Shown here one piece after another: positions 1 to 64,000 of a DNA stretch of 64,000 nucleotides. The DNA comes from Lepidodermella squamata (Eukaryota; Animalia; Gastrotricha), in assembly GCA_047495785.1 (NCBI GenBank), contig JBLDXI010000041.1:101815-165814 (forward strand). Reading direction: 5' to 3'. Each line of letters opens with the position of its first letter. Position 1 is the first letter of the stretch. The notes below the pieces were generated by a model, which was not told the origin of the DNA, ran no database searches, and was given only the letters and a program-made list of their open reading frames with translations. The position numbers and the translations under genes are program-made.

Positions 1-43
1 AAAGAAAGCGACGCAATCGTTGTCTGACTCGCTGGTTCTCGCT

Positions 44-2779
44 TCACACCCACTCTGGTCGTGCTTCGCTTTTGCTAGTTTTGATCGGATCAGGATTCTC
101 TAGCCGTTTCACGCGCGATAGACTTCCACTCCGGACTGTAGAGAAATTAAAGAAAATGAAACTTGTCAAAATAAGAAAATGTCCACAAGACAACGTTAAG
201 ACGACGTGAATTTACATCGATCTATCGCGCTGCTGTTGCTGAGCTTGATGACCGGCAACGGGGAACCTTCGCGGTATAACGAGTCACGCCTGTATAGCAT
301 ACCTGCGTTGGGCGCATTGCTCAGCGCGACAGCGGCGGCGATAGCAGGCTTCGAAGCGTCCGAAAAGTTGGAAATCTCCCTCTGGATCTGACGCAGGTTT
401 TCCTGAGCTTCGCGCTGCTTGGATTTGGCAAATTCCAAGTCCTGACGCTCGAGCTCGCCCGCAGAAAGATGAGCGACAATTGCCGTCCCGTAGCAGTCGC
501 CTAATACGTTAATTGATGTTCTGAAGCGGTCCCTGAGATTTACAGAATGAAAACTCTCGTGAAAATGTTTCTGATTTTGGATGAATGCTTACAAAAGCCA
601 ATCAACGGCCCATATCAAGCTGATGAAAAACGTTTGTAAATTCAAGCCAATTATCAACAAAGAGAACGATGCGACTTACTAAATGTCATCTGAAATGGAA
701 TAATTCAAATATGCTCACAAAGAAAAAATAATGCTCATTTATTTACCTGTGGGTAGATCGATAGAAGTTAGCACGATGACCATCGTGACCAGCCCGGCAG
801 ATGGAATTGCCGCAGCTCCAATGCTCGCCAATGTTGCGGTGATGCTAATCAATGAAATAAGAAATGATTGCACGGTAATTTTGTTTCAAATTTTTCAAAT
901 CATGGGCACCAATCTCTACTAACCTAACGACGATGATTTGGTATAGCGTCAAGGTTCTATTGCGCATTTGTGCAATAAAAATCGGCGCTACTGCCTCGTA
1001 CAGCGCAGTACCATCCATGTTGACTGTTGCACCGATGGGCAAGACGAAGCGGCAAACTCGTGAGTCAATACCAAGGTTCATTTCCAAGCACCGAAATGTG
1101 ATGGGCAGGGTCGCCGCGCTGTTGAAAGAGTAATCAGATAAATAATCAAAATTTATGACATTGTGCTCTCAAACTAAACCTGGAAGACGTGCCCAGAGCG
1201 GTAATAATCGCTTGCAAAACACCACGGACGAGTCGATATGGGTTTTTGCGGGTGAAAATAAAGTATAGCAGAGGTAACGATATTAGCCCATGGATAAAAA
1301 GACCGGCGAGAACAGTGACCATGTACATGCCAAGTTGGGCAATTAGTTCGCCAGGACTTTGTATTGATGCCAAATTGGAACTAATCAAAAACATGATGCC
1401 GATTGGCGAGTACCACATAATAATCGAAATCAGCTTCATCACAGCCTCGTTTAGTTCGAAGAAGAACTCAATGATGACATGAGCTCTCTTGTTGCCCATA
1501 GAGCTGAGACAAATTCCGAAGCATATGCAAAACGCAATGATTCCAAGAACGTTAGTTCCAGCTGTGTACTCGATAACGCGTTTGAATTGCTGCGGGGGCT
1601 CAGCGATCGGAGCGACGGAGAAGTTCGACAGGTTTTCTTTACCTACATTCACGTTTCAATTTTAAAATAAATTTGATCACGATCCTACAGAAATATTTTT
1701 CTTCTAAGTTTGCACCCCCCCCCCCCCCCTCCAATCGTTCTAAATGATATGGCGCTTGAAACATTAGTTCGTCATATTAAAATCAATCAGTCAGCCCTCG
1801 GTGAAACTATTTCATTCAAGGAAGGAAAATCACTGTAAATCAGCCGTTTACCTTGTTGAGGCATTTGCCTGTTGAATGTATTGTAGAAAACTGGCTGTGG
1901 CTGCGTGGGTGCGGAAGTTGTTGTAGTTGTATAAACGGGTTTCTTGCGCGGCTTGTAAACAGTCTTCTGCTGCTCAAAACAGCTCTGAACAAGGTTCTCC
2001 GGAAACAAGTTACTGGAAATTTTGCAGAATAAAAGATTTTTCATGGCGGCGTCATCAAATTTACCGAAGCAGGTCAAGCACGCTATCCCGCGTCGTAATG
2101 GTAGATTCGCCGAGTATGTCACCCCTTCGTTCGATAGCTGTTTCAGGATTGCCCGGGTGTATCGAAAGAACGAGAATAATGCCTAGAATAGCTGCTAGGA
2201 GCGTTGTCGCTGTATAGTATACCAGCGCAATTACGCCCATTTTGGAGCTGGTCGATGCATTTTGCTGTAGGATTTAACGGCTTTCGTGCATTAAGTGATG
2301 GTTTTATTATAATAAGATTACTTGTGATAGGCCGGAAATGAGTGACGATATAATTAAGGGCAGGATGAGCATTTTCAACAGCCGAGTCAAAATTTGACCG
2401 GGGAAAGCTATGAGCTCGATGGTGTCTTCATGTAACGCCGCAGATCGAAGCAAAGTGCCCAATATTAATCCGAGCACAACGGCAATAATTGTTAACTGGA
2501 AAAACTCGACTTGTTCAACCCTTGAGATTTTAGATCTTAAAGCAAGACTTACGAAAAGAAGCATGTTTGTTCGAAACCATTTGGCGAACTGCATTTAATC
2601 ACAAAAGGAAATTTATCGCAAATGTTAACTTGGAAAATTACAAAAAATACTTTTTTTACCTTGCTGTGAGACTCTTTGTTTCCCTTCCGCTCAGTAGAAT
2701 CCTGTGCTAGCGGATGACGATGTGAAGTGTCAGGTTTGTGGTGATGTCCACTTGGTGGAAGGGTGGTAGGAGGAACCAT
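44..2779 (-). CDS. SLC1A: Excitatory amino acid transporter (SLC1A/EAAT family), multi-exon
   Basis: Spliced exons give family motifs: [115 protein letters not shown] at 2779; hand-spliced stop at 44-46 (last exon 135-44 is less certain than the core). Confidence 0.95.
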
Positions 2780-4903
2780 GGTCGCTTGTCTTAAGCTATC
2801 AGCTATCAGCTAAGAGGTATTGTTCAGCTTTCCGTCTCAGCTGAGATTTATGGGTCTTCTCGAAATTTACTGAATTTCATCATTAAAACTACTAGGGTAT
2901 CGATGCCGAGGAAAAGTCCGACTTTTAAACAATTTGTGCAATAAATGTTTGTATAAATTGCGAGTTGATGTAATTGGATCTTATGAAATAACCTATGTCT
3001 CAGTGTTGGGCCTTGAAAAATTATGATATACATCGGGAATTGTGCCGGCAAGCAGATACCAGCGTTATAAAAAGGCCGGCTATAAAGGTGTCTAGCGCAG
3101 ACCTGGATCCTTTCAGGTTTGCGCCACAAATCAATGGCTCTATTACAATGAAACGCCGTCCCAGCGGGAATCGCGGCTCTTTGTCCCGTAATTCACGAAA
3201 AAAATAAGAGTATTCGGCTTTATAACGTTCATAGGCGATAGTGCGACGGTGGCTGTTGAATAATAAGCAACTTGAGTCGATATAATATCGGGTCTCGTTA
3301 AATAACACTTTTATTTTGGCGATCATTACTTTTATTACGAAAACACCGAGTCGGTTGCAGTCATGGAACAGTTTATAGCTAGTCACCATTCGCTCCGCGT
3401 GTCGTCGGCCATCCGGACTGAATCGACCGTGCGCCGCACCTCGTCCGGCTCACCTGCTCCGTCTCTCACAGCGCGGAGCAGCTAGGGATATGCGAATAAC
3501 GTTAATTTCCTATGCGGCAGCGCCAAGTCAACTCATGCTTTTTTGAGGCAAACGGAAAGGGAAGCGCCAGCCGTTTCTCGCATTATTACCTCGCTCAATG
3601 AAGAGATTTACACTTAAATTACATATTTTCAGCTTTCAGCTCACAGTTTCAAGGTAATATTTCAAGTAGGCAAAATATCACTACCTGAATTTTGAGGTTC
3701 GAGGTATTAACCAACGCAAGATACTCTTAACGCTCCCACGATTTCTCACGATGACTTCCGCTTCAAGATTATGAATCGATAACAGCTTTGTATTGCGAAG
3801 CACCTGGTAATTTCTAGTTAGCTTCTCCGACTAGATCATTAAAAGCAACGCAGCTGAATTTTATTCTCGTTATCTCTTCGTTCCGTGGTCACGAGCTTAA
3901 GCGAATGGCTCAGAACTCAAGTATCTGATTAATACTTGGAGTCAAACTTGTTTGAAAAATGCTTTTACCGTATCGACACTTTATTTGGATACATCAACAC
4001 AATCCAGATTATATTTCGACTTATCCAATGTAAATATCGGTTAACTCAGTGTTATCCGAAGTCATACAATCCTGTGGATTAGAGCGATAGAAGAGTGCTC
4101 CAAGACATGGGAAATTAGTGAAATACAGCGATGTTGAACGACGAAAGATAGAGCAGGCGTAAGAACTAAGACCAGATAATTTTTTTCTTGACAACGTTGC
4201 ACGTTACCGCAAACCAGAACATCGAGTAGAATAAATACAAAAGTAAAGGCTCACTCAGTGTGTCACAATCCACAGTTTGATCCTCGTCAGTGATTCACAA
4301 TAAAACGAAAAAAGACAAATATCAATGGAAGTTTGACAGGCACACGCCGATGTTCAAAACATTGATCAATCAATTCACCGACTTGGATAGCCCCAGCAGT
4401 TGCTCTAAATAGATCTACCTCGCGTGGAATGGCACATGCTAAAGATCAGATGTGTCAGACACAAGTACCTTAAATCGAAAAGCTTGAGTCGACAGCTCTA
4501 TCATTAATAATGCACGCCTCAAAAATGCGTTATGATGGCCATGCCACGTGTTATACATTTTATGCGTCTTTGAAATAATTAATCAAGCAATGGAGTACCG
4601 CTTTCTCGAATATTCAAATGCTCCAGAAGAATTTAATATAATAATATGGAAGCTGCAAAACGCGCTGACGAAATATTACTCACCAATCAGTCGAAAAGTA
4701 GTTTAATATAATTTTCTTTTTTCTCATAATTAACCTCTTCAAGTAAATGTGTATATTTACGTATCCATCGATCATTACGTCATCGAATATAAATACCGAA
4801 GTAATTGAAGGCATCACTTGCACCAAAAACCAAAAGCTTATAAATAACTATTAAACTCCAAGACCCTCTCAATAAGTCCGGCTGTTAACTTCCGGCTACT
4901 TTC

Positions 4904-5773
4904 TCATGGAGATGCAGCCTGAGTAGCGGCAGCGGCCTCGTCGTGATTTTCGCCATTGCTTTCAGTCGTGCCGTTTGTAGCACCGTTGGTCGGGCTAGAA
5001 CCAGCTTTCGTAGCAATGAAATCGATTGTCACACTGCGAGCCATCTTGTCCTAAGGGATTACATTAAATCAAACTAATCGACCTTATCCATCGAGATTCG
5101 AGCACAAACCTTCGCAGTCGTGACTGCAGTGCCGACACGGGATACGGCTTGGGAATTCCTATAATCAAGTTTCAAATATAAAGTAAGAACTCGGCTTAGA
5201 AGACAACACCGACCTCAGATCAGTCCACTTTTGAGACATGACAGCGCCGATACCTCGAAGAGTTTGGTTAGTTTTCTGCAGACTATAACAAAGCGCATGA
5301 GCGTAAATGAAATCAGCAACTTCGAACTTACGCTTGCGATTCGCGCACTGCTTTCAAACCCTCTTGCAGGTCATGCTTGATTTCTGCCATAGGTGTGAGA
5401 CCCAATTTGCGACGAAGCTCAGCTGATCGTCTCAACTTGGAATCGAGAAGCTGGCGCAGAGTAGTAATATCTTCCTCCGTCTGCAACATATAAAACGCAA
5501 TAAATGGAAGCCAGGTGCACAACACGCAAGCGAGATTATTAAGTCTCAGTAAAACTGCAACAATCGCGTTTAATATCAACATACACTTTTCAATTCAGCG
5601 CGCCATTCTTCTTGTTGACGCTGGAATTCGGCTGTCTGCTGTTCACTGGAGCCCTCTTCCGAAATTGCTGAGAAGCGCGAAGGGTCTGATAAAAAATTCT
5701 ATGAGGCTCTTAGTTTGAACTGGAAAAAAATTGAAATACCTTGTTCCAAATTTCCAGAATCCGCAGCTGACAT
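4904..5773 (-). CDS. TPD52: Tumor protein D52 family coiled-coil protein, multi-exon
   Basis: Exon near 5331-5482 encodes TEEDITTLRQLLDSKLRRSAELRRKLGLTPMAEIKHDLQEGLKAVRESQA, the D52 coiled-coil signature; later exons continue KT...SQKWTDLRNS. ATG 5773, TGA 4904-4906. Confidence 0.88.
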
Positions 5774-6599
5774 TATTCAACTCAAATAATCTACCTAAAT
5801 AATACGATCTATTGCAGATACAGAAAAGTTAGAACATAGATTTAGATTGTTAGTAAGCAGGGTTCGAATCGGAGTATGCTTTGACAGAAAAAATCAAGAC
5901 GACAGTAAAGCTCTCGATTAAACAGCTAGGAACAAACTATTATTCATTCCCAATTGAAGGAAATAATCTTAACAAAATCACAGCCATGCGAGAATTAGCC
6001 TGTATTCGAGATTAAATACTATATTCTATCTATAGAGCCCACAATCAACTCCTCAACTCACTAAACTCGAAAAGCTCTCGAAGCAGTGATACGTAATCTG
6101 ATTAGCTACTCAAAAGCTTAAGACAGGAGCAAACTTTTCTATGATTATAAGGTTTCATGTTTTTTTTCGCTAAGTCTGAAAACCGCAGAACGATTAAGCA
6201 ATTTTGAGAATCAGGCACTGACACGGCTGATGGGTGATAGGTGAATTTCAAAAGGTGTTAATTATTTCATAATACAATTTGTAAAGGAACAAGAAACTAT
6301 ATTCCAATTCAAAGCAGAGCCATAAGTATGATTTTTATCCTCGATTCGCAAGGTAATGGCGCTTACAAATTTGACGTGGATTGCTAACTTATTTAGTACA
6401 ACCGTGGTATCGACAGCATCGCAGCTTTTTGCAACATAAGTATTATCCAAATGAGATGGGCGGTGTCGCTATACTGTCAGTCAGTCCATCCTAGGAAGGT
6501 ATGAATCTCCGATCCTCCGATCCGAAACATCCTTCGTCCCTCAAAAATCTAAATCTAAGCAATGTCATCGGGATTCCGCCCATTCCTAAATTTTTATTT

Positions 6600-6662
6600 G
6601 TTGCTGGCACCGAATTAATCATCGATCGAAGGTAAGATCCCGCCCCCATGGATGTGGCATCA
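6600..6662. repeat. Dispersed ~62-bp repeat, copy 1 (copy 2 at 34158-34219)
   Basis: GTTGCTgGCACCGAATTAATCATCGATCGAAG...CCCGCCC.CATG.A.GTGG.ATCA is shared with 34158-34219; the core GCACCGAATTAATCATCGATCGAAG is identical. Confidence 0.8.
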
Positions 6663-6804
6663 CCCTTTTTCTAGCCCATTATTTTATAATTATTTTAAAT
6701 TTTGCATTTTATCAAAGTATCATATGAATAATCTAGAAATAATTATTGATGACCATCCATATAACAACTATATTTTTTATTGTTGAAAACCGAATGTGCG
6801 AAAT

Positions 6805-8104
6805 TTTCACACGCCAACTGTCTCAAAGTGAATCGGGACAAATCTAATTATATGTTTTTGTCTAACCAACAGGCTTCTGCTCCAGAAATTCGATTCGGTG
6901 AAGTCGATCTGCCGCCACTTGACCACGTGAAAATCCTGGGAGTCTATCTGGACTCAAAGCTCACCATGGAAAAGCACGTCGATCATCTGATCAAAGCCGC
7001 AAGAAGTGGTACCTACGCACTACGTAAAGCGGCTCGGCACACCGACCTGAAGACTCGAACAATGATGTACGACGGCATCATCGGGTCGAAGTTCAACTAC
7101 TGCGACGCCGTCATCGATCAGGGCTGCAAGACCCAGCTGGATCGACTTCAACACGCGCAAAACAAAGCCGTTCGTGCCGTTCTCGACGTCAGTCCTGACG
7201 TGCCCGCCGATGAAGTTCTCGTGCGATTGCGATGGGTGAATCTGCAAGGCAAACGACTGGTCCACCTGGCTACAACCATGTGGAAGTGCAGCAGGGATCC
7301 TGAGACCCCCGAGGCACTCTCGTCGCTAGTCAAGCCGATGAACCAACAGCATGACCACAACACTCGAGGCGCCGCCACCGGGAAGTACGTCAAGCCATCG
7401 TGCAAGCTCGCCACAGGCCAGCGCTCGTTCCCAACCAAGGCCATCCAGTGGTGGAACCAGCTGCCAGCGAAGATCAGGCTGTCCGCTTCCACAAAGGCGT
7501 GCCGGCAAGCCACGCTCGAATTCCTACGCGAACAGGCCAAACACGACGCCATCATCAAGGCGAATAGCGAGCGAAAGAAGAAGGAACTCAACGCCTCTCT
7601 GCAGCCGCAGGTCGCGTTCAATCCGTACTCCAAAGCCGCCTTCGTCTACAACTACGTGCCGAACTAAATGAGTTTTCCAAATTTCTATTTATATTTTTCA
7701 AAGCCTATACTCAACCAAATGTAATATACTTTATTTTCTTTATAGCTCCGTCATTAAATTATCTTATATTTTGGCTCCGTGAATTACCTCTTGTAAATTA
7801 TCTCTACTCTTGTAAATATTCCTCCTAACTAGTCTTTTGGTAGCTTTCTTGCTACGACGGCGTTTGTAGGCTTCGCTGAGTGAGTGGAAAAGCCACCTGG
7901 GCACTAATGCCTGGGCCCTGGAGAAACAGTCAGCAATAACTGGAGTACCAGGGGTAGGGATTTCAATTTATGTAGTTATTAAACCAGTTTCAAACTTTCC
8001 TAGAGCGTAAGCTCGCGATTTTCTCACAAGCTCCGCCTTATGGTGAAAGCTTGAGTCCGTCAGGGCGAGGAGAAATCGTAAATCCTGATCCTGATCCTGA
8101 TCCT
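6805..8104 (+). mobile_element. 5'-truncated non-LTR retrotransposon, CR1 group (L2/Crack/Daphne-like)
   Basis: ORF 6780-7667 encodes the end of the RT and the C-terminal region (NCLKVNRDKS, VKILGVYLDSKLTMEKHV, FNYCD, LQHAQNKAVR, HDHNTR, GQRSF..A..WWNQLP). It is followed by a 3' UTR and a microsatellite tail (ATCCTG)3ATCCT at 8082-8104. No TSD seen; 5' junction approximate. Confidence 0.9.
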
Positions 8105-9060
8105 TTCATTAGCTGAAAATGTAAAAGAAGGGAAAGACGTGTATTTACCTACGTGGCCGGCGCGTTTTGTTGCGTCTTTAACGTTCTTTCGATATCATAT
8201 GAACGTGTTGTTAATCAAAGTGGAAGCGTGATCCACGTCGTCTAATGGACTTCTCTTCCTGTATTTTATGATGCATTATGCAAAAAGCAAATGTCCATCA
8301 AGAGCTTATCTTGCTACGTTTTACGATTGCTTTTGTGTAGCTTTACCTTGGGTGATGTCCATCTGGGATTTGGGTACTTGCTGCTATGCTTTGGAGAAAG
8401 TCTGCGAAGTACCAGGTACCACAGATGTACATCATAAGTAGCTCAGTAATTTAGTAAACCAGAACACAACTTTTCAAGAGAGTCAGCTCGCAATCTACTT
8501 ACTAGTTGCTCCACAAGTGAATGTTTGGGCCCGTCTGGGTATGTAGTATGTAGTATGTAGAAATCGGATCGCAATCTACGCTGAAATAAATTTTAGTTGT
8601 TGTGCAATCATCGCGAGTGCTGTGGCAGCAGCAATTATAAGAGCCGTAAGCCTTAAGCCGAAGAAGCGAATGCTGTCTGTGGACAGGTGTGGTGCCTGGT
8701 ATCATCCTTTTCTCCGTTCCTGTACGTGTGATGGTTTGAACCCTCAGTTCTTCGGAGTGTTATATAATTTATCACGTGCATTCTCTTTGAACCTGAAAGG
8801 AAGGCCACTTCGTTGGTGGCGAATCCAAAGTATTAACACATCCAACGTCCATATATTCATGAAAAAATAGAATTGATATGATGAGCATTTCTTTGCGTCT
8901 CTTTTGTCTTTTGTCCGCTAATTCCACAGTCGTTTATGAGCGAATGTGTTTTTTTTAATTTTCTGGCCTCGTCGGATTTTCAAGCAGTGCAGTCGGATTA
9001 TGTTATTTGGCACAACTCATTCTGTTATTATGTGATAGGGTTTACGAAAACCTGCTGATC

Positions 9061-9921
9061 ATGGGTGCTGGATATATGTGCTGTCGGGTTATATTTTTCT
9101 TTTTCAACGTGTTATTCTTCGTAAGTTGATGACCGTTTTCGCTTCAATAACATTAAAACAATTTATTTACCTAACAGTTGAGCGGCCTCGGTTTGATTGG
9201 TATCTGCCTATGGGTCAGATTTGATCCACGTTTCGCTAATTACGTCGTTTTTATCAATGATGATTCAACGAATTGGCTGGCATATGTTTTCAAGGGCGCA
9301 TTGTTTGGATTGATGGGCGTTGGAGGATTTGTTGGGCTGAGTGGATTTCTCGGCTGTTGCGGTGCTATCCGAGAGTCTCGTTGGATGGTTGGGCTATACA
9401 TGGCTCTGCTGATCATGGTTATGGTTGTTGAATTGGGAGGTGGAATTTTGGCAGTTATATATCGTCAAAAGATAGAAACAGCCATGGATGGGGCCCTTCT
9501 GACTCAAATACGTAATTCTTACGGTTCTGTCGAGTCAGTTACAAAATCGATTGACGCGCTGCAGATTAATACAAACTGCTGCGGTAGCCGATCGTTTGAA
9601 GATTACCAAAGCAGTATGTTCACGAGCAAGGATCCCCAGGTAAAAGTGCCAGAGTCATGCTGCAATATCAGCCGAAACCAAAATGAACGCGATTCTCAAC
9701 TAGCCGCATGTCAAAGCGAAGCTAGCAGCAAGTACGCTTCGCACTACCTCCGATCCAGTGGATGCTTGACGCGAATCCTGGAAGCAGGGCGTCATATGAG
9801 TCTCATACTGCTCGTCATCGGATTTGGCGTGGTCGTTTTTGAAATTTTCGCCTTGTCGACTGCCGTTTGCATTTTACACGCTGCTGGCAAGTTCTCTGGT
9901 TTGAACGACGATGATTACTAG
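9061..9921 (+). CDS. Tetraspanin
   Basis: Exon 1 9061-9120, intron 9121-9177 (GTAAGT..AG), exon 2 9178-9921. Four TM segments, GFLGCCGAIRES, and a large loop with CCG and PESCC. Confidence 0.95.
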
Positions 9922-10274
9922 GAATTATTCTGTGCTAAAAAATCTCGCGCTTCCAAACAATCACATTTATGATGTCATGACTGCCATCTATGACGTTGTG
10001 TTGTTATTATTCGTGCTCAGTCAAGAATTGATCTGACATTATTGCTTTGTTGCTTCTTTGCTCAACGTATTACCATTTTTGCAGTATTTGATCAAACAAA
10101 TCGGTTACATTTTTTTTCCATTCGTCGTGGAATCCGACCCATTCTTTTTCTTATTCTTCTTCCGCTCATGTAAAGTAGCCTGATTGTTTTTAATGTTTCT
10201 TTTATAAACGATGTTTGACAGCTGTTTTTGTTATCCTTAGGTTCATTTATATTAACTCCACTGAGGCCGCTGTC

Positions 10275-11813
10275 ATGGCGAATGAGTCGCCTTCGCTGAA
10301 CGAGGAGCAAACTAGCGCCGTAGCTCATTTACAAGAAATTGTTGGTTGCTCAACAGAGGAGGCTGTCACGCACTTGGTAACAGCAAATTGGAATCTCGAA
10401 ACAGCTGTGAACAATTTTTTCAACCCGAATGCGGTGCCGGCGCAGCCGTCCGCTGCCCCGCCACCTCCACCACTTGTAAACGAGGTCATGGACCTGCCCG
10501 ACGAGGCCACAGTTCGCCAAAGAAACCGCACATCAAGCTCCCAGCCGTCTTTCGCCTCCGTCGCGGCTAATCAAGCCCGTCCACCTGTTCATCCTGCCGC
10601 ACAGGCCATTGCTAATCGAAACCAAGCAAATGGAATTTGGGCCTATTTGTCCCCCGTTACCGAACTGGCCATGCTCCCTTTCCGATACGCATTCTCTCTA
10701 ATCGGAACCCTTGTTCGTATCCTAGCCTCGTTTTGGTCCCGGCCAGCTCTTCCGCTGGCGCCGAACCGGGTGGTAGACGCTACTGGAGACGTCGAGAGTT
10801 TCATAACTGAAATGCAGGAGCGCTACGGCGCCGATCTACCTCGCTTCTACCATGGGGCTTATTCTGCGGCGTTGCGCGAAGCCCAGCGTGATCTAGTCTT
10901 CCTGATGGTGTATATCCATGCTGACGATAACCCAAACGCGGACGCTTTCTGTCGACGCGTTTTGACGGATGCCCGCTTGAAAGATTTCATCACGTCCAAC
11001 AATATAATTTTGTGGGGATGCAATAACGGTCGCGCTGAAGGCCAGCGTGTTGCACATACAGTTCGAGCCATCCATTTTCCAGTACTCGCCTTGATAGCGC
11101 TTAAAAACAGCTCAATGACGATTGTTTTGCGTATCAGCGGTAATCGAATGGCCGATGCCCCCGATGAAGTTGTCGCTTCCCTAACACGTGCTGTTGCTGT
11201 CGAGAGTGCTCACTTGAACCAGGAGAGAGAAAGACGGCGAGCGCAACAGGCTCAACAGGAACTACTTCGAGAACAGGATAGGCTGTATGCCGAAATGGTC
11301 CGCGAGGACACGGAACGGCAGCGGGCGAGAGCACAACGAGAGGCTGAGGAAGCGGCGGCAGCTCGCGCGGCTGCCGAGGCGCGTCAGTCGAAAGAGAACA
11401 GGCGTCAGGTACTTTTTGATCAGGTCAAGTCCAGAGCAGCAGCTCTGCCAGCCGAACCCAGTGGAGACGAGGCGGTACAATTGGTTGTCCGGTTGCCATC
11501 TGGCGGCTTGCAGCTCCGTCGGAAATTTTTGCTTTCAGATCCAGTCTCCTCGCTGTACGACTGGGTTCACTCAGGCTTCTGGACAGAAGATGCCTCGAAC
11601 GTCTTACAGCTTGTTATCTCATACCCGAAACGCGAACTTCCCTTGCCAACTCTCTACGGCTCTGTTCTGTCCGACCAGTCCACTGCTGTGTTCGAAACTA
11701 CCATCGATGGTTCGGTGTACACTGCCGACGCATCGCTTAAAGAAATGGGAATCAGCCGGCCGCAAGCGCTGTTAGCTGTGGTTATTGAAGATGAGGAAGC
11801 GGCCGCTGAGTGA
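10275..11813 (+). CDS. FAF2: FAS-associated factor 2 (UBA - hairpin - UAS - coiled coil - UBX), intronless CDS
   Basis: N-terminal UBA-like segment (HLVTANWNLETAVNNFF), hydrophobic hairpin, UAS (PRFYHGAYSAALREAQRDLVFLMVYIH), LLREQD coiled coil, C-terminal UBX (VRLPSG..RRKF, ISYPKR). First true ATG at 10275. Confidence 0.9.
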   Translation: MANESPSLNEEQTSAVAHLQEIVGCSTEEAVTHLVTANWNLETAVNNFFNPNAVPAQPSAAPPPPPLVNEVMDLPDEATVRQRNRTSSSQPSFASVAANQARPPVHPAAQAIANRNQANGIWAYLSPVTELAMLPFRYAFSLIGTLVRILASFWSRPALPLAPNRVVDATGDVESFITEMQERYGADLPRFYHGAYSAALREAQRDLVFLMVYIHADDNPNADAFCRRVLTDARLKDFITSNNIILWGCNNGRAEGQRVAHTVRAIHFPVLALIALKNSSMTIVLRISGNRMADAPDEVVASLTRAVAVESAHLNQERERRRAQQAQQELLREQDRLYAEMVREDTERQRARAQREAEEAAAARAAAEARQSKENRRQVLFDQVKSRAAALPAEPSGDEAVQLVVRLPSGGLQLRRKFLLSDPVSSLYDWVHSGFWTEDASNVLQLVISYPKRELPLPTLYGSVLSDQSTAVFETTIDGSVYTADASLKEMGISRPQALLAVVIEDEEAAAE

Positions 11814-13029
11814 TAAACGCCGCCACAATTGTGTCCGTGTTTTAGCAGCGCTTTCTTGGATTGTTGTTTTCTACTTCATACTTACTGAAATATCCGAATG
11901 ATGTCATCTTGCTGTCTCTTTGCTAAAGTGATCGAAAGGCCTTGTTTAATTGATTTCTCCCAGCGTCTATGCAGGCTGTCAGTTCAAAAATGAGATAAGA
12001 TTCGCCCCAGAGCTGTTTTGTACTTCATGTGGTGTGCGCGTGTGTTAATGTGTTCTCGTCTGGTTCATTGACGTTTGGCTCCTTCAAGCGACTGGCATTC
12101 CGCTCGAAAATCAAGCTCATCAATTGCACTCGTGTAATTTATGTTCGGCAATTCTTTTCCGTTTTATATGCATATGAAAATAGTCATCAGCTGGCATTGT
12201 AGCTTTCGACTCGGAGGACACGAGCACTATGACCGTGCGATGATACAATGGAATACTGTCAAACACTGTAGTTATGTTTTCAAGATAAAATTATTATAAA
12301 GCAAATTATTATTATTAACCAATAAAATATAAATGACATCATTTCTCTTTTGTTGATTGGGTCTTGCAGATAACTCCTGTCTATCCTGGCTACCTGAAAT
12401 TCGGAGAGAACGGCGTCATTAGGCAATACCGACTGATTTCGTTGGGCAAGCAGTCTCCTTTGCCTTGATCACACCAGTTCCGAAGTATAAATTTAGCTTT
12501 AATGCCTCATAAAGCAATGAATTGGGATTTATGAGAATCTATTTTTGCTTTAAACTGCCGTTATCAGGCATCTGATTCTTTTTAGTTGAAGCCTGTCGCT
12601 GATTCATATGGTCAAATTCCTTTCAAACCTTTTAATGAATAGCGTATAGAGAAATTGAATGGAGTACAAATTCAACCGACGACCATATTTTATTGTTGGC
12701 TAAATAGTTTCCCGGCACACTATTGTTTGTAAGCACTTTCAAAATCAAAACCGTTAAGACTTTCAACAAAACTTCGACGCATTGTTTTTAGTATGTCACC
12801 GTTTCATAGTATTACACGATTCACAAAATTTTCAAGTAAAATGCGATTTCGCTATATTCATATTACACGTGTTCACGCTCAGAAAAGGCAGCTTTAAGTT
12901 AACTCAGTAAGCTGAGACCATCACAGTTCCGCTAATAATTCAGGAAATAAACTGACGAACGGTTAGTGGTTGGATCTTCTTTATCAGAGCAGGCAGCAGT
13001 ATAGTGGTTCACTCAGTCGAGACTGATAT

Positions 13030-13708
13030 TCACAAGGCATCTGACAGCAATTTTTCAACTTGCTCGAATACCGATTCGGGCGCTTGCGAAGCATCGACCT
13101 TCCTGACTAGCCCCAGTCGATCGTAATGCTGTATGATTGAAGATGTTTGCAGGTTGAATGTATCAATTCTACCACACCAAAAGTTACACAAAATTTCAGG
13201 TGGAAAATTTCGCTACCTTTTTCTGAGCGTTTCCTCGTTATCGTCTATACGGCCTTGTCCTCGTGACAGGCAACGTTGAATACATATCTGGACAGGGCAG
13301 TCGAGGAGCAAAACAAATAATACTTTCGCCCGTTCCCCCATGTAACTCTCCCAGCCTTCGAGATTGTCTTGATTGCGAGGGAAACCATCAACAAGGACAA
13401 GTGGCGCGGGCGCGCGAAGCATGGCTTGCTCAATAAGCTTCACGGTAATTTCAACTGGGACGATGGAACCTTCGCGAATATGGCGTTCGATTTCAGCACC
13501 GTAAGGGGAATCGGGTTTGCTTCGCTCTTCCCGCAGTAAATCACCAGCTGATAAATGTAAATAGCTGTATTTCTATGATATAAAGTGTAAACATATAATG
13601 TGGCAATTCGCAGCTGATCCAACATACCTTCGCCAACTTCTGACACTGCGTTCCTTTTCCCGATCCCGGTGCGCCCAAAACAAACACAACTTTAGGAATC
13701 ATCGCCAT
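13030..13708 (-). CDS. CMPK1: UMP-CMP kinase, 3 exons
   Basis: Exons 13708-13628, 13572-13217, 13168-13030. P-loop [49 protein letters not shown]. Confidence 0.95.
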
Positions 13709-13815
13709 GTTCAAACAACTAAAACCTAAGATGACAAAATTAAAAAACCTTAAATTTTCATTGAGCCATGATTGAGCCATGATTGAGCAAAACAGAAGGA
13801 TTCACGCGTGAAGTT

Positions 13816-14853
13816 TCAACCCGACACTTTTGGCTTCTTAGATGACGGTTCTACTGAATTATTACTCCCGGCATTGTTGATCTCATCAGTTTCGTGTGAA
13901 ATTATTTTCATAAATAGAGGGTTATCAGTACGAACACTGTAGACCAGAGTCGCTTTTTGATAATATGCAGGCATAAGCCTGATATTACTGATCACGTTGG
14001 CGAGAAAATGAGCGCGTTCCGCTGACCACAAACCTCCCAAACCAGTCTCTTCGCCAGCAAAAGATCCAACAACGAAATGCACATGCAAATGCCAATAAGA
14101 CGGTAGATAGTGGAAAAAGATTCGAAGACGATTAACAGGAATACCATACTTTTCTTCGATGAACTTTGGAACAGTGGAAATTAGATTCTCGAGCAAAGGA
14201 AGGTGCTCAGTTCCAAGCGATCGAAGGCTCGGGAGATCTCTGCGGCGAACAATCGCAACTAGATACAGTCTTTTTTGGGGATCACTAGAGCCATCCCATT
14301 TCATATCTGGGAGCAGTACGAAACCATTCAATGGATCGTCGTCGGACAGCACAATCCTTTCTTTTTCAGCCATGCCATCCAATATGTTGTGTACCCATTT
14401 CACAGCTAGATGATTTTCAGCTATGTAAGGCTTAGTTATTGATGTAAAGATTTCCGGTGATTCCGTTATAATAGCCGTTTCACTCTGCGAGTATTTCGCA
14501 ATGTGTTTAGCGGTAGCAGGCGATATCACTGTAGCCTTAAGCTTGTTCAAATTCGATGACGGACCAGGTAAGACATTGAAAGTATAATAGATGTCATTGG
14601 CCAGGATAAGAGACGCAGAATCCTTGGGCTCTTTTGAATTAGAAATCAGATCTACAACATCAGATTCGGATATGGGTGGCTTTTCGATAACTAAGATTAC
14701 ATCCTTCTCATCGGCTGTTGAAGTTTGACAGAGAAGCGCGAGTTGGCGACCGCTAACAGATGATCCAAGGATTTTTTTGAACGACAAATTGGAATCAGCG
14801 AAAGCTTTCCATCCTTCAGGAGACTTATCAACACCATTCCCCGAAGATGACAT
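13816..14853 (-). CDS. DCPS: m7GpppX diphosphatase (scavenger decapping enzyme), intronless
   Basis: NDIYY, TVISPATAKHIAKY, WVHNILDG.AEKERI, GFVLLPDMKWDG, LRIFFHYLPSYWHLHVHF (HIT motif), ERAH. First ATG at 14853. Confidence 0.95.
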   Translation of the reverse strand: MSSSGNGVDKSPEGWKAFADSNLSFKKILGSSVSGRQLALLCQTSTADEKDVILVIEKPPISESDVVDLISNSKEPKDSASLILANDIYYTFNVLPGPSSNLNKLKATVISPATAKHIAKYSQSETAIITESPEIFTSITKPYIAENHLAVKWVHNILDGMAEKERIVLSDDDPLNGFVLLPDMKWDGSSDPQKRLYLVAIVRRRDLPSLRSLGTEHLPLLENLISTVPKFIEEKYGIPVNRLRIFFHYLPSYWHLHVHFVVGSFAGEETGLGGLWSAERAHFLANVISNIRLMPAYYQKATLVYSVRTDNPLFMKIISHETDEINNAGSNNSVEPSSKKPKVSG

Positions 14854-16951
14854 AATGTGCAAGGTAAAACAACACTCAAGTGGCTACGTAGTTTAAGCAA
14901 AGCTAAGTGAGGCAGGTAAAAGGTGATGTTGGCCTAACCCCTGTGTAGTGCAGCGCAGTTTTGAAACTGAACGAACACGTAGGAAGGTAGCGCGTAGGCT
15001 GACTCAAAAAGGCAGGTGTGCGAAATATATAACATATATTTATTATTGCTCTTAATATTTAATATTTTCAATCTTTGTGCTTGAATGTAACCCAGAGCTG
15101 GTGGCGTACCTGACGTCTGACCTTGAAACTGCACATCCACCATAGTCCGCGGATGCCGACAGATATGCGGGGCGACTTTTGGTTCGATTTTCGAGCGGAT
15201 TTGTCGCGGCCGCATGAAACCACGCTCCTATAAAGTTTGCTGGCCCTAATGTTCAGAGGAACTAACTTCTCAACCGCTGTCGTTTGCATGATTTAGTGTT
15301 TAGTGCCTGTTATCAGCGTTCAGAAGGAAGGGCTATACTCTATGACGATAGCCGAAAGCTGACTTGAGACCATTCTAAGTCATTTGCGGCGCAGGCTTAG
15401 CAGACCCAATACTCTACACTTACTTTAACCCTTTCCTAAAAAGCTAATCCCATCCAAGATCATTGTGGCGCTAGCTAACCGCCAACTGACTTGTCGAGGA
15501 TGGATGGTGGTAATCTTGGGCTGAAGGTTGACGAAAGCGCAAGTGATGATTTCACCGGTGCGTTCGGACTTTCTAAGAGCGGACTTGCTTCGACGACCTT
15601 ATCTGCCCTTGTTGGCCGTCAGCTCAACAACCCTACTATCGATCTGAACATGGAATCTGTTGGCTGCTGACTGGTACCTCTCGGCCCTGGGTTTATAAAA
15701 GATTCCAGAGATGCGATAACCATCATTTCATTGTTAATATTGCTATGCACGATGAAGCAATATTTCATCGTGTTTAAGTGGCCTTGCTGATATAAATGTA
15801 ATTTACTAGGCTCTGTAAATGTAATTTACTCCGAACAAGCTTTATTCCCCTCCGCTGTCCTCTTCGCCTCTGTTGGGCCAGCAGTTCCAAACTTTGTTAG
15901 GATTCTTTAGCGACAATTTGAGAATCTTTGAAATGACTTCCCCTTCATAGGGACATCCGCCTTTAGAGCTTACAAGGAATACAAATGCGTCTGCTGTTGA
16001 CGATTGAACCGTGTATTTCATCCACTGGCGGTAGTTTATTGACAGGAATACGTTGTTAACTTTTAATGTGGCTTTAAATTGATACACCAATGTGGCTGTC
16101 TTGGAGCCGAGATATCGCCTGCAGCTAACCCATAATCCGCTGTATACCTGTCGAGCGTCCTTTGTTGGTTTTCCGAAAATATCACCCGCCGTGATTACCG
16201 TATACGGCTTAATTTTCGTGGTTTTTATTAGTCGCAACATTTCTCACTCGAGCAAATTTAGTGTTAAGCTTGATATGAAACAGAGATTTCCATTCTCTCG
16301 GCTCATCCTTTTAACTATTCACTTTGGAAAAATGATTGCCGATATCGCTGTGGTCATCAAATTTTGACCTCATTTTGACTGTTTCTCACCATTTCGCACA
16401 ATTGAAACACTATATGAAACCATTTGATTTGCCTTTTTACTCTTGATCATGCTTTAACTCTTGAAACAAAATTTCTTCTGATATCATACGACTGTAAGAT
16501 GGCGAACCTCTTCTTGCTAATTACTAAAGCAATGATTAAAATGACTTTAAATTATTTTTCATTGGAAAAGTGGCGTTTGAATTTTCGTGATTCGCGAAAA
16601 AACAACGAAAAATAAGCCGTATCCAACCCTAGATATTATCCCGATAGATCATAAGATAACTTCGGAAGCGTTTCCCGTCTTGCTTAAAATAACGTGCAGC
16701 CAAGCAACATTTATTACTGAAATCTGATCAACCACTGCATTTGAGAATCAGATTACCTATTGCTTGCTCAGCTTTCATACACATTATATTGCCGCGAGCA
16801 GAACTGGCTAGCCGTCTTTGATCTCATTGCTTAACCCGAGACTGAAAAGAAGGCAAAATTATACAAATTCATGTTTCTTCATTAGCCATCTAAACTTGGT
16901 GCTTGAAATTCCATTTATTGTTAATGTCAATTAGGTTTTTAAGCCAACGAT

Positions 16952-17569
16952 ATGTCGCTAAAGCCTTATTTGGCAGCTGTGCGCCATTCTCTCACGGCTG
17001 CACTTTGCCTGCAAAACTTCGACTCTCAGCTTGTGGAGCGACATAACAAGCCTGAAATCGAAATAATGTAAGCCCTGTTTTAAAAAAAATAATGTAATCA
17101 TGCTGGAATTATCTTCATAGGAAAAGCAAAGAATTGCTGCTGAATCCAATTGTAGTCAGCCGATCCGAAAAAGAGCGCGTTTTGATTGAACCGTCAATCA
17201 ATTCTGTTCGTGTTAGTATCGCCGTGAAGCAAGCCGATGACTGCGAAAAAATGCTTTGCCACAAGTTTATGCGATTCATGATGCGCCGCGCCGACGGGTT
17301 CGTGATTCTTCGTCGGAAACCAGTCGCTGTAAGTTGATAATAATTGACTATTTAACATTGCAAATACCGTTGTAATAATAATCCAACAGGGCTACGACAT
17401 CAGCTTCCTAATCACCAACACACATACAGAACAAATGCTGAAGCACAAGCTGGTTGATTTCATTATCAGCTTTATGGAGGAAATCGACAAGGAAATCAGC
17501 GAAATGAAACTGTCCCTCAACAGTCGTGCTCGCATCTGCGCCGAAGAATACCTGAAACGTTTTGGCTAA
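16952..17569 (+). CDS. ARPC4: Arp2/3 complex subunit 4 (p20), 3 exons
   Basis: Exons 16952-17067, 17121-17328, 17390-17569. [84 protein letters not shown]. Confidence 0.97.
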
Positions 17570-18807
17570 GCTGGTGATATTTGTCCGTTAAGTGCCTTTA
17601 TCACGCGATGTGCTTTTATTTGTTATTGTAATTTTCTCAATTACTTTCTCGGATATTTATCGACAAGTGCTTATCAGCTATCGCTTGATCCAATAGGCAC
17701 TTCATCAGTGTATTTCAACGTGATTGCTAGTTTTTACTGCAATAATTTATGATGCAGTCGCTCATATTATCCAACTGCTAATTATTACGCGCTAAAAAAA
17801 GTGAATCGAAATAAAAAAGATTAGTGAAAAGCAAGTCTATTTTATTCATTTTTTTGTCAGACTCGACTCACTTCAACTGCTGATGACCTCCGTACATGTT
17901 TTCTATCACCAAGCAGCATTTTTTTTAGTAAGAGATGCTTATAAAGAAGACACATGCGCCCCTAAACTACGTAAATGTCATTGACACAGAAGAGGATATG
18001 ACCAGACGACGGGCACAGGGTTCAACGAACGAATTTCGACGAAACTAGGAAAAGATTAGGAGGGGAAATGAGACACGCTGCATGAAAAATAACTCAACCG
18101 TTCGAATGCATCGCACGAATAGGCGAATGGTTGCTAGTGTTTACAAAATATGTCATCCACCTTAGATCACGTCATTTTCGTGCGTCGTGTCTCATCTAAT
18201 GAATGTTCTCACAGAGATATAAATGAAAACGCCGAACGAACCAAAGCAAGCTACATGGACATTTCCGAATCACATTATAGTATTATATTTAATTTATCTT
18301 GTATTCTTTTCATTATATCAATTTCTCATATGTACAATATGAAGAGCGGAACGAAAGAAAGCTATCGAATAATATATGTCGATAATTGGAAGAAATAGGA
18401 GGATCAACGGGCGGCACAATGTCATTTTGACCATCTAAAACAGCAATTTTTTTCTTTCAATCAGCTGCGATAACTGAAAATCTCATGAGTGCACTATAAA
18501 ACTTAAAGACTTCCAGACACATAGCCAGGCGCATGATTCGTAGCGTCATCGAAGAGCAACTGCAGTCACAGGCAACTTCGAAACATATATTGTTTTTTTT
18601 TACAAATTGAGAAACCGCGATAATAAGAACAAAACAATATTCGATAATCAAGTATAGTGAAATGCATGTCAGAATATTCTGAATATTGAAGCACGTCATC
18701 ACCAACAAATGATAATGAGCCGTTTTTATCGTTATCATCATCATCACGATATCCGAACTATTTTGAGAAAGCATACTTGTTTTAACGAATTACTATCAAA
18801 CAGTCTT

Positions 18808-20536
18808 CTATTCTGCGAAAGCTTGGCCGGACGAAACACCGCCGACTGTCGCTGAACGTTGCTGCTGATTAGTGCGAGGACCTCGGTTGTTGAAGTGACG
18901 CCTATTGTCGCCAAATTGCTGCCCGGAATTTTGACCACCGGATCGGTGGAAACCACCACGGCCACTATTGCCACCGCGACCACCTCCTGAACCGCGAGGG
19001 CGCCTCGCTTCTTGTCCACCCATCCACGCCCCATCTATATAGCAAAGAGGTGAGAAAATTAAACGGAACACGCTAGATTCAAACCTCGGTTGGCACCGGA
19101 ACCAGCATCTGCGGACTTCCATTCACTGAAATCAGCGTCGTCTTGAGCAGGCCACGCAGCAGCTTCATTGTTCTCGTCGGCGCCACCCGAATGAGCAAAT
19201 TGTCGCCGATTATTACGCTGCGGCTGGTGTTGACCAGAATGCTGGCGGTTGTTTCGTTCACTGCGATTACGGCCGCCACCTTGCTGATCCGGATATGCAT
19301 GACCATCGTTGTTAGTAGGGTTGCCACCTCGATTGCTCCATGCAGCAGGATTGGCACGATCGTTGAAATTAGCTTCACCCTCTTGCTCCGGCTAAGTAAA
19401 CATATAGGATAATATTAAACATTTTCTAGGTTATTTAATTTCAGGATGCTCACTCTTCCAGGAGAACGCTGAGGAACCCAATTACCTATCTGCTGATCTG
19501 CATTTGAATTAATGAACTCTCGAGGAGCTCCAGCGCGATGCTGGTTGGCGCCGGAGGAAATTTGCGACTCTTGCAAGAAGCTAAAGCTGCCAGGTTTCAC
19601 GATTTCCTCCAATTTCGAAGCCGGAGGGGCAACTTCCTTTTGATGAGCATGTAACGCATGCTGTTCGCCATGATGCTTTTGAGGTGAGGTAGGGGGCTGA
19701 CGAACGACGTGCTCCGATGCAGATCCTTCATTCAAATGCTTCGAATGATGGTTGTTGTTATGATGTTGGGACGTACGGTTGTTGCTTTCGGCAGGCTCTT
19801 CTGTTTGAGGTTGCTCGACTTCTTGAGACTTCGGTTCTTCAGGCTTGCTGTGAGATACAGTTTGCTTCGCCTCGGAAAAGATTTGATGCAACCGCGACAA
19901 CACGCCGGCAAGGCTGGCATAGGTTTGCTTCTCGAAAAAAGGCTTCTCCTCCTTGCGCAGAACGCGTTCAAAGCAGTCAGTTGCAGCCGTTAAGAAGGCC
20001 TCGGATTTGTTTGTAGTAGGCTCGACAGTTTCGTAAAATTTGTCAATCATAGACAATTCCGCATCGCTAACCTTGTTACTCTGCTTCAGTTCATTGCGGA
20101 CATTTTCATCCCCGAGCGTGTTAAGAACCAACCGTATTTCCAGGATCTCCCGCATCCTTTCAACGTCACGCTTTCTTTGAGCGATTTTTTCCGCTTTGGC
20201 CTGTTTCTTTTGCATCGATTCATATTCAGTAAAAGTTGACTCGAACTGCTTTTTCAAGTCTCCAAGCAACTCCAATAGTTGCACAACTTCTCCAAAATGA
20301 CTCAAAGCCTCGCGCTGATCCGCTTTCAAGTTGCTATCACCAATTTTCTTGTATTCATCCAGCTTCTTTTTCCTCTTCTCCAGATTTCTCCACTTGTGTT
20401 GAACGATAGCCAAAATCTGTTGAGGCAAAGCAGCATTTTCATTGTTTTCCGTTACTGAGTTCCTTCCGGAACCAGATCCACTTTGAACAAGAGCGGGTTG
20501 AGAATCATTAGCGACGTTGGCAGTTTTAGCAGGCAT
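18808..20536 (-). CDS. CAPRIN1: Caprin family RNA-granule protein, 3 coding exons
   Basis: Exons 20536-19454, 19391-19085, 19034-18808. HR1 region QILAIVQHKWRNLEKRKKKLDEY...LKADQREA; G3BP-binding-like motif GSFSFLQES; C-terminal RGG boxes. Confidence 0.88.
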
Positions 20537-20854
20537 GATCAATGAGCAACTACTCAGCAACAATCTTAAAATCCTATAAAAAATAGCCAACCTCATAGTT
20601 AGTCACAAGTAAAAAATCAAGTTTATTGCAGTTGCAATTGAAGAAATGGATGATAGCTGAATAGATATCAGACAGAAAATTCCGACTCAGAAACTCAACC
20701 ATGAAACATTACAAAATAACATAGGTTAACAAATAGATAGAAAACAGTTTTATTGCATTTCACATTTTTGGAAAGCCACAATTTATGGCTTCTGACCAAT
20801 ACGTTCAGAGATCAGAAACCATTAAATAGCCTTATTCGTGTTTAGGAATCTCAT

Positions 20855-22412
20855 ATTATCATCATCATCATCATTTTATTGTTTTCCTTCTGATTGCACC
20901 ATTTTTTTTTTAATTTTATAAAAGAATATCAGTATTTAGGAATGGATTTATAAATGGGCAAAAAGAGGATCGAGCGCAGAAGTAAGGCGACCGTACACAG
21001 CATATAAGAATGTTTATATAGGATGATGCGCGCAAGGCACGCATACATTAGATAAGGTGATTAAAATAATAATTAGTTTTATTAACTAAGGCCAGATTTG
21101 TAAGGACAGGCCATTCTTCCAATATAAATTTTTTGCACGAGTTAACAAAAAGATTTATCGAAGTAATGTTAGTGATAGAGGCAGGTAGAAGGTTCCATAA
21201 TTTGGCAGTTCTAATAGCAAAGCTAAAGCCCCTAAGGCAAAGTGAATGTTGAGGAATTGTTAATTTGTTATTAGAATGATGTCGAGTAGTAGAGAGATTA
21301 GGTTTGAGAAAGAAAGTATCGAATTCTAGAGGATGAGACATATTATTAATTATTTTGAACGCCATCGTAAGATCGCGGATTAACCATCTTTGGTTTAAGG
21401 ATAGCAATTCAAACTTAGCCAGCCTCTGAATATAGTCGAGGGGAGCCATAGGGGGAGATATAAATCTAGATGTGAAGTTTTTTAAGCACTTTTCTAAAAG
21501 ATTACGATGCTTGATTAAATAAGGCTGCCAGACGCATGAGGCATATAGTAGGTTGGGTAAGACATAAGAATTGAAAGCACGAATTAGAACTGAGTGATTT
21601 CTGGTGGAAAAAGAGTTCAGGATCAAACCACAAAGGCGACGGCTTTTAGCGTATAGTTGGTTGCAGTGAGACGAGAAGGTCAACCTGCTATCTATGATGA
21701 CGCCAAGATCGCTAGTTTCTGTCAACGAGTTGATAATGTGAGAACCGAGTAGATAGTTATGGAGTAAGTTCTTGGATCCAAGACGAAGAATGAAACATTT
21801 TTTAAGATTAACTGATAGTTGGTGGGAAGTGAAAAAAGAATAGATAGAGTTAATATCCTGCTGTATATCAGCTGGATTTGTACCCAATTTGGGGTAAATC
21901 TTAACATCGTCAGCAAATAATCGAATAATGCAAGATTTCACACAGGATGGCAAGTCATTAATGAAAAGAAGGAATAAGATTGGGCCCAGCACGCTTCCTT
22001 GGGGCACACCGGAAGTGACTGGAGACCACTGACAATGAGCATTGTTAATAACGACGCGTTGAGAACGACCAAGTAAAAAATTAGATATCCAGTCAAGTAG
22101 GCGACCAGAAATGTTGTAGTGTTCTAGTTTATTTATTAGTTTTATGTGAGAGACGGAATCGAAGGCCTTTTTAAGGTCAAAGTAAATGCAGTCAACGGGG
22201 ATGCCCCTGTCAAGTCTAGACGACCACTCGTTGATATTTTCGAGTAGCTGCATTTCGGCACTGCGGCGTGATAGGAACCCAAACTGTTCGGGAGATAGAA
22301 TATTATTTTTAGTGAGATGAGATACCAGTTCAATCCGAATACAAGACTCCATAACTTTACATGGTATACTGGTTAGGCTAATGGGCCGATAGTTTTTAAT
22401 GGGCCGATAGTT
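20855..22412 (-). mobile_element. 5'-truncated CR1-clade LINE with an intact RT domain
   Basis: ORF 21048-22442: NYRPISLTSIPCKVME, QFGF, YFDLKKAFDSVSH, SGVPQGSVLGPILFLLFINDLP, LFADD, DLGVIIDSRLTF, LWNLLP. The 3' UTR ends AATAAA followed by an (ATG)n tail at 20855-20880. Confidence 0.93.
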
Positions 22413-25400
22413 CATTAAGGTGGCTTCGGCCAAATGATACATTTATTTCGGCATCCTGGTCGGAAGCATAAGGAATTACTAACTTACAACACCCACAATT
22501 CACGATCAAGGCCGACTTTCAGAGAACATAACGCATAACGCTGTCGTGGCAGTGAGAATTGTTCGGAAGATTTTTACGCGCCGCATAAGACACGAGCTCG
22601 GCATCCTTTGATAATTTCACAGAAAAACATAAAAATACTCTCAAATTTACAAAACAAGGCTCAATTACGGTTAAGCAATATTTTTGTTTTACCAATTCAA
22701 ATTTTTGGCGCGTAGCCTTAAGTAGTAGCAGAGAGTTCTTGGCTTGGCTCTGCGATATTTATTTTCTGCGCTTGCGATTTTCTGAAAAACCGGAGTTCCT
22801 CGTTCCTCTGTGACCTACTTCTAATATACACCCATAGAAAGCAGAATAATATGAAGCCTTTGCTTAGAACAGGTGAAATGCGCAAACTTACCTCGGCGTG
22901 CCTGTCGGCGCCAATTGGATGGAAGACCGCTCAAGTGGCGAATCCGATATGAGACATGCAATCGTCATCATTGCTGATAGTCAAACCATCATCGAAAACA
23001 ATGTTCAACGATTTAGTCACCTCATGTAGTTGGAGTCATGCCCTTCTAGCCTGTCTAGCGCAGGTGTTCATCGCAAAGCCAGAGAAAAGTTCAGCGTTGG
23101 AGAGTTGGAGAGGATGATCGAGAATCGTGAGTCATCGACACGGATGTGCCCGCAGCTCCTTGCTCCTCTCCTGTTCACCGTCAATATCGGACAGCCGACT
23201 GCCCGATACTATCGACGACCCCAGCTGATTTTCTGACAGGCGGGCCGGTTGTACCGCACGCAGTGCAATTTAAGAGGGATGATCTGAAAAAAATAACTAA
23301 GCGAAAATTGATGCCAACCTCCGGTCGTTAATGTAAATGAGACGCCGATTTAACACAGTAAAAACTTGAGCTACTTGGAACATGGAGTGCTCGTCTTCAA
23401 TCTTCACAGATTTGAAGAGCGTGCAGAAATCGCCAAGTGTCTTACCTTCCGTCTTGTCGACAAAAAGGTTTTCCGTTTTCTGCAAAGCTACCTACAGCAG
23501 TCTTATAAACTGGCGACTCGTCTCTGAGCTCCTGCTACGTCATACTCAATGCAGCCAAAACACCAACCGAGCGCTCATGTGAACGGCCCGGGCTGCTGTA
23601 AGAATTCCAAGTGAAAATTTTGCAACGGCTCTGTGGCAAAGAACGTAGTTTAAACCGAATACCAAGTTGAACCCTGTGCGCCGCAATTCCGAACTTTGCA
23701 GTCGGATAGTCGGATACACTAAATCTGTTATCATCCGTCGCTCGAAGGTGAGGAGCCAGACCGACCCTCTCAGTCGGAATCTGTCCTTGTCGCACAGGCT
23801 TGCGGAAATTCCTTATCGAACGGGTGTCAAATAGGTCATAGCTCTAATATAAGTATTATATATTTTTCGTTCTGTTGTGAAATGTCCCAATAAGCTTTAT
23901 ATCTTGCGCCTTTTGAAGTTGACTTTGAGTGGCAGGTTCTAATATCTACCATCCTTTGATGATCTTGTGGAAACAGCGCCATAGATCGCAAGTTGCACGA
24001 GTTATCCAAAAGCACTCGCCTAATTCAAAATTCCAGCGGAACGAATTCGAGAAATAAGTTTTTTATAACCGTAATTTGTTTTTCTGATTTAACATTTTGT
24101 AAACGATGCTAGTAAATCGATAGTTAACATCACCACTGTGATAATCCTGGTTCTTATTATCAAACTGATGCGTAACTCAGGAATCGAGTGAGGCCAAACG
24201 CAGGTGTAAAGCGCGCGCACAAAATAGAGCGAGATGGAGCGATTTCAGCAAAATCGGTTTTTTTTTCGTTTTGCGCTTTTAATTTGCGGAATTTATATGC
24301 ACGAGTAATGTTTCTCAGCCAAGATTTTCAAAATTCTATCGAATGGTGTCAAATTAAGCGAATTTCGCGAAAATGAACGAAATTGAAAGATGGCTAAAAT
24401 TTATCGATAGATTTCACCATCGAAGCTAACTGTGAGCATCTGATTTCAAAAATCAAACCCGCAAGAATTTATTCAATAAGATTAATTTAAGGACTCATTC
24501 GCTTCCGCTGTGTAAACACGGGAGGCGATTGCGCAATGTTCGCTCCAGTTCGCTTCCGCTCCCAGCTCTGGTGTAATCGCGCCTATTGTCGAATAATATT
24601 TCGTTAAGTTCACGCAGTAAATACCGAGTAAAAACACTTACAAGCTATTTATGATATAAAAAACCCCAATAAAAACCCTGCAGCGAATGCTATTATGGGA
24701 TTATGTGAATTCGAAAGGCCGATAATGGGCTATTGCTACTACTCGGTCCTGACGGCGATTTTGAGAGACTTTGACCAATACAGCTAAGTCTTTGGTGTCA
24801 GTCATTGTCGTTGGAGCTCGTTTGTTTCGATTATGGGAATTGAATGTTGGTTTGTGTATTTCAACGCTTCATGTCCATATCCTAACGTGTTAGATACCGC
24901 CGAAATGTTCCATTCTTATCTGCTATTCTTATCATGCCTGATTCTCATTACGCATAATTTATGATAGCAAGCTTTTTTACACACAGTGAAAGCAAGAGTT
25001 ATCACCTGCTAGAATCCCTATAAACATTATCATCATTTTGTACCTTTATATTATTTGCTAAGGCTAGGCGGATTCCCTGCCTTCGTGAATGAACAGTGCT
25101 GAGTATCGCAGTTGATGCGCGAGACAATGATCTGATGTTTATGTCTCATCTAAGTAAACGTCACGGCTGTTCGGTGAGTCTTCATTACATTGAGGCGCGA
25201 AGGGTCAACAGCAGGATGGCTATTCGAGCCATGGTGCTGCCGATGAATTCTTGGGTGAAAGGCTCTGAATATAGTCCCTTGCTCACCCGGCGTGTTTACG
25301 CCGGTACCTGTTTGGTGCCTGTCCGTCTCTCGGCGCATATTTACTTGTTTCGGATCGCTGCCGATTCTGTTATCATTGCATGCCTTTTCGTAATCGTATC

Positions 25401-25897
25401 GCATGATGTTTGCTTTGGCATTCCACGTTGCAGCGAGCTCTCGTTCACGAACACTTTGGCAACGAGCTGCGCATCAAAGTTTTGCCTAAATAATTATTTC
25501 CTACCCTCGACCAGCAGCTTCACTTGACATACGCGATGCAAATAAGAATAGTGACCGCGGTAGCTTCCAACAACGGCACACGGTTGCTATCATTCTGTTA
25601 ATCTCCGCATCCCATTAACTCGGTCGTTGCTGCTGCAGCTAACAAAGCGTATTAGCCGCTCATATGACGGGCTATCACGCTTCCGCCAAAAGAATATTGG
25701 TAGAGATGCAAAATTAATTGAATTAGAACCCGTTGTTGCTAAATAATTATTCCCGAGCTTTGTCAAAACGTTTTTCCGTTTGCCTCTAGGATACAAGTTA
25801 TTTACGTCGCCGTCGTCGTCGTCGTTTTAATTATAATATTGTTACTGACTTACTTACTCCGCGACGACTGCTTCTGCTCACAAGAACACTTTTCTTA

Positions 25898-28800
25898 ATG
25901 GAATCAACTTCTCGAGGCGGCAAAAAAGCCGGCGAGCCTCGGCCGTCCCGGACGCTGCTCCTTCTCGACGCGGTGCAGTCAGCGCTCGACGAGCGCATTC
26001 GCCTGATAGCTTCGAAGAAGCCGTCTCCGCCCCTAATTGCCTCGTCATTAACCGCGACGTCGAGCAACAGCGATAGCGTTCACGAGTCGTGGCTAGCCTG
26101 TCTCCAGACCCAGGTCGAGGCAGTGTCTCAGTTGCGTCAGCGCTACAACTGGGTGCTATCGCAGCGCCAGAGCGCGTCGAACCGCGAGAACCAGCTGTTA
26201 TTCGGCAACACGGACCCGACACAACTGACAACCGGGTCGTCGGCTGGTGAGCGGCGGCGTACAATGGCATCGACATTGCAGGCGATTCGCGCCGACATGA
26301 CACGGCTGGACGCCGAGCTTTACAGCACTGAGCTCGACCTTGAATCGACAATTCTCGGCTTCCTCGAATGCGGCATTCACGGCCTGGCGGGGTTCGCGCG
26401 TCTGTCACCCGGGTCACTCTTTCGCCTGACACTGAAACACGCAGATCAGAAATGGGACAGCCGCATTGTCACTGGTAAACAGAACAAGCAGTACCTGGAA
26501 AATGACACGCATCGGTTCCGAATAGTGCTCGACTACTCACTAGGCATTAAAGCCGAGGAAGAACGATCGTTCGGGGGCGGCAGCGGGGCTAGTTCGCTGT
26601 CCGGCTCGGGGTCTTCCCTCGGATCGGGTGATTCCTTCTTTCGGTCTCTAGTACCTCGCGCCCTTCTTCCGAAGCGCCTCATTGGAACTGTCAATTTCGA
26701 CGTTTTACCCTTGATAAGCGCGCTCCCGCAACTGCTGACCATCAGCCTCAACACTTCTGGGTCGATCAAGTTACACGTCATTGTCAAATGGCTGCCGCCG
26801 CCTGCCACAGGCGCTACGAAGGCGGATCTGTTGGCGCTAGAGTTGCGGACATCTCTTGTGTTGGATCACCACCGGCCTGGAACCAGCGACTCCAGCGGTG
26901 GCAGCAGTGGGGCGGCAACTATCGGCGCGAGATCCGGTCGGCGCATGACTGGGTTGTCGCCAAAAGGCGTTAAAGGCTCTCGAACAATTCGTCAGCACAA
27001 GACGATGAGTTTGAATCCAAATGATGTTGGTGCTCTGTTGCAACAGCTAGCAGCCGAGGAAGTGACGGGCCAAGACGGTGACGCACCATCTGATCCGTCA
27101 ATTGTCTCGTCAGTTTCACCTATTCCGTCCTTGGCAGGTTCGACGTCGGTTGCGGGCAACGATCGGCTGTCTTCGTGGTCTTGGCTAAAGAACGCAGCGC
27201 ACAGCCCGCGATCTGACGATGAGCAGCTCGATGGCGCTTTGCCGCGATCCAACCCGCCCCCCGGCGCCGGTATGGACCGTATCCGTGCTCTGGCTCTGCA
27301 TGACCTCAACTCCTCGACCGAGTACCACCCGGTCGCCGATGGCAAACCGTCTTTACCCACTATCGTCGAGCCTGAGGCCGTCGCAAACGTTTTCGCTAAA
27401 GACGGCGTTGTCGTTGATAGATTTCGAAAAGAAGACATGGTTACGAGCTCAAGACTGGTTGAATCGATCGTTGCGCTTCTTGGCGAACTTCGCGGCCGCA
27501 TCTCGGACTGCAGCGAATTCGAGCAAGCATTTTCGTCGCTGCGAAACCTCCTACCACCTCATTCAACCCTTCACATTCCAGTTATGGTATGATTTACGAG
27601 AGAACTTATTGTTGTAACAATTACCGTATTACCTGAAATATGCAGAAGGCTCATGATAATTAGCAGCCTTGTAAAAAAAAACGGGTTCTAGGTTCTAGCT
27701 AATCGAACATGAATGACAGCCCACTTGGAATTTATCCGAAATTGCATAACTTTTTCATTGGTTTAAACTTCTCTCAAGTTTCTCACAGCTCTCCTGAACA
27801 TTGTAATCAACTTCATTCAGATTTAGTCGAGTTAGCGTAATTGGATAGCATATATACATAGACAGAGGTCAGGCGCAATGACTAGGGACTAGGAAATAGC
27901 CAGAGGGATAGAGCGGTTTATAGGTTTATAGTTTACAGGAAATTAATCAAGCAAACAAGAAATGTTGTCACCCGCCCCCATAAGTCGTTACAGTTATAAC
28001 TGGTACACTAGGTTATTTAGGCTAAGATTCCTTTTTACTTCTATTCCTAGCTAATAATTGAAAATTGCTTTCTGTTTTCTAGGGTAAAAGCAAGAGCTTA
28101 GCAATGCCTGGACCTCCGCTTCGATCTAGTTCAATCCGCCAGTCTATGCGAAAGCGGAGAAATGCGATGGATCTGCAGGTGAATGTAGAGCCGACCCAGC
28201 GACAGGAAAACGTACCAATAGGAGCGAATTCAGAGCAGACAGGCACCAAAAGTGACTCATCGGAGCCGAGTGGTCTCAGTTCTACAGGCTGGCCAGAACT
28301 CGACGCGGCGATATCCTCGCATTTGCGGCGTGCAGCCGAAGACCTGCGCCGCTTAGCCTCAGTTTCATTCCTCCCATTTGAATTCGGAAACTGCGCCAAA
28401 CAAAGTGTTCTCGAGTCGCTAAAAATGCATTCTTTGGCTATTCGTCAAGTCATAATTCCGCTTATTTCAACAGCCCCGCTGGACAGGCCACTGCTGGCAA
28501 CTGACATGGCAAACTCGTTGTTGAAATCAGCGGATTCGAACTCGTTATGGTCAGCTCTCGCGCGCTCCCCATCTGGCCTGGTCGCATTGCCAGCCGCTGT
28601 TTTACACACTGAATTGACGAAACGCGTTTCATCGTTCCGATCGCGCGGCCCTACAGCAACGTATGGCCCAACACCTAGCGGAGTTTCTGACAGAATCCTG
28701 TCAAAAATTACTGACTACTACGGCGAATACGTTCTTGGAACGACCATGTCTAGTGTCAACAAGATTTCCGCTGCATCCAACGTAGTGACACTGTGTGATT

Positions 28801-29429
28801 TCGCGTTTTTCGCCGGCGGTGCCGCGCCAGGCGTGATAGCGAAGCTGGAAGAGGCAAATGAAGAAATGAAGTTCTGCCACTGCCTCGAACCTGCTATTCT
28901 ACGTCGCATTTCGATGAACGACGACGCAATGTACGCCTCGACTTTACAGGCAACGCGCCGTCGACCTACACCGATGTTGGTTCATGCTTTGGCGAGCGCG
29001 GCTGGTAGTAGCGGGTCCCAAGACGTCATTGTCGCTGCCTTGAGATCAGCTTCAGTTGAGTGGTGTCGAGCGTTAGTGGGCTGCGTTAGTGCCGTATTGT
29101 TGTGGTCTTCGAATGCCGCGCCGGAAATCAAATCGGCGAAAGAGAGCGTCGAAGCTCGGATATCTCTTGTGGTCCTGCTCCAAATGTTGGCTTCGTCTAC
29201 TAGCGCTGAAATCGCCGATTCAATCGCGGTCATTCTGTCCCACGTAGCTAATGCAGACAGCGATGATAGCGTGCGAAGTGCAGCTCGACGTGCAACTGTT
29301 TCACTTGGCCAAGTAGGGCTACGCGTTCTGGGCAAGTCAGATCGTTCAACGTACGCTTTTCAAGGTCTGGCAATTACACGAACATCGATGGACACTTACA
29401 GCGAAGACGAATGTGTTGATGAAATTTAA
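25898..29429 (+). CDS. RIPOR: RIPOR/FAM65 (Rho family-interacting cell polarization regulator)-like, 2 exons, about 1011 aa
   Basis: Exon 1 25898-27586, phase-0 intron 27587-28082, exon 2 28083-29429. FAM65 N-terminal signature GLAGFARLSPG...KHADQKW...PQLLTISLNTSGSIKLHVIVKWLP; C-terminal HEAT/ARM-like DDSVRSAARRATVSLGQVG. Confidence 0.82.
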
Positions 29430-30025
29430 TATAAATATTTTTATGAAGCCACTTTGCAAGAGGTTGTTGCTATCTTTCATTGTTTTTTCAAATGCAATAT
29501 ATAAATATATATGATATTATATGTACATCGATCATACTTTGTTGCTCCGTTTTCACATCATAAACTGCTTTTATTGTTTGATTTATCTATGCAATGTCGA
29601 ATCAGTTGAGAAACATGCACGAACTAATCCTTATGCGACATTTTCCGAAGCTAACGTTCCCAATTTTCAATGTCTCCGCTGGAAGGTGAAAATAAAACAC
29701 AATATACCAGTTTTTCTGGCTTTTATTGATATCCATCATTATTTTAAGTGTTCAGCAGTGAAAACACATGCGAAGAAGACAAGAAAATCGAGTTTAAAAT
29801 AATCTTTCAAATTAAGCGACGACAAAGTCGTGAAAGCAAGACAAAGTACAGTAATAACAGTCAAATATTATAATATAAAATGTCATTTCGAGGAAAAAGC
29901 TACCATGATAGATTTCTATGAAGTTGCGGCTGTACAAGATTTTATCAAACCACGAGCTGTACATTGCACTAAATTATTGAAAAGCTATCGCTCAGCGCTG
30001 TGGATTACGGGCGGTTCACCACAAG

Positions 30026-32649
30026 TTATTCGACTCGATCTTCTGAGTCGTTGGTCTCTCGCGTTCTATCGCTGCTGTTATGGTGAGCAATTGCATTGTT
30101 GTGATTTACCGCAGTTTGATCGTGTTGGAGATTGTCGTGGATATCGTCTTTTGCTGTAGAATTTTCCTTCTTATCATGCACCGAAATTTCTTTTCGCACC
30201 TTGTCATCCTTCGAGTGAATTTCACTGGATTCTCTTGCGTGGTGCTCAAACGCTTGTTTCCGGCCAGCAGTTTCAACTTGAGAGTGATGCTCCGTGCCAT
30301 CCTGGCTGTGAACAGTTTCTTCACGCTTAGCCAGCTTATTTTGTTGTTCAGGGCGTTTTGAAACAGGCTCGGCAGCCCTGGTCGGCTGATGCTGCGGCGC
30401 TGGAGGAACTGATGGAAGGGGTTGCTTCGTCGGCGCAGGTTGTTGAACCTTAGATAGATCGGAACCTTCTTTTCTAGCTTTGCCATCAGGAGTATGTTTC
30501 AGATCGGAATCGCTCAGCTTTTTCTCGCTCTGGTGATCTTGACGTGGCGAATCCATTGTTTGCTTGGCAACCAAGTCCTCATTCTGAAAGTAAATAAAAT
30601 GATTGCGCTCATTCCTACAGCATGACTTCAAAAACTTTCAAAGGCTACGACGTAAATAAAGCGATCGGAAAAATTGTTAGGTATTATAATGGACAATGAT
30701 GGAAGCGTGCCAGGGCAGCAGTGACATTTATGGAATAGAAAAATTCAGCAGCGCTCCGTCTTACATTTAGAAATCATAGAAACGACGTTTAGCGGTATTA
30801 AATTGGAATAGCAACAGTGACTTGCAGTAGCACAGCCAACATTTAGGTCATGACGAACAAATGAAAACGGAAATTGCAAACCGGATACAAATAGTGAATT
30901 TGCCTCATTGCTGCTGGTCCTGGTACAGCATTCATTACAGCATTGAAAAATGATTCAGTTATGCCTAAACTATTCATCCCTCGTTGAAACCGTGAACGTG
31001 GGAACAACATTTGGGAAGGCTAATAATTCACAAATTAATGTTTACCTTTCTAGGATTATTTGCACGAGTCTTATCGTAGTCTTTATTTTCGGGCCTCTTT
31101 GATTTGTCTTCAGAGTTCGTATGCTGCCGATTGATTGGCGGAAGAGGCTCTTTTTCATGAAGTGACATCACACTACCAAGGTTGGATCCTCGGTTGCCGC
31201 CATAGTTTTGGTTAGAAAGTCTGCTGCCAGACGGTCCATTGCCACCATCGATAGGTCTGCGATAGGGCATTGGACGATGTACCCTAAGCCGAAGTCGTTA
31301 GCGATTAATTACAGTCACAAATTAATCATCATTTCTTACTCAGCAGCAATAGAGTTCATTCCACTGCTGGAATTTTCGAGCGATCCATTAGTAGGACTTA
31401 ACGCGACACTATTTATAAAGGCTTAAAACAAAGCTTCAAAATACTATTTTCGCTCACTGTTTCCCGGGATGCCATACAGGTAATAAGTGCTTGCCATAGG
31501 CGGCAGGTTTGAACTGTTTTTCCCTGCCGACTGCAACATAAGAGCCTCCGTTCTAATAATACGAAATATATATAATTTCAATATCGCAAATAAACAGTAG
31601 TCTACCTGTAGTTCTTCAACAGCGCGTAATCGTTCCCCATTAAGTGTATATATTCTTAATACAGCACCGGTCAACGTTTGAACTTTTTTGCCGATAGCGT
31701 TCAGCGTTGCTGGCATGGTACTCCTTTCCCCGGCAACGAGACGCACTTTCACTGCCGGCGAAATCTCATCGCCATTTACATAGATGCTAAAACGGCAAAC
31801 GAAAATTACAGAGCGCATATTCATTATTCACTGTAGAAGTGTGAATACGATCACGTAATGTGCCGTGACACACTCTAAGGCAGTCATCGGTAAACAATAA
31901 TACGGGTGCCATGGCACCTAGATCCAGTTAAAACATCGCGCACTTACTTTAAAAAGAAGCAATCCCCATGATCCTTCTTCACTTTACCGGAAGCTATGAT
32001 TCGACTGTGTTTAACGGGTTTGATCTAAGAAAAATAACAAATGATAAATTAAATTAAATAAAAGATACCCACATGATACTTACTAATACTGGTTTCGGAG
32101 CGCCGTAAGGTTCGGCGGAGTGTTTTATTTTACCAGGAACAGTAAAGTCAGCCATACTTCGTGCTTTTTCGTAGCTGGAATATAACAATGTATTTGAAAA
32201 GCTGCAAGAATGAGCTGAGTAAATGCCTACGGTAGGTGGATGAATCGCCCATGGCCACCTGCAACGTATGATTTTCCACCCTCGATCTCGTCTAGACTGT
32301 TGACCACTCTGCCATGAGTGGGAGTTCGTAGGTTACGAACAGCTCCAAAACTGGGTTCCAAAAGCTGAAAACAAGAGATGCGTGAAAAAACGAAGGAGTT
32401 ATTAAATGCTACCTTGGTGAGCTCGTTGAATAGATAATCCAAGGATCTAACTGTCTTTCTGTTGACAACATATCGCTTGTAATTCTGTAAATAAAAAAGA
32501 CTATATTGAAATTCAGGAAATTATTTTCTAATTACTTTGAAACGGTCTCCATTTTTGTAAATGTAAATCAAACGGCCAGGCTCCTCTGCAGGACCGGTTG
32601 GCCCAGAACCTGGTGCGCCTCCAGGGCCGACATTCGCTTCATCGATCAT
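30026..32649 (-). CDS. DCDC2: Doublecortin domain-containing protein 2-like (two DCX domains plus charged tail), multi-exon
   Basis: DCX1: IYKNGDRF..RYVVNRKTVRSLDYLFNELT..PSFGAVRNLRTPTHG..GKSYVAGG. Linker IKPVKHSRI. DCX2: IYVNGD..TGAVLRIYTLNG..NGGSYVAVG. Last exon ends at 30026. Confidence 0.88.
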
Positions 32650-34157
32650 GGCGTCATTTAAATGAGAAATAAACAAATTATCTAACCAAAGCACTTCTGA
32701 AATAACGGCGATTGTCAAGGCAAAATGTAAGTGCTTAACGCAATAAGCAAACGTCGTTTGGATGCTGAAACACGCAAATTAATTTTCGACTGAGTTACAA
32801 TAAAAACAAGGGACAACATGACAGATAGGCCAGGAGGCCCGTCATAAACCTTTGATAATTTTGAAAAAAAAGTTGGCGGACACCCATCACGCCCTTCGGT
32901 AATCGAACATTCCATTAAATTTCAGTTGGATTTGGGAAATTTAGGAAACCTAAATGAATGAACTCAGTGAAAGCCATGGTTCACAAGATGCTTCATCTGA
33001 GTTGAAACGCAAGGCAGAAAATTGGTATAAATTATTTGGGCTAGAGGACTAGAGGATTATTTGGACTATTTCAGCTAGAGACGACAATGAAGGTGGCAGG
33101 TAATTTGAGACAGAAAAATCGCGCCTAGAGCGCTGCGAGGCGGATGGTTGTTAAAATAAAATCTCGATATGCCAAACATCGTAACGGGTTTACCTCGGGG
33201 GTAATCGATCAAACAGGTGCTGAGGGGGTAACATAGGAAGCGCAGTAATATCGTCGCAAGAAGCTGAGTAAGGATCGTAATACCTCAGTGAACGTCATGT
33301 ACAGTGTGTAGTGGCATACACGCATGTAAGGTTTGCGATATTCACTCACCATTCATCATCTCTAATCATCTTTATTGTTCGATTTTCATTGTATAATGAC
33401 GGAATTGCGACTTTCACTCAGGTTTTTGATACGCTCGCCATTTAGCATTTAGGTATTATGAGCTTCGTTGAGGTATTTTTGAGGTTCCTTCGTAACGTAG
33501 AAACAACAGCTAACAGGAAGGAAGGCCCGGAGTAGGGTCTTGTCTGACGAGACAAGTGACATCAGGAAGCCAACGCACGAGGAAATATCGAACATGGAAA
33601 GTCCAATCGTTGCTACACAATTAAGTTGCTAGCTAAAATTGTTGTTAAAAATTCATTACATAAAGGATAAAAAAATTGTTTTATTGAAAATTGTTTTAAA
33701 ATCAGCATAGTTTAATGCCGCAGTACAATTTCAAAAAGTTCGCGGTCCAGGCTCGTTTTTGTTTCATGTTGTTCCAGAGTCTACGCTTAGCCAAAAGCGG
33801 GGATTTACTTTCGACATTCGAATTCTACAGAACGCTAATCACACTCTGATAACAGCACAGATGGCAGAACATTGAGGAATCAATAAGAGCGAGGAATTAT
33901 TTTCTATGGAATTGATCGAGTAACGCCCTCTTGGAACGATGTCGATGTCGTTGTAGTTTGCTCTTTGACCCTGACGGATGACGGAGGAAGAAGTTTTTTC
34001 TTCGGGGCGCTATATGTCATGATTTACGTAAGAAAGGGAGTGGCTGCTCCGGTACTGGTTGTAATGTTTTTCTCAGTCCACTAGATGAAAGCTACATTTG
34101 GCACCAACATCAACTCGATAGAAGAAAATACGATACGCCTCACTAGAAAACGATCGA

Positions 34158-34219
34158 GTTGCTAGCACCGAATTAATCATCGATCGAAGTTTAGACCCGC
34201 CCTCATGAACGTGGTATCA
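34158..34219. repeat. Dispersed ~62-bp repeat, copy 2
   Basis: Direct match to 6600-6662 in the same orientation. Confidence 0.8.
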
Positions 34220-35721
34220 TCATCAGCCAAACAATTCTTGGGTTCGCGGTAAACCTCTTCGCGTTAAGCTGCAATCTGGAGCCGCAATTTTAAAGATAGT
34301 GAATGATATATCACGAGGTTTTTGAAAGGGATAAATTTTGTAAGCCTGTACGCACAAAGATTTCGATGCAAATGACTTATAAAAATGACTTATACAAATA
34401 CGCCGCTGATGATATGGATGGCATGTAGAAAACTAGCATGACGAGGGTCCACAGATAGGTCTCAAATCAGTCAATCACTTGTTTCGGCGCTTCAGAGTCA
34501 TGGGTTCACCTAGGTTTACAGCTACCGTTCAAAAGGCTTGCCGAAAAGGACTCAATACAGCAATACAGCACCTCAGTATAATGCTTATACATTATTTGTT
34601 GTCGCGACTTGCCGAAAATAGAAACGAATGGCACAATGCATTTGATGCGCAGAAAAAATGGTGTTCAGCTTGTTTCTAGTGATCAGGCACGCCACTGACT
34701 TGGCGAATTTGCAAAAAGTTAGTTGTACGCCATCTATTTCCGGAACACCGCCACGATATTGTCACCCCACTGGCCTGCCATTTTTACATTTCTTCAAACG
34801 AGCCTGACGTTAATTTGAGGCTCTCATTCATTCGAGCTGACATTTTTTCGGGCAGTCAGATACTCTTATTCATCGTGAGGCGTTTCGTCATCAAGGTCGA
34901 TTTAAAAGCCGGATCAACTGGATATCCGCATTTGCTTCATTTGCGATGATGAATAAATTGTCTTAATACTCTTATTAGATTTTAGTTAGATAAGGACCCA
35001 TCGATTTCTTGTTCACGAGCATGTGAATATGGATGAAATGAAACAAACTCATGGACAAATAGGGTTTTCAAGAAAACAATTCCATCAAACTGTATTTTGA
35101 ATGGTTTATTGCTGTCCACATTCATCGGCAAGAATCATAAAAAGTAATAAAGCGCCTTTCCGTTTTCCAGCTTAACAACTGATGGGACAACCCATTACCA
35201 CCATCAAGTACAATAAAAATTTGAAGACTGGCCGTTTCCGAGATTTTTTTTCATTCTTTCGGCATTTCGTTCTCAATACAATAAATGTGGCCGCCGTGTT
35301 TTTGATTTTATGATTGCGCAAGTTACAAGCTAGTTTTCACATTTCATAGCAACAATGGCAGAAGTCAATAATAAAACAGTACCGGACTGTCGAGTTTACA
35401 GATCAGAAGAAATAATATGGTAATAATATTGACGCAAATAATGGTGATTATTAACAACGGCGAGGGTGAGAAATGTACAGGTTGAGCTTCAAGTATAATA
35501 GGGTACAATGCATCGATAGAAAAACATAAACTTAAACAAAAACGAAAATAGAAACAACAACAATGATTGGGTCTTTTGTTACAGATTGTCCATACGTAAT
35601 TTCTACATCAACCACAACAAGGGAAGAAAATTTACAAAAAAAGACAGATAATAAATTTTCAAAGCGTAGGTGCGAGGGATGCGATAACAGTGGTGCACAA
35701 GTTCCACAGAGAAGCGACAAA

Positions 35722-36981
35722 TCATCGCCGATTGTTCGGTAGATACGGCGGTGGCGGTGGTGCTGTGACTTGCCATGTCGATTGAACCGGAATTTGAGGG
35801 TACAGCCGTTGACTGTTAGCTGGATTCGCAGATAGCGCCATGACCTCCTCGAGTTTCGCCGACAGCGTCGTGACGTCCCGTTCTTCGACCATCGGTGCCG
35901 ATGCGTAGTTGTAGGGTGGAGGCGCGGGTGGCCCAACGCTGGGCTCCTCGTCGAACGCCTCAACTGTGTCGTCGTCTTCGTACTCGCTGTCCGAGTCGGC
36001 GGCCGGGCGCTGCATGACCGGCTCGGAACAACGCCGTTTCACGCGGCTCTTGCTGCGATGTCGCCGACCGCCGCAATGGCACGTGCATTTCTTGTGACCA
36101 GCGCTGGTCTTAGCGAGCTTCGCCCGCGCAGCTGCTACGAGAGCTCGGCTGGCTTCGGCCCCTTCGTAACGCACATCCGACAGTTGCGGGCATTGACTGA
36201 CGGAAACTTCGGCATCAGGTAACAAGGTGGCGATCCGCCGCTGGGCTTCGAATATTATCGAGCAGTGTTCGCCGAGTTTGACATACGCATTCGCAAGATT
36301 CGATAAACTTTTCTGAAATAAGAAGATTTACAATCAATAAAATGCTAAAGCGTAAGATGGCGATATTCTAAAAATTAAAGAAATTTTTTCCTCTAAAAAT
36401 CTTAAAAAATTCCATGAGAAAAAGTCGTATGACCTTGTTGAATGTTGTATGGAATAAACAAGAATGCAACCAACCTTGAGATGGAGCAGCTTCTGAACCT
36501 CGTTTTCGCGAAGTGTTGCTTGTACGGCAGCGTCTTGCTCGTTCGATTGGTAGACAGGGGCTCGAGCGTTTTGAACGTTGGCGAGTAACTGACGGTGTTG
36601 CGATTTCGATTCCTTCTTCGATTTCGAGGCGACAGTCAGCGAGTGTTCTTCGATGTCGACGATGCGGGAGAGAGTTCGTTCGAAATCAGCCAGCTCGGTC
36701 TTGAAGTCGGTTTGCGACTCGAGCCACATGAAGTCCAGCTCCGAGATCTGGTGCACGACGTCGCGGATGGCTGCGTTGGGCTCGCGAGACGCCCATTTGA
36801 GCAGTTGCTGGACAGCCGTGTGCTGCGCCGATGCCAGCGAATCGACAGCCTTGCGAACGCTGCGCCCGGCCGAAATAGCCGCGGTCAGCTGCTGTGGGTC
36901 ACCCGTGGCAGTAAAGCCGGGGCCCTGTGGGTTGTCGACCGCCTGAAGACGGTGTCTGATGGCGTCGACAAACTTGTCCAT
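35722..36981 (-). CDS. Pil1/Lsp1 (eisosome)-like BAR-domain protein with Pro-rich PPxY tail, 2 exons, about 365 aa
   Basis: Exon 1 36981-36475, phase-0 intron, exon 2 36312-35722 (TTTCAG acceptor, in frame). The helical region AVQQLLKWA..IRDVVHQISEL..FERTLSRIVDIE..LLPD parallels the Pil1/Lsp1 core as recalled. The gene model is solid; the family call needs an HMM or structure search. Confidence 0.65.
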
Positions 36982-39584
36982 AGCAGCAGCACAAAAAATA
37001 TAAAGAGGTAGAAACTAATCTAAACCCCCTAGAAAAACAAACAAATACTGCGTTAGAAACGGTGGCGTGTCGGGTGTGAGCTAAGTGGATTGGAGGGTCA
37101 CTCAACGGATTAATGCCCAGTGACCAGACGCCGGCGACAAGTGACCGTGACTCAGTCGCGCGCGGCCGCCACCACGCACGGGCGCGAGATAAGCCGCCAA
37201 AGGAAGCAACAGCTGGCGGCTCGCGCAGCTGACAACACTTCACAGAAACAGCGTTGGCGAAATGGTGTCGCTGTCGAGCACGCGATAATTGCCCGTCTTA
37301 TCGCTTATTCCGATTCAACTCGCCACCGTAAAACCGGCGGCATAAAAAAAATCGGGCCATCAGATAAATTGATGACAATCCTGCGGCTTCTAACGGCTTC
37401 TATACGCGACAGTAAAAATGATAGGAAATAGCATGAGGCCAAGATGTGAATGCAGAGCAGAAGTGTTGAAGAGGGAAGAAACTCGCAGCTGGTTTGCGTA
37501 GAAAATAAAGCAGTATTTCTGGCCGTATTATATTGCCGTATTACGAGCGTGTTAAGGTCGAGCGACTCTAGGCCGAAATCGTGTGCTCATGAGCCATTCT
37601 GTCTAATGCGCGCATCCGGTGTTCGAGGGTGAACTGCGGCTGACCCATCACCGGTTGCGTAACCTGTTAATATAATGCGCGGCACCACTCGCATTAATAT
37701 TTATTATACGCGCGCGAAAAGGCGCCGGGCAGATGATGAGCCGACAACATGCAACCCGCATCATCTCGCCTGCGCCCGCGGCACCACGAAAAACAGCTAA
37801 CATCGGAAAGCGCTCTATTAACCGAGTGCGATGCTGCCCTATATGTGACAGGCGGCGGATGTCGCTGTAACGAGCCTGTCACCGGCTGTAATGATGCGAT
37901 GATGCGCCGAACCAGCAGGGTGTCACGCACTCGATGGGTCCAAAGAACCCGAAATGACGCGTGGGCACGATCGCCAGCGATCGCCAGCCATATGGGCAAT
38001 AGAACGCGAATAGGCTGTTCGCACGATTGGGTCAAATTGGAGCGAACGAGTCGGACGGCGACGTGGAGCAGCGGGAAGATGCACACATTATTAGCACGTA
38101 ACGCGGAATGCGATCTGCAAATGCACAGATGTAGCGACACGTGCCATCAGCCACTACTATACTACTAATCGGCAACATGTAATAGAGCAATAAACACACC
38201 ACACAGCGACAACACAGCGAAGCGCGGACAAGTGTCGACGCCAAGCCGACCGGCGTGTAATTGAAATTTTGCGACGCTCACAGCACAGGTTGTAAAAACA
38301 AAGAGACAACTGCGGGCCAAAATAAACCGTCAACAACTCGTCATGCAACAACCGAAAACGTCTCTCGCAGCGCAGGAACGCGATAGTGCCAAACTGCGAA
38401 GTGTTGTGCAACTGAGACGCGTGATTAGTGTGCATCGTTTTCTTGCGCAAGTTGTGATTTATTGCCTAATTTTGTTGAGAAAGTGCTGTCGAAAACTGGT
38501 GTGCGCGCAATGCAGAAACTGCTGTAATTAGTAAGCTAACAGCTTAGCCACGACCGGGCGCCGGGATTATCGGCCATAAAACTGCGCGAGGTCAGCACGG
38601 CGAAGAATTTGAACATGTGCGTCAAATATGCGTGAGGGCAATAAGTAATAGACCCTCGAGGGTAAAAGGCTGCCGAGATCGAGTGGGGCGGTCGGCCAGG
38701 TGCACATTTGGCCAGGTAATAAAAACAGAAGGCGGCAGTAAGAGCAAGCGTAAATAACAAAAGGGGTGCTTATCAAAAGGCGAAAATTCGAACACAGATG
38801 CGCACACTAAGATCGATGTCGGCGAGGGTCATGTTTCACACAAACAGAAGGCAGGTAGCTGATGGGCCACCAAATTGCAACGTTCGATCTCGCAGACAGC
38901 TAACATATGCGCTAGTTTGCAATTGCAGAATGCGCTCAGCCAGCTGGAAATATTAGCTGGCCAAGTTGAATGATCTCTCAACGTCCTCTTGGATTGAAAA
39001 GGCGCTATTATGGGCAATACGTAAATCGTCATCATTCACTGACACAAAAAAACGATTAACTTGACAGTGTATGAATAAATAGGGAATATTCCGTTACAAA
39101 GAAAAAAATGCAATAAATCGCAGGGCACACCAAGGGCGCAAGCTCTACAAGAAAAATTGCAGCTGCAAGTGTTCAGGTAAAAACAGTATTATTTTCCTAT
39201 TATTTTGAAGTAATCATCCGCGAAATTTGCAGCCATGCAATAAATATTTCCACCACTTCGTAGGGTAAATGTCGCAGTGGCTGAATGAAAAAAACGATCA
39301 GAACTCGGAGCTATTGTTTAATTAGCGGTTGAAATCAAGAAATGAGTGTTTTAGCGCAGAAAGTGAATAGGTAATAAATAATAGAGTATCCGATTGAATA
39401 AGGCAACTCCACACCAGATTCAATTACGGATTTGTCAGAGCCTATAAACTAGGATTTAGAGCGGAGATCCCTTGTGAGAAAAATAGAATATGTATTTTGT
39501 CACTTATGAAGCAACGGGAGCTTGTTCCCTTGTTTCCGCGGCACGAAAATGCCTGCCCACGGGGCAGTAAAATAATGCCGAATT

Positions 39585-39830
39585 CAGTGGCGTAGCCAGG
39601 AGTTTTTTAGGGTGATAATTTTGTACCCTCGAGTTCAAAATTTTCGGCAACCTAATAAATGTTTCAAAAATTCCGTTTGCGAGCGAGGCGAGCTTAGCTG
39701 ACGATTTTTCGAGCATTTTAGAGCCGAAAATGGGCTTAAAATGCATTAAAAGGATTCATAGGAAACTTTTAGTTGGTGACCACTTTCAGGAATTTTTCGG
39801 ATAGTCTTTTTTCCCCGATCCCGATTCCCC
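39585..39830 (+). mobile_element. Probable single end or remnant of a MITE (hAT-like terminus CAGTGGCGTAGCCAG)
   Basis: Begins with CAGTGGCGTAGCCAGG, a terminus common in invertebrate non-autonomous DNA transposons. The matching inverted end was not found, so the right boundary is approximate. Confidence 0.4.
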
Positions 39831-42462
39831 GCTTGTAAGACTGTCTCACCCATATTTGTTGGAAATTTGTTGGGTGTTGACAAATAGCTATTATATTATT
39901 ACAGGTATATCATATGTGGATATCCACCGATATCACTCGTATATTGGTGTTATCCGGCGTCAAACAACGTAAAATCCGGATAATATGCCTATAATGAGCA
40001 CGCAAAATATTACGCATCAATTGAATCAACTTGCAAATAATAACTGTTCAAAACAAGCCGGAGGAATTCAGTTGAATTTTGTCTTAACTTGCTGCTTTGC
40101 TCACCTGATTAATTGTCAGCAGTTGACTTGAGATGGATGATGGATCTTTTATAGCCATAAAATGAATCAAAATATGGGTTTAAATATCGGGCGTTGAGTC
40201 GCGGCCAACAAAATGGAACATTTTTGGGATCTGCAGGATCTTTCAAGTGAATAATTTGGGAATACTGCTAATTTATCAGAATTAACAACTAATAACAGGA
40301 AATTAAACAGCTTCGCGCGCGTCAACATTCGGTTTTAACAGCCAAATTCCATTGAAATAACACGTAAAAGGTCGATTTGCTGGTGATGATTTCAAACATT
40401 CTGCATCATATTTCGTTATGCTTAGAGACATTTATAAACCAAAGACGGCCGATTTTTGAATTTGGTTGCAAACATGGTGATTTAACAATCACTACTCTAG
40501 CTAGATTTCTAATACAAGGATACCGTTACAATTTATGTAGCCAATGAAAATTACTAATGTGGACACGTTTCTTAAATACACTGGAACAGGGGCAATCAGT
40601 CGACGCCGCTGGTCTGCTGTCTACTCGAATTTGGCAATGAGAATTGAAGGCGATGGCAATGCCGCTCATGACACATAACAAACATTAAACTAACTACCAG
40701 CTAACCCCATGACTAATGTTAAATGTTGAATGTTGAATGCTAGTAGGTTGAGGCGAAACAGGTCAGTTCCACAGTGTAGGTAATATTTGAGCGTCGGGGT
40801 TGCGAGGCGCGAGGAGTTGGCCAACCTTCGATGATCGTTACAATGAGTTTCATCGATGATCATTCGATGATCGATGAAACTCGATTTTAACCGCTTTGGA
40901 CCGTTTGGAGTGAAAGAGCCAACGGCAAAACAGCAAAACGTAAAAAATCATCAACATCGACATGAAACAATGACTATGCCTCTGCCTTCGGCGTTCACTG
41001 CTGCCACCCCTATCTTGGTGCGAACCCCACGCAACACCTCAACTAAATATTATTTCCTTCTTATGGGGTTAATTGCCGTGGCATGCGATTTGCGGTGCCC
41101 TCTCAGTCCAGGCGAAGACTCGGAATCAATTGGCAAAGAAAAAAAAGAAAAGCGGCAGCAGATATTTATGTTTGCCAAAGTCCAAACGGAAAATCAATCA
41201 ATGTATGTACTTGAGCGTTGAATTCGCAGGAGGTCTTCATCCAACAGTGAAGTCAAAGTCTAAGGGCGTTTGACGTTTCACTTTTTCGCTTTTTGAATTT
41301 TCCGCCAAAATATAAAATATTTGGAAATATATTTATATTGCAGTCACAGTTTTGTCAGGTCTAAATTATTAAATATAGTTCAAGTGCTACTTGGCTGAGT
41401 ACCCGCGACAAAAAAGAATGATCACGTCCTACGCTGATGTCGCGAGAGGAATAGGAAAGCACCAAGGGCGGCCCCTTCCTTATAGGCCCCTCGTCGGTGC
41501 TATTTTTGTGCACTGGATATTTGCCTGTCTCCTCGTTTCCACATGTTTATTAGACGAGCGAATTCTTGGTTTTTCCTACGTTTAACCTAGCATCCCGAAG
41601 CTTTGCCATGCAAACCGACTCCCTTGCTTTTCACCAAGCATTTCAGCGCTTGGGCATGATGCTGACTGGAATTCGATGCATGAAATGGCATCGGCCGAAG
41701 TTCAGTTGCTTTAACCGAGAATATGCACGCTGCTTACTGGGTCATGGCTAATAAAGCGTTCGCTTACATTCAGTGATTGACTGCAACCAAGTCGCGTCCA
41801 ACCACCTTTGGTGGGTATTGAATTTATCGATTAATAATTGTTTACGAAGGTTCTTGTGAAAATTTCCAAGATTCTGTGGACTTCAGCCTTTCGTGTCTAC
41901 TTAAAGGCTAACGGTTGCTTAGTTTGCTTCTTGTACGCCGTTCGAAATTTACTAATGATCGACCTAAAATCTAAAACACCATGGACTTAGCTCGTTTGAA
42001 GGCACAAATTAGGCTGTAAAAATAGTTCACATGCTATAGCTTTTCGCCTATGTATTTCTATGACAGCCTAAGGCGTAGGTTCCGGCCATTGAGAATTCAG
42101 ATTGTTCATCAATCAATCAAGTTCATCAACAATGATCAACAGCATCTTCTCTTCGGCTCTGCTTCAAATATAATACCAATTTCACGTAGCAAGTAGCCCA
42201 TGTTTAATCCTTAGACCCTGTCTAGTTGTTGTTTGTTTGAATGTTGAGAGTTGATTGGAAATTGTCAGTCATAACTTTGTTGACCTCGAACGTTTCTTGA
42301 TCGAGTGAATGATAATGCGACACCGTAGAGCACAAGTGAGACATCCGGTCGAAAAAGCATCTGTTCGCCCGCGGCAGGAAAAACTGCAACTTTCCTGCGG
42401 TCTCAGCTATTTCATTACCATCTTCATATCTATATGCAGGTCTTCATTTGTTTCATTCTTAG

Positions 42463-43892
<1,430 letters not shown>

Positions 43893-45514
43893 AAATCCGC
43901 TCTTCAGTTTGTTTTTAATCTGATGCTGAATTACCGTTTCGTTTCGCTAAGAATTGCTGGTTGTTATTTTAGCTTTGTTGTTTGTCGTTGTTGTACCGCG
44001 TACGGGTTCGTCCTTGGCTTTGCAATATGTGCATCTTCTGTGACCGGGACTCGTTCAACTTGAATGTGAAATTCTGTTAAATTTCATGTGAACAACTACT
44101 TTTAATGCCATTTCCATTTCATGAGCAAATCTTGCTAAGTGATTCATTCACAATTAATCTATGTCGAGTCCGTTTCAAAAGTGTGGGTAGGCTAATTTTG
44201 CGGTTGCGGTTTTTACTCGGTCTTCTGACAGCACTGTTTTTGCCAAAGGCTTTAAGGTCATGATTCGGAGTTGCACACGCGAGTGGGTATTTTATTATAA
44301 ACTATAATGGAAAAATTGTCATGCATTCACAAATACTAATATCCATAGGTAGTATTAACGCTACTGCTACAAAGTTGTACACAATGTTGTTTATCGTTAG
44401 ATATCTTTATCAGTAAATCACGCGTTTTCTGTGTTCATCGATGTGAAAGCCCTTATCTAAAGATGATATGACTATTATCAAGATTGTTTCAAGGAACCTG
44501 ATACCTTATCATCCCGTGTGCGTTTTCTGATGGAATGCTGTTGTGGCTCACTGCTTAGTGTCCTCGATTTTTTGGTTGCGTTACTCTCTCGTATTTTCCT
44601 CCTCTCTTTGCTCCGCCTTGCACACGTCGGGTCAAGTTTAAGTCGAATCTGCGCAATTTGTGTAAAATATTAAATCGCAAGGACCTTCTGTTATTGTTTT
44701 CTCTTGCTGTTTCTTTCGTTGTATTTTGGCCTTGATGTCCTGAATGCATGACAACTGTCGAATTTTACTGGCTTGTGCCGGGGTCACGGGTCACATTCCT
44801 AGGCTTGTTATGTTTCTAATTAATTGTTTGTCTGATATGCATTCGAATGTTTGCGCATGATATCTGCTCGTGTATGTAATGATACTTCAGCTCCTGTAAA
44901 CTCGTCCCGTCCGAGATGTCGGATTGCCCTGTATTTGCGAATTTTTTTTGGTTAAAATTAAGACTCAAGAATACTTTCCCAGCTTCATATTTATATCTAT
45001 TTTTCGAGCGCGCAATGTTCTTTATTTTTTTCAGCGTTGTCATCATTCTCTTATAAATTTCTTGCTGTAGCAACACCGGTTGTGGTGGCATCGTGAAATC
45101 GAAAATTCTGTATGATAACGGACGTGATTGAATGATAGAGAAAGATTTATGATGAGTGGAAATTTATAAAATATGAAGAATTGCCTCATCTTATATACCT
45201 TATTTGAATTTATTAAAGAAATAATTCTATTACACACTGATTCTATCATCAATGTCTGCATATTGATTGGATGTTCTGCGCATCGTTGAAACGTAACGCC
45301 GGTTTCTTTTCTGAAAATGACCGTCACCAGAACGCACCGAGTCGTGCGCGCCACTTTGCACACACATGTTGGTAGCAAAAAACAACAATAAAAGAAAAAA
45401 TGAGCCAACGCGTTTTTTCTGTTTCAAAGTCCGAAATCTCGAGTTACATCTGTGGGTGGGCAATGTCGATTCCATTTATTCAAAATTAATCCTTATTTCA
45501 TTTTCATTTACACA

Positions 45515-46653
45515 TTATGAAGAAGATGATGAAAAAACGACTGCTAATACTGAACCACTTGCGATGGCCATCGTCATCAGCCGCCACGGGAATGGCTGTT
45601 GGCCGCTATTTGTCAGACGCGCCACCGCTTCAGACAAGTCATAAGCGAGTTTCGATTGCGGGGACACGGTCGGTGCTTGGTTTACCACTGGAAACGAGGT
45701 GTTGAAGTAGCCAATTTTCGGAAAATTGATTGAACAGCTGCAAGTGCAGCGCTCATATTTCTGCGCATCGCACCTCGAACAGCTTGACTGGTAATTTTCG
45801 CAACCGGAAGGCAAACACGAAGTGACTTCGCTGCAAATAAATCGAGAAATCATTGAAAAGCAAATAGTAATAGTCAGCTTTTTCATACCTGGTCGAGCCA
45901 CCCCAAGTCGTGCGACGTTCTACGAGGCACCCGATACATTTATATTCGTCGTAGTCCTTCGTTTTCGCAGTCACATTACACGGTATAGGATTTTCAGGCT
46001 CTAAATATTCAAGTTGTAAGTTGTACGTAATCAGTAATAAGTATATGATTTCATCTAATTAACAAACTTGGTCCGTTGCAAAAGTCAGAATCACAACATT
46101 CACATTTCTTCTCCGCCAAGCTTCCGATTAGAACAGGCACCGGTTCTTTATTGAAGATGAATTTTGGGCGTTCAAAGGTGGTTTCGTCAAGCTAGAAACG
46201 TACAATGTATGCAATGCTAACATTTACAAAGTAAAAAACGCGGACACTCACCGGACAAGTGTAGCGCCCGTGCTTGCAGGACAAGCCTTCGGCGGTGCCA
46301 CAGGAACGCCGAATCATCCTAAGTTGCACCGGATGATAGGCTAATTATCGCCGAACACAGGGGACAAATATGCTACATACCTAATCGGATAAAGATTCGC
46401 GTCAACGCCATCGCCAACATCTTGCGTGACTGTCAAAGTAAGACAGACTGTGCAGTAGTTTTCCAAGCTGGTTGAAGTAAGCGGTCCAACAACGGCGGCA
46501 CTGGAATCTCGAAGGACACTTGAAGCGTCGTAGCACACGAGAGAAACGGCTGTAAGTAGTTCAGTTTCTGTATATATAGCTCGTGATGATTATTCAGATA
46601 GGCTTACCACAGCGAGTTATAATCGATAATAGCAAAAATAGAGTCGTTTCCAT
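45515..46653 (-). CDS. Secreted, probably GPI-anchored Ly6/uPAR (three-finger)-like Cys-rich protein, 6 exons
   Basis: Signal peptide METTLFLLLSIITRCAVS, then LVCY...CTVC...RRSC...CECCDSDFCN (Ly6 CCxxxxCN motif), a second Cys-rich segment, and NSG plus a hydrophobic C-terminal tail. All junctions are GT-AG and phase-compatible. Confidence 0.75.
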
Positions 46654-49600
46654 TGATAAATTTAATCCTTATTTGATCGGCGAACAATACCAACTCGGGC
46701 TTTTACATGAGCGATACTCTAGCCGAATTATGGACTAGTAGTTTGCAATCCTCACATCGGTATTTCAGCATACTAAATCACACACTGCTAAATATAAAGC
46801 CAACTAATTCGAGAAAAAAACCATAAAATCTAAAGAGGAAAAAATCGGAACCATTTTCAATTAGTTGAGCTGATTGAATAATCCGTTTGTAAGCTTGAAA
46901 TGGCTAGTGGCCGCTCGGTTGACTCACATCAGGCTTCCGATCGACCTCACAAATAGGCATCGCCGATCACTAGCGACCGCAAATAATACCACATCAAATG
47001 TAAATATTATTATTTTTGAAGCCAGCACTCGACAAATAATAATAATAACAATGGACGGACGTTTGGTTTTTTCCCGGCTCATTGCCGGTAGTCACGAATT
47101 CGTCTCGGTTAGCTAATAAAATATAGCATCGATTGACGGATTTTGTCGCTGCGAGGAAAGTTATATTATTATTTATAACAATAACATTTTCGCGTTGATG
47201 CTAGTCGCCGAATACAGTATACAACATCAGCGGTCAGGAAATTAAAAAAAAACCAACAATTCGAGTTGTAATGTAATTTCACGCGATACGTGTTAAAGTA
47301 GTTGGTGCGAAAAATACAAAGCTATCGGAGAACTTTTCGCGGAAAAACTTGCAGCATAGATGCCGCGTGCCGCAAAGGAAGTCGCAGACGGCACGGATAC
47401 ACTGGCTGTATTCCTGCTTATACTCTCATTCGAAGATTAGCGAACAACTAATCGAGGCAGTTTTGATATCAAATGACTGAGCTATTAGTATATGTCCGAT
47501 CTAAAACGCACCTGATGCACGACTACGCGCTTGTGTTGCGGGTACGAGTAATCACGAGCCGCACTGTTTCTGGGCCAAAAGTTTAATGCCGTATTTAACG
47601 CAGGACTGTTCGCAAGCACATGGGCAAAGTAAAGAATCGTTTTATAAATTTGTTTAGTATCACCGTTATTTAAAGGCAAATTAGCCAACGAGGGTGAAAC
47701 GCATATTTATATAACGAAAAATCAACGAAATCATGTCGTTTCCCTGAGTGATGACACTGAGCGACGAGCAATCGAATATAAAAGCATACAAATTGTTGCA
47801 AATTATCTTCGTTTTAATTCAAACTCAAAAACAAGAACAGAAGCGCTCTCCAATTATTTACATAGAAGACGAATCAAGAAAATCACGCAAAGATTAGCTT
47901 TATTACGAGCATGTCCCGCCGACAGCGCGATTTGACGCTGGCATTTAGTAATATGCGATACTAGCAATCGACAAGGAAAACAAGAGCAAAATACTCACTT
48001 GTTACGCGCTATCAAGAGCAATGAAATTGAGGCATGTTATTTGCATCATTTGGCTCGCTCTGTCTTCGACGTTCATGCGGCCCAGCAGTGCGCCGATGAA
48101 GCCCGCCTCGCGCGAACGACTCGAAGAAAAAATATTCGGAATACATGGACTGTGAAACGGTAAGACGCAACTGCAAGCGTTGGAGCCCGAGGCTTTAAGT
48201 TGATGGTGTTGTTGTTTGAAATCAGCGAAGCGTGATTTTCAAGTTCAAATAATGTGTACATACGTATACCTGATACGCACATGTTTACGCGCATGTAACC
48301 TCTACTAACAAAACTTGAAGATGGGCCGTCTCTCTCAGCAATTCCTGCAGTCGAGTTCGGTTCCTCGGCCGGTAATCGCTAATCAGTATCATTAAGCAAC
48401 ACAATCACGGCAGTCGAAGCCACGCCGGCTGTTATAGAAGATTATAGAAACGCTTGCCCACTTGTGAATACGCCTACATAAGAGCTAGCTCCTTTCTTTC
48501 GCTGATTGTGTTTGGGCCAGGTGTATTATAAAACAATTTGTACGCAGCGCTCGTGTAATAAATTCCAGAGGCAGGGAAATTATAATCGTTGAATGAAGAT
48601 GCGCGCTTATTGGCTCTACGCGAGCGCGGCAAAGCATGTCGGTTGCTTTGTTGTTTTATTGTAGAATGTAACAGTTAACGTTCACTTATTTTAGCGAGCC
48701 AGAATAAATAATTGCAGTGAAACAAGCTCGCTGCTTTTAGCGGGAAGTCGAGCCAAAGCGCTTGTGCTCAGCCACTCGTTTCATGTCGCCAACAAACAAA
48801 ACAATTTACCTACAAAATTACGTTGTTTTTTTAACACAGGAATAAAGCAGGACTAAAAAACAGATGAGCATAAGGGCTTTTACAATCACGAGAGTCGAGG
48901 GTATTTCTCGCGATTTTTGTGGGCTCCTAACAATATCGCTGTAAATTTTGCAACTCCTACAAAGATATTTCAGTCTTGGAAACAGACGAGCACCATAAAT
49001 GAATTTTTTGAGTGCAAAAGGCAGCGTCTGGATTGCAACCTGGCTGCGATAAACACTGCTTTGATAGGATAATAAACAGTGCATACTGTTTTACGTATCA
49101 TGAAACGAATAAACAATCTGGATTTAAATCATCGCCAATAAAAAACCGTCGGCCCATCGACAAAAAATTACCTGTCTGCTTGAACATGAAATAGAGCACA
49201 ATTACTATCCGGCGTAGAAAGCTCGCAGACGACTTGCAATTACACGGTGAAACGCTAAACGTTTGCGAAAGAAACGGCTGCTGGGGTGTGAAAATCTGGC
49301 GATTAAAAGCGCACGCATGGAAAAAATGCTAGAAAGAATGGACCAGATAGGCACCGAACTATGAGCCATTCTTTCTACATATAATAGCTAAATATTTAGA
49401 GCCTTTCTTTTCATGAAAGGCGATGTTGGTAAGAGATTTAAATGTCTAGCTTTGGCATCATGACAAGATCGCGAGTGTATTTTTTCGGCTGAAATCATTC
49501 TACGTTCGATTCGGCACAGCGCTAGCCGCTTTTAACCATATAGCTGCTAAGCTTTCCGATTACAAAGCTTGCGTGATTGCTGAAAGCTTACAGTTGAAAA

Positions 49601-51137
49601 ATGCAATGTGCCTATCCACAGAAAGAAGGCATGTGAAGGGAATGAGGGAATTACGAGTGGTAATATAATCAAGTCAAAACTCAGCGCACCTTTTGTTGAT
49701 TTGCCAATGCATGCAACATAGCGAAATGGGCCATCGAGGCCAATAATTAAATAATTATAACAGCAACGACAGGTCAAATGAAGCAATCAACCTGTGTTGT
49801 ATGCATTAAAGGCAGCCGACATCACGCAATTTTTTGTTACTAACTGTCACAAGATCGCTTTTTATTTGAGCGCGGCGCGAAGAGAGCGATAAAGCGATAA
49901 AGCGCGCTGGCACGTCACCACCACCCTTGCAGTCGGTACGCTTTTAATAGTAGAGCGCTTTTTGCGTCTGACCGCTAATAAAATGTCCGCTTGGCGGCCA
50001 GTAGTCCAAGGCCGGCATTACATGTGCACTAGGTCAGCAATAAACGCATTATTGAAACATGCATTAATAATACAAAGTAAAGGTAAAATACTGCTAAATC
50101 AACTGAATCGAAATGTGTGTATTTTGTCGAGTGTGCTGCTTAAAATCGGCTGCTTTTTGTTTACGATTTCCGGGCCTCAATAAACAATTCCCGCTCGCGC
50201 TTCAATAGTTTAATCACAAGGACTTCGGTAGCTGATGAGGTTTTTGAAAATTCATGTTTTGCTTTTTTCTTTGACAATAATTCAAGTTTCCCCCGTAGTG
50301 CAAGTTTTCAGTAAAAAAAACGAACTGAATAGCTTGCGGCAGAAGCAATTTCAGGTTATATAGTTTTATATGCAACTTACTCTTGTAGGTATGATTTGTT
50401 AGAGGAGAGGGTCAGAAAAGGGATCCTTATATTAGCGTATTTTTTCGACACACAGCTCAAAATATAGCTACATTTCCGGTTCGTTTTTATGGGCGTAAAA
50501 CGATCCTACTCCAGCGCTGCAGCAAAAAACTCTTCCGGGAATTATTCAAATGTAGCTGGATGGACATTCAATATAGGAAAACATCCTAACGTGATTATGG
50601 GCACTATTGTCTATCGATAGCTGTGAGCTTCTGTCAGACCCAATGTCGCCTTGGAAAATGCCAAGTGCGCTCTGGTTTTTTCCTCCAAAATAGAGATGTT
50701 GCCGCAAAATTTGCATTAAATACCCCATGGACACTGCTGGTTGTTGCTTTTAAACAAAAAATGTTACGCGAAACGATATTCAGTATAAATGTGAATCAGA
50801 TCGAATTACTGAGCTTGACGGAATTCTCCGGCTATATTCTACGCCGCTAGTGTGATTGACATTACAGGGGATCACATGAACCGGTTTTCCGATGGATGTT
50901 AGCGTAAGTATAACCGCTGGCACCAAATAATGATTGAGGCAAAATCATGTGTACTCCTTGAATTGATAATTAGCGAGTTTTTGATAAACGTTTTCCCAGC
51001 AAAAACCTTGAATTGCATTGAAATTTATTGCAGTAAAATTAAGAGATGATATGATCACCGTATTAAGCTCATGTGAAATCAACCATTACCAACCGGCCAG
51101 AATAAGAATCTGTTATTCAATAAGCAATAAATAATAA

Positions 51138-54100
51138 TTAAGAAGACGTGCAACTGCTACAGCCGCATCTATCGACAAATCGCAATTTTTCGAGCCGCTC
51201 ATAGACGAAGCCGTCGCCAGTGCATGTCATAGGAATAGCAATCTCAGGGCCCATCACCGGGTTGCAGCATCGGCAAGACGTGCCATCGATCAGATGGGAA
51301 TCAGCAGCGCCAAATGCTGCTCGTTTTTGCGTTGACCAAAACGGGAATGAAACTGATGCACAGGCGCCCGTGCATTCGGATACGCGCACAGGGAACTTTG
51401 ACGTACAGTTGCAATTTTCGGCCGAGACGATAGTGGTAAACTTGGAACTCATGGAGCACTCGTCATTCTTAGGCTCCTCCGCGTCACTAACGACTATATC
51501 TTCATCCTCTACCTCCCGAAGGACTTGTTTAGATACCCTAGGTTCGGGCGGGACATATCCGCAGTAAGAAGTATACAGTTCTGAAGTGAAAGGACGGAGC
51601 GGGTCTTCAATCTCCAGCTCAACAGTGAGCTCACTAATTTCGAGTGAAGAAAGCTCGAATTGCCCGCATTGATTCTATTCAGGAGAAAATAAACCTCAAA
51701 ATATCGCAAGCATTTGAAAATGAATCTTACCAAAGTTGCTATAACGAACTCATCGGTATCATCGCCAGACAGCTTCGACTTCTTAGCGAAAACGACAGCT
51801 CTTTCAAGGTTTCCAAATTTCAACAACTCAGCTGAGGATAAGAGCACCGGTTTTGTGAAAGAGAGGGTGAATTTATAATTCTTTCCACACAATGAACTGC
51901 GCCAGTCCATGAGGTCAGTTTGATTAATACCATTTGAAACTATCATATCGCCAGGTAACAACGAAGATATGGTGAAAGGTTGTTGACGGTTGCAAATAGC
52001 CGAGGTTGGCGGTGTAGTTCCTCGATCCCTAACCACCTTAGGCTTTGTCGTCGTGCGACCAGAGACAGCTGGGCGAGCCGTAGTTGTAGTGACTGAAAAA
52101 TATATTCAGATTGGTCAATTACGCCAGTTATGGAAAGGCTAATCCGTGGCAATTACCGATCCTCTCCTTCGTGCAGCAGCTCAAGCCGACGCGAGAGCGA
52201 ACGGGCTTCGAGTCGTCCTTCGGTGTAAACCTGATGACAACACTGTCGGCGGTGATAGCGTCGCGGCCAGTAAACTTGACTGGCAAATCCCTCGGATCGA
52301 AGGACTAGATTATACACAAACAGAGTAGCAATGCAATGGAGCGAGAGAATATGGCAAACATACCCTGGACACACTCTTCTTGTCTGCGCGGAAAGTCACA
52401 TCCACTCGTTCGACGTTTCTCACGTCAGGAAGATCGAAGCTGAGCACTGGGGTTTCTCGGGGCAGCTCCACAGTAACCTCAGGTTGCTTGTCACGTGGGG
52501 ATGACTCCCAAGGACGGCGAGCCGAAGGTCTGAGATTTTCGCTCTCCTCCTTGTTGCTCGATACACGGAGACTGTCTTGAGGAATGAATGTGGTGTCATC
52601 GAGGCTCGACGATTTGGCGCAGATCTTCTTAGGAGCGGCCGTCGTCTTCGGTGTCTTTGAAGTTGTGGAAGAGCCACGTTCGCGGGGAACGCGGGGGCTG
52701 CTAGGCTTTCCGCTCACTCCCGGCTTTGCAGTAGTCACGGTTGTCTTGCGCACAGTAGTAGTCTTTGGTGCAACCTTGAAGCAACCGAATACAGACAACT
52801 GAGCCTGAACAGGTTCCTTGGGATCTTTCTTGTTGAACACGACAGTGATCGAGTCAGCATTAACCTCCTTCGGGAACTTGGCCGGCAATTCTGAAGGCTT
52901 GTATACCTGAGGAAAAACAAGAAAGAAGTCATAATTTTGCAAACGCTGCGTTGATGATGATACCTTAGGCTCCAATACGGGTCTGGTGTAAACAACGACA
53001 GATTCGACGTTGGTATATTGCGGCAAATCGAAACCAGCGAGAGGCGTGCGAGCGGGGAATCGAATGGTCGTTTCCGGTTTCTTGTCTTCCGGAGAGCTCT
53101 TCCATGGCTTCTCAGACTTTGGCCTCAGGTTCTCCTTGTCCTCGGGCCTGCTTGAAGTTGTAATGGAACTGGAAGGCAAGTAGATGGGTTGTGACATTCC
53201 TTCCTTCTTTTCACAAGGCTTCGGCGTGGTTCCAGGAGTTGTTGATCCCTTGGGCGCGTTCGATGCTCCAGTTTGAGCTTTCGGGGTTGTCGTTTCTGTG
53301 ATTAGTGACAGCGTCATGTGAAAATTAAATCCGCCACATAACGAGTCGATACTTACTTGGTGCCTCCTTGAAGCAGCCACGAACCGCCAACTTTGCTTCC
53401 ACAGGCTTGGAATCATCGATACGAGTGAAGGTCAGGCCGATGGCATCTGCAACCACGTCGGTCGGGAAGTTGACGGGAAGCTCCGAAGGCTTGTATTCCT
53501 AAGATTGACTATTATTAAGCAAGCCAGTCGAAATAGGTAATCTACCCTCACCTTTTCAACGTTCTTGTTCGAAGGCGATACAGTCAAGCGGACAGCCTTA
53601 ACGTTCTTAAGGTCTGGCAGGTCGAAGCCAGCAAGCTCAGAACGGCGCGGGAATTGTACTCCAACGTTGGGCAAGCGATCGGTAGGTGACGATTTCCAAG
53701 GTTGCTTGCTGTTAGGGCGAAGATTTTCCTTGTCCTCAGGCCTGCTTGAGGTGCGCAGGCTTGATGTCGGCAAAAAGGCTGGTTGGTCCATGCCTTCGCG
53801 CTTCGTGCAAGGCTTGCGGGTGCTTGTCGTTCTGCGATCCCTAACCACCTTAGGCTTTGTCGTCGTGCGACCAGAGACAGCTGGGCGAGCCGTAGTTGTA
53901 GTGACTGAAAAATATATTCAGATTGGTCAATTACGCCAGTTATGGAAAGGCTAATCCGTGGCAATTACCGATCCTCTCCTTCGTGCAGCAGCTCAAGCCG
54001 ACGCGAGAGCGAACGGGCTTCGAGTCGTCCTTCGGTGTAAACCTGATGACAACACTGTCGGCGGTGATAGCGTCGCGGCCAGTAAACTTGACTGGCAAAT

Positions 54101-57100
54101 CCCTCGGATCGAAGGACTAGATTATACACAAACAGAGTAGCAATGCAATGGAGCGAGAGAATATGGCAAACATACCCTGGACACACTCTTCTTGTCTGCG
54201 CGGAAAGTCACATCCACTCGTTCGACGTTTCTCACGTCAGGAAGATCGAAGCTGAGCACTGGGGTTTCTCGGGGCAGCTCCACAGTAACCTCAGGTTGCT
54301 TGTCACGTGGGGATGACTCCCAAGGACGGCGAGCCGAAGGTCTGAGATTTTCGCTCTCCTCCTTGTTGCTCGATACACGGAGACTGTCTTGAGGAATGAA
54401 TGTGGTGTCATCGAGGCTCGACGATTTGGCGCAGATCTTCTTAGGAGCGGCCGTCGTCTTCGGTGTCTTTGAAGTTGTGGAAGAGCCACGTTCGCGGGGA
54501 ACGCGGGGGCTGCTAGGCTTTCCGCTCACTCCCGGCTTTGCAGTAGTCACGGTTGTCTTGCGCACAGTAGTAGTCTTTGGTGCAACCTTGAAGCAACCGA
54601 ATACAGACAACTGAGCCTGAACAGGTTCCTTGGGATCTTTCTTGTTGAACACGACAGTGATCGAGTCAGCATTAACCTCCTTCGGGAACTTGGCCGGCAA
54701 TTCTGAAGGCTTGTATACCTGAGGAAAAACAAGAAAGAAGTCATAATTTTGCAAACGCTGCGTTGATGATGATACCTTAGGCTCCAATACGGGTCTGGTG
54801 TAAACAACGACAGATTCGACGTTGGTATATTGCGGCAAATCGAAACCAGCGAGAGGCGTGCGAGCGGGGAATCGAATGGTCGTTTCCGGTTTCTTGTCTT
54901 CCGGAGAGCTCTTCCATGGCTTCTCAGACTTTGGCCTCAGGTTCTCCTTGTCCTCGGGCCTGCTTGAAGTTGTAATGGAACTGGAAGGCAAGTAGATGGG
55001 TTGTGACATTCCTTCCTTCTTTTCACAAGGCTTCGGCGTGGTTCCAGGAGTTGTTGATCCCTTGGGCGCGTTCGATGCTCCAGTTTGAGCTTTCGGGGTT
55101 GTCGTTTCTGTGATTAGTGACAGCGTCATGTGAAAATTAAATCCGCCACATAACGAGTCGATACTTACTTGGTGCCTCCTTGAAGCAGCCACGAACCGCC
55201 AACTTTGCTTCCACAGGCTTGGAATCATCGATACGAGTGAAGGTCAGGCCGATGGCATCTGCAACCACGTCGGTCGGGAAGTTGACGGGAAGCTCCGAAG
55301 GCTTGTATTCCTAAGATTGACTATTATTAAGCAAGCCAGTCGAAATAGGTAATCTACCCTCACCTTTTCAACGTTCTTGTTCGAAGGCGATACAGTCAAG
55401 CGGACAGCCTTAACGTTCTTAAGGTCTGGCAGGTCGAAGCCAGCAAGCTCAGAACGGCGCGGGAATTGTACTCCAACGTTGGGCAAGCGATCGGTAGGTG
55501 ACGATTTCCAAGGTTGCTTGCTGTTAGGGCGAAGATTTTCCTTGTCCTCAGGCCTGCTTGAGGTGCGCAGGCTTGATGTCGGCAAAAAGGCTGGTTGGTC
55601 CATGCCTTCGCGCTTCGTGCAAGGCTTGCGGGTGCTTGTCGTTCTGCGATCCCTAACCACCTTAGGCTTTGTCGTCGTGCGACCAGAGACAGCTGGGCGA
55701 GCCGTAGTTGTAGTGACTGAAAAATATATTCAGATTGGTCAATTACGCCAGTTATGGAAAGGCTAATCCGTGGCAATTACCGATCCTCTCCTTCGTGCAG
55801 CAGCTCAAGCCGACGCGAGAGCGAACGGGCTTCGAGTCGTCCTTCGGTGTAAACCTGATGACAACACTGTCGGCGGTGATAGCGTCGCGGCCAGTAAACT
55901 TGACTGGCAAATCCCTCGGATCGAAGGACTAGATTATACACAAACAGAGTAGCAATGCAATGGAGCGAGAGAATATGGCAAACATACCCTGGACACACTC
56001 TTCTTGTCTGCGCGGAAAGTCACATCCACTCGTTCGACGTTTCTCACGTCAGGAAGATCGAAGCTGAGCACTGGGGTTTCTCGGGGCAGCTCCACAGTAA
56101 CCTCAGGTTGCTTGTCACGTGGGGATGACTCCCAAGGACGGCGAGCCGAAGGTCTGAGATTTTCGCTCTCCTCCTTGTTGCTCGATACACGGAGACTGTC
56201 TTGAGGAATGAATGTGGTGTCATCGAGGCTCGACGATTTGGCGCAGATCTTCTTAGGAGCGGCCGTCGTCTTCGGTGTCTTTGAAGTTGTGGAAGAGCCA
56301 CGTTCGCGGGGAACGCGGGGGCTGCTAGGCTTTCCGCTCACTCCCGGCTTTGCAGTAGTCACGGTTGTCTTGCGCACAGTAGTAGTCTTTGGTGCAACCT
56401 TGAAGCAACCGAATACAGACAACTGAGCCTGAACAGGTTCCTTGGGATCTTTCTTGTTGAACACGACAGTGATCGAGTCAGCATTAACCTCCTTCGGGAA
56501 CTTGGCCGGCAATTCTGAAGGCTTGTATACCTGAGGAAAAACAAGAAAGAAGTCATAATTTTGCAAACGCTGCGTTGATGATGATACCTTAGGCTCCAAT
56601 ACGGGTCTGGTGTAAACAACGACAGATTCGACGTTGGTATATTGCGGCAAATCGAAACCAGCGAGAGGCGTGCGAGCGGGGAATCGAATGGTCGTTTCCG
56701 GTTTCTTGTCTTCCGGAGAGCTCTTCCATGGCTTCTCAGACTTTGGCCTCAGGTTCTCCTTGTCCTCGGGCCTGCTTGAAGTTGTAATGGAACTGGAAGG
56801 CAAGTAGATGGGTTGTGACATTCCTTCCTTCTTTTCACAAGGCTTCGGCGTGGTTCCAGGAGTTGTTGATCCCTTGGGCGCGTTCGATGCTCCAGTTTGA
56901 GCTTTCGGGGTTGTCGTTTCTGTGATTAGTGACAGCGTCATGTGAAAATTAAATCCGCCACATAACGAGTCGATACTTACTTGGTGCCTCCTTGAAGCAG
57001 CCACGAACCGCCAACTTTGCTTCCACAGGCTTGGAATCATCGATACGAGTGAAGGTCAGGCCGATGGCATCTGCAACCACGTCGGTCGGGAAGTTGACGG

Positions 57101-60100
57101 GAAGCTCCGAAGGCTTGTATTCCTAAGATTGACTATTATTAAGCAAGCCAGTCGAAATAGGTAATCTACCCTCACCTTTTCAACGTTCTTGTTCGAAGGC
57201 GATACAGTCAAGCGGACAGCCTTAACGTTCTTAAGGTCTGGCAGGTCGAAGCCAGCAAGCTCAGAACGGCGCGGGAATTGTACTCCAACGTTGGGCAAGC
57301 GATCGGTAGGTGACGATTTCCAAGGTTGCTTGCTGTTAGGGCGAAGATTTTCCTTGTCCTCAGGCCTGCTTGAGGTGCGCAGGCTTGATGTCGGCAAAAA
57401 GGCTGGTTGGTCCATGCCTTCGCGCTTCGTGCAAGGCTTGCGGGTGCTTGTCGTTCTGCGATCCCTAACCACCTTAGGCTTTGTCGTCGTGCGACCAGAG
57501 ACAGCTGGGCGAGCCGTAGTTGTAGTGACTGAAAAATATATTCAGATTGGTCAATTACGCCAGTTATGGAAAGGCTAATCCGTGGCAATTACCGATCCTC
57601 TCCTTCGTGCAGCAGCTCAAGCCGACGCGAGAGCGAACGGGCTTCGAGTCGTCCTTCGGTGTAAACCTGATGACAACACTGTCGGCGGTGATAGCGTCGC
57701 GGCCAGTAAACTTGACTGGCAAATCCCTCGGATCGAAGGACTAGATTATACACAAACAGAGTAGCAATGCAATGGAGCGAGAGAATATGGCAAACATACC
57801 CTGGACACACTCTTCTTGTCTGCGCGGAAAGTCACATCCACTCGTTCGACGTTTCTCACGTCAGGAAGATCGAAGCTGAGCACTGGGGTTTCTCGGGGCA
57901 GCTCCACAGTAACCTCAGGTTGCTTGTCACGTGGGGATGACTCCCAAGGACGGCGAGCCGAAGGTCTGAGATTTTCGCTCTCCTCCTTGTTGCTCGATAC
58001 ACGGAGACTGTCTTGAGGAATGAATGTGGTGTCATCGAGGCTCGACGATTTGGCGCAGATCTTCTTAGGAGCGGCCGTCGTCTTCGGTGTCTTTGAAGTT
58101 GTGGAAGAGCCACGTTCGCGGGGAACGCGGGGGCTGCTAGGCTTTCCGCTCACTCCCGGCTTTGCAGTAGTCACGGTTGTCTTGCGCACAGTAGTAGTCT
58201 TTGGTGCAACCTTGAAGCAACCGAATACAGACAACTGAGCCTGAACAGGTTCCTTGGGATCTTTCTTGTTGAACACGACAGTGATCGAGTCAGCATTAAC
58301 CTCCTTCGGGAACTTGGCCGGCAATTCTGAAGGCTTGTATACCTGAGGAAAAACAAGAAAGAAGTCATAATTTTGCAAACGCTGCGTTGATGATGATACC
58401 TTAGGCTCCAATACGGGTCTGGTGTAAACAACGACAGATTCGACGTTGGTATATTGCGGCAAATCGAAACCAGCGAGAGGCGTGCGAGCGGGGAATCGAA
58501 TGGTCGTTTCCGGTTTCTTGTCTTCCGGAGAGCTCTTCCATGGCTTCTCAGACTTTGGCCTCAGGTTCTCCTTGTCCTCGGGCCTGCTTGAAGTTGTAAT
58601 GGAACTGGAAGGCAAGTAGATGGGTTGTGACATTCCTTCCTTCTTTTCACAAGGCTTCGGCGTGGTTCCAGGAGTTGTTGATCCCTTGGGCGCGTTCGAT
58701 GCTCCAGTTTGAGCTTTCGGGGTTGTCGTTTCTGTGATTAGTGACAGCGTCATGTGAAAATTAAATCCGCCACATAACGAGTCGATACTTACTTGGTGCC
58801 TCCTTGAAGCAGCCACGAACCGCCAACTTTGCTTCCACAGGCTTGGAATCATCGATACGAGTGAAGGTCAGGCCGATGGCATCTGCAACCACGTCGGTCG
58901 GGAAGTTGACGGGAAGCTCCGAAGGCTTGTATTCCTAAGATTGACTATTATTAAGCAAGCCAGTCGAAATAGGTAATCTACCCTCACCTTTTCAACGTTC
59001 TTGTTCGAAGGCGATACAGTCAAGCGGACAGCCTTAACGTTCTTAAGGTCTGGCAGGTCGAAGCCAGCAAGCTCAGAACGGCGCGGGAATTGTACTCCAA
59101 CGTTGGGCAAGCGATCGGTAGGTGACGATTTCCAAGGTTGCTTGCTGTTAGGGCGAAGATTTTCCTTGTCCTCAGGCCTGCTTGAGGTGCGCAGGCTTGA
59201 TGTCGGCAAAAAGGCTGGTTGGTCCATGCCTTCGCGCTTCGTGCAAGGCTTGCGGGTGCTTGTCGTTCTGCGATCCCTAACCACCTTAGGCTTTGTCGTC
59301 GTGCGACCAGAGACAGCTGGGCGAGCCGTAGTTGTAGTGACTGAAAAATATATTCAGATTGGTCAATTACGCCAGTTATGGAAAGGCTAATCCGTGGCAA
59401 TTACCGATCCTCTCCTTCGTGCAGCAGCTCAAGCCGACGCGAGAGCGAACGGGCTTCGAGTCGTCCTTCGGTGTAAACCTGATGACAACACTGTCGGCGG
59501 TGATAGCGTCGCGGCCAGTAAACTTGACTGGCAAATCCCTCGGATCGAAGGACTAGATTATACACAAACAGAGTAGCAATGCAATGGAGCGAGAGAATAT
59601 GGCAAACATACCCTGGACACACTCTTCTTGTCTGCGCGGAAAGTCACATCCACTCGTTCGACGTTTCTCACGTCAGGAAGATCGAAGCTGAGCACTGGGG
59701 TTTCTCGGGGCAGCTCCACAGTAACCTCAGGTTGCTTGTCACGTGGGGATGACTCCCAAGGACGGCGAGCCGAAGGTCTGAGATTTTCGCTCTCCTCCTT
59801 GTTGCTCGATACACGGAGACTGTCTTGAGGAATGAATGTGGTGTCATCGAGGCTCGACGATTTGGCGCAGATCTTCTTAGGAGCGGCCGTCGTCTTCGGT
59901 GTCTTTGAAGTTGTGGAAGAGCCACGTTCGCGGGGAACGCGGGGGCTGCTAGGCTTTCCGCTCACTCCCGGCTTTGCAGTAGTCACGGTTGTCTTGCGCA
60001 CAGTAGTAGTCTTTGGTGCAACCTTGAAGCAACCGAATACAGACAACTGAGCCTGAACAGGTTCCTTGGGATCTTTCTTGTTGAACACGACAGTGATCGA

Positions 60101-63100
60101 GTCAGCATTAACCTCCTTCGGGAACTTGGCCGGCAATTCTGAAGGCTTGTATACCTGAGGAAAAACAAGAAAGAAGTCATAATTTTGCAAACGCTGCGTT
60201 GATGATGATACCTTAGGCTCCAATACGGGTCTGGTGTAAACAACGACAGATTCGACGTTGGTATATTGCGGCAAATCGAAACCAGCGAGAGGCGTGCGAG
60301 CGGGGAATCGAATGGTCGTTTCCGGTTTCTTGTCTTCCGGAGAGCTCTTCCATGGCTTCTCAGACTTTGGCCTCAGGTTCTCCTTGTCCTCGGGCCTGCT
60401 TGAAGTTGTAATGGAACTGGAAGGCAAGTAGATGGGTTGTGACATTCCTTCCTTCTTTTCACAAGGCTTCGGCGTGGTTCCAGGAGTTGTTGATCCCTTG
60501 GGCGCGTTCGATGCTCCAGTTTGAGCTTTCGGGGTTGTCGTTTCTGTGATTAGTGACAGCGTCATGTGAAAATTAAATCCGCCACATAACGAGTCGATAC
60601 TTACTTGGTGCCTCCTTGAAGCAGCCACGAACCGCCAACTTTGCTTCCACAGGCTTGGAATCATCGATACGAGTGAAGGTCAGGCCGATGGCATCTGCAA
60701 CCACGTCGGTCGGGAAGTTGACGGGAAGCTCCGAAGGCTTGTATTCCTAAGATTGACTATTATTAAGCAAGCCAGTCGAAATAGGTAATCTACCCTCACC
60801 TTTTCAACGTTCTTGTTCGAAGGCGATACAGTCAAGCGGACAGCCTTAACGTTCTTAAGGTCTGGCAGGTCGAAGCCAGCAAGCTCAGAACGGCGCGGGA
60901 ATTGTACTCCAACGTTGGGCAAGCGATCGGTAGGTGACGATTTCCAAGGTTGCTTGCTGTTAGGGCGAAGATTTTCCTTGTCCTCAGGCCTGCTTGAGGT
61001 GCGCAGGCTTGATGTCGGCAAAAAGGCTGGTTGGTCCATGCCTTCGCGCTTCGTGCAAGGCTTGCGGGTGCTTGTCGTTCTGCGATCCCTAACCACCTTA
61101 GGCTTTGTCGTCGTGCGACCAGAGACAGCTGGGCGAGCCGTAGTTGTAGTGACTGAAAAATATATTCAGATTGGTCAATTACGCCAGTTATGGAAAGGCT
61201 AATCCGTGGCAATTACCGATCCTCTCCTTCGTGCAGCAGCTCAAGCCGACGCGAGAGCGAACGGGCTTCGAGTCGTCCTTCGGTGTAAACCTGATGACAA
61301 CACTGTCGGCGGTGATAGCGTCGCGGCCAGTAAACTTGACTGGCAAATCCCTCGGATCGAAGGACTAGATTATACACAAACAGAGTAGCAATGCAATGGA
61401 GCGAGAGAATATGGCAAACATACCCTGGACACACTCTTCTTGTCTGCGCGGAAAGTCACATCCACTCGTTCGACGTTTCTCACGTCAGGAAGATCGAAGC
61501 TGAGCACTGGGGTTTCTCGGGGCAGCTCCACAGTAACCTCAGGTTGCTTGTCACGTGGGGATGACTCCCAAGGACGGCGAGCCGAAGGTCTGAGATTTTC
61601 GCTCTCCTCCTTGTTGCTCGATACACGGAGACTGTCTTGAGGAATGAATGTGGTGTCATCGAGGCTCGACGATTTGGCGCAGATCTTCTTAGGAGCGGCC
61701 GTCGTCTTCGGTGTCTTTGAAGTTGTGGAAGAGCCACGTTCGCGGGGAACGCGGGGGCTGCTAGGCTTTCCGCTCACTCCCGGCTTTGCAGTAGTCACGG
61801 TTGTCTTGCGCACAGTAGTAGTCTTTGGTGCAACCTTGAAGCAACCGAATACAGACAACTGAGCCTGAACAGGTTCCTTGGGATCTTTCTTGTTGAACAC
61901 GACAGTGATCGAGTCAGCATTAACCTCCTTCGGGAACTTGGCCGGCAATTCTGAAGGCTTGTATACCTGAGGAAAAACAAGAAAGAAGTCATAATTTTGC
62001 AAACGCTGCGTTGATGATGATACCTTAGGCTCCAATACGGGTCTGGTGTAAACAACGACAGATTCGACGTTGGTATATTGCGGCAAATCGAAACCAGCGA
62101 GAGGCGTGCGAGCGGGGAATCGAATGGTCGTTTCCGGTTTCTTGTCTTCCGGAGAGCTCTTCCATGGCTTCTCAGACTTTGGCCTCAGGTTCTCCTTGTC
62201 CTCGGGCCTGCTTGAAGTTGTAATGGAACTGGAAGGCAAGTAGATGGGTTGTGACATTCCTTCCTTCTTTTCACAAGGCTTCGGCGTGGTTCCAGGAGTT
62301 GTTGATCCCTTGGGCGCGTTCGATGCTCCAGTTTGAGCTTTCGGGGTTGTCGTTTCTGTGATTAGTGACAGCGTCATGTGAAAATTAAATCCGCCACATA
62401 ACGAGTCGATACTTACTTGGTGCCTCCTTGAAGCAGCCACGAACCGCCAACTTTGCTTCCACAGGCTTGGAATCATCGATACGAGTGAAGGTCAGGCCGA
62501 TGGCATCTGCAACCACGTCGGTCGGGAAGTTGACGGGAAGCTCCGAAGGCTTGTATTCCTAAGATTGACTATTATTAAGCAAGCCAGTCGAAATAGGTAA
62601 TCTACCCTCACCTTTTCAACGTTCTTGTTCGAAGGCGATACAGTCAAGCGGACAGCCTTAACGTTCTTAAGGTCTGGCAGGTCGAAGCCAGCAAGCTCAG
62701 AACGGCGCGGGAATTGTACTCCAACGTTGGGCAAGCGATCGGTAGGTGACGATTTCCAAGGTTGCTTGCTGTTAGGGCGAAGATTTTCCTTGTCCTCAGG
62801 CCTGCTTGAGGTGCGCAGGCTTGATGTCGGCAAAAAGGCTGGTTGGTCCATGCCTTCGCGCTTCGTGCAAGGCTTGCGGGTGCTTGTCGTTCTGCGATCC
62901 CTAACCACCTTAGGCTTTGTCGTCGTGCGACCAGAGACAGCTGGGCGAGCCGTAGTTGTAGTGACTGAAAAATATATTCAGATTGGTCAATTACGCCAGT
63001 TATGGAAAGGCTAATCCGTGGCAATTACCGATCCTCTCCTTCGTGCAGCAGCTCAAGCCGACGCGAGAGCGAACGGGCTTCGAGTCGTCCTTCGGTGTAA

Positions 63101-64000
63101 ACCTGATGACAACACTGTCGGCGGTGATAGCGTCGCGGCCAGTAAACTTGACTGGCAAATCCCTCGGATCGAAGGACTAGATTATACACAAACAGAGTAG
63201 CAATGCAATGGAGCGAGAGAATATGGCAAACATACCCTGGACACACTCTTCTTGTCTGCGCGGAAAGTCACATCCACTCGTTCGACGTTTCTCACGTCAG
63301 GAAGATCGAAGCTGAGCACTGGGGTTTCTCGGGGCAGCTCCACAGTAACCTCAGGTTGCTTGTCACGTGGGGATGACTCCCAAGGACGGCGAGCCGAAGG
63401 TCTGAGATTTTCGCTCTCCTCCTTGTTGCTCGATACACGGAGACTGTCTTGAGGAATGAATGTGGTGTCATCGAGGCTCGACGATTTGGCGCAGATCTTC
63501 TTAGGAGCGGCCGTCGTCTTCGGTGTCTTTGAAGTTGTGGAAGAGCCACGTTCGCGGGGAACGCGGGGGCTGCTAGGCTTTCCGCTCACTCCCGGCTTTG
63601 CAGTAGTCACGGTTGTCTTGCGCACAGTAGTAGTCTTTGGTGCAACCTTGAAGCAACCGAATACAGACAACTGAGCCTGAACAGGTTCCTTGGGATCTTT
63701 CTTGTTGAACACGACAGTGATCGAGTCAGCATTAACCTCCTTCGGGAACTTGGCCGGCAATTCTGAAGGCTTGTATACCTGAGGAAAAACAAGAAAGAAG
63801 TCATAATTTTGCAAACGCTGCGTTGATGATGATACCTTAGGCTCCAATACGGGTCTGGTGTAAACAACGACAGATTCGACGTTGGTATATTGCGGCAAAT
63901 CGAAACCAGCGAGAGGCGTGCGAGCGGGGAATCGAATGGTCGTTTCCGGTTTCTTGTCTTCCGGAGAGCTCTTCCATGGCTTCTCAGACTTTGGCCTCAG
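51138..64000 (-). CDS. 3' part of a giant mucin/adhesive-like protein: tandem discoidin (F5/8C)-like modules with Thr/Lys/Pro-rich linkers and a C-terminal cystine knot; 5' end outside the window
   Basis: Per 1812-bp unit: exons of 353, 142, 332, 543 and 148 nt (1518 nt, 506 aa) and introns of 53, 61, 57, 59 and 64 nt, all GT-AG and frame-consistent. Unique terminal exons 52092-51731 and 51674-51138 end in a CTCK pattern (C..CNC..ECTGAC..SCRCCNP..C..CGC..C). Confidence 0.85.
52023..64000. repeat. Intragenic tandem array, 1812-bp period, at least 6.6 copies, runs off the window
   Basis: The unit starts at CGATCCCTAACCACC at 52023, 53835, 55647, 57459, 59271, 61083 and 62895. All six-frame ORFs recur with identical translations every 1812 bp. 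Confidence 0.99.

What the first reader, a model, noticed from the sequence alone, without database searches (positions are those of the whole stretch)
35722..36981. Animal gene resembling the fungal eisosome BAR proteins Pil1/Lsp1
Seen: a two-exon gene whose first ~200 aa are helical: QLTAAISAGRSVRKAVDSLASAQHTAVQQLLKWASREPNAAIRDVVHQISELDFMWLESQTDFKTELADFERTLSRIVDIEE...KLLHLKKSLSNLANAYVKLGEHCSIIFEAQRRIATLLPD. As I recall the yeast Pil1 core (AAKQLSIWG..DVSDITDKLGVL..F...Y..TLKSIRDIE...LLELLDD), spacing and key residues line up. Established: Pil1/Lsp1 scaffold eisosomes and are known chiefly from fungi. Inference: an uncharacterised invertebrate membrane-furrow scaffold, either ancestrally retained or horizontally acquired. 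Its canonical intron and animal neighbours (DCDC2, MEF2) argue against contamination.
Basis: partly seen in the sequence, partly recalled or inferred. Interest (0 to 1): 0.75.

Follow-up and report, generated by a model that had tools for sequence, protein, structure and literature searches.

The report
Animal relative of yeast eisosome proteins
This expressed two-exon gene of a spiralian invertebrate encodes a diverged relative of Pil1/Lsp1, the yeast proteins that shape membrane furrows. It belongs to an unstudied family found from single-celled relatives of animals to sponges, molluscs and arthropods, so this "fungal" scaffold goes back to the shared ancestor of fungi and animals.

Summary
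The gene is on the minus strand: exon 1 at 36475-36981, a 162-nt GT..AG intron, exon 2 at 35722-36312, 365 aa. A spliced contig in a public run shows the exact exon joint.

Alone, the protein matches Pfam Pil1 (E 0.014) and solved Lsp1 (E 0.11) only weakly. A profile of 30 relatives hits Lsp1 at E 3.9e-14 and Pil1 at 1.1e-10, and the next hit is E 0.27. An AlphaFold model of the 67%-identical orthologue has Lsp1/Pil1 as its six best Foldseek hits and its top VIA-align match (Z 17.1). These stand above SNX-BAR, FAM92/CIBAR, arfaptin and F-BAR.

Relatives occur in Capsaspora, a choanoflagellate, sponges, molluscs, a brachiopod, a nemertean, arthropods and Meloidogyne. This points to ancestral retention, not transfer from a fungus.

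Two points are new:
- 115 of 122 full-length members carry a PPxY motif just after the BAR domain; this gene has two.
- The yeast PI(4,5)P2-binding trio is not conserved, whereas the three residues that coordinate the putative phosphatidylserine are.

Membrane scaffolding and WW-domain partner recruitment are inferred, not shown. I found no paper on this family. Some members already carry the Pfam Pil1 label in public data. The scan had not noted this before.

The parts
35233..37044 (-). Minimum extent of the transcript (5' UTR of at least 63 nt, CDS, 3' UTR of about 490 nt)
   Evidence: Contigs of run X1 lie only on this span and skip the intron. Run X2 (genomic) covers everything.
36475..36981 (-). 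Coding exon 1, residues 1-169: N-terminal amphipathic segment and the first two and a half BAR helices
   Evidence: ORF and splice donor. Pfam Pil1 is the best hit, E 0.014. Lsp1 is the best PDB hit.
36313..36474 (-). Intron, 162 nt, GT..AG, phase 0
   Evidence: Sequence. An X1 contig joins 36312 to 36475.
35722..36312 (-). Coding exon 2, residues 170-365 plus the stop codon: end of the BAR domain and the proline-rich tail
   Evidence: It is 59% identical to the orthologue P0001 over its whole length.
36937..36981 (-). N-terminal amphipathic basic helix (residues 1-15, MDK...IRHR...). R9 aligns with Pil1 R43 (the family's RRS motif).
   Evidence: Hydrophobic moment 0.47-0.50. Family column is R in 102 of 107 sequences. 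Predicted helical at low confidence.
36106..36900 (-). Pil1/Lsp1-type BAR domain, residues about 28-238, interrupted by the intron. It includes the invariant W63, R40 and K44 (Pil1 K66 and R70), and E101, S105, V108 at the positions of the Pil1 PI(4,5)P2 trio.
   Evidence: Profile against PDB, orthologue against PDB, fold searches, column counts.
36148..36168 (-). Y-E-G-A-E-A-S motif (residues 218-224) at the end of the domain, equivalent to Pil1 Y241-D-G-Y-E-A-S247
   Evidence: HMMER alignment of the orthologue to Lsp1. Pil1 peptide numbering from PMC2094096. Position.
36019..36093 (-). Cysteine-rich polybasic segment (residues 243-267, four Cys, eleven Lys/Arg). Possible lipid-modified or electrostatic membrane anchor (inference).
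   Evidence: Conserved in P0001. Composition.
35944..35997 (-). Acidic Ser/Asp/Glu patch (residues 275-292)
35911..35922 (-). First PPxY motif (PPPY, residues 300-303)
   Evidence: 115 of 122 full-length family members have PPxY after the BAR domain. Consensus is (D/E)PPPPY(S/T)P.
35743..35754 (-). Second PPxY motif (PPPY, residues 356-359), near the C-terminus
   Evidence: The orthologue has PPSY at the matching place.

Best explanation
The gene encodes a fast-evolving member of an unnamed holozoan branch of the Pil1/Lsp1 family of BAR-domain proteins, inherited vertically from the common ancestor of fungi and animals.

Shown here:
- The gene is spliced and expressed.
- The protein belongs to a family present in Capsaspora, a choanoflagellate, sponges and many protostomes.
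- That family is homologous to yeast Pil1/Lsp1 over the whole BAR domain, in sequence profile and in predicted fold.
- The family carries a near-universal PPxY motif after the domain.

Inferred mechanism: the protein dimerises into a curved BAR module. It binds acidic membrane through an N-terminal amphipathic basic helix and conserved basic residues (the equivalents of Pil1 R43, K66 and R70, which in yeast coordinate the lipid assigned as phosphatidylserine). In this lineage a Cys-rich polybasic stretch probably helps. Its disordered tail then presents two PPPY motifs that recruit WW-domain proteins, most likely Nedd4-type ubiquitin ligases, to that membrane patch.

Because the yeast PI(4,5)P2 trio (R126, K130, R133) is replaced, lipid preference probably differs from yeast. 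Whether the protein builds an eisosome-like lattice or furrow is open.
For: Gene model and splicing.

Family membership: an HMM built from 130 relatives, without this protein or its orthologue, scores the spliced protein at 148 bits, against at most 7.3 bits for 200 shuffles.

Homology to Pil1/Lsp1:
- Pfam Pil1 is the top hit for the window protein (15.4 bits), the orthologue (22.8 bits over profile positions 43-260 of 265) and 8 further relatives. Three of these relatives are above the 27-bit cut-off, and Capsaspora scores 84.9 bits.
- The family profile against PDB gives Lsp1 3.9e-14, Pil1 1.1e-10, and 0.27 for the next hit.
- The orthologue alone has only three PDB hits at E up to 1, all of them Lsp1/Pil1, with E from 1.6e-4.

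Fold: the model has pLDDT 84.5 and pTM 0.76. The six best Foldseek hits are Lsp1/Pil1 (E 2e-7 to 4e-6, TM 0.83 by target), and the next is at E 2e-3. VIA-align gives Lsp1 Z 17.1 over 212 of 214 residues, against 13.8 for SNX5 and 13.5 for FAM92A1 over about 176 residues.

Taxa. The tree broadly follows animal phylogeny, and the AU test does not reject this gene lying inside bilaterians (p 0.585).

PPxY motif. Conserved basic residues: with residue roles taken from PMC11324527.

Purifying selection: dN is 0.19 in the BAR domain while dS is saturated.
Against: The window protein by itself is below Pfam's gathering score, and I could not submit the spliced protein to Pfam. Only exon 1 and the orthologue were scanned.

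The structure was predicted for the 67%-identical orthologue, not for this protein, and as a monomer.

The yeast PI(4,5)P2 residues are not kept. This protein has E101, S105 and V108. In the wider family only the R126 position stays basic.

The gene and its orthologue sit on a very long branch, outside the 46-row protostome clade in the unconstrained tree.

No experiment on any member was found. Membrane binding, dimerisation, lattice formation and WW-domain binding are all inference.
Confidence: 0.8

Rival explanations
1. The Pil1-type fold is retained but the protein no longer scaffolds membrane. It acts mainly as a soluble dimeric adaptor or substrate for WW-domain proteins (Nedd4-type ligases or Yorkie/YAP-type regulators), with the helical domain used only for dimerisation.
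For: The PI(4,5)P2 trio needed for yeast eisosome assembly is lost. The PPxY motif is the most constant feature outside the domain. This lineage evolves fast.
Against: The N-terminal amphipathic basic segment and the basic residues equivalent to Pil1 R43 and K66 are conserved across the family, and this protein also has a basic residue (K44) at the R70 position. The domain is under stronger constraint than the tail (dN 0.19 against 0.39). This lineage added a Cys-rich polybasic stretch of the kind that often anchors proteins to membranes.
Confidence: 0.15
2. It is a member of a standard metazoan BAR family (FAM92/CIBAR, SNX-BAR, arfaptin, F-BAR), or a generic coiled coil, and the Pil1 resemblance is chance.
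For: A language-model feature search on exon 1 listed FAM92, BAR and arfaptin clusters at lead-level scores. UniProt automatically names some relatives 'F-BAR domain-containing protein'. All BAR domains give Z 10-14 against the model.
Against: No Pfam hit to FAM92, BAR, arfaptin, Vps5 or FCH for the window pieces even at E up to 10. The profile hits only Lsp1/Pil1 in PDB. The Foldseek E-value gap is about four orders of magnitude. Only Lsp1 aligns over the C-terminal extension that carries the shared Y-x-G-x-E-A-S motif.
Confidence: 0.03
3. The gene was recently acquired from a fungus by horizontal transfer. Earlier notes suggest the genome is a rotifer's, a group known for such uptake.
For: Pil1 is described chiefly in fungi. 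The gene lies on a long branch.
Against: All 56 significant hits of an exhaustive search share the family's N-terminal MDK..RRS pattern by eye, every one whose source was looked up is holozoan, and none looks like a fungal Pil1. Fungal Lsp1 reaches only E 0.11. The gene shares family-specific traits absent from yeast Pil1: the MDK start and PPPY after the domain. The AU test accepts a bilaterian position. The gene has a spliceosomal intron and animal neighbours.
Confidence: 0.02

Closest known systems
Saccharomyces cerevisiae Pil1 and Lsp1 (eisosome core BAR proteins; Pfam PF13805; PDB 3plt, 8qb7, 8qb8)
   Same: Homologous over the whole BAR domain: family profile E 3.9e-14 and 1.1e-10. Same predicted fold including the C-terminal extension. 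Shared features are the invariant Trp (Pil1 W89), the basic residues at R43, K66 and R70, the Y-D/E-G-x-E-A-S motif, and an N-terminal basic amphipathic segment.
   Different: About 20% identity. The PI(4,5)P2 trio R126/K130/R133 is replaced by E, S and V. The Pkh phosphosite S45 is R11 here. The tail carries two PPPY motifs and a Cys-rich polybasic stretch instead of the acidic yeast tail. No evidence of a lattice or furrow. The host lacks a cell wall.
Unnamed holozoan Pil1-like family (for example Capsaspora CAOG_01508, Amphimedon XP_011406753, Littorina XP_070199014, Lingula LOC106163101, Limulus LOC106461326)
   Same: The window protein scores 148 bits against an HMM of this family built without it. 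It shares the MDK start, the conserved basic residues, the invariant Trp and PPxY after the domain.
   Different: Only about 25-33% identical to mainstream members, which share 50-60% identity among themselves. Seven extra residues follow the N-terminal helix. RHR stands in place of RRS. The R126-equivalent is lost. The PPPY is displaced about 40 residues by the Cys/basic and acidic inserts.
Angiomotin family (ACCH lipid-binding coiled-coil domain plus L/PPxY motifs). This comparison rests on my own knowledge and was not tested here.
   Same: Analogous architecture: a BAR-like membrane-binding helical domain combined with PPxY motifs that bind WW-domain proteins (YAP, NEDD4 family).
   Different: No sequence or fold relationship was detected here. 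In angiomotin the motifs lie N-terminal to the domain. This is an analogy of design only.
FAM92/CIBAR, SNX-BAR and arfaptin BAR domains
   Same: Three-helix BAR fold. VIA-align Z 12.6-13.8 over about 176-181 residues.
   Different: No sequence-profile match. Foldseek E-values are about 10,000 times weaker than for Lsp1. They do not cover the C-terminal extension.

Membership tests
Pil1/Lsp1 (Pfam PF13805) | Match to the Pfam Pil1 model at or above the gathering score (27 bits) | tested here: inconclusive
   Exon 1 alone scores 15.4 bits, E 0.014, and is the best hit. The orthologue P0001 scores 22.8 bits over profile positions 43-260 of 265. Relatives above the cut-off are Littorina 29.2, P0005 30.3, P0004 27.8, P0011 27.4 and Capsaspora 84.9. 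The spliced window protein could not be submitted by reference.
Pil1/Lsp1 (Pfam PF13805) | Profile-level homology to experimentally solved Pil1/Lsp1 across the full BAR domain | tested here: met
   The profile of alignment A2 gives Lsp1 E 3.9e-14 and Pil1 E 1.1e-10, covering profile positions 23-250 of 255. The next hit is E 0.27.
Pil1/Lsp1 (Pfam PF13805) | Pil1-type BAR fold (three long helices plus a C-terminal extension) | tested here: met
   Tested on the model of the 67%-identical orthologue (pLDDT 84.5). The Foldseek top six are all Lsp1/Pil1. VIA-align gives Z 17.1 with 212 of 214 residues aligned.
Pil1/Lsp1 (Pfam PF13805) | PI(4,5)P2-binding trio R126, K130, R133 (PMC11324527) | tested here: not met
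   The window has E101, S105 and V108. In the family these positions are R/K in 109 of 132 sequences, E/D, and L respectively (residue roles).
Pil1/Lsp1 (Pfam PF13805) | Basic residues R43, K66, R70, which coordinate the lipid assigned as phosphatidylserine (PMC11324527) | tested here: met
   The window has R9, R40 and K44. The family has R in 102 of 107 and K/R in 113 of 125 at the first two positions. The third is not basic in most members, but neighbouring columns are.
Pil1/Lsp1 (Pfam PF13805) | Regulatory Pkh phosphosites S45, S59, S230, T233 (PMC2094096) | tested here: inconclusive
   The S45-equivalent is R11 here, although it is S in 97 family members. The T233-equivalent is S206, and the S230-equivalent is A203.
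Pil1/Lsp1 (Pfam PF13805) | Self-assembly into a membrane-bound lattice that stabilises furrows | not testable with these tools
   Needs liposome tubulation, cryo-EM or freeze-fracture EM.
Holozoan Pil1-like PPPY family (unnamed) | Match to a family HMM built without the query | tested here: met
   148.2 bits, against at most 7.3 bits for 200 shuffles.
Holozoan Pil1-like PPPY family (unnamed) | PPxY motif C-terminal to the BAR domain | tested here: met
   PPPY at residues 300-303 and 356-359. 115 of 122 full-length members have the motif.
FAM92/CIBAR, SNX-BAR, arfaptin, F-BAR | Match to the family profile, or best structural match | tested here: not met
   No Pfam hit at E up to 10 and none in the PDB profile search. 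These families rank below Lsp1/Pil1 in both fold searches.

The most novel reading that the evidence does not exclude
Many invertebrates, and the unicellular relatives of animals, build an eisosome-like cortical membrane microdomain. A Pil1-type BAR lattice would sit on phosphatidylserine-rich rather than PI(4,5)P2-rich membrane and, through its conserved PPPY motif, dock Nedd4-type ubiquitin ligases. This would control which surface transporters or receptors are removed. It would be an animal counterpart of the yeast MCC/eisosome and Rsp5 system, lost in vertebrates, flies and C. elegans and therefore overlooked.
Probability: 0.15. Interest if true: 0.85.

Novelty: new variant of a known kind. 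Interest (0 to 1): 0.6.

Why it matters
The papers I could read describe Pil1/Lsp1 and eisosomes as features of fungi, with related furrows in algae.

This gene belongs to a conserved, expressed family that runs from Capsaspora and a choanoflagellate through sponges to molluscs, arthropods and others. That places the Pil1-type BAR domain in the common ancestor of fungi and animals. No vertebrate, holometabolous insect or Caenorhabditis sequence turned up in the searches run here, and this was not a test of absence. If the family really is missing from the usual model animals, that would explain why nobody has studied it.

The near-universal PPPY motif gives a concrete, testable link to WW-domain ligases. 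The swap of lipid-binding residues offers a natural experiment on how this scaffold chooses its lipids.

The finding opens the question of whether wall-less animal cells have stable eisosome-like membrane domains. It does not answer it.

Tried and rejected
- Word-index search with the exon 1 ORF: no hit.
- Word-index search with alignment A2: only the 8,000 candidates sharing most words were scored, and it returned 5 proteins, so it says nothing about taxonomic range.
- Single-sequence AlphaFold of exon 1: pLDDT 60, not used for fold search.
- Language-model feature search on exon 1: only generic BAR leads with low recognition.
- Pfam DUF2486 on exon 2 (18.8 bits, below cut-off): judged a proline/alanine-rich composition match.
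- dN/dS against the orthologue: dS is saturated, so only dN is reported.
- A second AU test, placing the gene with lophotrochozoans, did not finish and is not used.
- Two reviews (PMC4588622, PMC7498080) are not held.
- Fungal Pil1 sequences could not be fetched as protein ids, so no tree includes fungi.
- No paralogue in the window (tblastn).
- No canonical AATAAA near the 3' end of the transcript contigs.

Full report
**1. The observation**

The finding's coordinates are the coding span of a minus-strand gene. Translation starts at the ATG at 36981. Exon 1 (36475-36981, 169 codons) ends at a GT donor. A 162-nt intron (36313-36474) ends in AG. Exon 2 (35722-36312) runs to a stop at 35722-35724. 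The product is 365 residues.

Two public runs hold the locus. Run X1 covers only 35233-37044, and one 1,298-nt contig joins 36312 directly to 36475. Run X2 covers the whole 5 kb laid, as genomic DNA would. So the intron is real and the gene is transcribed. X1's RNA nature is a guess of the index, but its coverage pattern fits a transcript.

The neighbours are animal genes:
- a doublecortin-domain ORF at 31447-31824 (-);
- a MEF2-type MADS-box exon near 42520-42575 (+);
- tetraspanin, FAF1/UBX, DcpS, caprin and FAM65-type genes.

Earlier notes on this genome call it a spiralian, probably a rotifer. I did not test that.

**2. What the protein is**

Taken alone, the protein gives only marginal signals, but they point one way. 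Pfam Pil1 is the best hit for exon 1 (15.4 bits, E 0.014, cut-off 27), and Lsp1 is the best solved-structure hit (E 0.11). The word-index search found nothing, so I used the exhaustive search.

That search gave 56 proteins at E up to 0.001. One is a 71%-identical orthologue from environmental contigs (P0001). The rest are 25-45% identical over the matched stretch.

Look-ups and a further search with the Littorina member placed these relatives in the following groups:
- Capsaspora owczarzaki and the choanoflagellate Salpingoeca kvevrii;
- the sponges Amphimedon and Ephydatia;
- many molluscs, the brachiopod Lingula and the nemertean Tubulanus;
- ticks, a spider and horseshoe crabs;
- crustaceans, hemimetabolous insects and a collembolan;
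- Meloidogyne nematodes.

Almost all are labelled 'uncharacterized'. A few carry misleading automatic names.

An HMM built from 130 of these proteins, without the window protein or P0001, scores the spliced window protein at 148 bits. The best of 200 shuffles scores 7.3 bits.

**3. Link to Pil1/Lsp1**

Pil1 is the top Pfam family in 9 of the 10 relatives first scanned. Three of them exceed the gathering score, and the Capsaspora protein scores 84.9 bits.

P0001 alone has only three PDB hits at E up to 1, all of them Lsp1/Pil1 (E from 1.6e-4). The alignment runs through the whole domain, including the terminal Y-D-G-x-E-A-S motif.

A profile of 30 family members (alignment A2) hits Lsp1 at E 3.9e-14 and Pil1 at 1.1e-10 over profile positions 23-250 of 255. 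The next hit is E 0.27.

An AlphaFold model of P0001 residues 30-292, made with that alignment, has pLDDT 84.5 and pTM 0.76.
- Foldseek ranks six Lsp1/Pil1 chains first (E 2.3e-7 to 3.7e-6; TM 0.83 by target; rmsd 3.2 Å). SNX1/SNX5, F-BAR, I-BAR, FAM92A and arfaptin follow from E 2e-3.
- The Foldseek-independent search gives Lsp1 Z 17.1 over 212 of 214 residues. SNX5 scores 13.8 and FAM92A1 13.5, each over about 176 residues.
- The nearest ESM Atlas cluster is an arthropod 'uncharacterized protein' group, TM 0.73.

Two caveats apply. The model is of the orthologue (67% identical over 344 aligned residues), because a spliced protein cannot be passed by reference. Its first 17 or so residues are translated intron, an artefact of the gene call. 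They lie outside the confident core.

**4. Retained or transferred?**

The relatives are holozoan. None of the 56 significant hits looks like a fungal Pil1.

A tree of 52 sequences recovers lophotrochozoan, chelicerate, insect and crustacean groupings. This is what vertical descent predicts.

The window gene and P0001 sit on a very long branch (2.6 changes per column), outside the 46-row protostome clade. However, an AU test does not reject a tree that holds them with the bilaterians (p 0.585). I read the odd position as long-branch behaviour of a fast-evolving lineage.

Between the window gene and P0001, dS is saturated. dN is 0.19 in the BAR domain and 0.39 in the tail. This is consistent with purifying selection, strongest on the domain.

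**5. Anatomy and likely mechanism**

- *N-terminus.* Residues 1-15 form an amphipathic basic helix with hydrophobic moment 0.47-0.50. The family consensus there is MDKA.RA.RRS. Its first Arg aligns with Pil1 R43 and its Ser with the Pkh site S45.
- *Lipid-binding residues.* The cryo-EM study of eisosomes (PMC11324527) assigns R126, K130 and R133 to PI(4,5)P2. It assigns R43, K66 and R70 to a lipid it fitted as phosphatidylserine, whose identity in the native membrane it leaves open. In this protein the second set is kept (R9, R40, K44). The first set is E101, S105 and V108. Across the family the R43, K66 and R126 positions stay basic, K130 becomes acidic and R133 becomes Leu.
- *PPxY motif.* After the domain, 115 of 122 full-length members carry PPxY, almost always PPPY, within about 20 residues. 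The consensus is (D/E)PPPPY(S/T)P. This gene has PPPY at 300-303 and 356-359.
- *Lineage-specific inserts.* Before the first PPPY there is a Cys-rich polybasic stretch (243-267) and an acidic patch (275-292). Both are shared with P0001.

From this I infer three things. The protein is a dimeric curved membrane-binding module. Its lipid preference differs from yeast Pil1. Its tail recruits WW-domain proteins, most plausibly Nedd4-type ligases. PPxY as a WW ligand is established knowledge, but the choice of partner is my inference. None of this is shown experimentally.

**6. Comparison with what is known, and novelty**

The closest known proteins are yeast Pil1 and Lsp1. The fold, the domain-wide homology, one of two lipid-contact sets and the terminal motif are the same. 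The PI(4,5)P2 trio, the tail and the cellular context (no cell wall) differ. The gene is not a FAM92/CIBAR, SNX-BAR, arfaptin or F-BAR member.

Six literature searches found no paper on Pil1-type proteins in animals or their unicellular relatives. The papers I read describe the family within fungi and eisosomes in fungi and algae.

Public data already attach the Pfam Pil1 label to some members. The family's existence is thus implicit in databases but, as far as I could find, undescribed. I rate it a new variant of a known kind.

The scan's own notes hold nothing on Pil1 or eisosomes.

**7. Verdict**

Function remains inferred. Interest is 0.6. The finding is solid and somewhat surprising, and it makes the question of eisosome-like domains in animals testable. 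It rests on homology only, and part of it is already visible in database annotation.

Noticed in passing
L001:8053-9209: The orthologue P0001 was called as one 402-aa ORF, but its first 45 or so residues are translated upstream sequence and intron. A better model starts at the ATG at 8053, has a 29-nt first exon and a 53-nt GT..AG intron (8082-8134), and gives 367 aa beginning MVKLVEALKN, like the window's MDKFVDAIRH. This gene lacks the window's intron, and the window lacks this one, so intron positions differ between two close relatives.
   Followed up: partly
window 42520-42575 (+): First coding exon of a MEF2-type MADS-box gene ([21 protein letters not shown]), followed by an intron. Pfam SRF-TF matches the fragment.
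   Followed up: partly
window 31447-31824 (-): ORF with a doublecortin (DCX) domain, 25.1 bits.
   Followed up: partly
window 21048-22442 (-): 464-aa ORF with a reverse-transcriptase domain (E 8e-32), lying directly beside a caprin-like gene (19415-20596). Probably a retroelement insertion.
   Followed up: no
window 1146-1652 (-), 9178-9921 (+), 10215-11813 (+), 13816-14862 (-), 25898-27592 (+): Long single-ORF pieces of ordinary animal genes: sodium:dicarboxylate symporter, tetraspanin, FAF1/UBX, DcpS and FAM65/PL48. This indicates a compact genome with few, short introns.
   Followed up: no
Relatives P0074, P0077, P0078, P0136, P0102, P0081, P0028, P0013: Several family members carry misleading public names: 'arp2/3 complex-activating protein rickA' in Aplysia and Biomphalaria, 'Staphylocoagulase' in a thrips, and 'myosin-I heavy chain-like' in ticks, probably because of the proline-rich tail. 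Others look like merged gene models (alcohol dehydrogenase in sea slugs, mS25 in an ostracod).
   Followed up: no
Family tree: Among nematodes only Meloidogyne species appeared, on an extremely long branch (5.25) nested among hemipteran-like sequences. Among insects only hemimetabolous orders appeared. No vertebrate, cnidarian or echinoderm sequence was seen. Absence was not tested.
   Followed up: no
window 37000-38500: GC-rich stretch (0.49-0.54, against about 0.40 nearby) upstream of the gene. It has no ORF with a Pfam match. It may be a promoter or CpG-rich region, or an unrecognised gene.
   Followed up: no

Follow-up and report, generated by a model that had tools for sequence, protein, structure and literature searches.

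A giant spiralian gene with an array of divergent discoidin-like modules and a predicted C-terminal cystine knot: a candidate adhesive mucus or glue protein

Introduction

The flatworm surface glue protein ap2, which binds the surface in temporary adhesion, contains large, identical Thr-rich repeats, which were called "of unknown function" (PMC6410801, PMC8621496, PMC6745481, PMC9229212). Among the gel-forming-mucin-like proteins of lophotrochozoans, F5_F8 domains are characteristic, and their combination with VWD and CTCK domains was noted (Lang et al., 2016; PMC4948705). The locus described here lies in the window, i.e., the whole analysed stretch of 64,000 nucleotides of Lepidodermella squamata DNA. 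Judged by its sequence, the encoded protein appears to be a spiralian cousin of both the mucins and the flatworm glue proteins. The tandem array within the gene reaches the window end, and with the gene's 5′ part situated past position 64000, the window holds the 3′ part.

Gene organization and transcription

Comparison of the window with itself at a lag of 1812 positions reveals 6.61 copies of an 1812-bp unit with 0 mismatches (Table 1). No tandem repeat was called in the window by TRF, because the longest period considered by this program was 500. The identity of the copies over 12 kb, introns included, is unusual. Each unit contains five GT..AG introns (294 nt in total), leaving 1518 nt of exon, or 506 codons, and the spliced frame stays open for 3,620 codons up to a single TAA. 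The GC content is 54% in exons and 38% in introns. All six intron types, five from the repeat and one from the degenerate module D (51730-51675), are matched exactly by spliced RNA contigs from the public runs X1 and X3; the 3′ region of this giant gene is transcribed. Intron B1/B2 is in frame and free of stops, and for this reason a naive open reading frame runs through it. The residues of this read-through (86-104) form the only stretch of low pLDDT in the AlphaFold2 (AF2) model of the window module. For the 368-aa open reading frame of the window, there is no exact match on record.

The original prediction had proposed, from the letters of the DNA, an 1812-bp unit that gives 506 aa after splicing and carries three paralogous modules, A, B, and C. 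The lag-1812 identity, the five introns, and the 506 codons bear this out. At least 3300 aa had been expected in the window and the open frame exceeds this length; the predicted junctions are all backed by RNA contigs (X1, X3), and the linker string that had been quoted is contained in the measured linkers. The fourth, divergent module and the cysteine-rich C-terminus were also found where they had been placed, one following the other.

Table 1. Features of the 3′ part of the gene. Exon and intron coordinates are those of the last full unit; the other copies lie at these positions + k x 1812.
Feature	Coordinates	Strand	Evidence
Tandem array, 6.61 identical 1812-bp units (modules A+B+C, three linkers, 506 aa each)	52023..64000	-	lag-1812 identity; DNA run X2
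Exon: basic Thr-rich linker C>A + module A first half (A1)	53552..53904	-	frame; flanking junctions 53497/53551 (cut +1), 52092/52157 in RNA contigs
Intron A1/A2, 53 nt, GT..AG, phase 0, homologous position inside module	53499..53551	-	X1 spliced contig omits the 53 nt
Exon A2: module A second half up to closing Cys	53357..53498	-	X3 contig (record 19) joins next exon
Intron A2/B1, 61 nt, GT..AG, phase 1	53296..53356	-	X3 contig skips 53295>53357
Exon: linker A>B + module B first half (B1)	52964..53295	-	frame and junctions
Intron B1/B2, 57 nt, GT..AG, phase 0	52907..52963	-	57 nt omitted in X3 contig
Exon: module B second half + 53-aa linker B>C + module C first half (C1)	52364..52906	-	frame and junctions
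Intron C1/C2, 59 nt, GT..AG, phase 0	52305..52363	-	X1, X3 contigs skip 52304>52364
Exon C2: module C second half	52157..52304	-	frame and junctions
Intron C2/next unit, 64 nt, GT..AG, phase 1	52093..52156	-	X1, X3 contigs skip 52092>52157
Exon: last linker (repeat-identical down to 52023) + degenerate module D first half (D1)	51731..52092	-	frame; hhalign
Intron D1/D2, 56 nt, GT..AG, phase 0, position as inside A, B, C	51675..51730	-	X1, X3 contigs skip 51674>51731
Module D second half	51555..51674	-	frame
Acidic 32-aa spacer, module D to knot (pI about 4.2)	51459..51554	-	composition
Predicted C-terminal cystine knot (CTCK-type), 12 Cys; stop codon 51140-51138	51141..51458	-	Pfam DAN; Cys alignment; Atlas
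3′ UTR, AATAAA at 51029-51024; RNA contig ends 51013, 51028	51013..51137	-	RNA contigs

Sequence and fold of the modules

The protein encoded in the window consists of at least 20 modules joined by short linkers. From Cys to Cys, module A has 128, module B 126, and module C 130 aa; A and B share 56% identity, A and C 42%, B and C 39%, and module D is 19-21% identical to the other three. In the comparison of the family profile with D1 by hhalign, the two are in register with a pairwise E of 0.0035. In the alignment of 14 full modules, C1 and C142 are the sole invariant columns. The linkers are 32, 53, and 37 aa long, making up 24% of the unit and leaving about 76% to the folded modules. They contain 31-35% Ser+Thr and show a strongly basic Thr/Ser/Pro/Lys/Arg composition. 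The charge is about +33 per 506 aa and the pI 9.8, and the composition check of the protein found no N-glycosylation sequons.

A Pfam scan of every exon and of eight relatives did not assign the module to any family. The best score of PF22633 was obtained on module half C1 alone and lies below threshold (E 0.062, 14.4 bits against a cut-off of 27.8), PF00754 does not match the modules, and the relatives are likewise without an F5_F8 Pfam match. Neither CysD nor another Pfam family was found in any module or linker exon of the window. High-scoring Pfam matches to APT, Mec-4, and Gp_dh_C in proteins P0034 and P0038, with 0 stretches, were rejected as artefacts of summation over repeats.

The fold was approached by AF2 models of one relative's module (pLDDT 96.5, pTM 0.89) and of window module B (pLDDT 89.7, pTM 0.82). 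Foldseek against the PDB returned neuropilin b1, the C domains of FV/FVIII, DDR2, CBM32, and IFT25 (E 1e-5, TM 0.6-0.7), and VIA-align gave Z of 14-15.3 with an rmsd of 2.5-2.8 A over about 126 residues for neuropilin b1, FVIII C2, DDR, and CBM32. The sequence identity to discoidin, F5/8 type C, and CBM32 structures is 11-18%. Almost all structural matches in AFDB and the Atlas are F5/8 type C domains, and the module profile matches the CBM32 structure 4a42 with an E of 0.005. Model residues from 1-2 to 146 align, Cys to Cys, with FVIII C2 2172-2326 and neuropilin b1 273-424. According to these models, each module forms a beta-sandwich of the discoidin type (F5/8 type C, galactose-binding-like), compact and divergent, in which the terminal Cys pair is predicted to take the position of the discoidin-type disulfide tying the termini. 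The alignment pairs the conserved [DN]-L-R-P ... P-W-x-S motif with the structural N-L-R-D-G ... W of CBM32, so that the module motif probably belongs to the core and not to a binding site. Discoidin-like modules had been proposed on the basis of the motifs C..GM...I..SS and a central Trp; these motifs are present, and the models and the structural searches agree with the proposal.

Canonical domains of this group (neuropilin b1, FV/FVIII C1-C2, the DS domains of DDR1/2, lactadherin, CBM32) have the beta-sandwich and the terminal Cys positions in common with the window modules, but they are 150-160 aa long, compared to 126-130 aa here. In comparison with the longer relatives, one strand and a short helix are missing, exactly at the position of the intron inside the module. 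The modules represent a new divergent, shortened discoidin subfamily, which is restricted to spiralians and absent from Pfam. The novelty lies in the subfamily and not in the kind of protein, because the F5_F8+VWD+CTCK combination is already known (PMC4948705).

Relatives carrying the module

By HMMER, the module was found in only 29 of 1.84 billion representative proteins, and a profile search of a word-indexed collection of 5.8 billion added only four fragments. The named relatives, from Bugula, Tubulanus, and Mytilus, are giant repeat proteins labelled "hypothetical", "uncharacterized", or "mucin-17-like"; among the relatives found, there is no characterised orthologue. In one of them, L002, the order VWD-C8-TIL-TIL-VWD-C8-TIL-LDLa precedes the module/PTS repeats. 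In the Bugula locus, a TIL+LDLa model, the module array, and a TIL+TSP_1 model follow each other on one strand; around the Tubulanus locus, a weak VWC match was all that the flanks yielded. On the level of predicted domain order, the context of the module array in L002 and Bugula matches the published ap2 architecture.

The C-terminal cystine knot

The C-terminus matches the Pfam family DAN (PF03045; E 8.3e-7, 29.4 bits against a cut-off of 22). The knot motifs C-x-G-x-C, C-x-C-C-x-P, and C-x-C-x-x-C can be read in it, and it aligns Cys for Cys with the CTCK of VWF (E 0.08) and with Norrin; the VWF C-x-C-C cysteines and the last Cys each have their counterpart here. In the Atlas, it matches DAN/Cys_knot with a score of 0.91 and 183 shared features. 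These data identify the C-terminus as a predicted cystine knot with VWF-type cysteine spacing, in line with the CTCK that had been named in advance. In the Pfam scan of 51138-52092, no VWD, C8, or TIL domain was found, and only the acidic spacer and the knot follow the last module.

The knot is likely a C-terminal dimeriser, and it is to this extent that the polymer-forming nature of the protein, as originally predicted, finds support; a role as glue, mucus, or matrix protein remains inferred.

Proposed function

It is rather probable, in our estimation, that we see here the 3′ part of a single very large gene, the product of which is a secreted glycoprotein with disulfide links and a beads-on-a-string build, acting within the spiralian ap2/mucin-like class as an adhesive mucus or glue. 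The giant protein is almost certainly secreted, although neither a signal peptide nor an N-terminal assembly domain is seen in the window, from which the 5′ end is missing. In the proposed mechanism, the knot would join two chains tail to tail by disulfides, and head-to-head multimerization could be added by an N-terminus beyond the window, if it resembles the relatives in having VWD-C8-TIL and LDLa. The linkers would bear mucin-type O-glycans, and the discoidin-like beads might play the part that CysD has in vertebrate gel-forming mucins. Many lectin-like beads, together with the high positive charge, could make the attachment to glycans or surfaces multivalent and in part electrostatic, and the secreted material would then form a cohesive, sticky network.

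The same molecule might also serve without adhesion, as a gel for structure or protection (mucus for locomotion or on the epidermis, lining of the gut, matrix of egg capsules or cocoons), in which the beads cross-link instead of binding surfaces. We regard this as unlikely, yet worth serious consideration. A CTCK combined with the VWD assemblies expected upstream is the design of gel-forming mucins and VWF, F5_F8 domains are general in lophotrochozoan mucin-like proteins (PMC4948705), a Mytilus relative was automatically named "mucin-17-like", and no feature of the window links the gene with an adhesive organ. However, the short and strongly basic linkers and the pI of 9.8 are unlike the acidic, heavily glycosylated classical mucins and resemble the Lys/Arg/Thr-rich flatworm glues, and the contexts of the module array in Bugula and L002 are ap2-like. 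These features favour the adhesive mucus or glue. Recognition of the subfamily would improve the annotation of many giant genes that are now "hypothetical" or "mucin-17-like".

Homogeneity of the array

The 1812-bp array is a clean case of extreme homogenisation of an intron-containing, 1.8-kb coding repeat. In the independent DNA run X2, the unit joins onto itself, giving a circular 1812-bp join, and the word depth over the unit is about 850-1020, compared to 74 in the unique flank, that is, about 11-14x. The short-read contigs of this run contain one 1143-nt path through the unit at 11.5x the flank depth. About 40% of the X2 copies carry variants at two places, which are absent from all 6.6 copies in the window. 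One might suppose that the gene is real and the perfect array is partly an artefact of assembly, its copy number and 100% identity having been produced by polishing to a consensus or by collapse and expansion during assembly; the lack of any mismatch in 12 kb, even in introns, and the missing variants would fit this supposition. It is nevertheless improbable in the face of the single path, its depth, and the circular join in independent reads, and of the arrays of the Bugula and Mytilus relatives, which are equally homogeneous. The array is real.

Comparison with known systems

Hemolectin/hemocytin and the lophotrochozoan F5_F8 mucin-like proteins combine discoidin-fold domains, VWD-C8-TIL, and a C-terminal knot, the same vocabulary as the window family. 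This union of VWD-C8-TIL, F5_F8_type_C, and a C-terminal knot in hemolectin (PMC4948705), together with the modelled discoidin fold, might speak for an immune or clotting lectin that aggregates cells or microbes. Such a role is quite improbable here. In these groups, a few canonical F5_F8_type_C domains stand between VWD blocks, two of them in proteins of the hemolectin type (3+2), in which two further VWD-C8-TIL units come before the C-terminus, whereas the window protein has at least 20 divergent modules, scoring below the Pfam F5_F8 thresholds and alternating with PTS-like linkers, which lead directly to the knot; with no further VWD-C8-TIL after the modules, the 3+2 type was rejected.

The sea-star protein Sfp1 is also a large, secreted adhesive protein, with discoidin, lectin, VWD, C8, and EGF-type domains. 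In Sfp1, however, canonical domains occur singly, as a mosaic, and the protein is cleaved into subunits, whereas the window protein repeats one homogenised module; no relationship between the two sequences was detected. The term "polyprotein", which headed the original prediction, would require that a furin-type convertase cut at the only R-x-[KR]-R site of each unit, R-D-R-R in the linker before module A, to release 506-aa three-module lectins, and this very improbable reading was rejected, since the sister species has R-E-R-G in its place in the orthologue of module A (P0002), the site is also lost before module D, such motifs arise easily in Arg/Lys-rich linkers, and a CTCK would be pointless on a chopped-up chain.

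With MUC2, MUC5AC, MUC5B, and VWF, the window protein shares the predicted C-terminal knot with the VWF cysteine pattern, C-x-C-C included, and the VWD-C8-TIL assemblies of these proteins are present in its relatives. As in vertebrate gel-forming mucins, in which CysD has this role, small Cys-bounded globular domains are set among Ser/Thr/Pro linkers. The difference is that gel-forming mucins combine CysD with long PTS brushes, and the window protein combines a discoidin fold with basic linkers; with linkers as short as 32-53 aa and confined to about a quarter of the unit, it has no classical mucin brush.

Closest in overall design to the adhesive mucus or glue proposed here is ap2. Its central array of large, near-identical Thr-rich repeats has a counterpart in the 6.61 identical 506-aa units of the window. 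Mlig-ap2, Mile-ap2, and Tmed-ap2 are, like the window protein, giant, Thr-rich, and basic, with an array of big near-identical repeats. O-glycosylation of the repeats is probable in both, and secretion is presumably shared by the window protein. In the Mlig-ap2 sequence of the supplementary information, inspected by eye, the repeat consists of a Cys-bounded module of 135-150 aa and a basic Thr-rich linker; the C-terminal motif of the repeat, K-x-P-V ... L-x-V-x-x-C, resembles the module family, and a CTCK-like knot closes the protein. The near-invariant Trp and the P-W-x-S motif are not seen in the repeats; with the Trp missing, homology between the Mlig-ap2 repeats and the window module is unproven. 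No ap2 sequence is among the 29 HMMER matches, and motif searches found no match in the supplements of the flatworm papers.

One giant-repeat family thereby gains, from the locus and the relatives, a fold modelled with confidence, the predicted minimal discoidin domain. A bolder, tentative reading, which we consider doubtful, is that this module is the missing fold of the ap2-type "repeats of unknown function". The surface adhesives of bryozoans, molluscs, nemerteans, and flatworms would then all be arrays of a stripped-down discoidin lectin on basic O-glycosylated linkers, and the gene in the window would join them as a new paralogue ending in a CTCK. If this were true, such a protein would hold both lectin beads and their glycan ligands and could self-assemble into a reversible network, and concerted evolution would keep the 1812-bp unit identical, even across two labelled organisms with a 1.5% difference between their unique flanks. 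The designs differ in detail. The window unit of 506 aa has three differentiated modules, compared to repeats of 255/221 aa in Mlig-ap2 and 330/230 aa in Tmed-ap2. In ap2, there is also a block of TIL and thrombospondin type 1 domains, which Pfam does not find in the C-terminal exons of the window, where the modules pass directly to the knot.

Structure, transcription, and variation of the giant gene

The giant gene contains a tandem array without a single mismatch at a self-lag of 1812 bp, on which TRF was silent only because its maximum period was 500. Three-frame translation places the coding strand on the minus strand and reveals five short introns per unit, each bounded by GT..AG (53, 61, 57, 59, and 64 nt). 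After their removal, the unit measures 1518 nt, exactly 506 codons, and splicing from the window end onward yields 3,620 codons in one uninterrupted frame, closed by a sole TAA. The GC content is 54% in exons and 38% in introns. Introns interrupt modules A, B, and C, the three Cys-bounded beads of each unit, and module D, a degenerate fourth bead before the C-terminal knot, in phase 0 and at a homologous position in all four, and the two between-module introns are in phase 1. This symmetric exon set is as expected for a unit grown by duplication.

Positions of features in the window
Feature	Position	Strand	Remark
Repeat array	52023-64000	minus	6.61 copies, continuing past window end
End of open frame	51138	minus	
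AATAAA	51029-51024	minus	
X1 contig end	51028		
X3 contig end	51013		
X2 contig join	53800 to 52013		24 letters between
Departures of contigs from window sequence	53365, 53408		all four runs
Two-variant bubble	53269-53391		X2
Two-variant bubble	52028-52099		X2
Reverse transcriptase-like ORF	6780-7667	plus	
Reverse transcriptase-like ORF	21048-22442	minus	
Neighbouring gene	9178-9921		
Neighbouring gene	10215-11813		
Neighbouring gene	13816-14862		
Neighbouring gene	25898-29429		

Contigs of four public runs were compared with window positions 50900-53800. Those of two RNA runs, X1 and X3, are spliced and together confirm all six predicted junctions to the base (CT..AC on the plus strand); they end at or just downstream of an AATAAA. 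The 19 loose letters at the X1 end resemble a SMART-type cDNA amplification primer; if they are one, X1 is a cDNA library. The third run, X2, is unspliced DNA. Its word depth is 74 on the unique 3' part and rises on the repeat to about 850 or, at sites with two variants, to a sum of about 1020, and one of its contigs runs from the repeat back into itself, reproducing the 1812-bp period. Because of this depth and the circular join, the array is real, with roughly 11-14 units in the X2 sample (an approximate figure, as summed word depth does not equal true copy number), and its homogeneity is not merely an artefact of the window assembly.

Compared with the window, the runs labelled organism B carry 16 differences over 1062 positions of the unique 3' part (1.5%). 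Three synonymous and no non-synonymous changes fall in the exon of half-module D2 and the knot, and two synonymous and six non-synonymous ones in the exon of half-module D1. Within the repeat, none of 1143 nt differs in these runs, introns included. Contigs of all four runs depart from the window sequence at two positions, which points to a further, more divergent exon of the A2 type (A2 being the exon for the second half of module A), either at another place in the gene or in a paralogue. X2 shows two-variant bubbles, with about 40% of the copies deviating; the variants are absent from all 6.6 copies in the window.

Several observations concern the remainder of the window. Over the array region (52001-64000), the GC content climbs to 51-52% and the GC skew is steadily positive; positions 1-52000 are mostly at 37-47% GC. 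The giant gene has one intron per 150-540 nt, unlike the neighbouring genes, which seem for the most part to lack introns and to consist of single ORFs (247-564 aa). Among the neighbouring ORFs, one is tetraspanin-like and another encodes a UBX-domain protein, with PF00789 and PF21021 present in its homologues. Two long ORFs, with translations judged by eye, resemble reverse transcriptases of non-LTR retroelements.

Protein anatomy and module fold

Within a unit, a linker precedes each of the modules A, B, and C in turn. Counted between and including their outermost Cys, the modules span 128 (A), 126 (B), and 130 (C) aa, with identities of 56% (A/B), 42% (A/C), and 39% (B/C). The linkers, of 32, 53, and 37 aa, contain 31-35% Ser+Thr and 8-19% Pro and carry a net charge of +4 to +12; the whole 506-aa unit, in which no N-x-S/T sequon occurs, has a pI of about 9.9 and a net charge of +33. 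Downstream of the last unit follow a linker copy, module D, an acidic spacer of 32 aa, and a Cys-rich end of 106 aa. Module D shares only 19-21% identity with A-C; conserved in it are the terminal Cys and the position of the intron, along with the motifs L-P, W-x-S-S, and N-[LV]-E-x-V-V. It aligns in register with the family profile (hhalign, pairwise E 0.0035).

The original prediction described the modules as discoidin-like. Sequence methods hardly detect the module. By this measure it does not belong to the Pfam families, the single F5_F8_type_C_2 match being sub-threshold (E 0.06), and a profile of 14 modules found one convincing PDB sequence match, the Clostridium perfringens CBM32 4a42 (E 0.005). 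An Atlas feature search with a module led to small F5_F8-type families. Structures were predicted with AF2. From a 40-row alignment, a full-length module of a relative (P0005, residues 280-422) was modelled with pLDDT 96.5 and pTM 0.89, and module B of the window with pLDDT 89.7 and pTM 0.82. The latter model was read through the in-frame intron and includes 19 non-native residues (86-104), which match its sole poor stretch (about 84-100). Foldseek searches of PDB, Swiss-Prot AFDB, AFDB clusters, and Atlas returned almost exclusively discoidin, F5/8 type C, and CBM32 domains and the related IFT25, NR2C2AP, PITH, and DOC. VIA-align gave Z of 14-15.3 and rmsd of 2.5-2.8 Å, covering about 126 of the roughly 127 native residues; the alignments reach from one terminal Cys to the other in both FVIII C2 (2172-2326) and neuropilin b1 (273-424). 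The predicted structures thus settle the question of fold in favour of discoidin, and the original prediction holds for the fold and for where the terminal disulfide would sit. When compared to the longer relatives, the window modules are without one strand and a short helix, exactly at the site of the module intron.

C-terminal cystine knot

The last ORF scores above the Pfam DAN threshold (29.4 bits vs 22), and the Atlas feature search with the C-terminus returned DAN/Cys_knot clusters only (0.91, 183 features in common). A weak phmmer match (E 0.08) aligns it to the C-terminal cystine knot (CTCK) of VWF, Cys for Cys, including C-x-G-x-C, C-x-C-C-x-P, and C-x-C. The C-terminus of the giant protein is a cystine knot. 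In VWF, the cysteines of C-x-C, together with the final Cys, form the inter-chain bonds. Since these have counterparts in the knot of the giant protein, its tail-to-tail dimerisation can reasonably be inferred.

Relatives and their gene context

An exhaustive HMMER search with module B against 1.84 billion representatives yielded 29 proteins at E <= 1e-3, with no E-value under 1e-30. The majority are exon-sized fragments of raw assemblies. The named relatives come from a bryozoan, Bugula neritina (hypothetical proteins), a nemertean, Tubulanus polymorphus (one uncharacterised protein), and Mytilus (proteins of which one is auto-named "mucin-17-like"). A local HMM counted 18 modules in Bugula (period 183 aa), 21 in Mytilus californianus (period 209 aa), and eight in Tubulanus. 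Since in all three the copies are near-identical within the species, with Thr/Pro linkers between them, homogenised arrays of module and linker are the norm for the family. Among closer relatives, fragments fall into A-, B-, and C-types (the relative P0002 is 78% identical to module A, whereas A and B share only 56%); the three-module unit is therefore older than the present array. Matches of two relatives, P0034 and P0038, to APT, Mec-4_10_cyt, and Gp_dh_C (whole-protein Pfam E to 1e-28) were rejected, as they contain no individually significant stretch and arise from summation of scores over near-identical repeats.

At one relative's locus (L002), ORFs scoring VWD, C8, TIL, TIL, VWD, VWD, C8, TIL, and LDLa lie on the same strand, upstream of the module/PTS repeats. 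In Bugula neritina (VXIV02001558.1, 104627-133747), five adjacent same-strand models are separated by gaps of only 50-250 nt: in order, a TIL/LDLa model, three module-array pieces (including EB796_009846-009848), and a model with TIL and many TSP_1. These five probably represent one giant gene, resembling that of flatworm adhesion protein 2 (ap2), split by annotation.

Proposed function

It is proposed that the giant protein is a secreted network-former. The CTCK would produce dimers, and the N-terminal VWD assemblies that we infer would extend them to multimers. The linkers may be O-glycosylated, and the many lectin-like beads, together with the high positive charge, could let the protein bind glycans or negatively charged surfaces multivalently. 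With the structural claims counted in, an adhesive or cohesive secretion is the most likely reading, which we hold with moderate confidence. Next comes a non-adhesive gel or matrix protein, which we regard as rather doubtful. That the protein serves as a hemolectin-like immune lectin, or is a polyprotein processed by furin, is unlikely.

Comparison with ap2, mucins, and hemolectin

The published architecture of ap2, a surface component of the temporary glue, consists of N-terminal TIL/VWD/C8/LDL domains, large identical repeats in two blocks, described as "of unknown function", and TIL/TSP-1 at the C-terminus (PMC6410801, PMC8621496, PMC6745481, PMC9229212); the context of the module arrays at L002 and in Bugula has the same architecture. 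PMC6410801 gives the sequence of Mlig-ap2 in its SI (supplementary file 1, part 2). By eye, RepA and RepB of Mlig-ap2 each comprise a Cys-bounded beta-type module of about 135-150 aa, closed by a motif resembling that of the window family, and a linker that is basic and Thr-rich; the protein ends in a CTCK-like knot (C-x-G-x-C ... C-x-C ... C) missing from the domain description in PMC6410801. However, the Mlig-ap2 repeats have neither Trp nor P-W-x-S. The link to ap2 is a lead rather than a finding.

The domain vocabulary of the giant protein has a precedent, since F5_F8 domains are characteristic of hemolectin and of the gel-forming-mucin-like proteins of lophotrochozoans (Lang et al., 2016, PMC4948705). 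What is new is a divergent, shortened discoidin subfamily, recognised by no curated model, and its amplification into dozens of beads, each set off from the next by a short, basic, PTS-like linker. New as well is that in the window gene the beads pass straight into the knot, with neither the VWD blocks of hemolectin nor the TIL/TSP-1 blocks of ap2.
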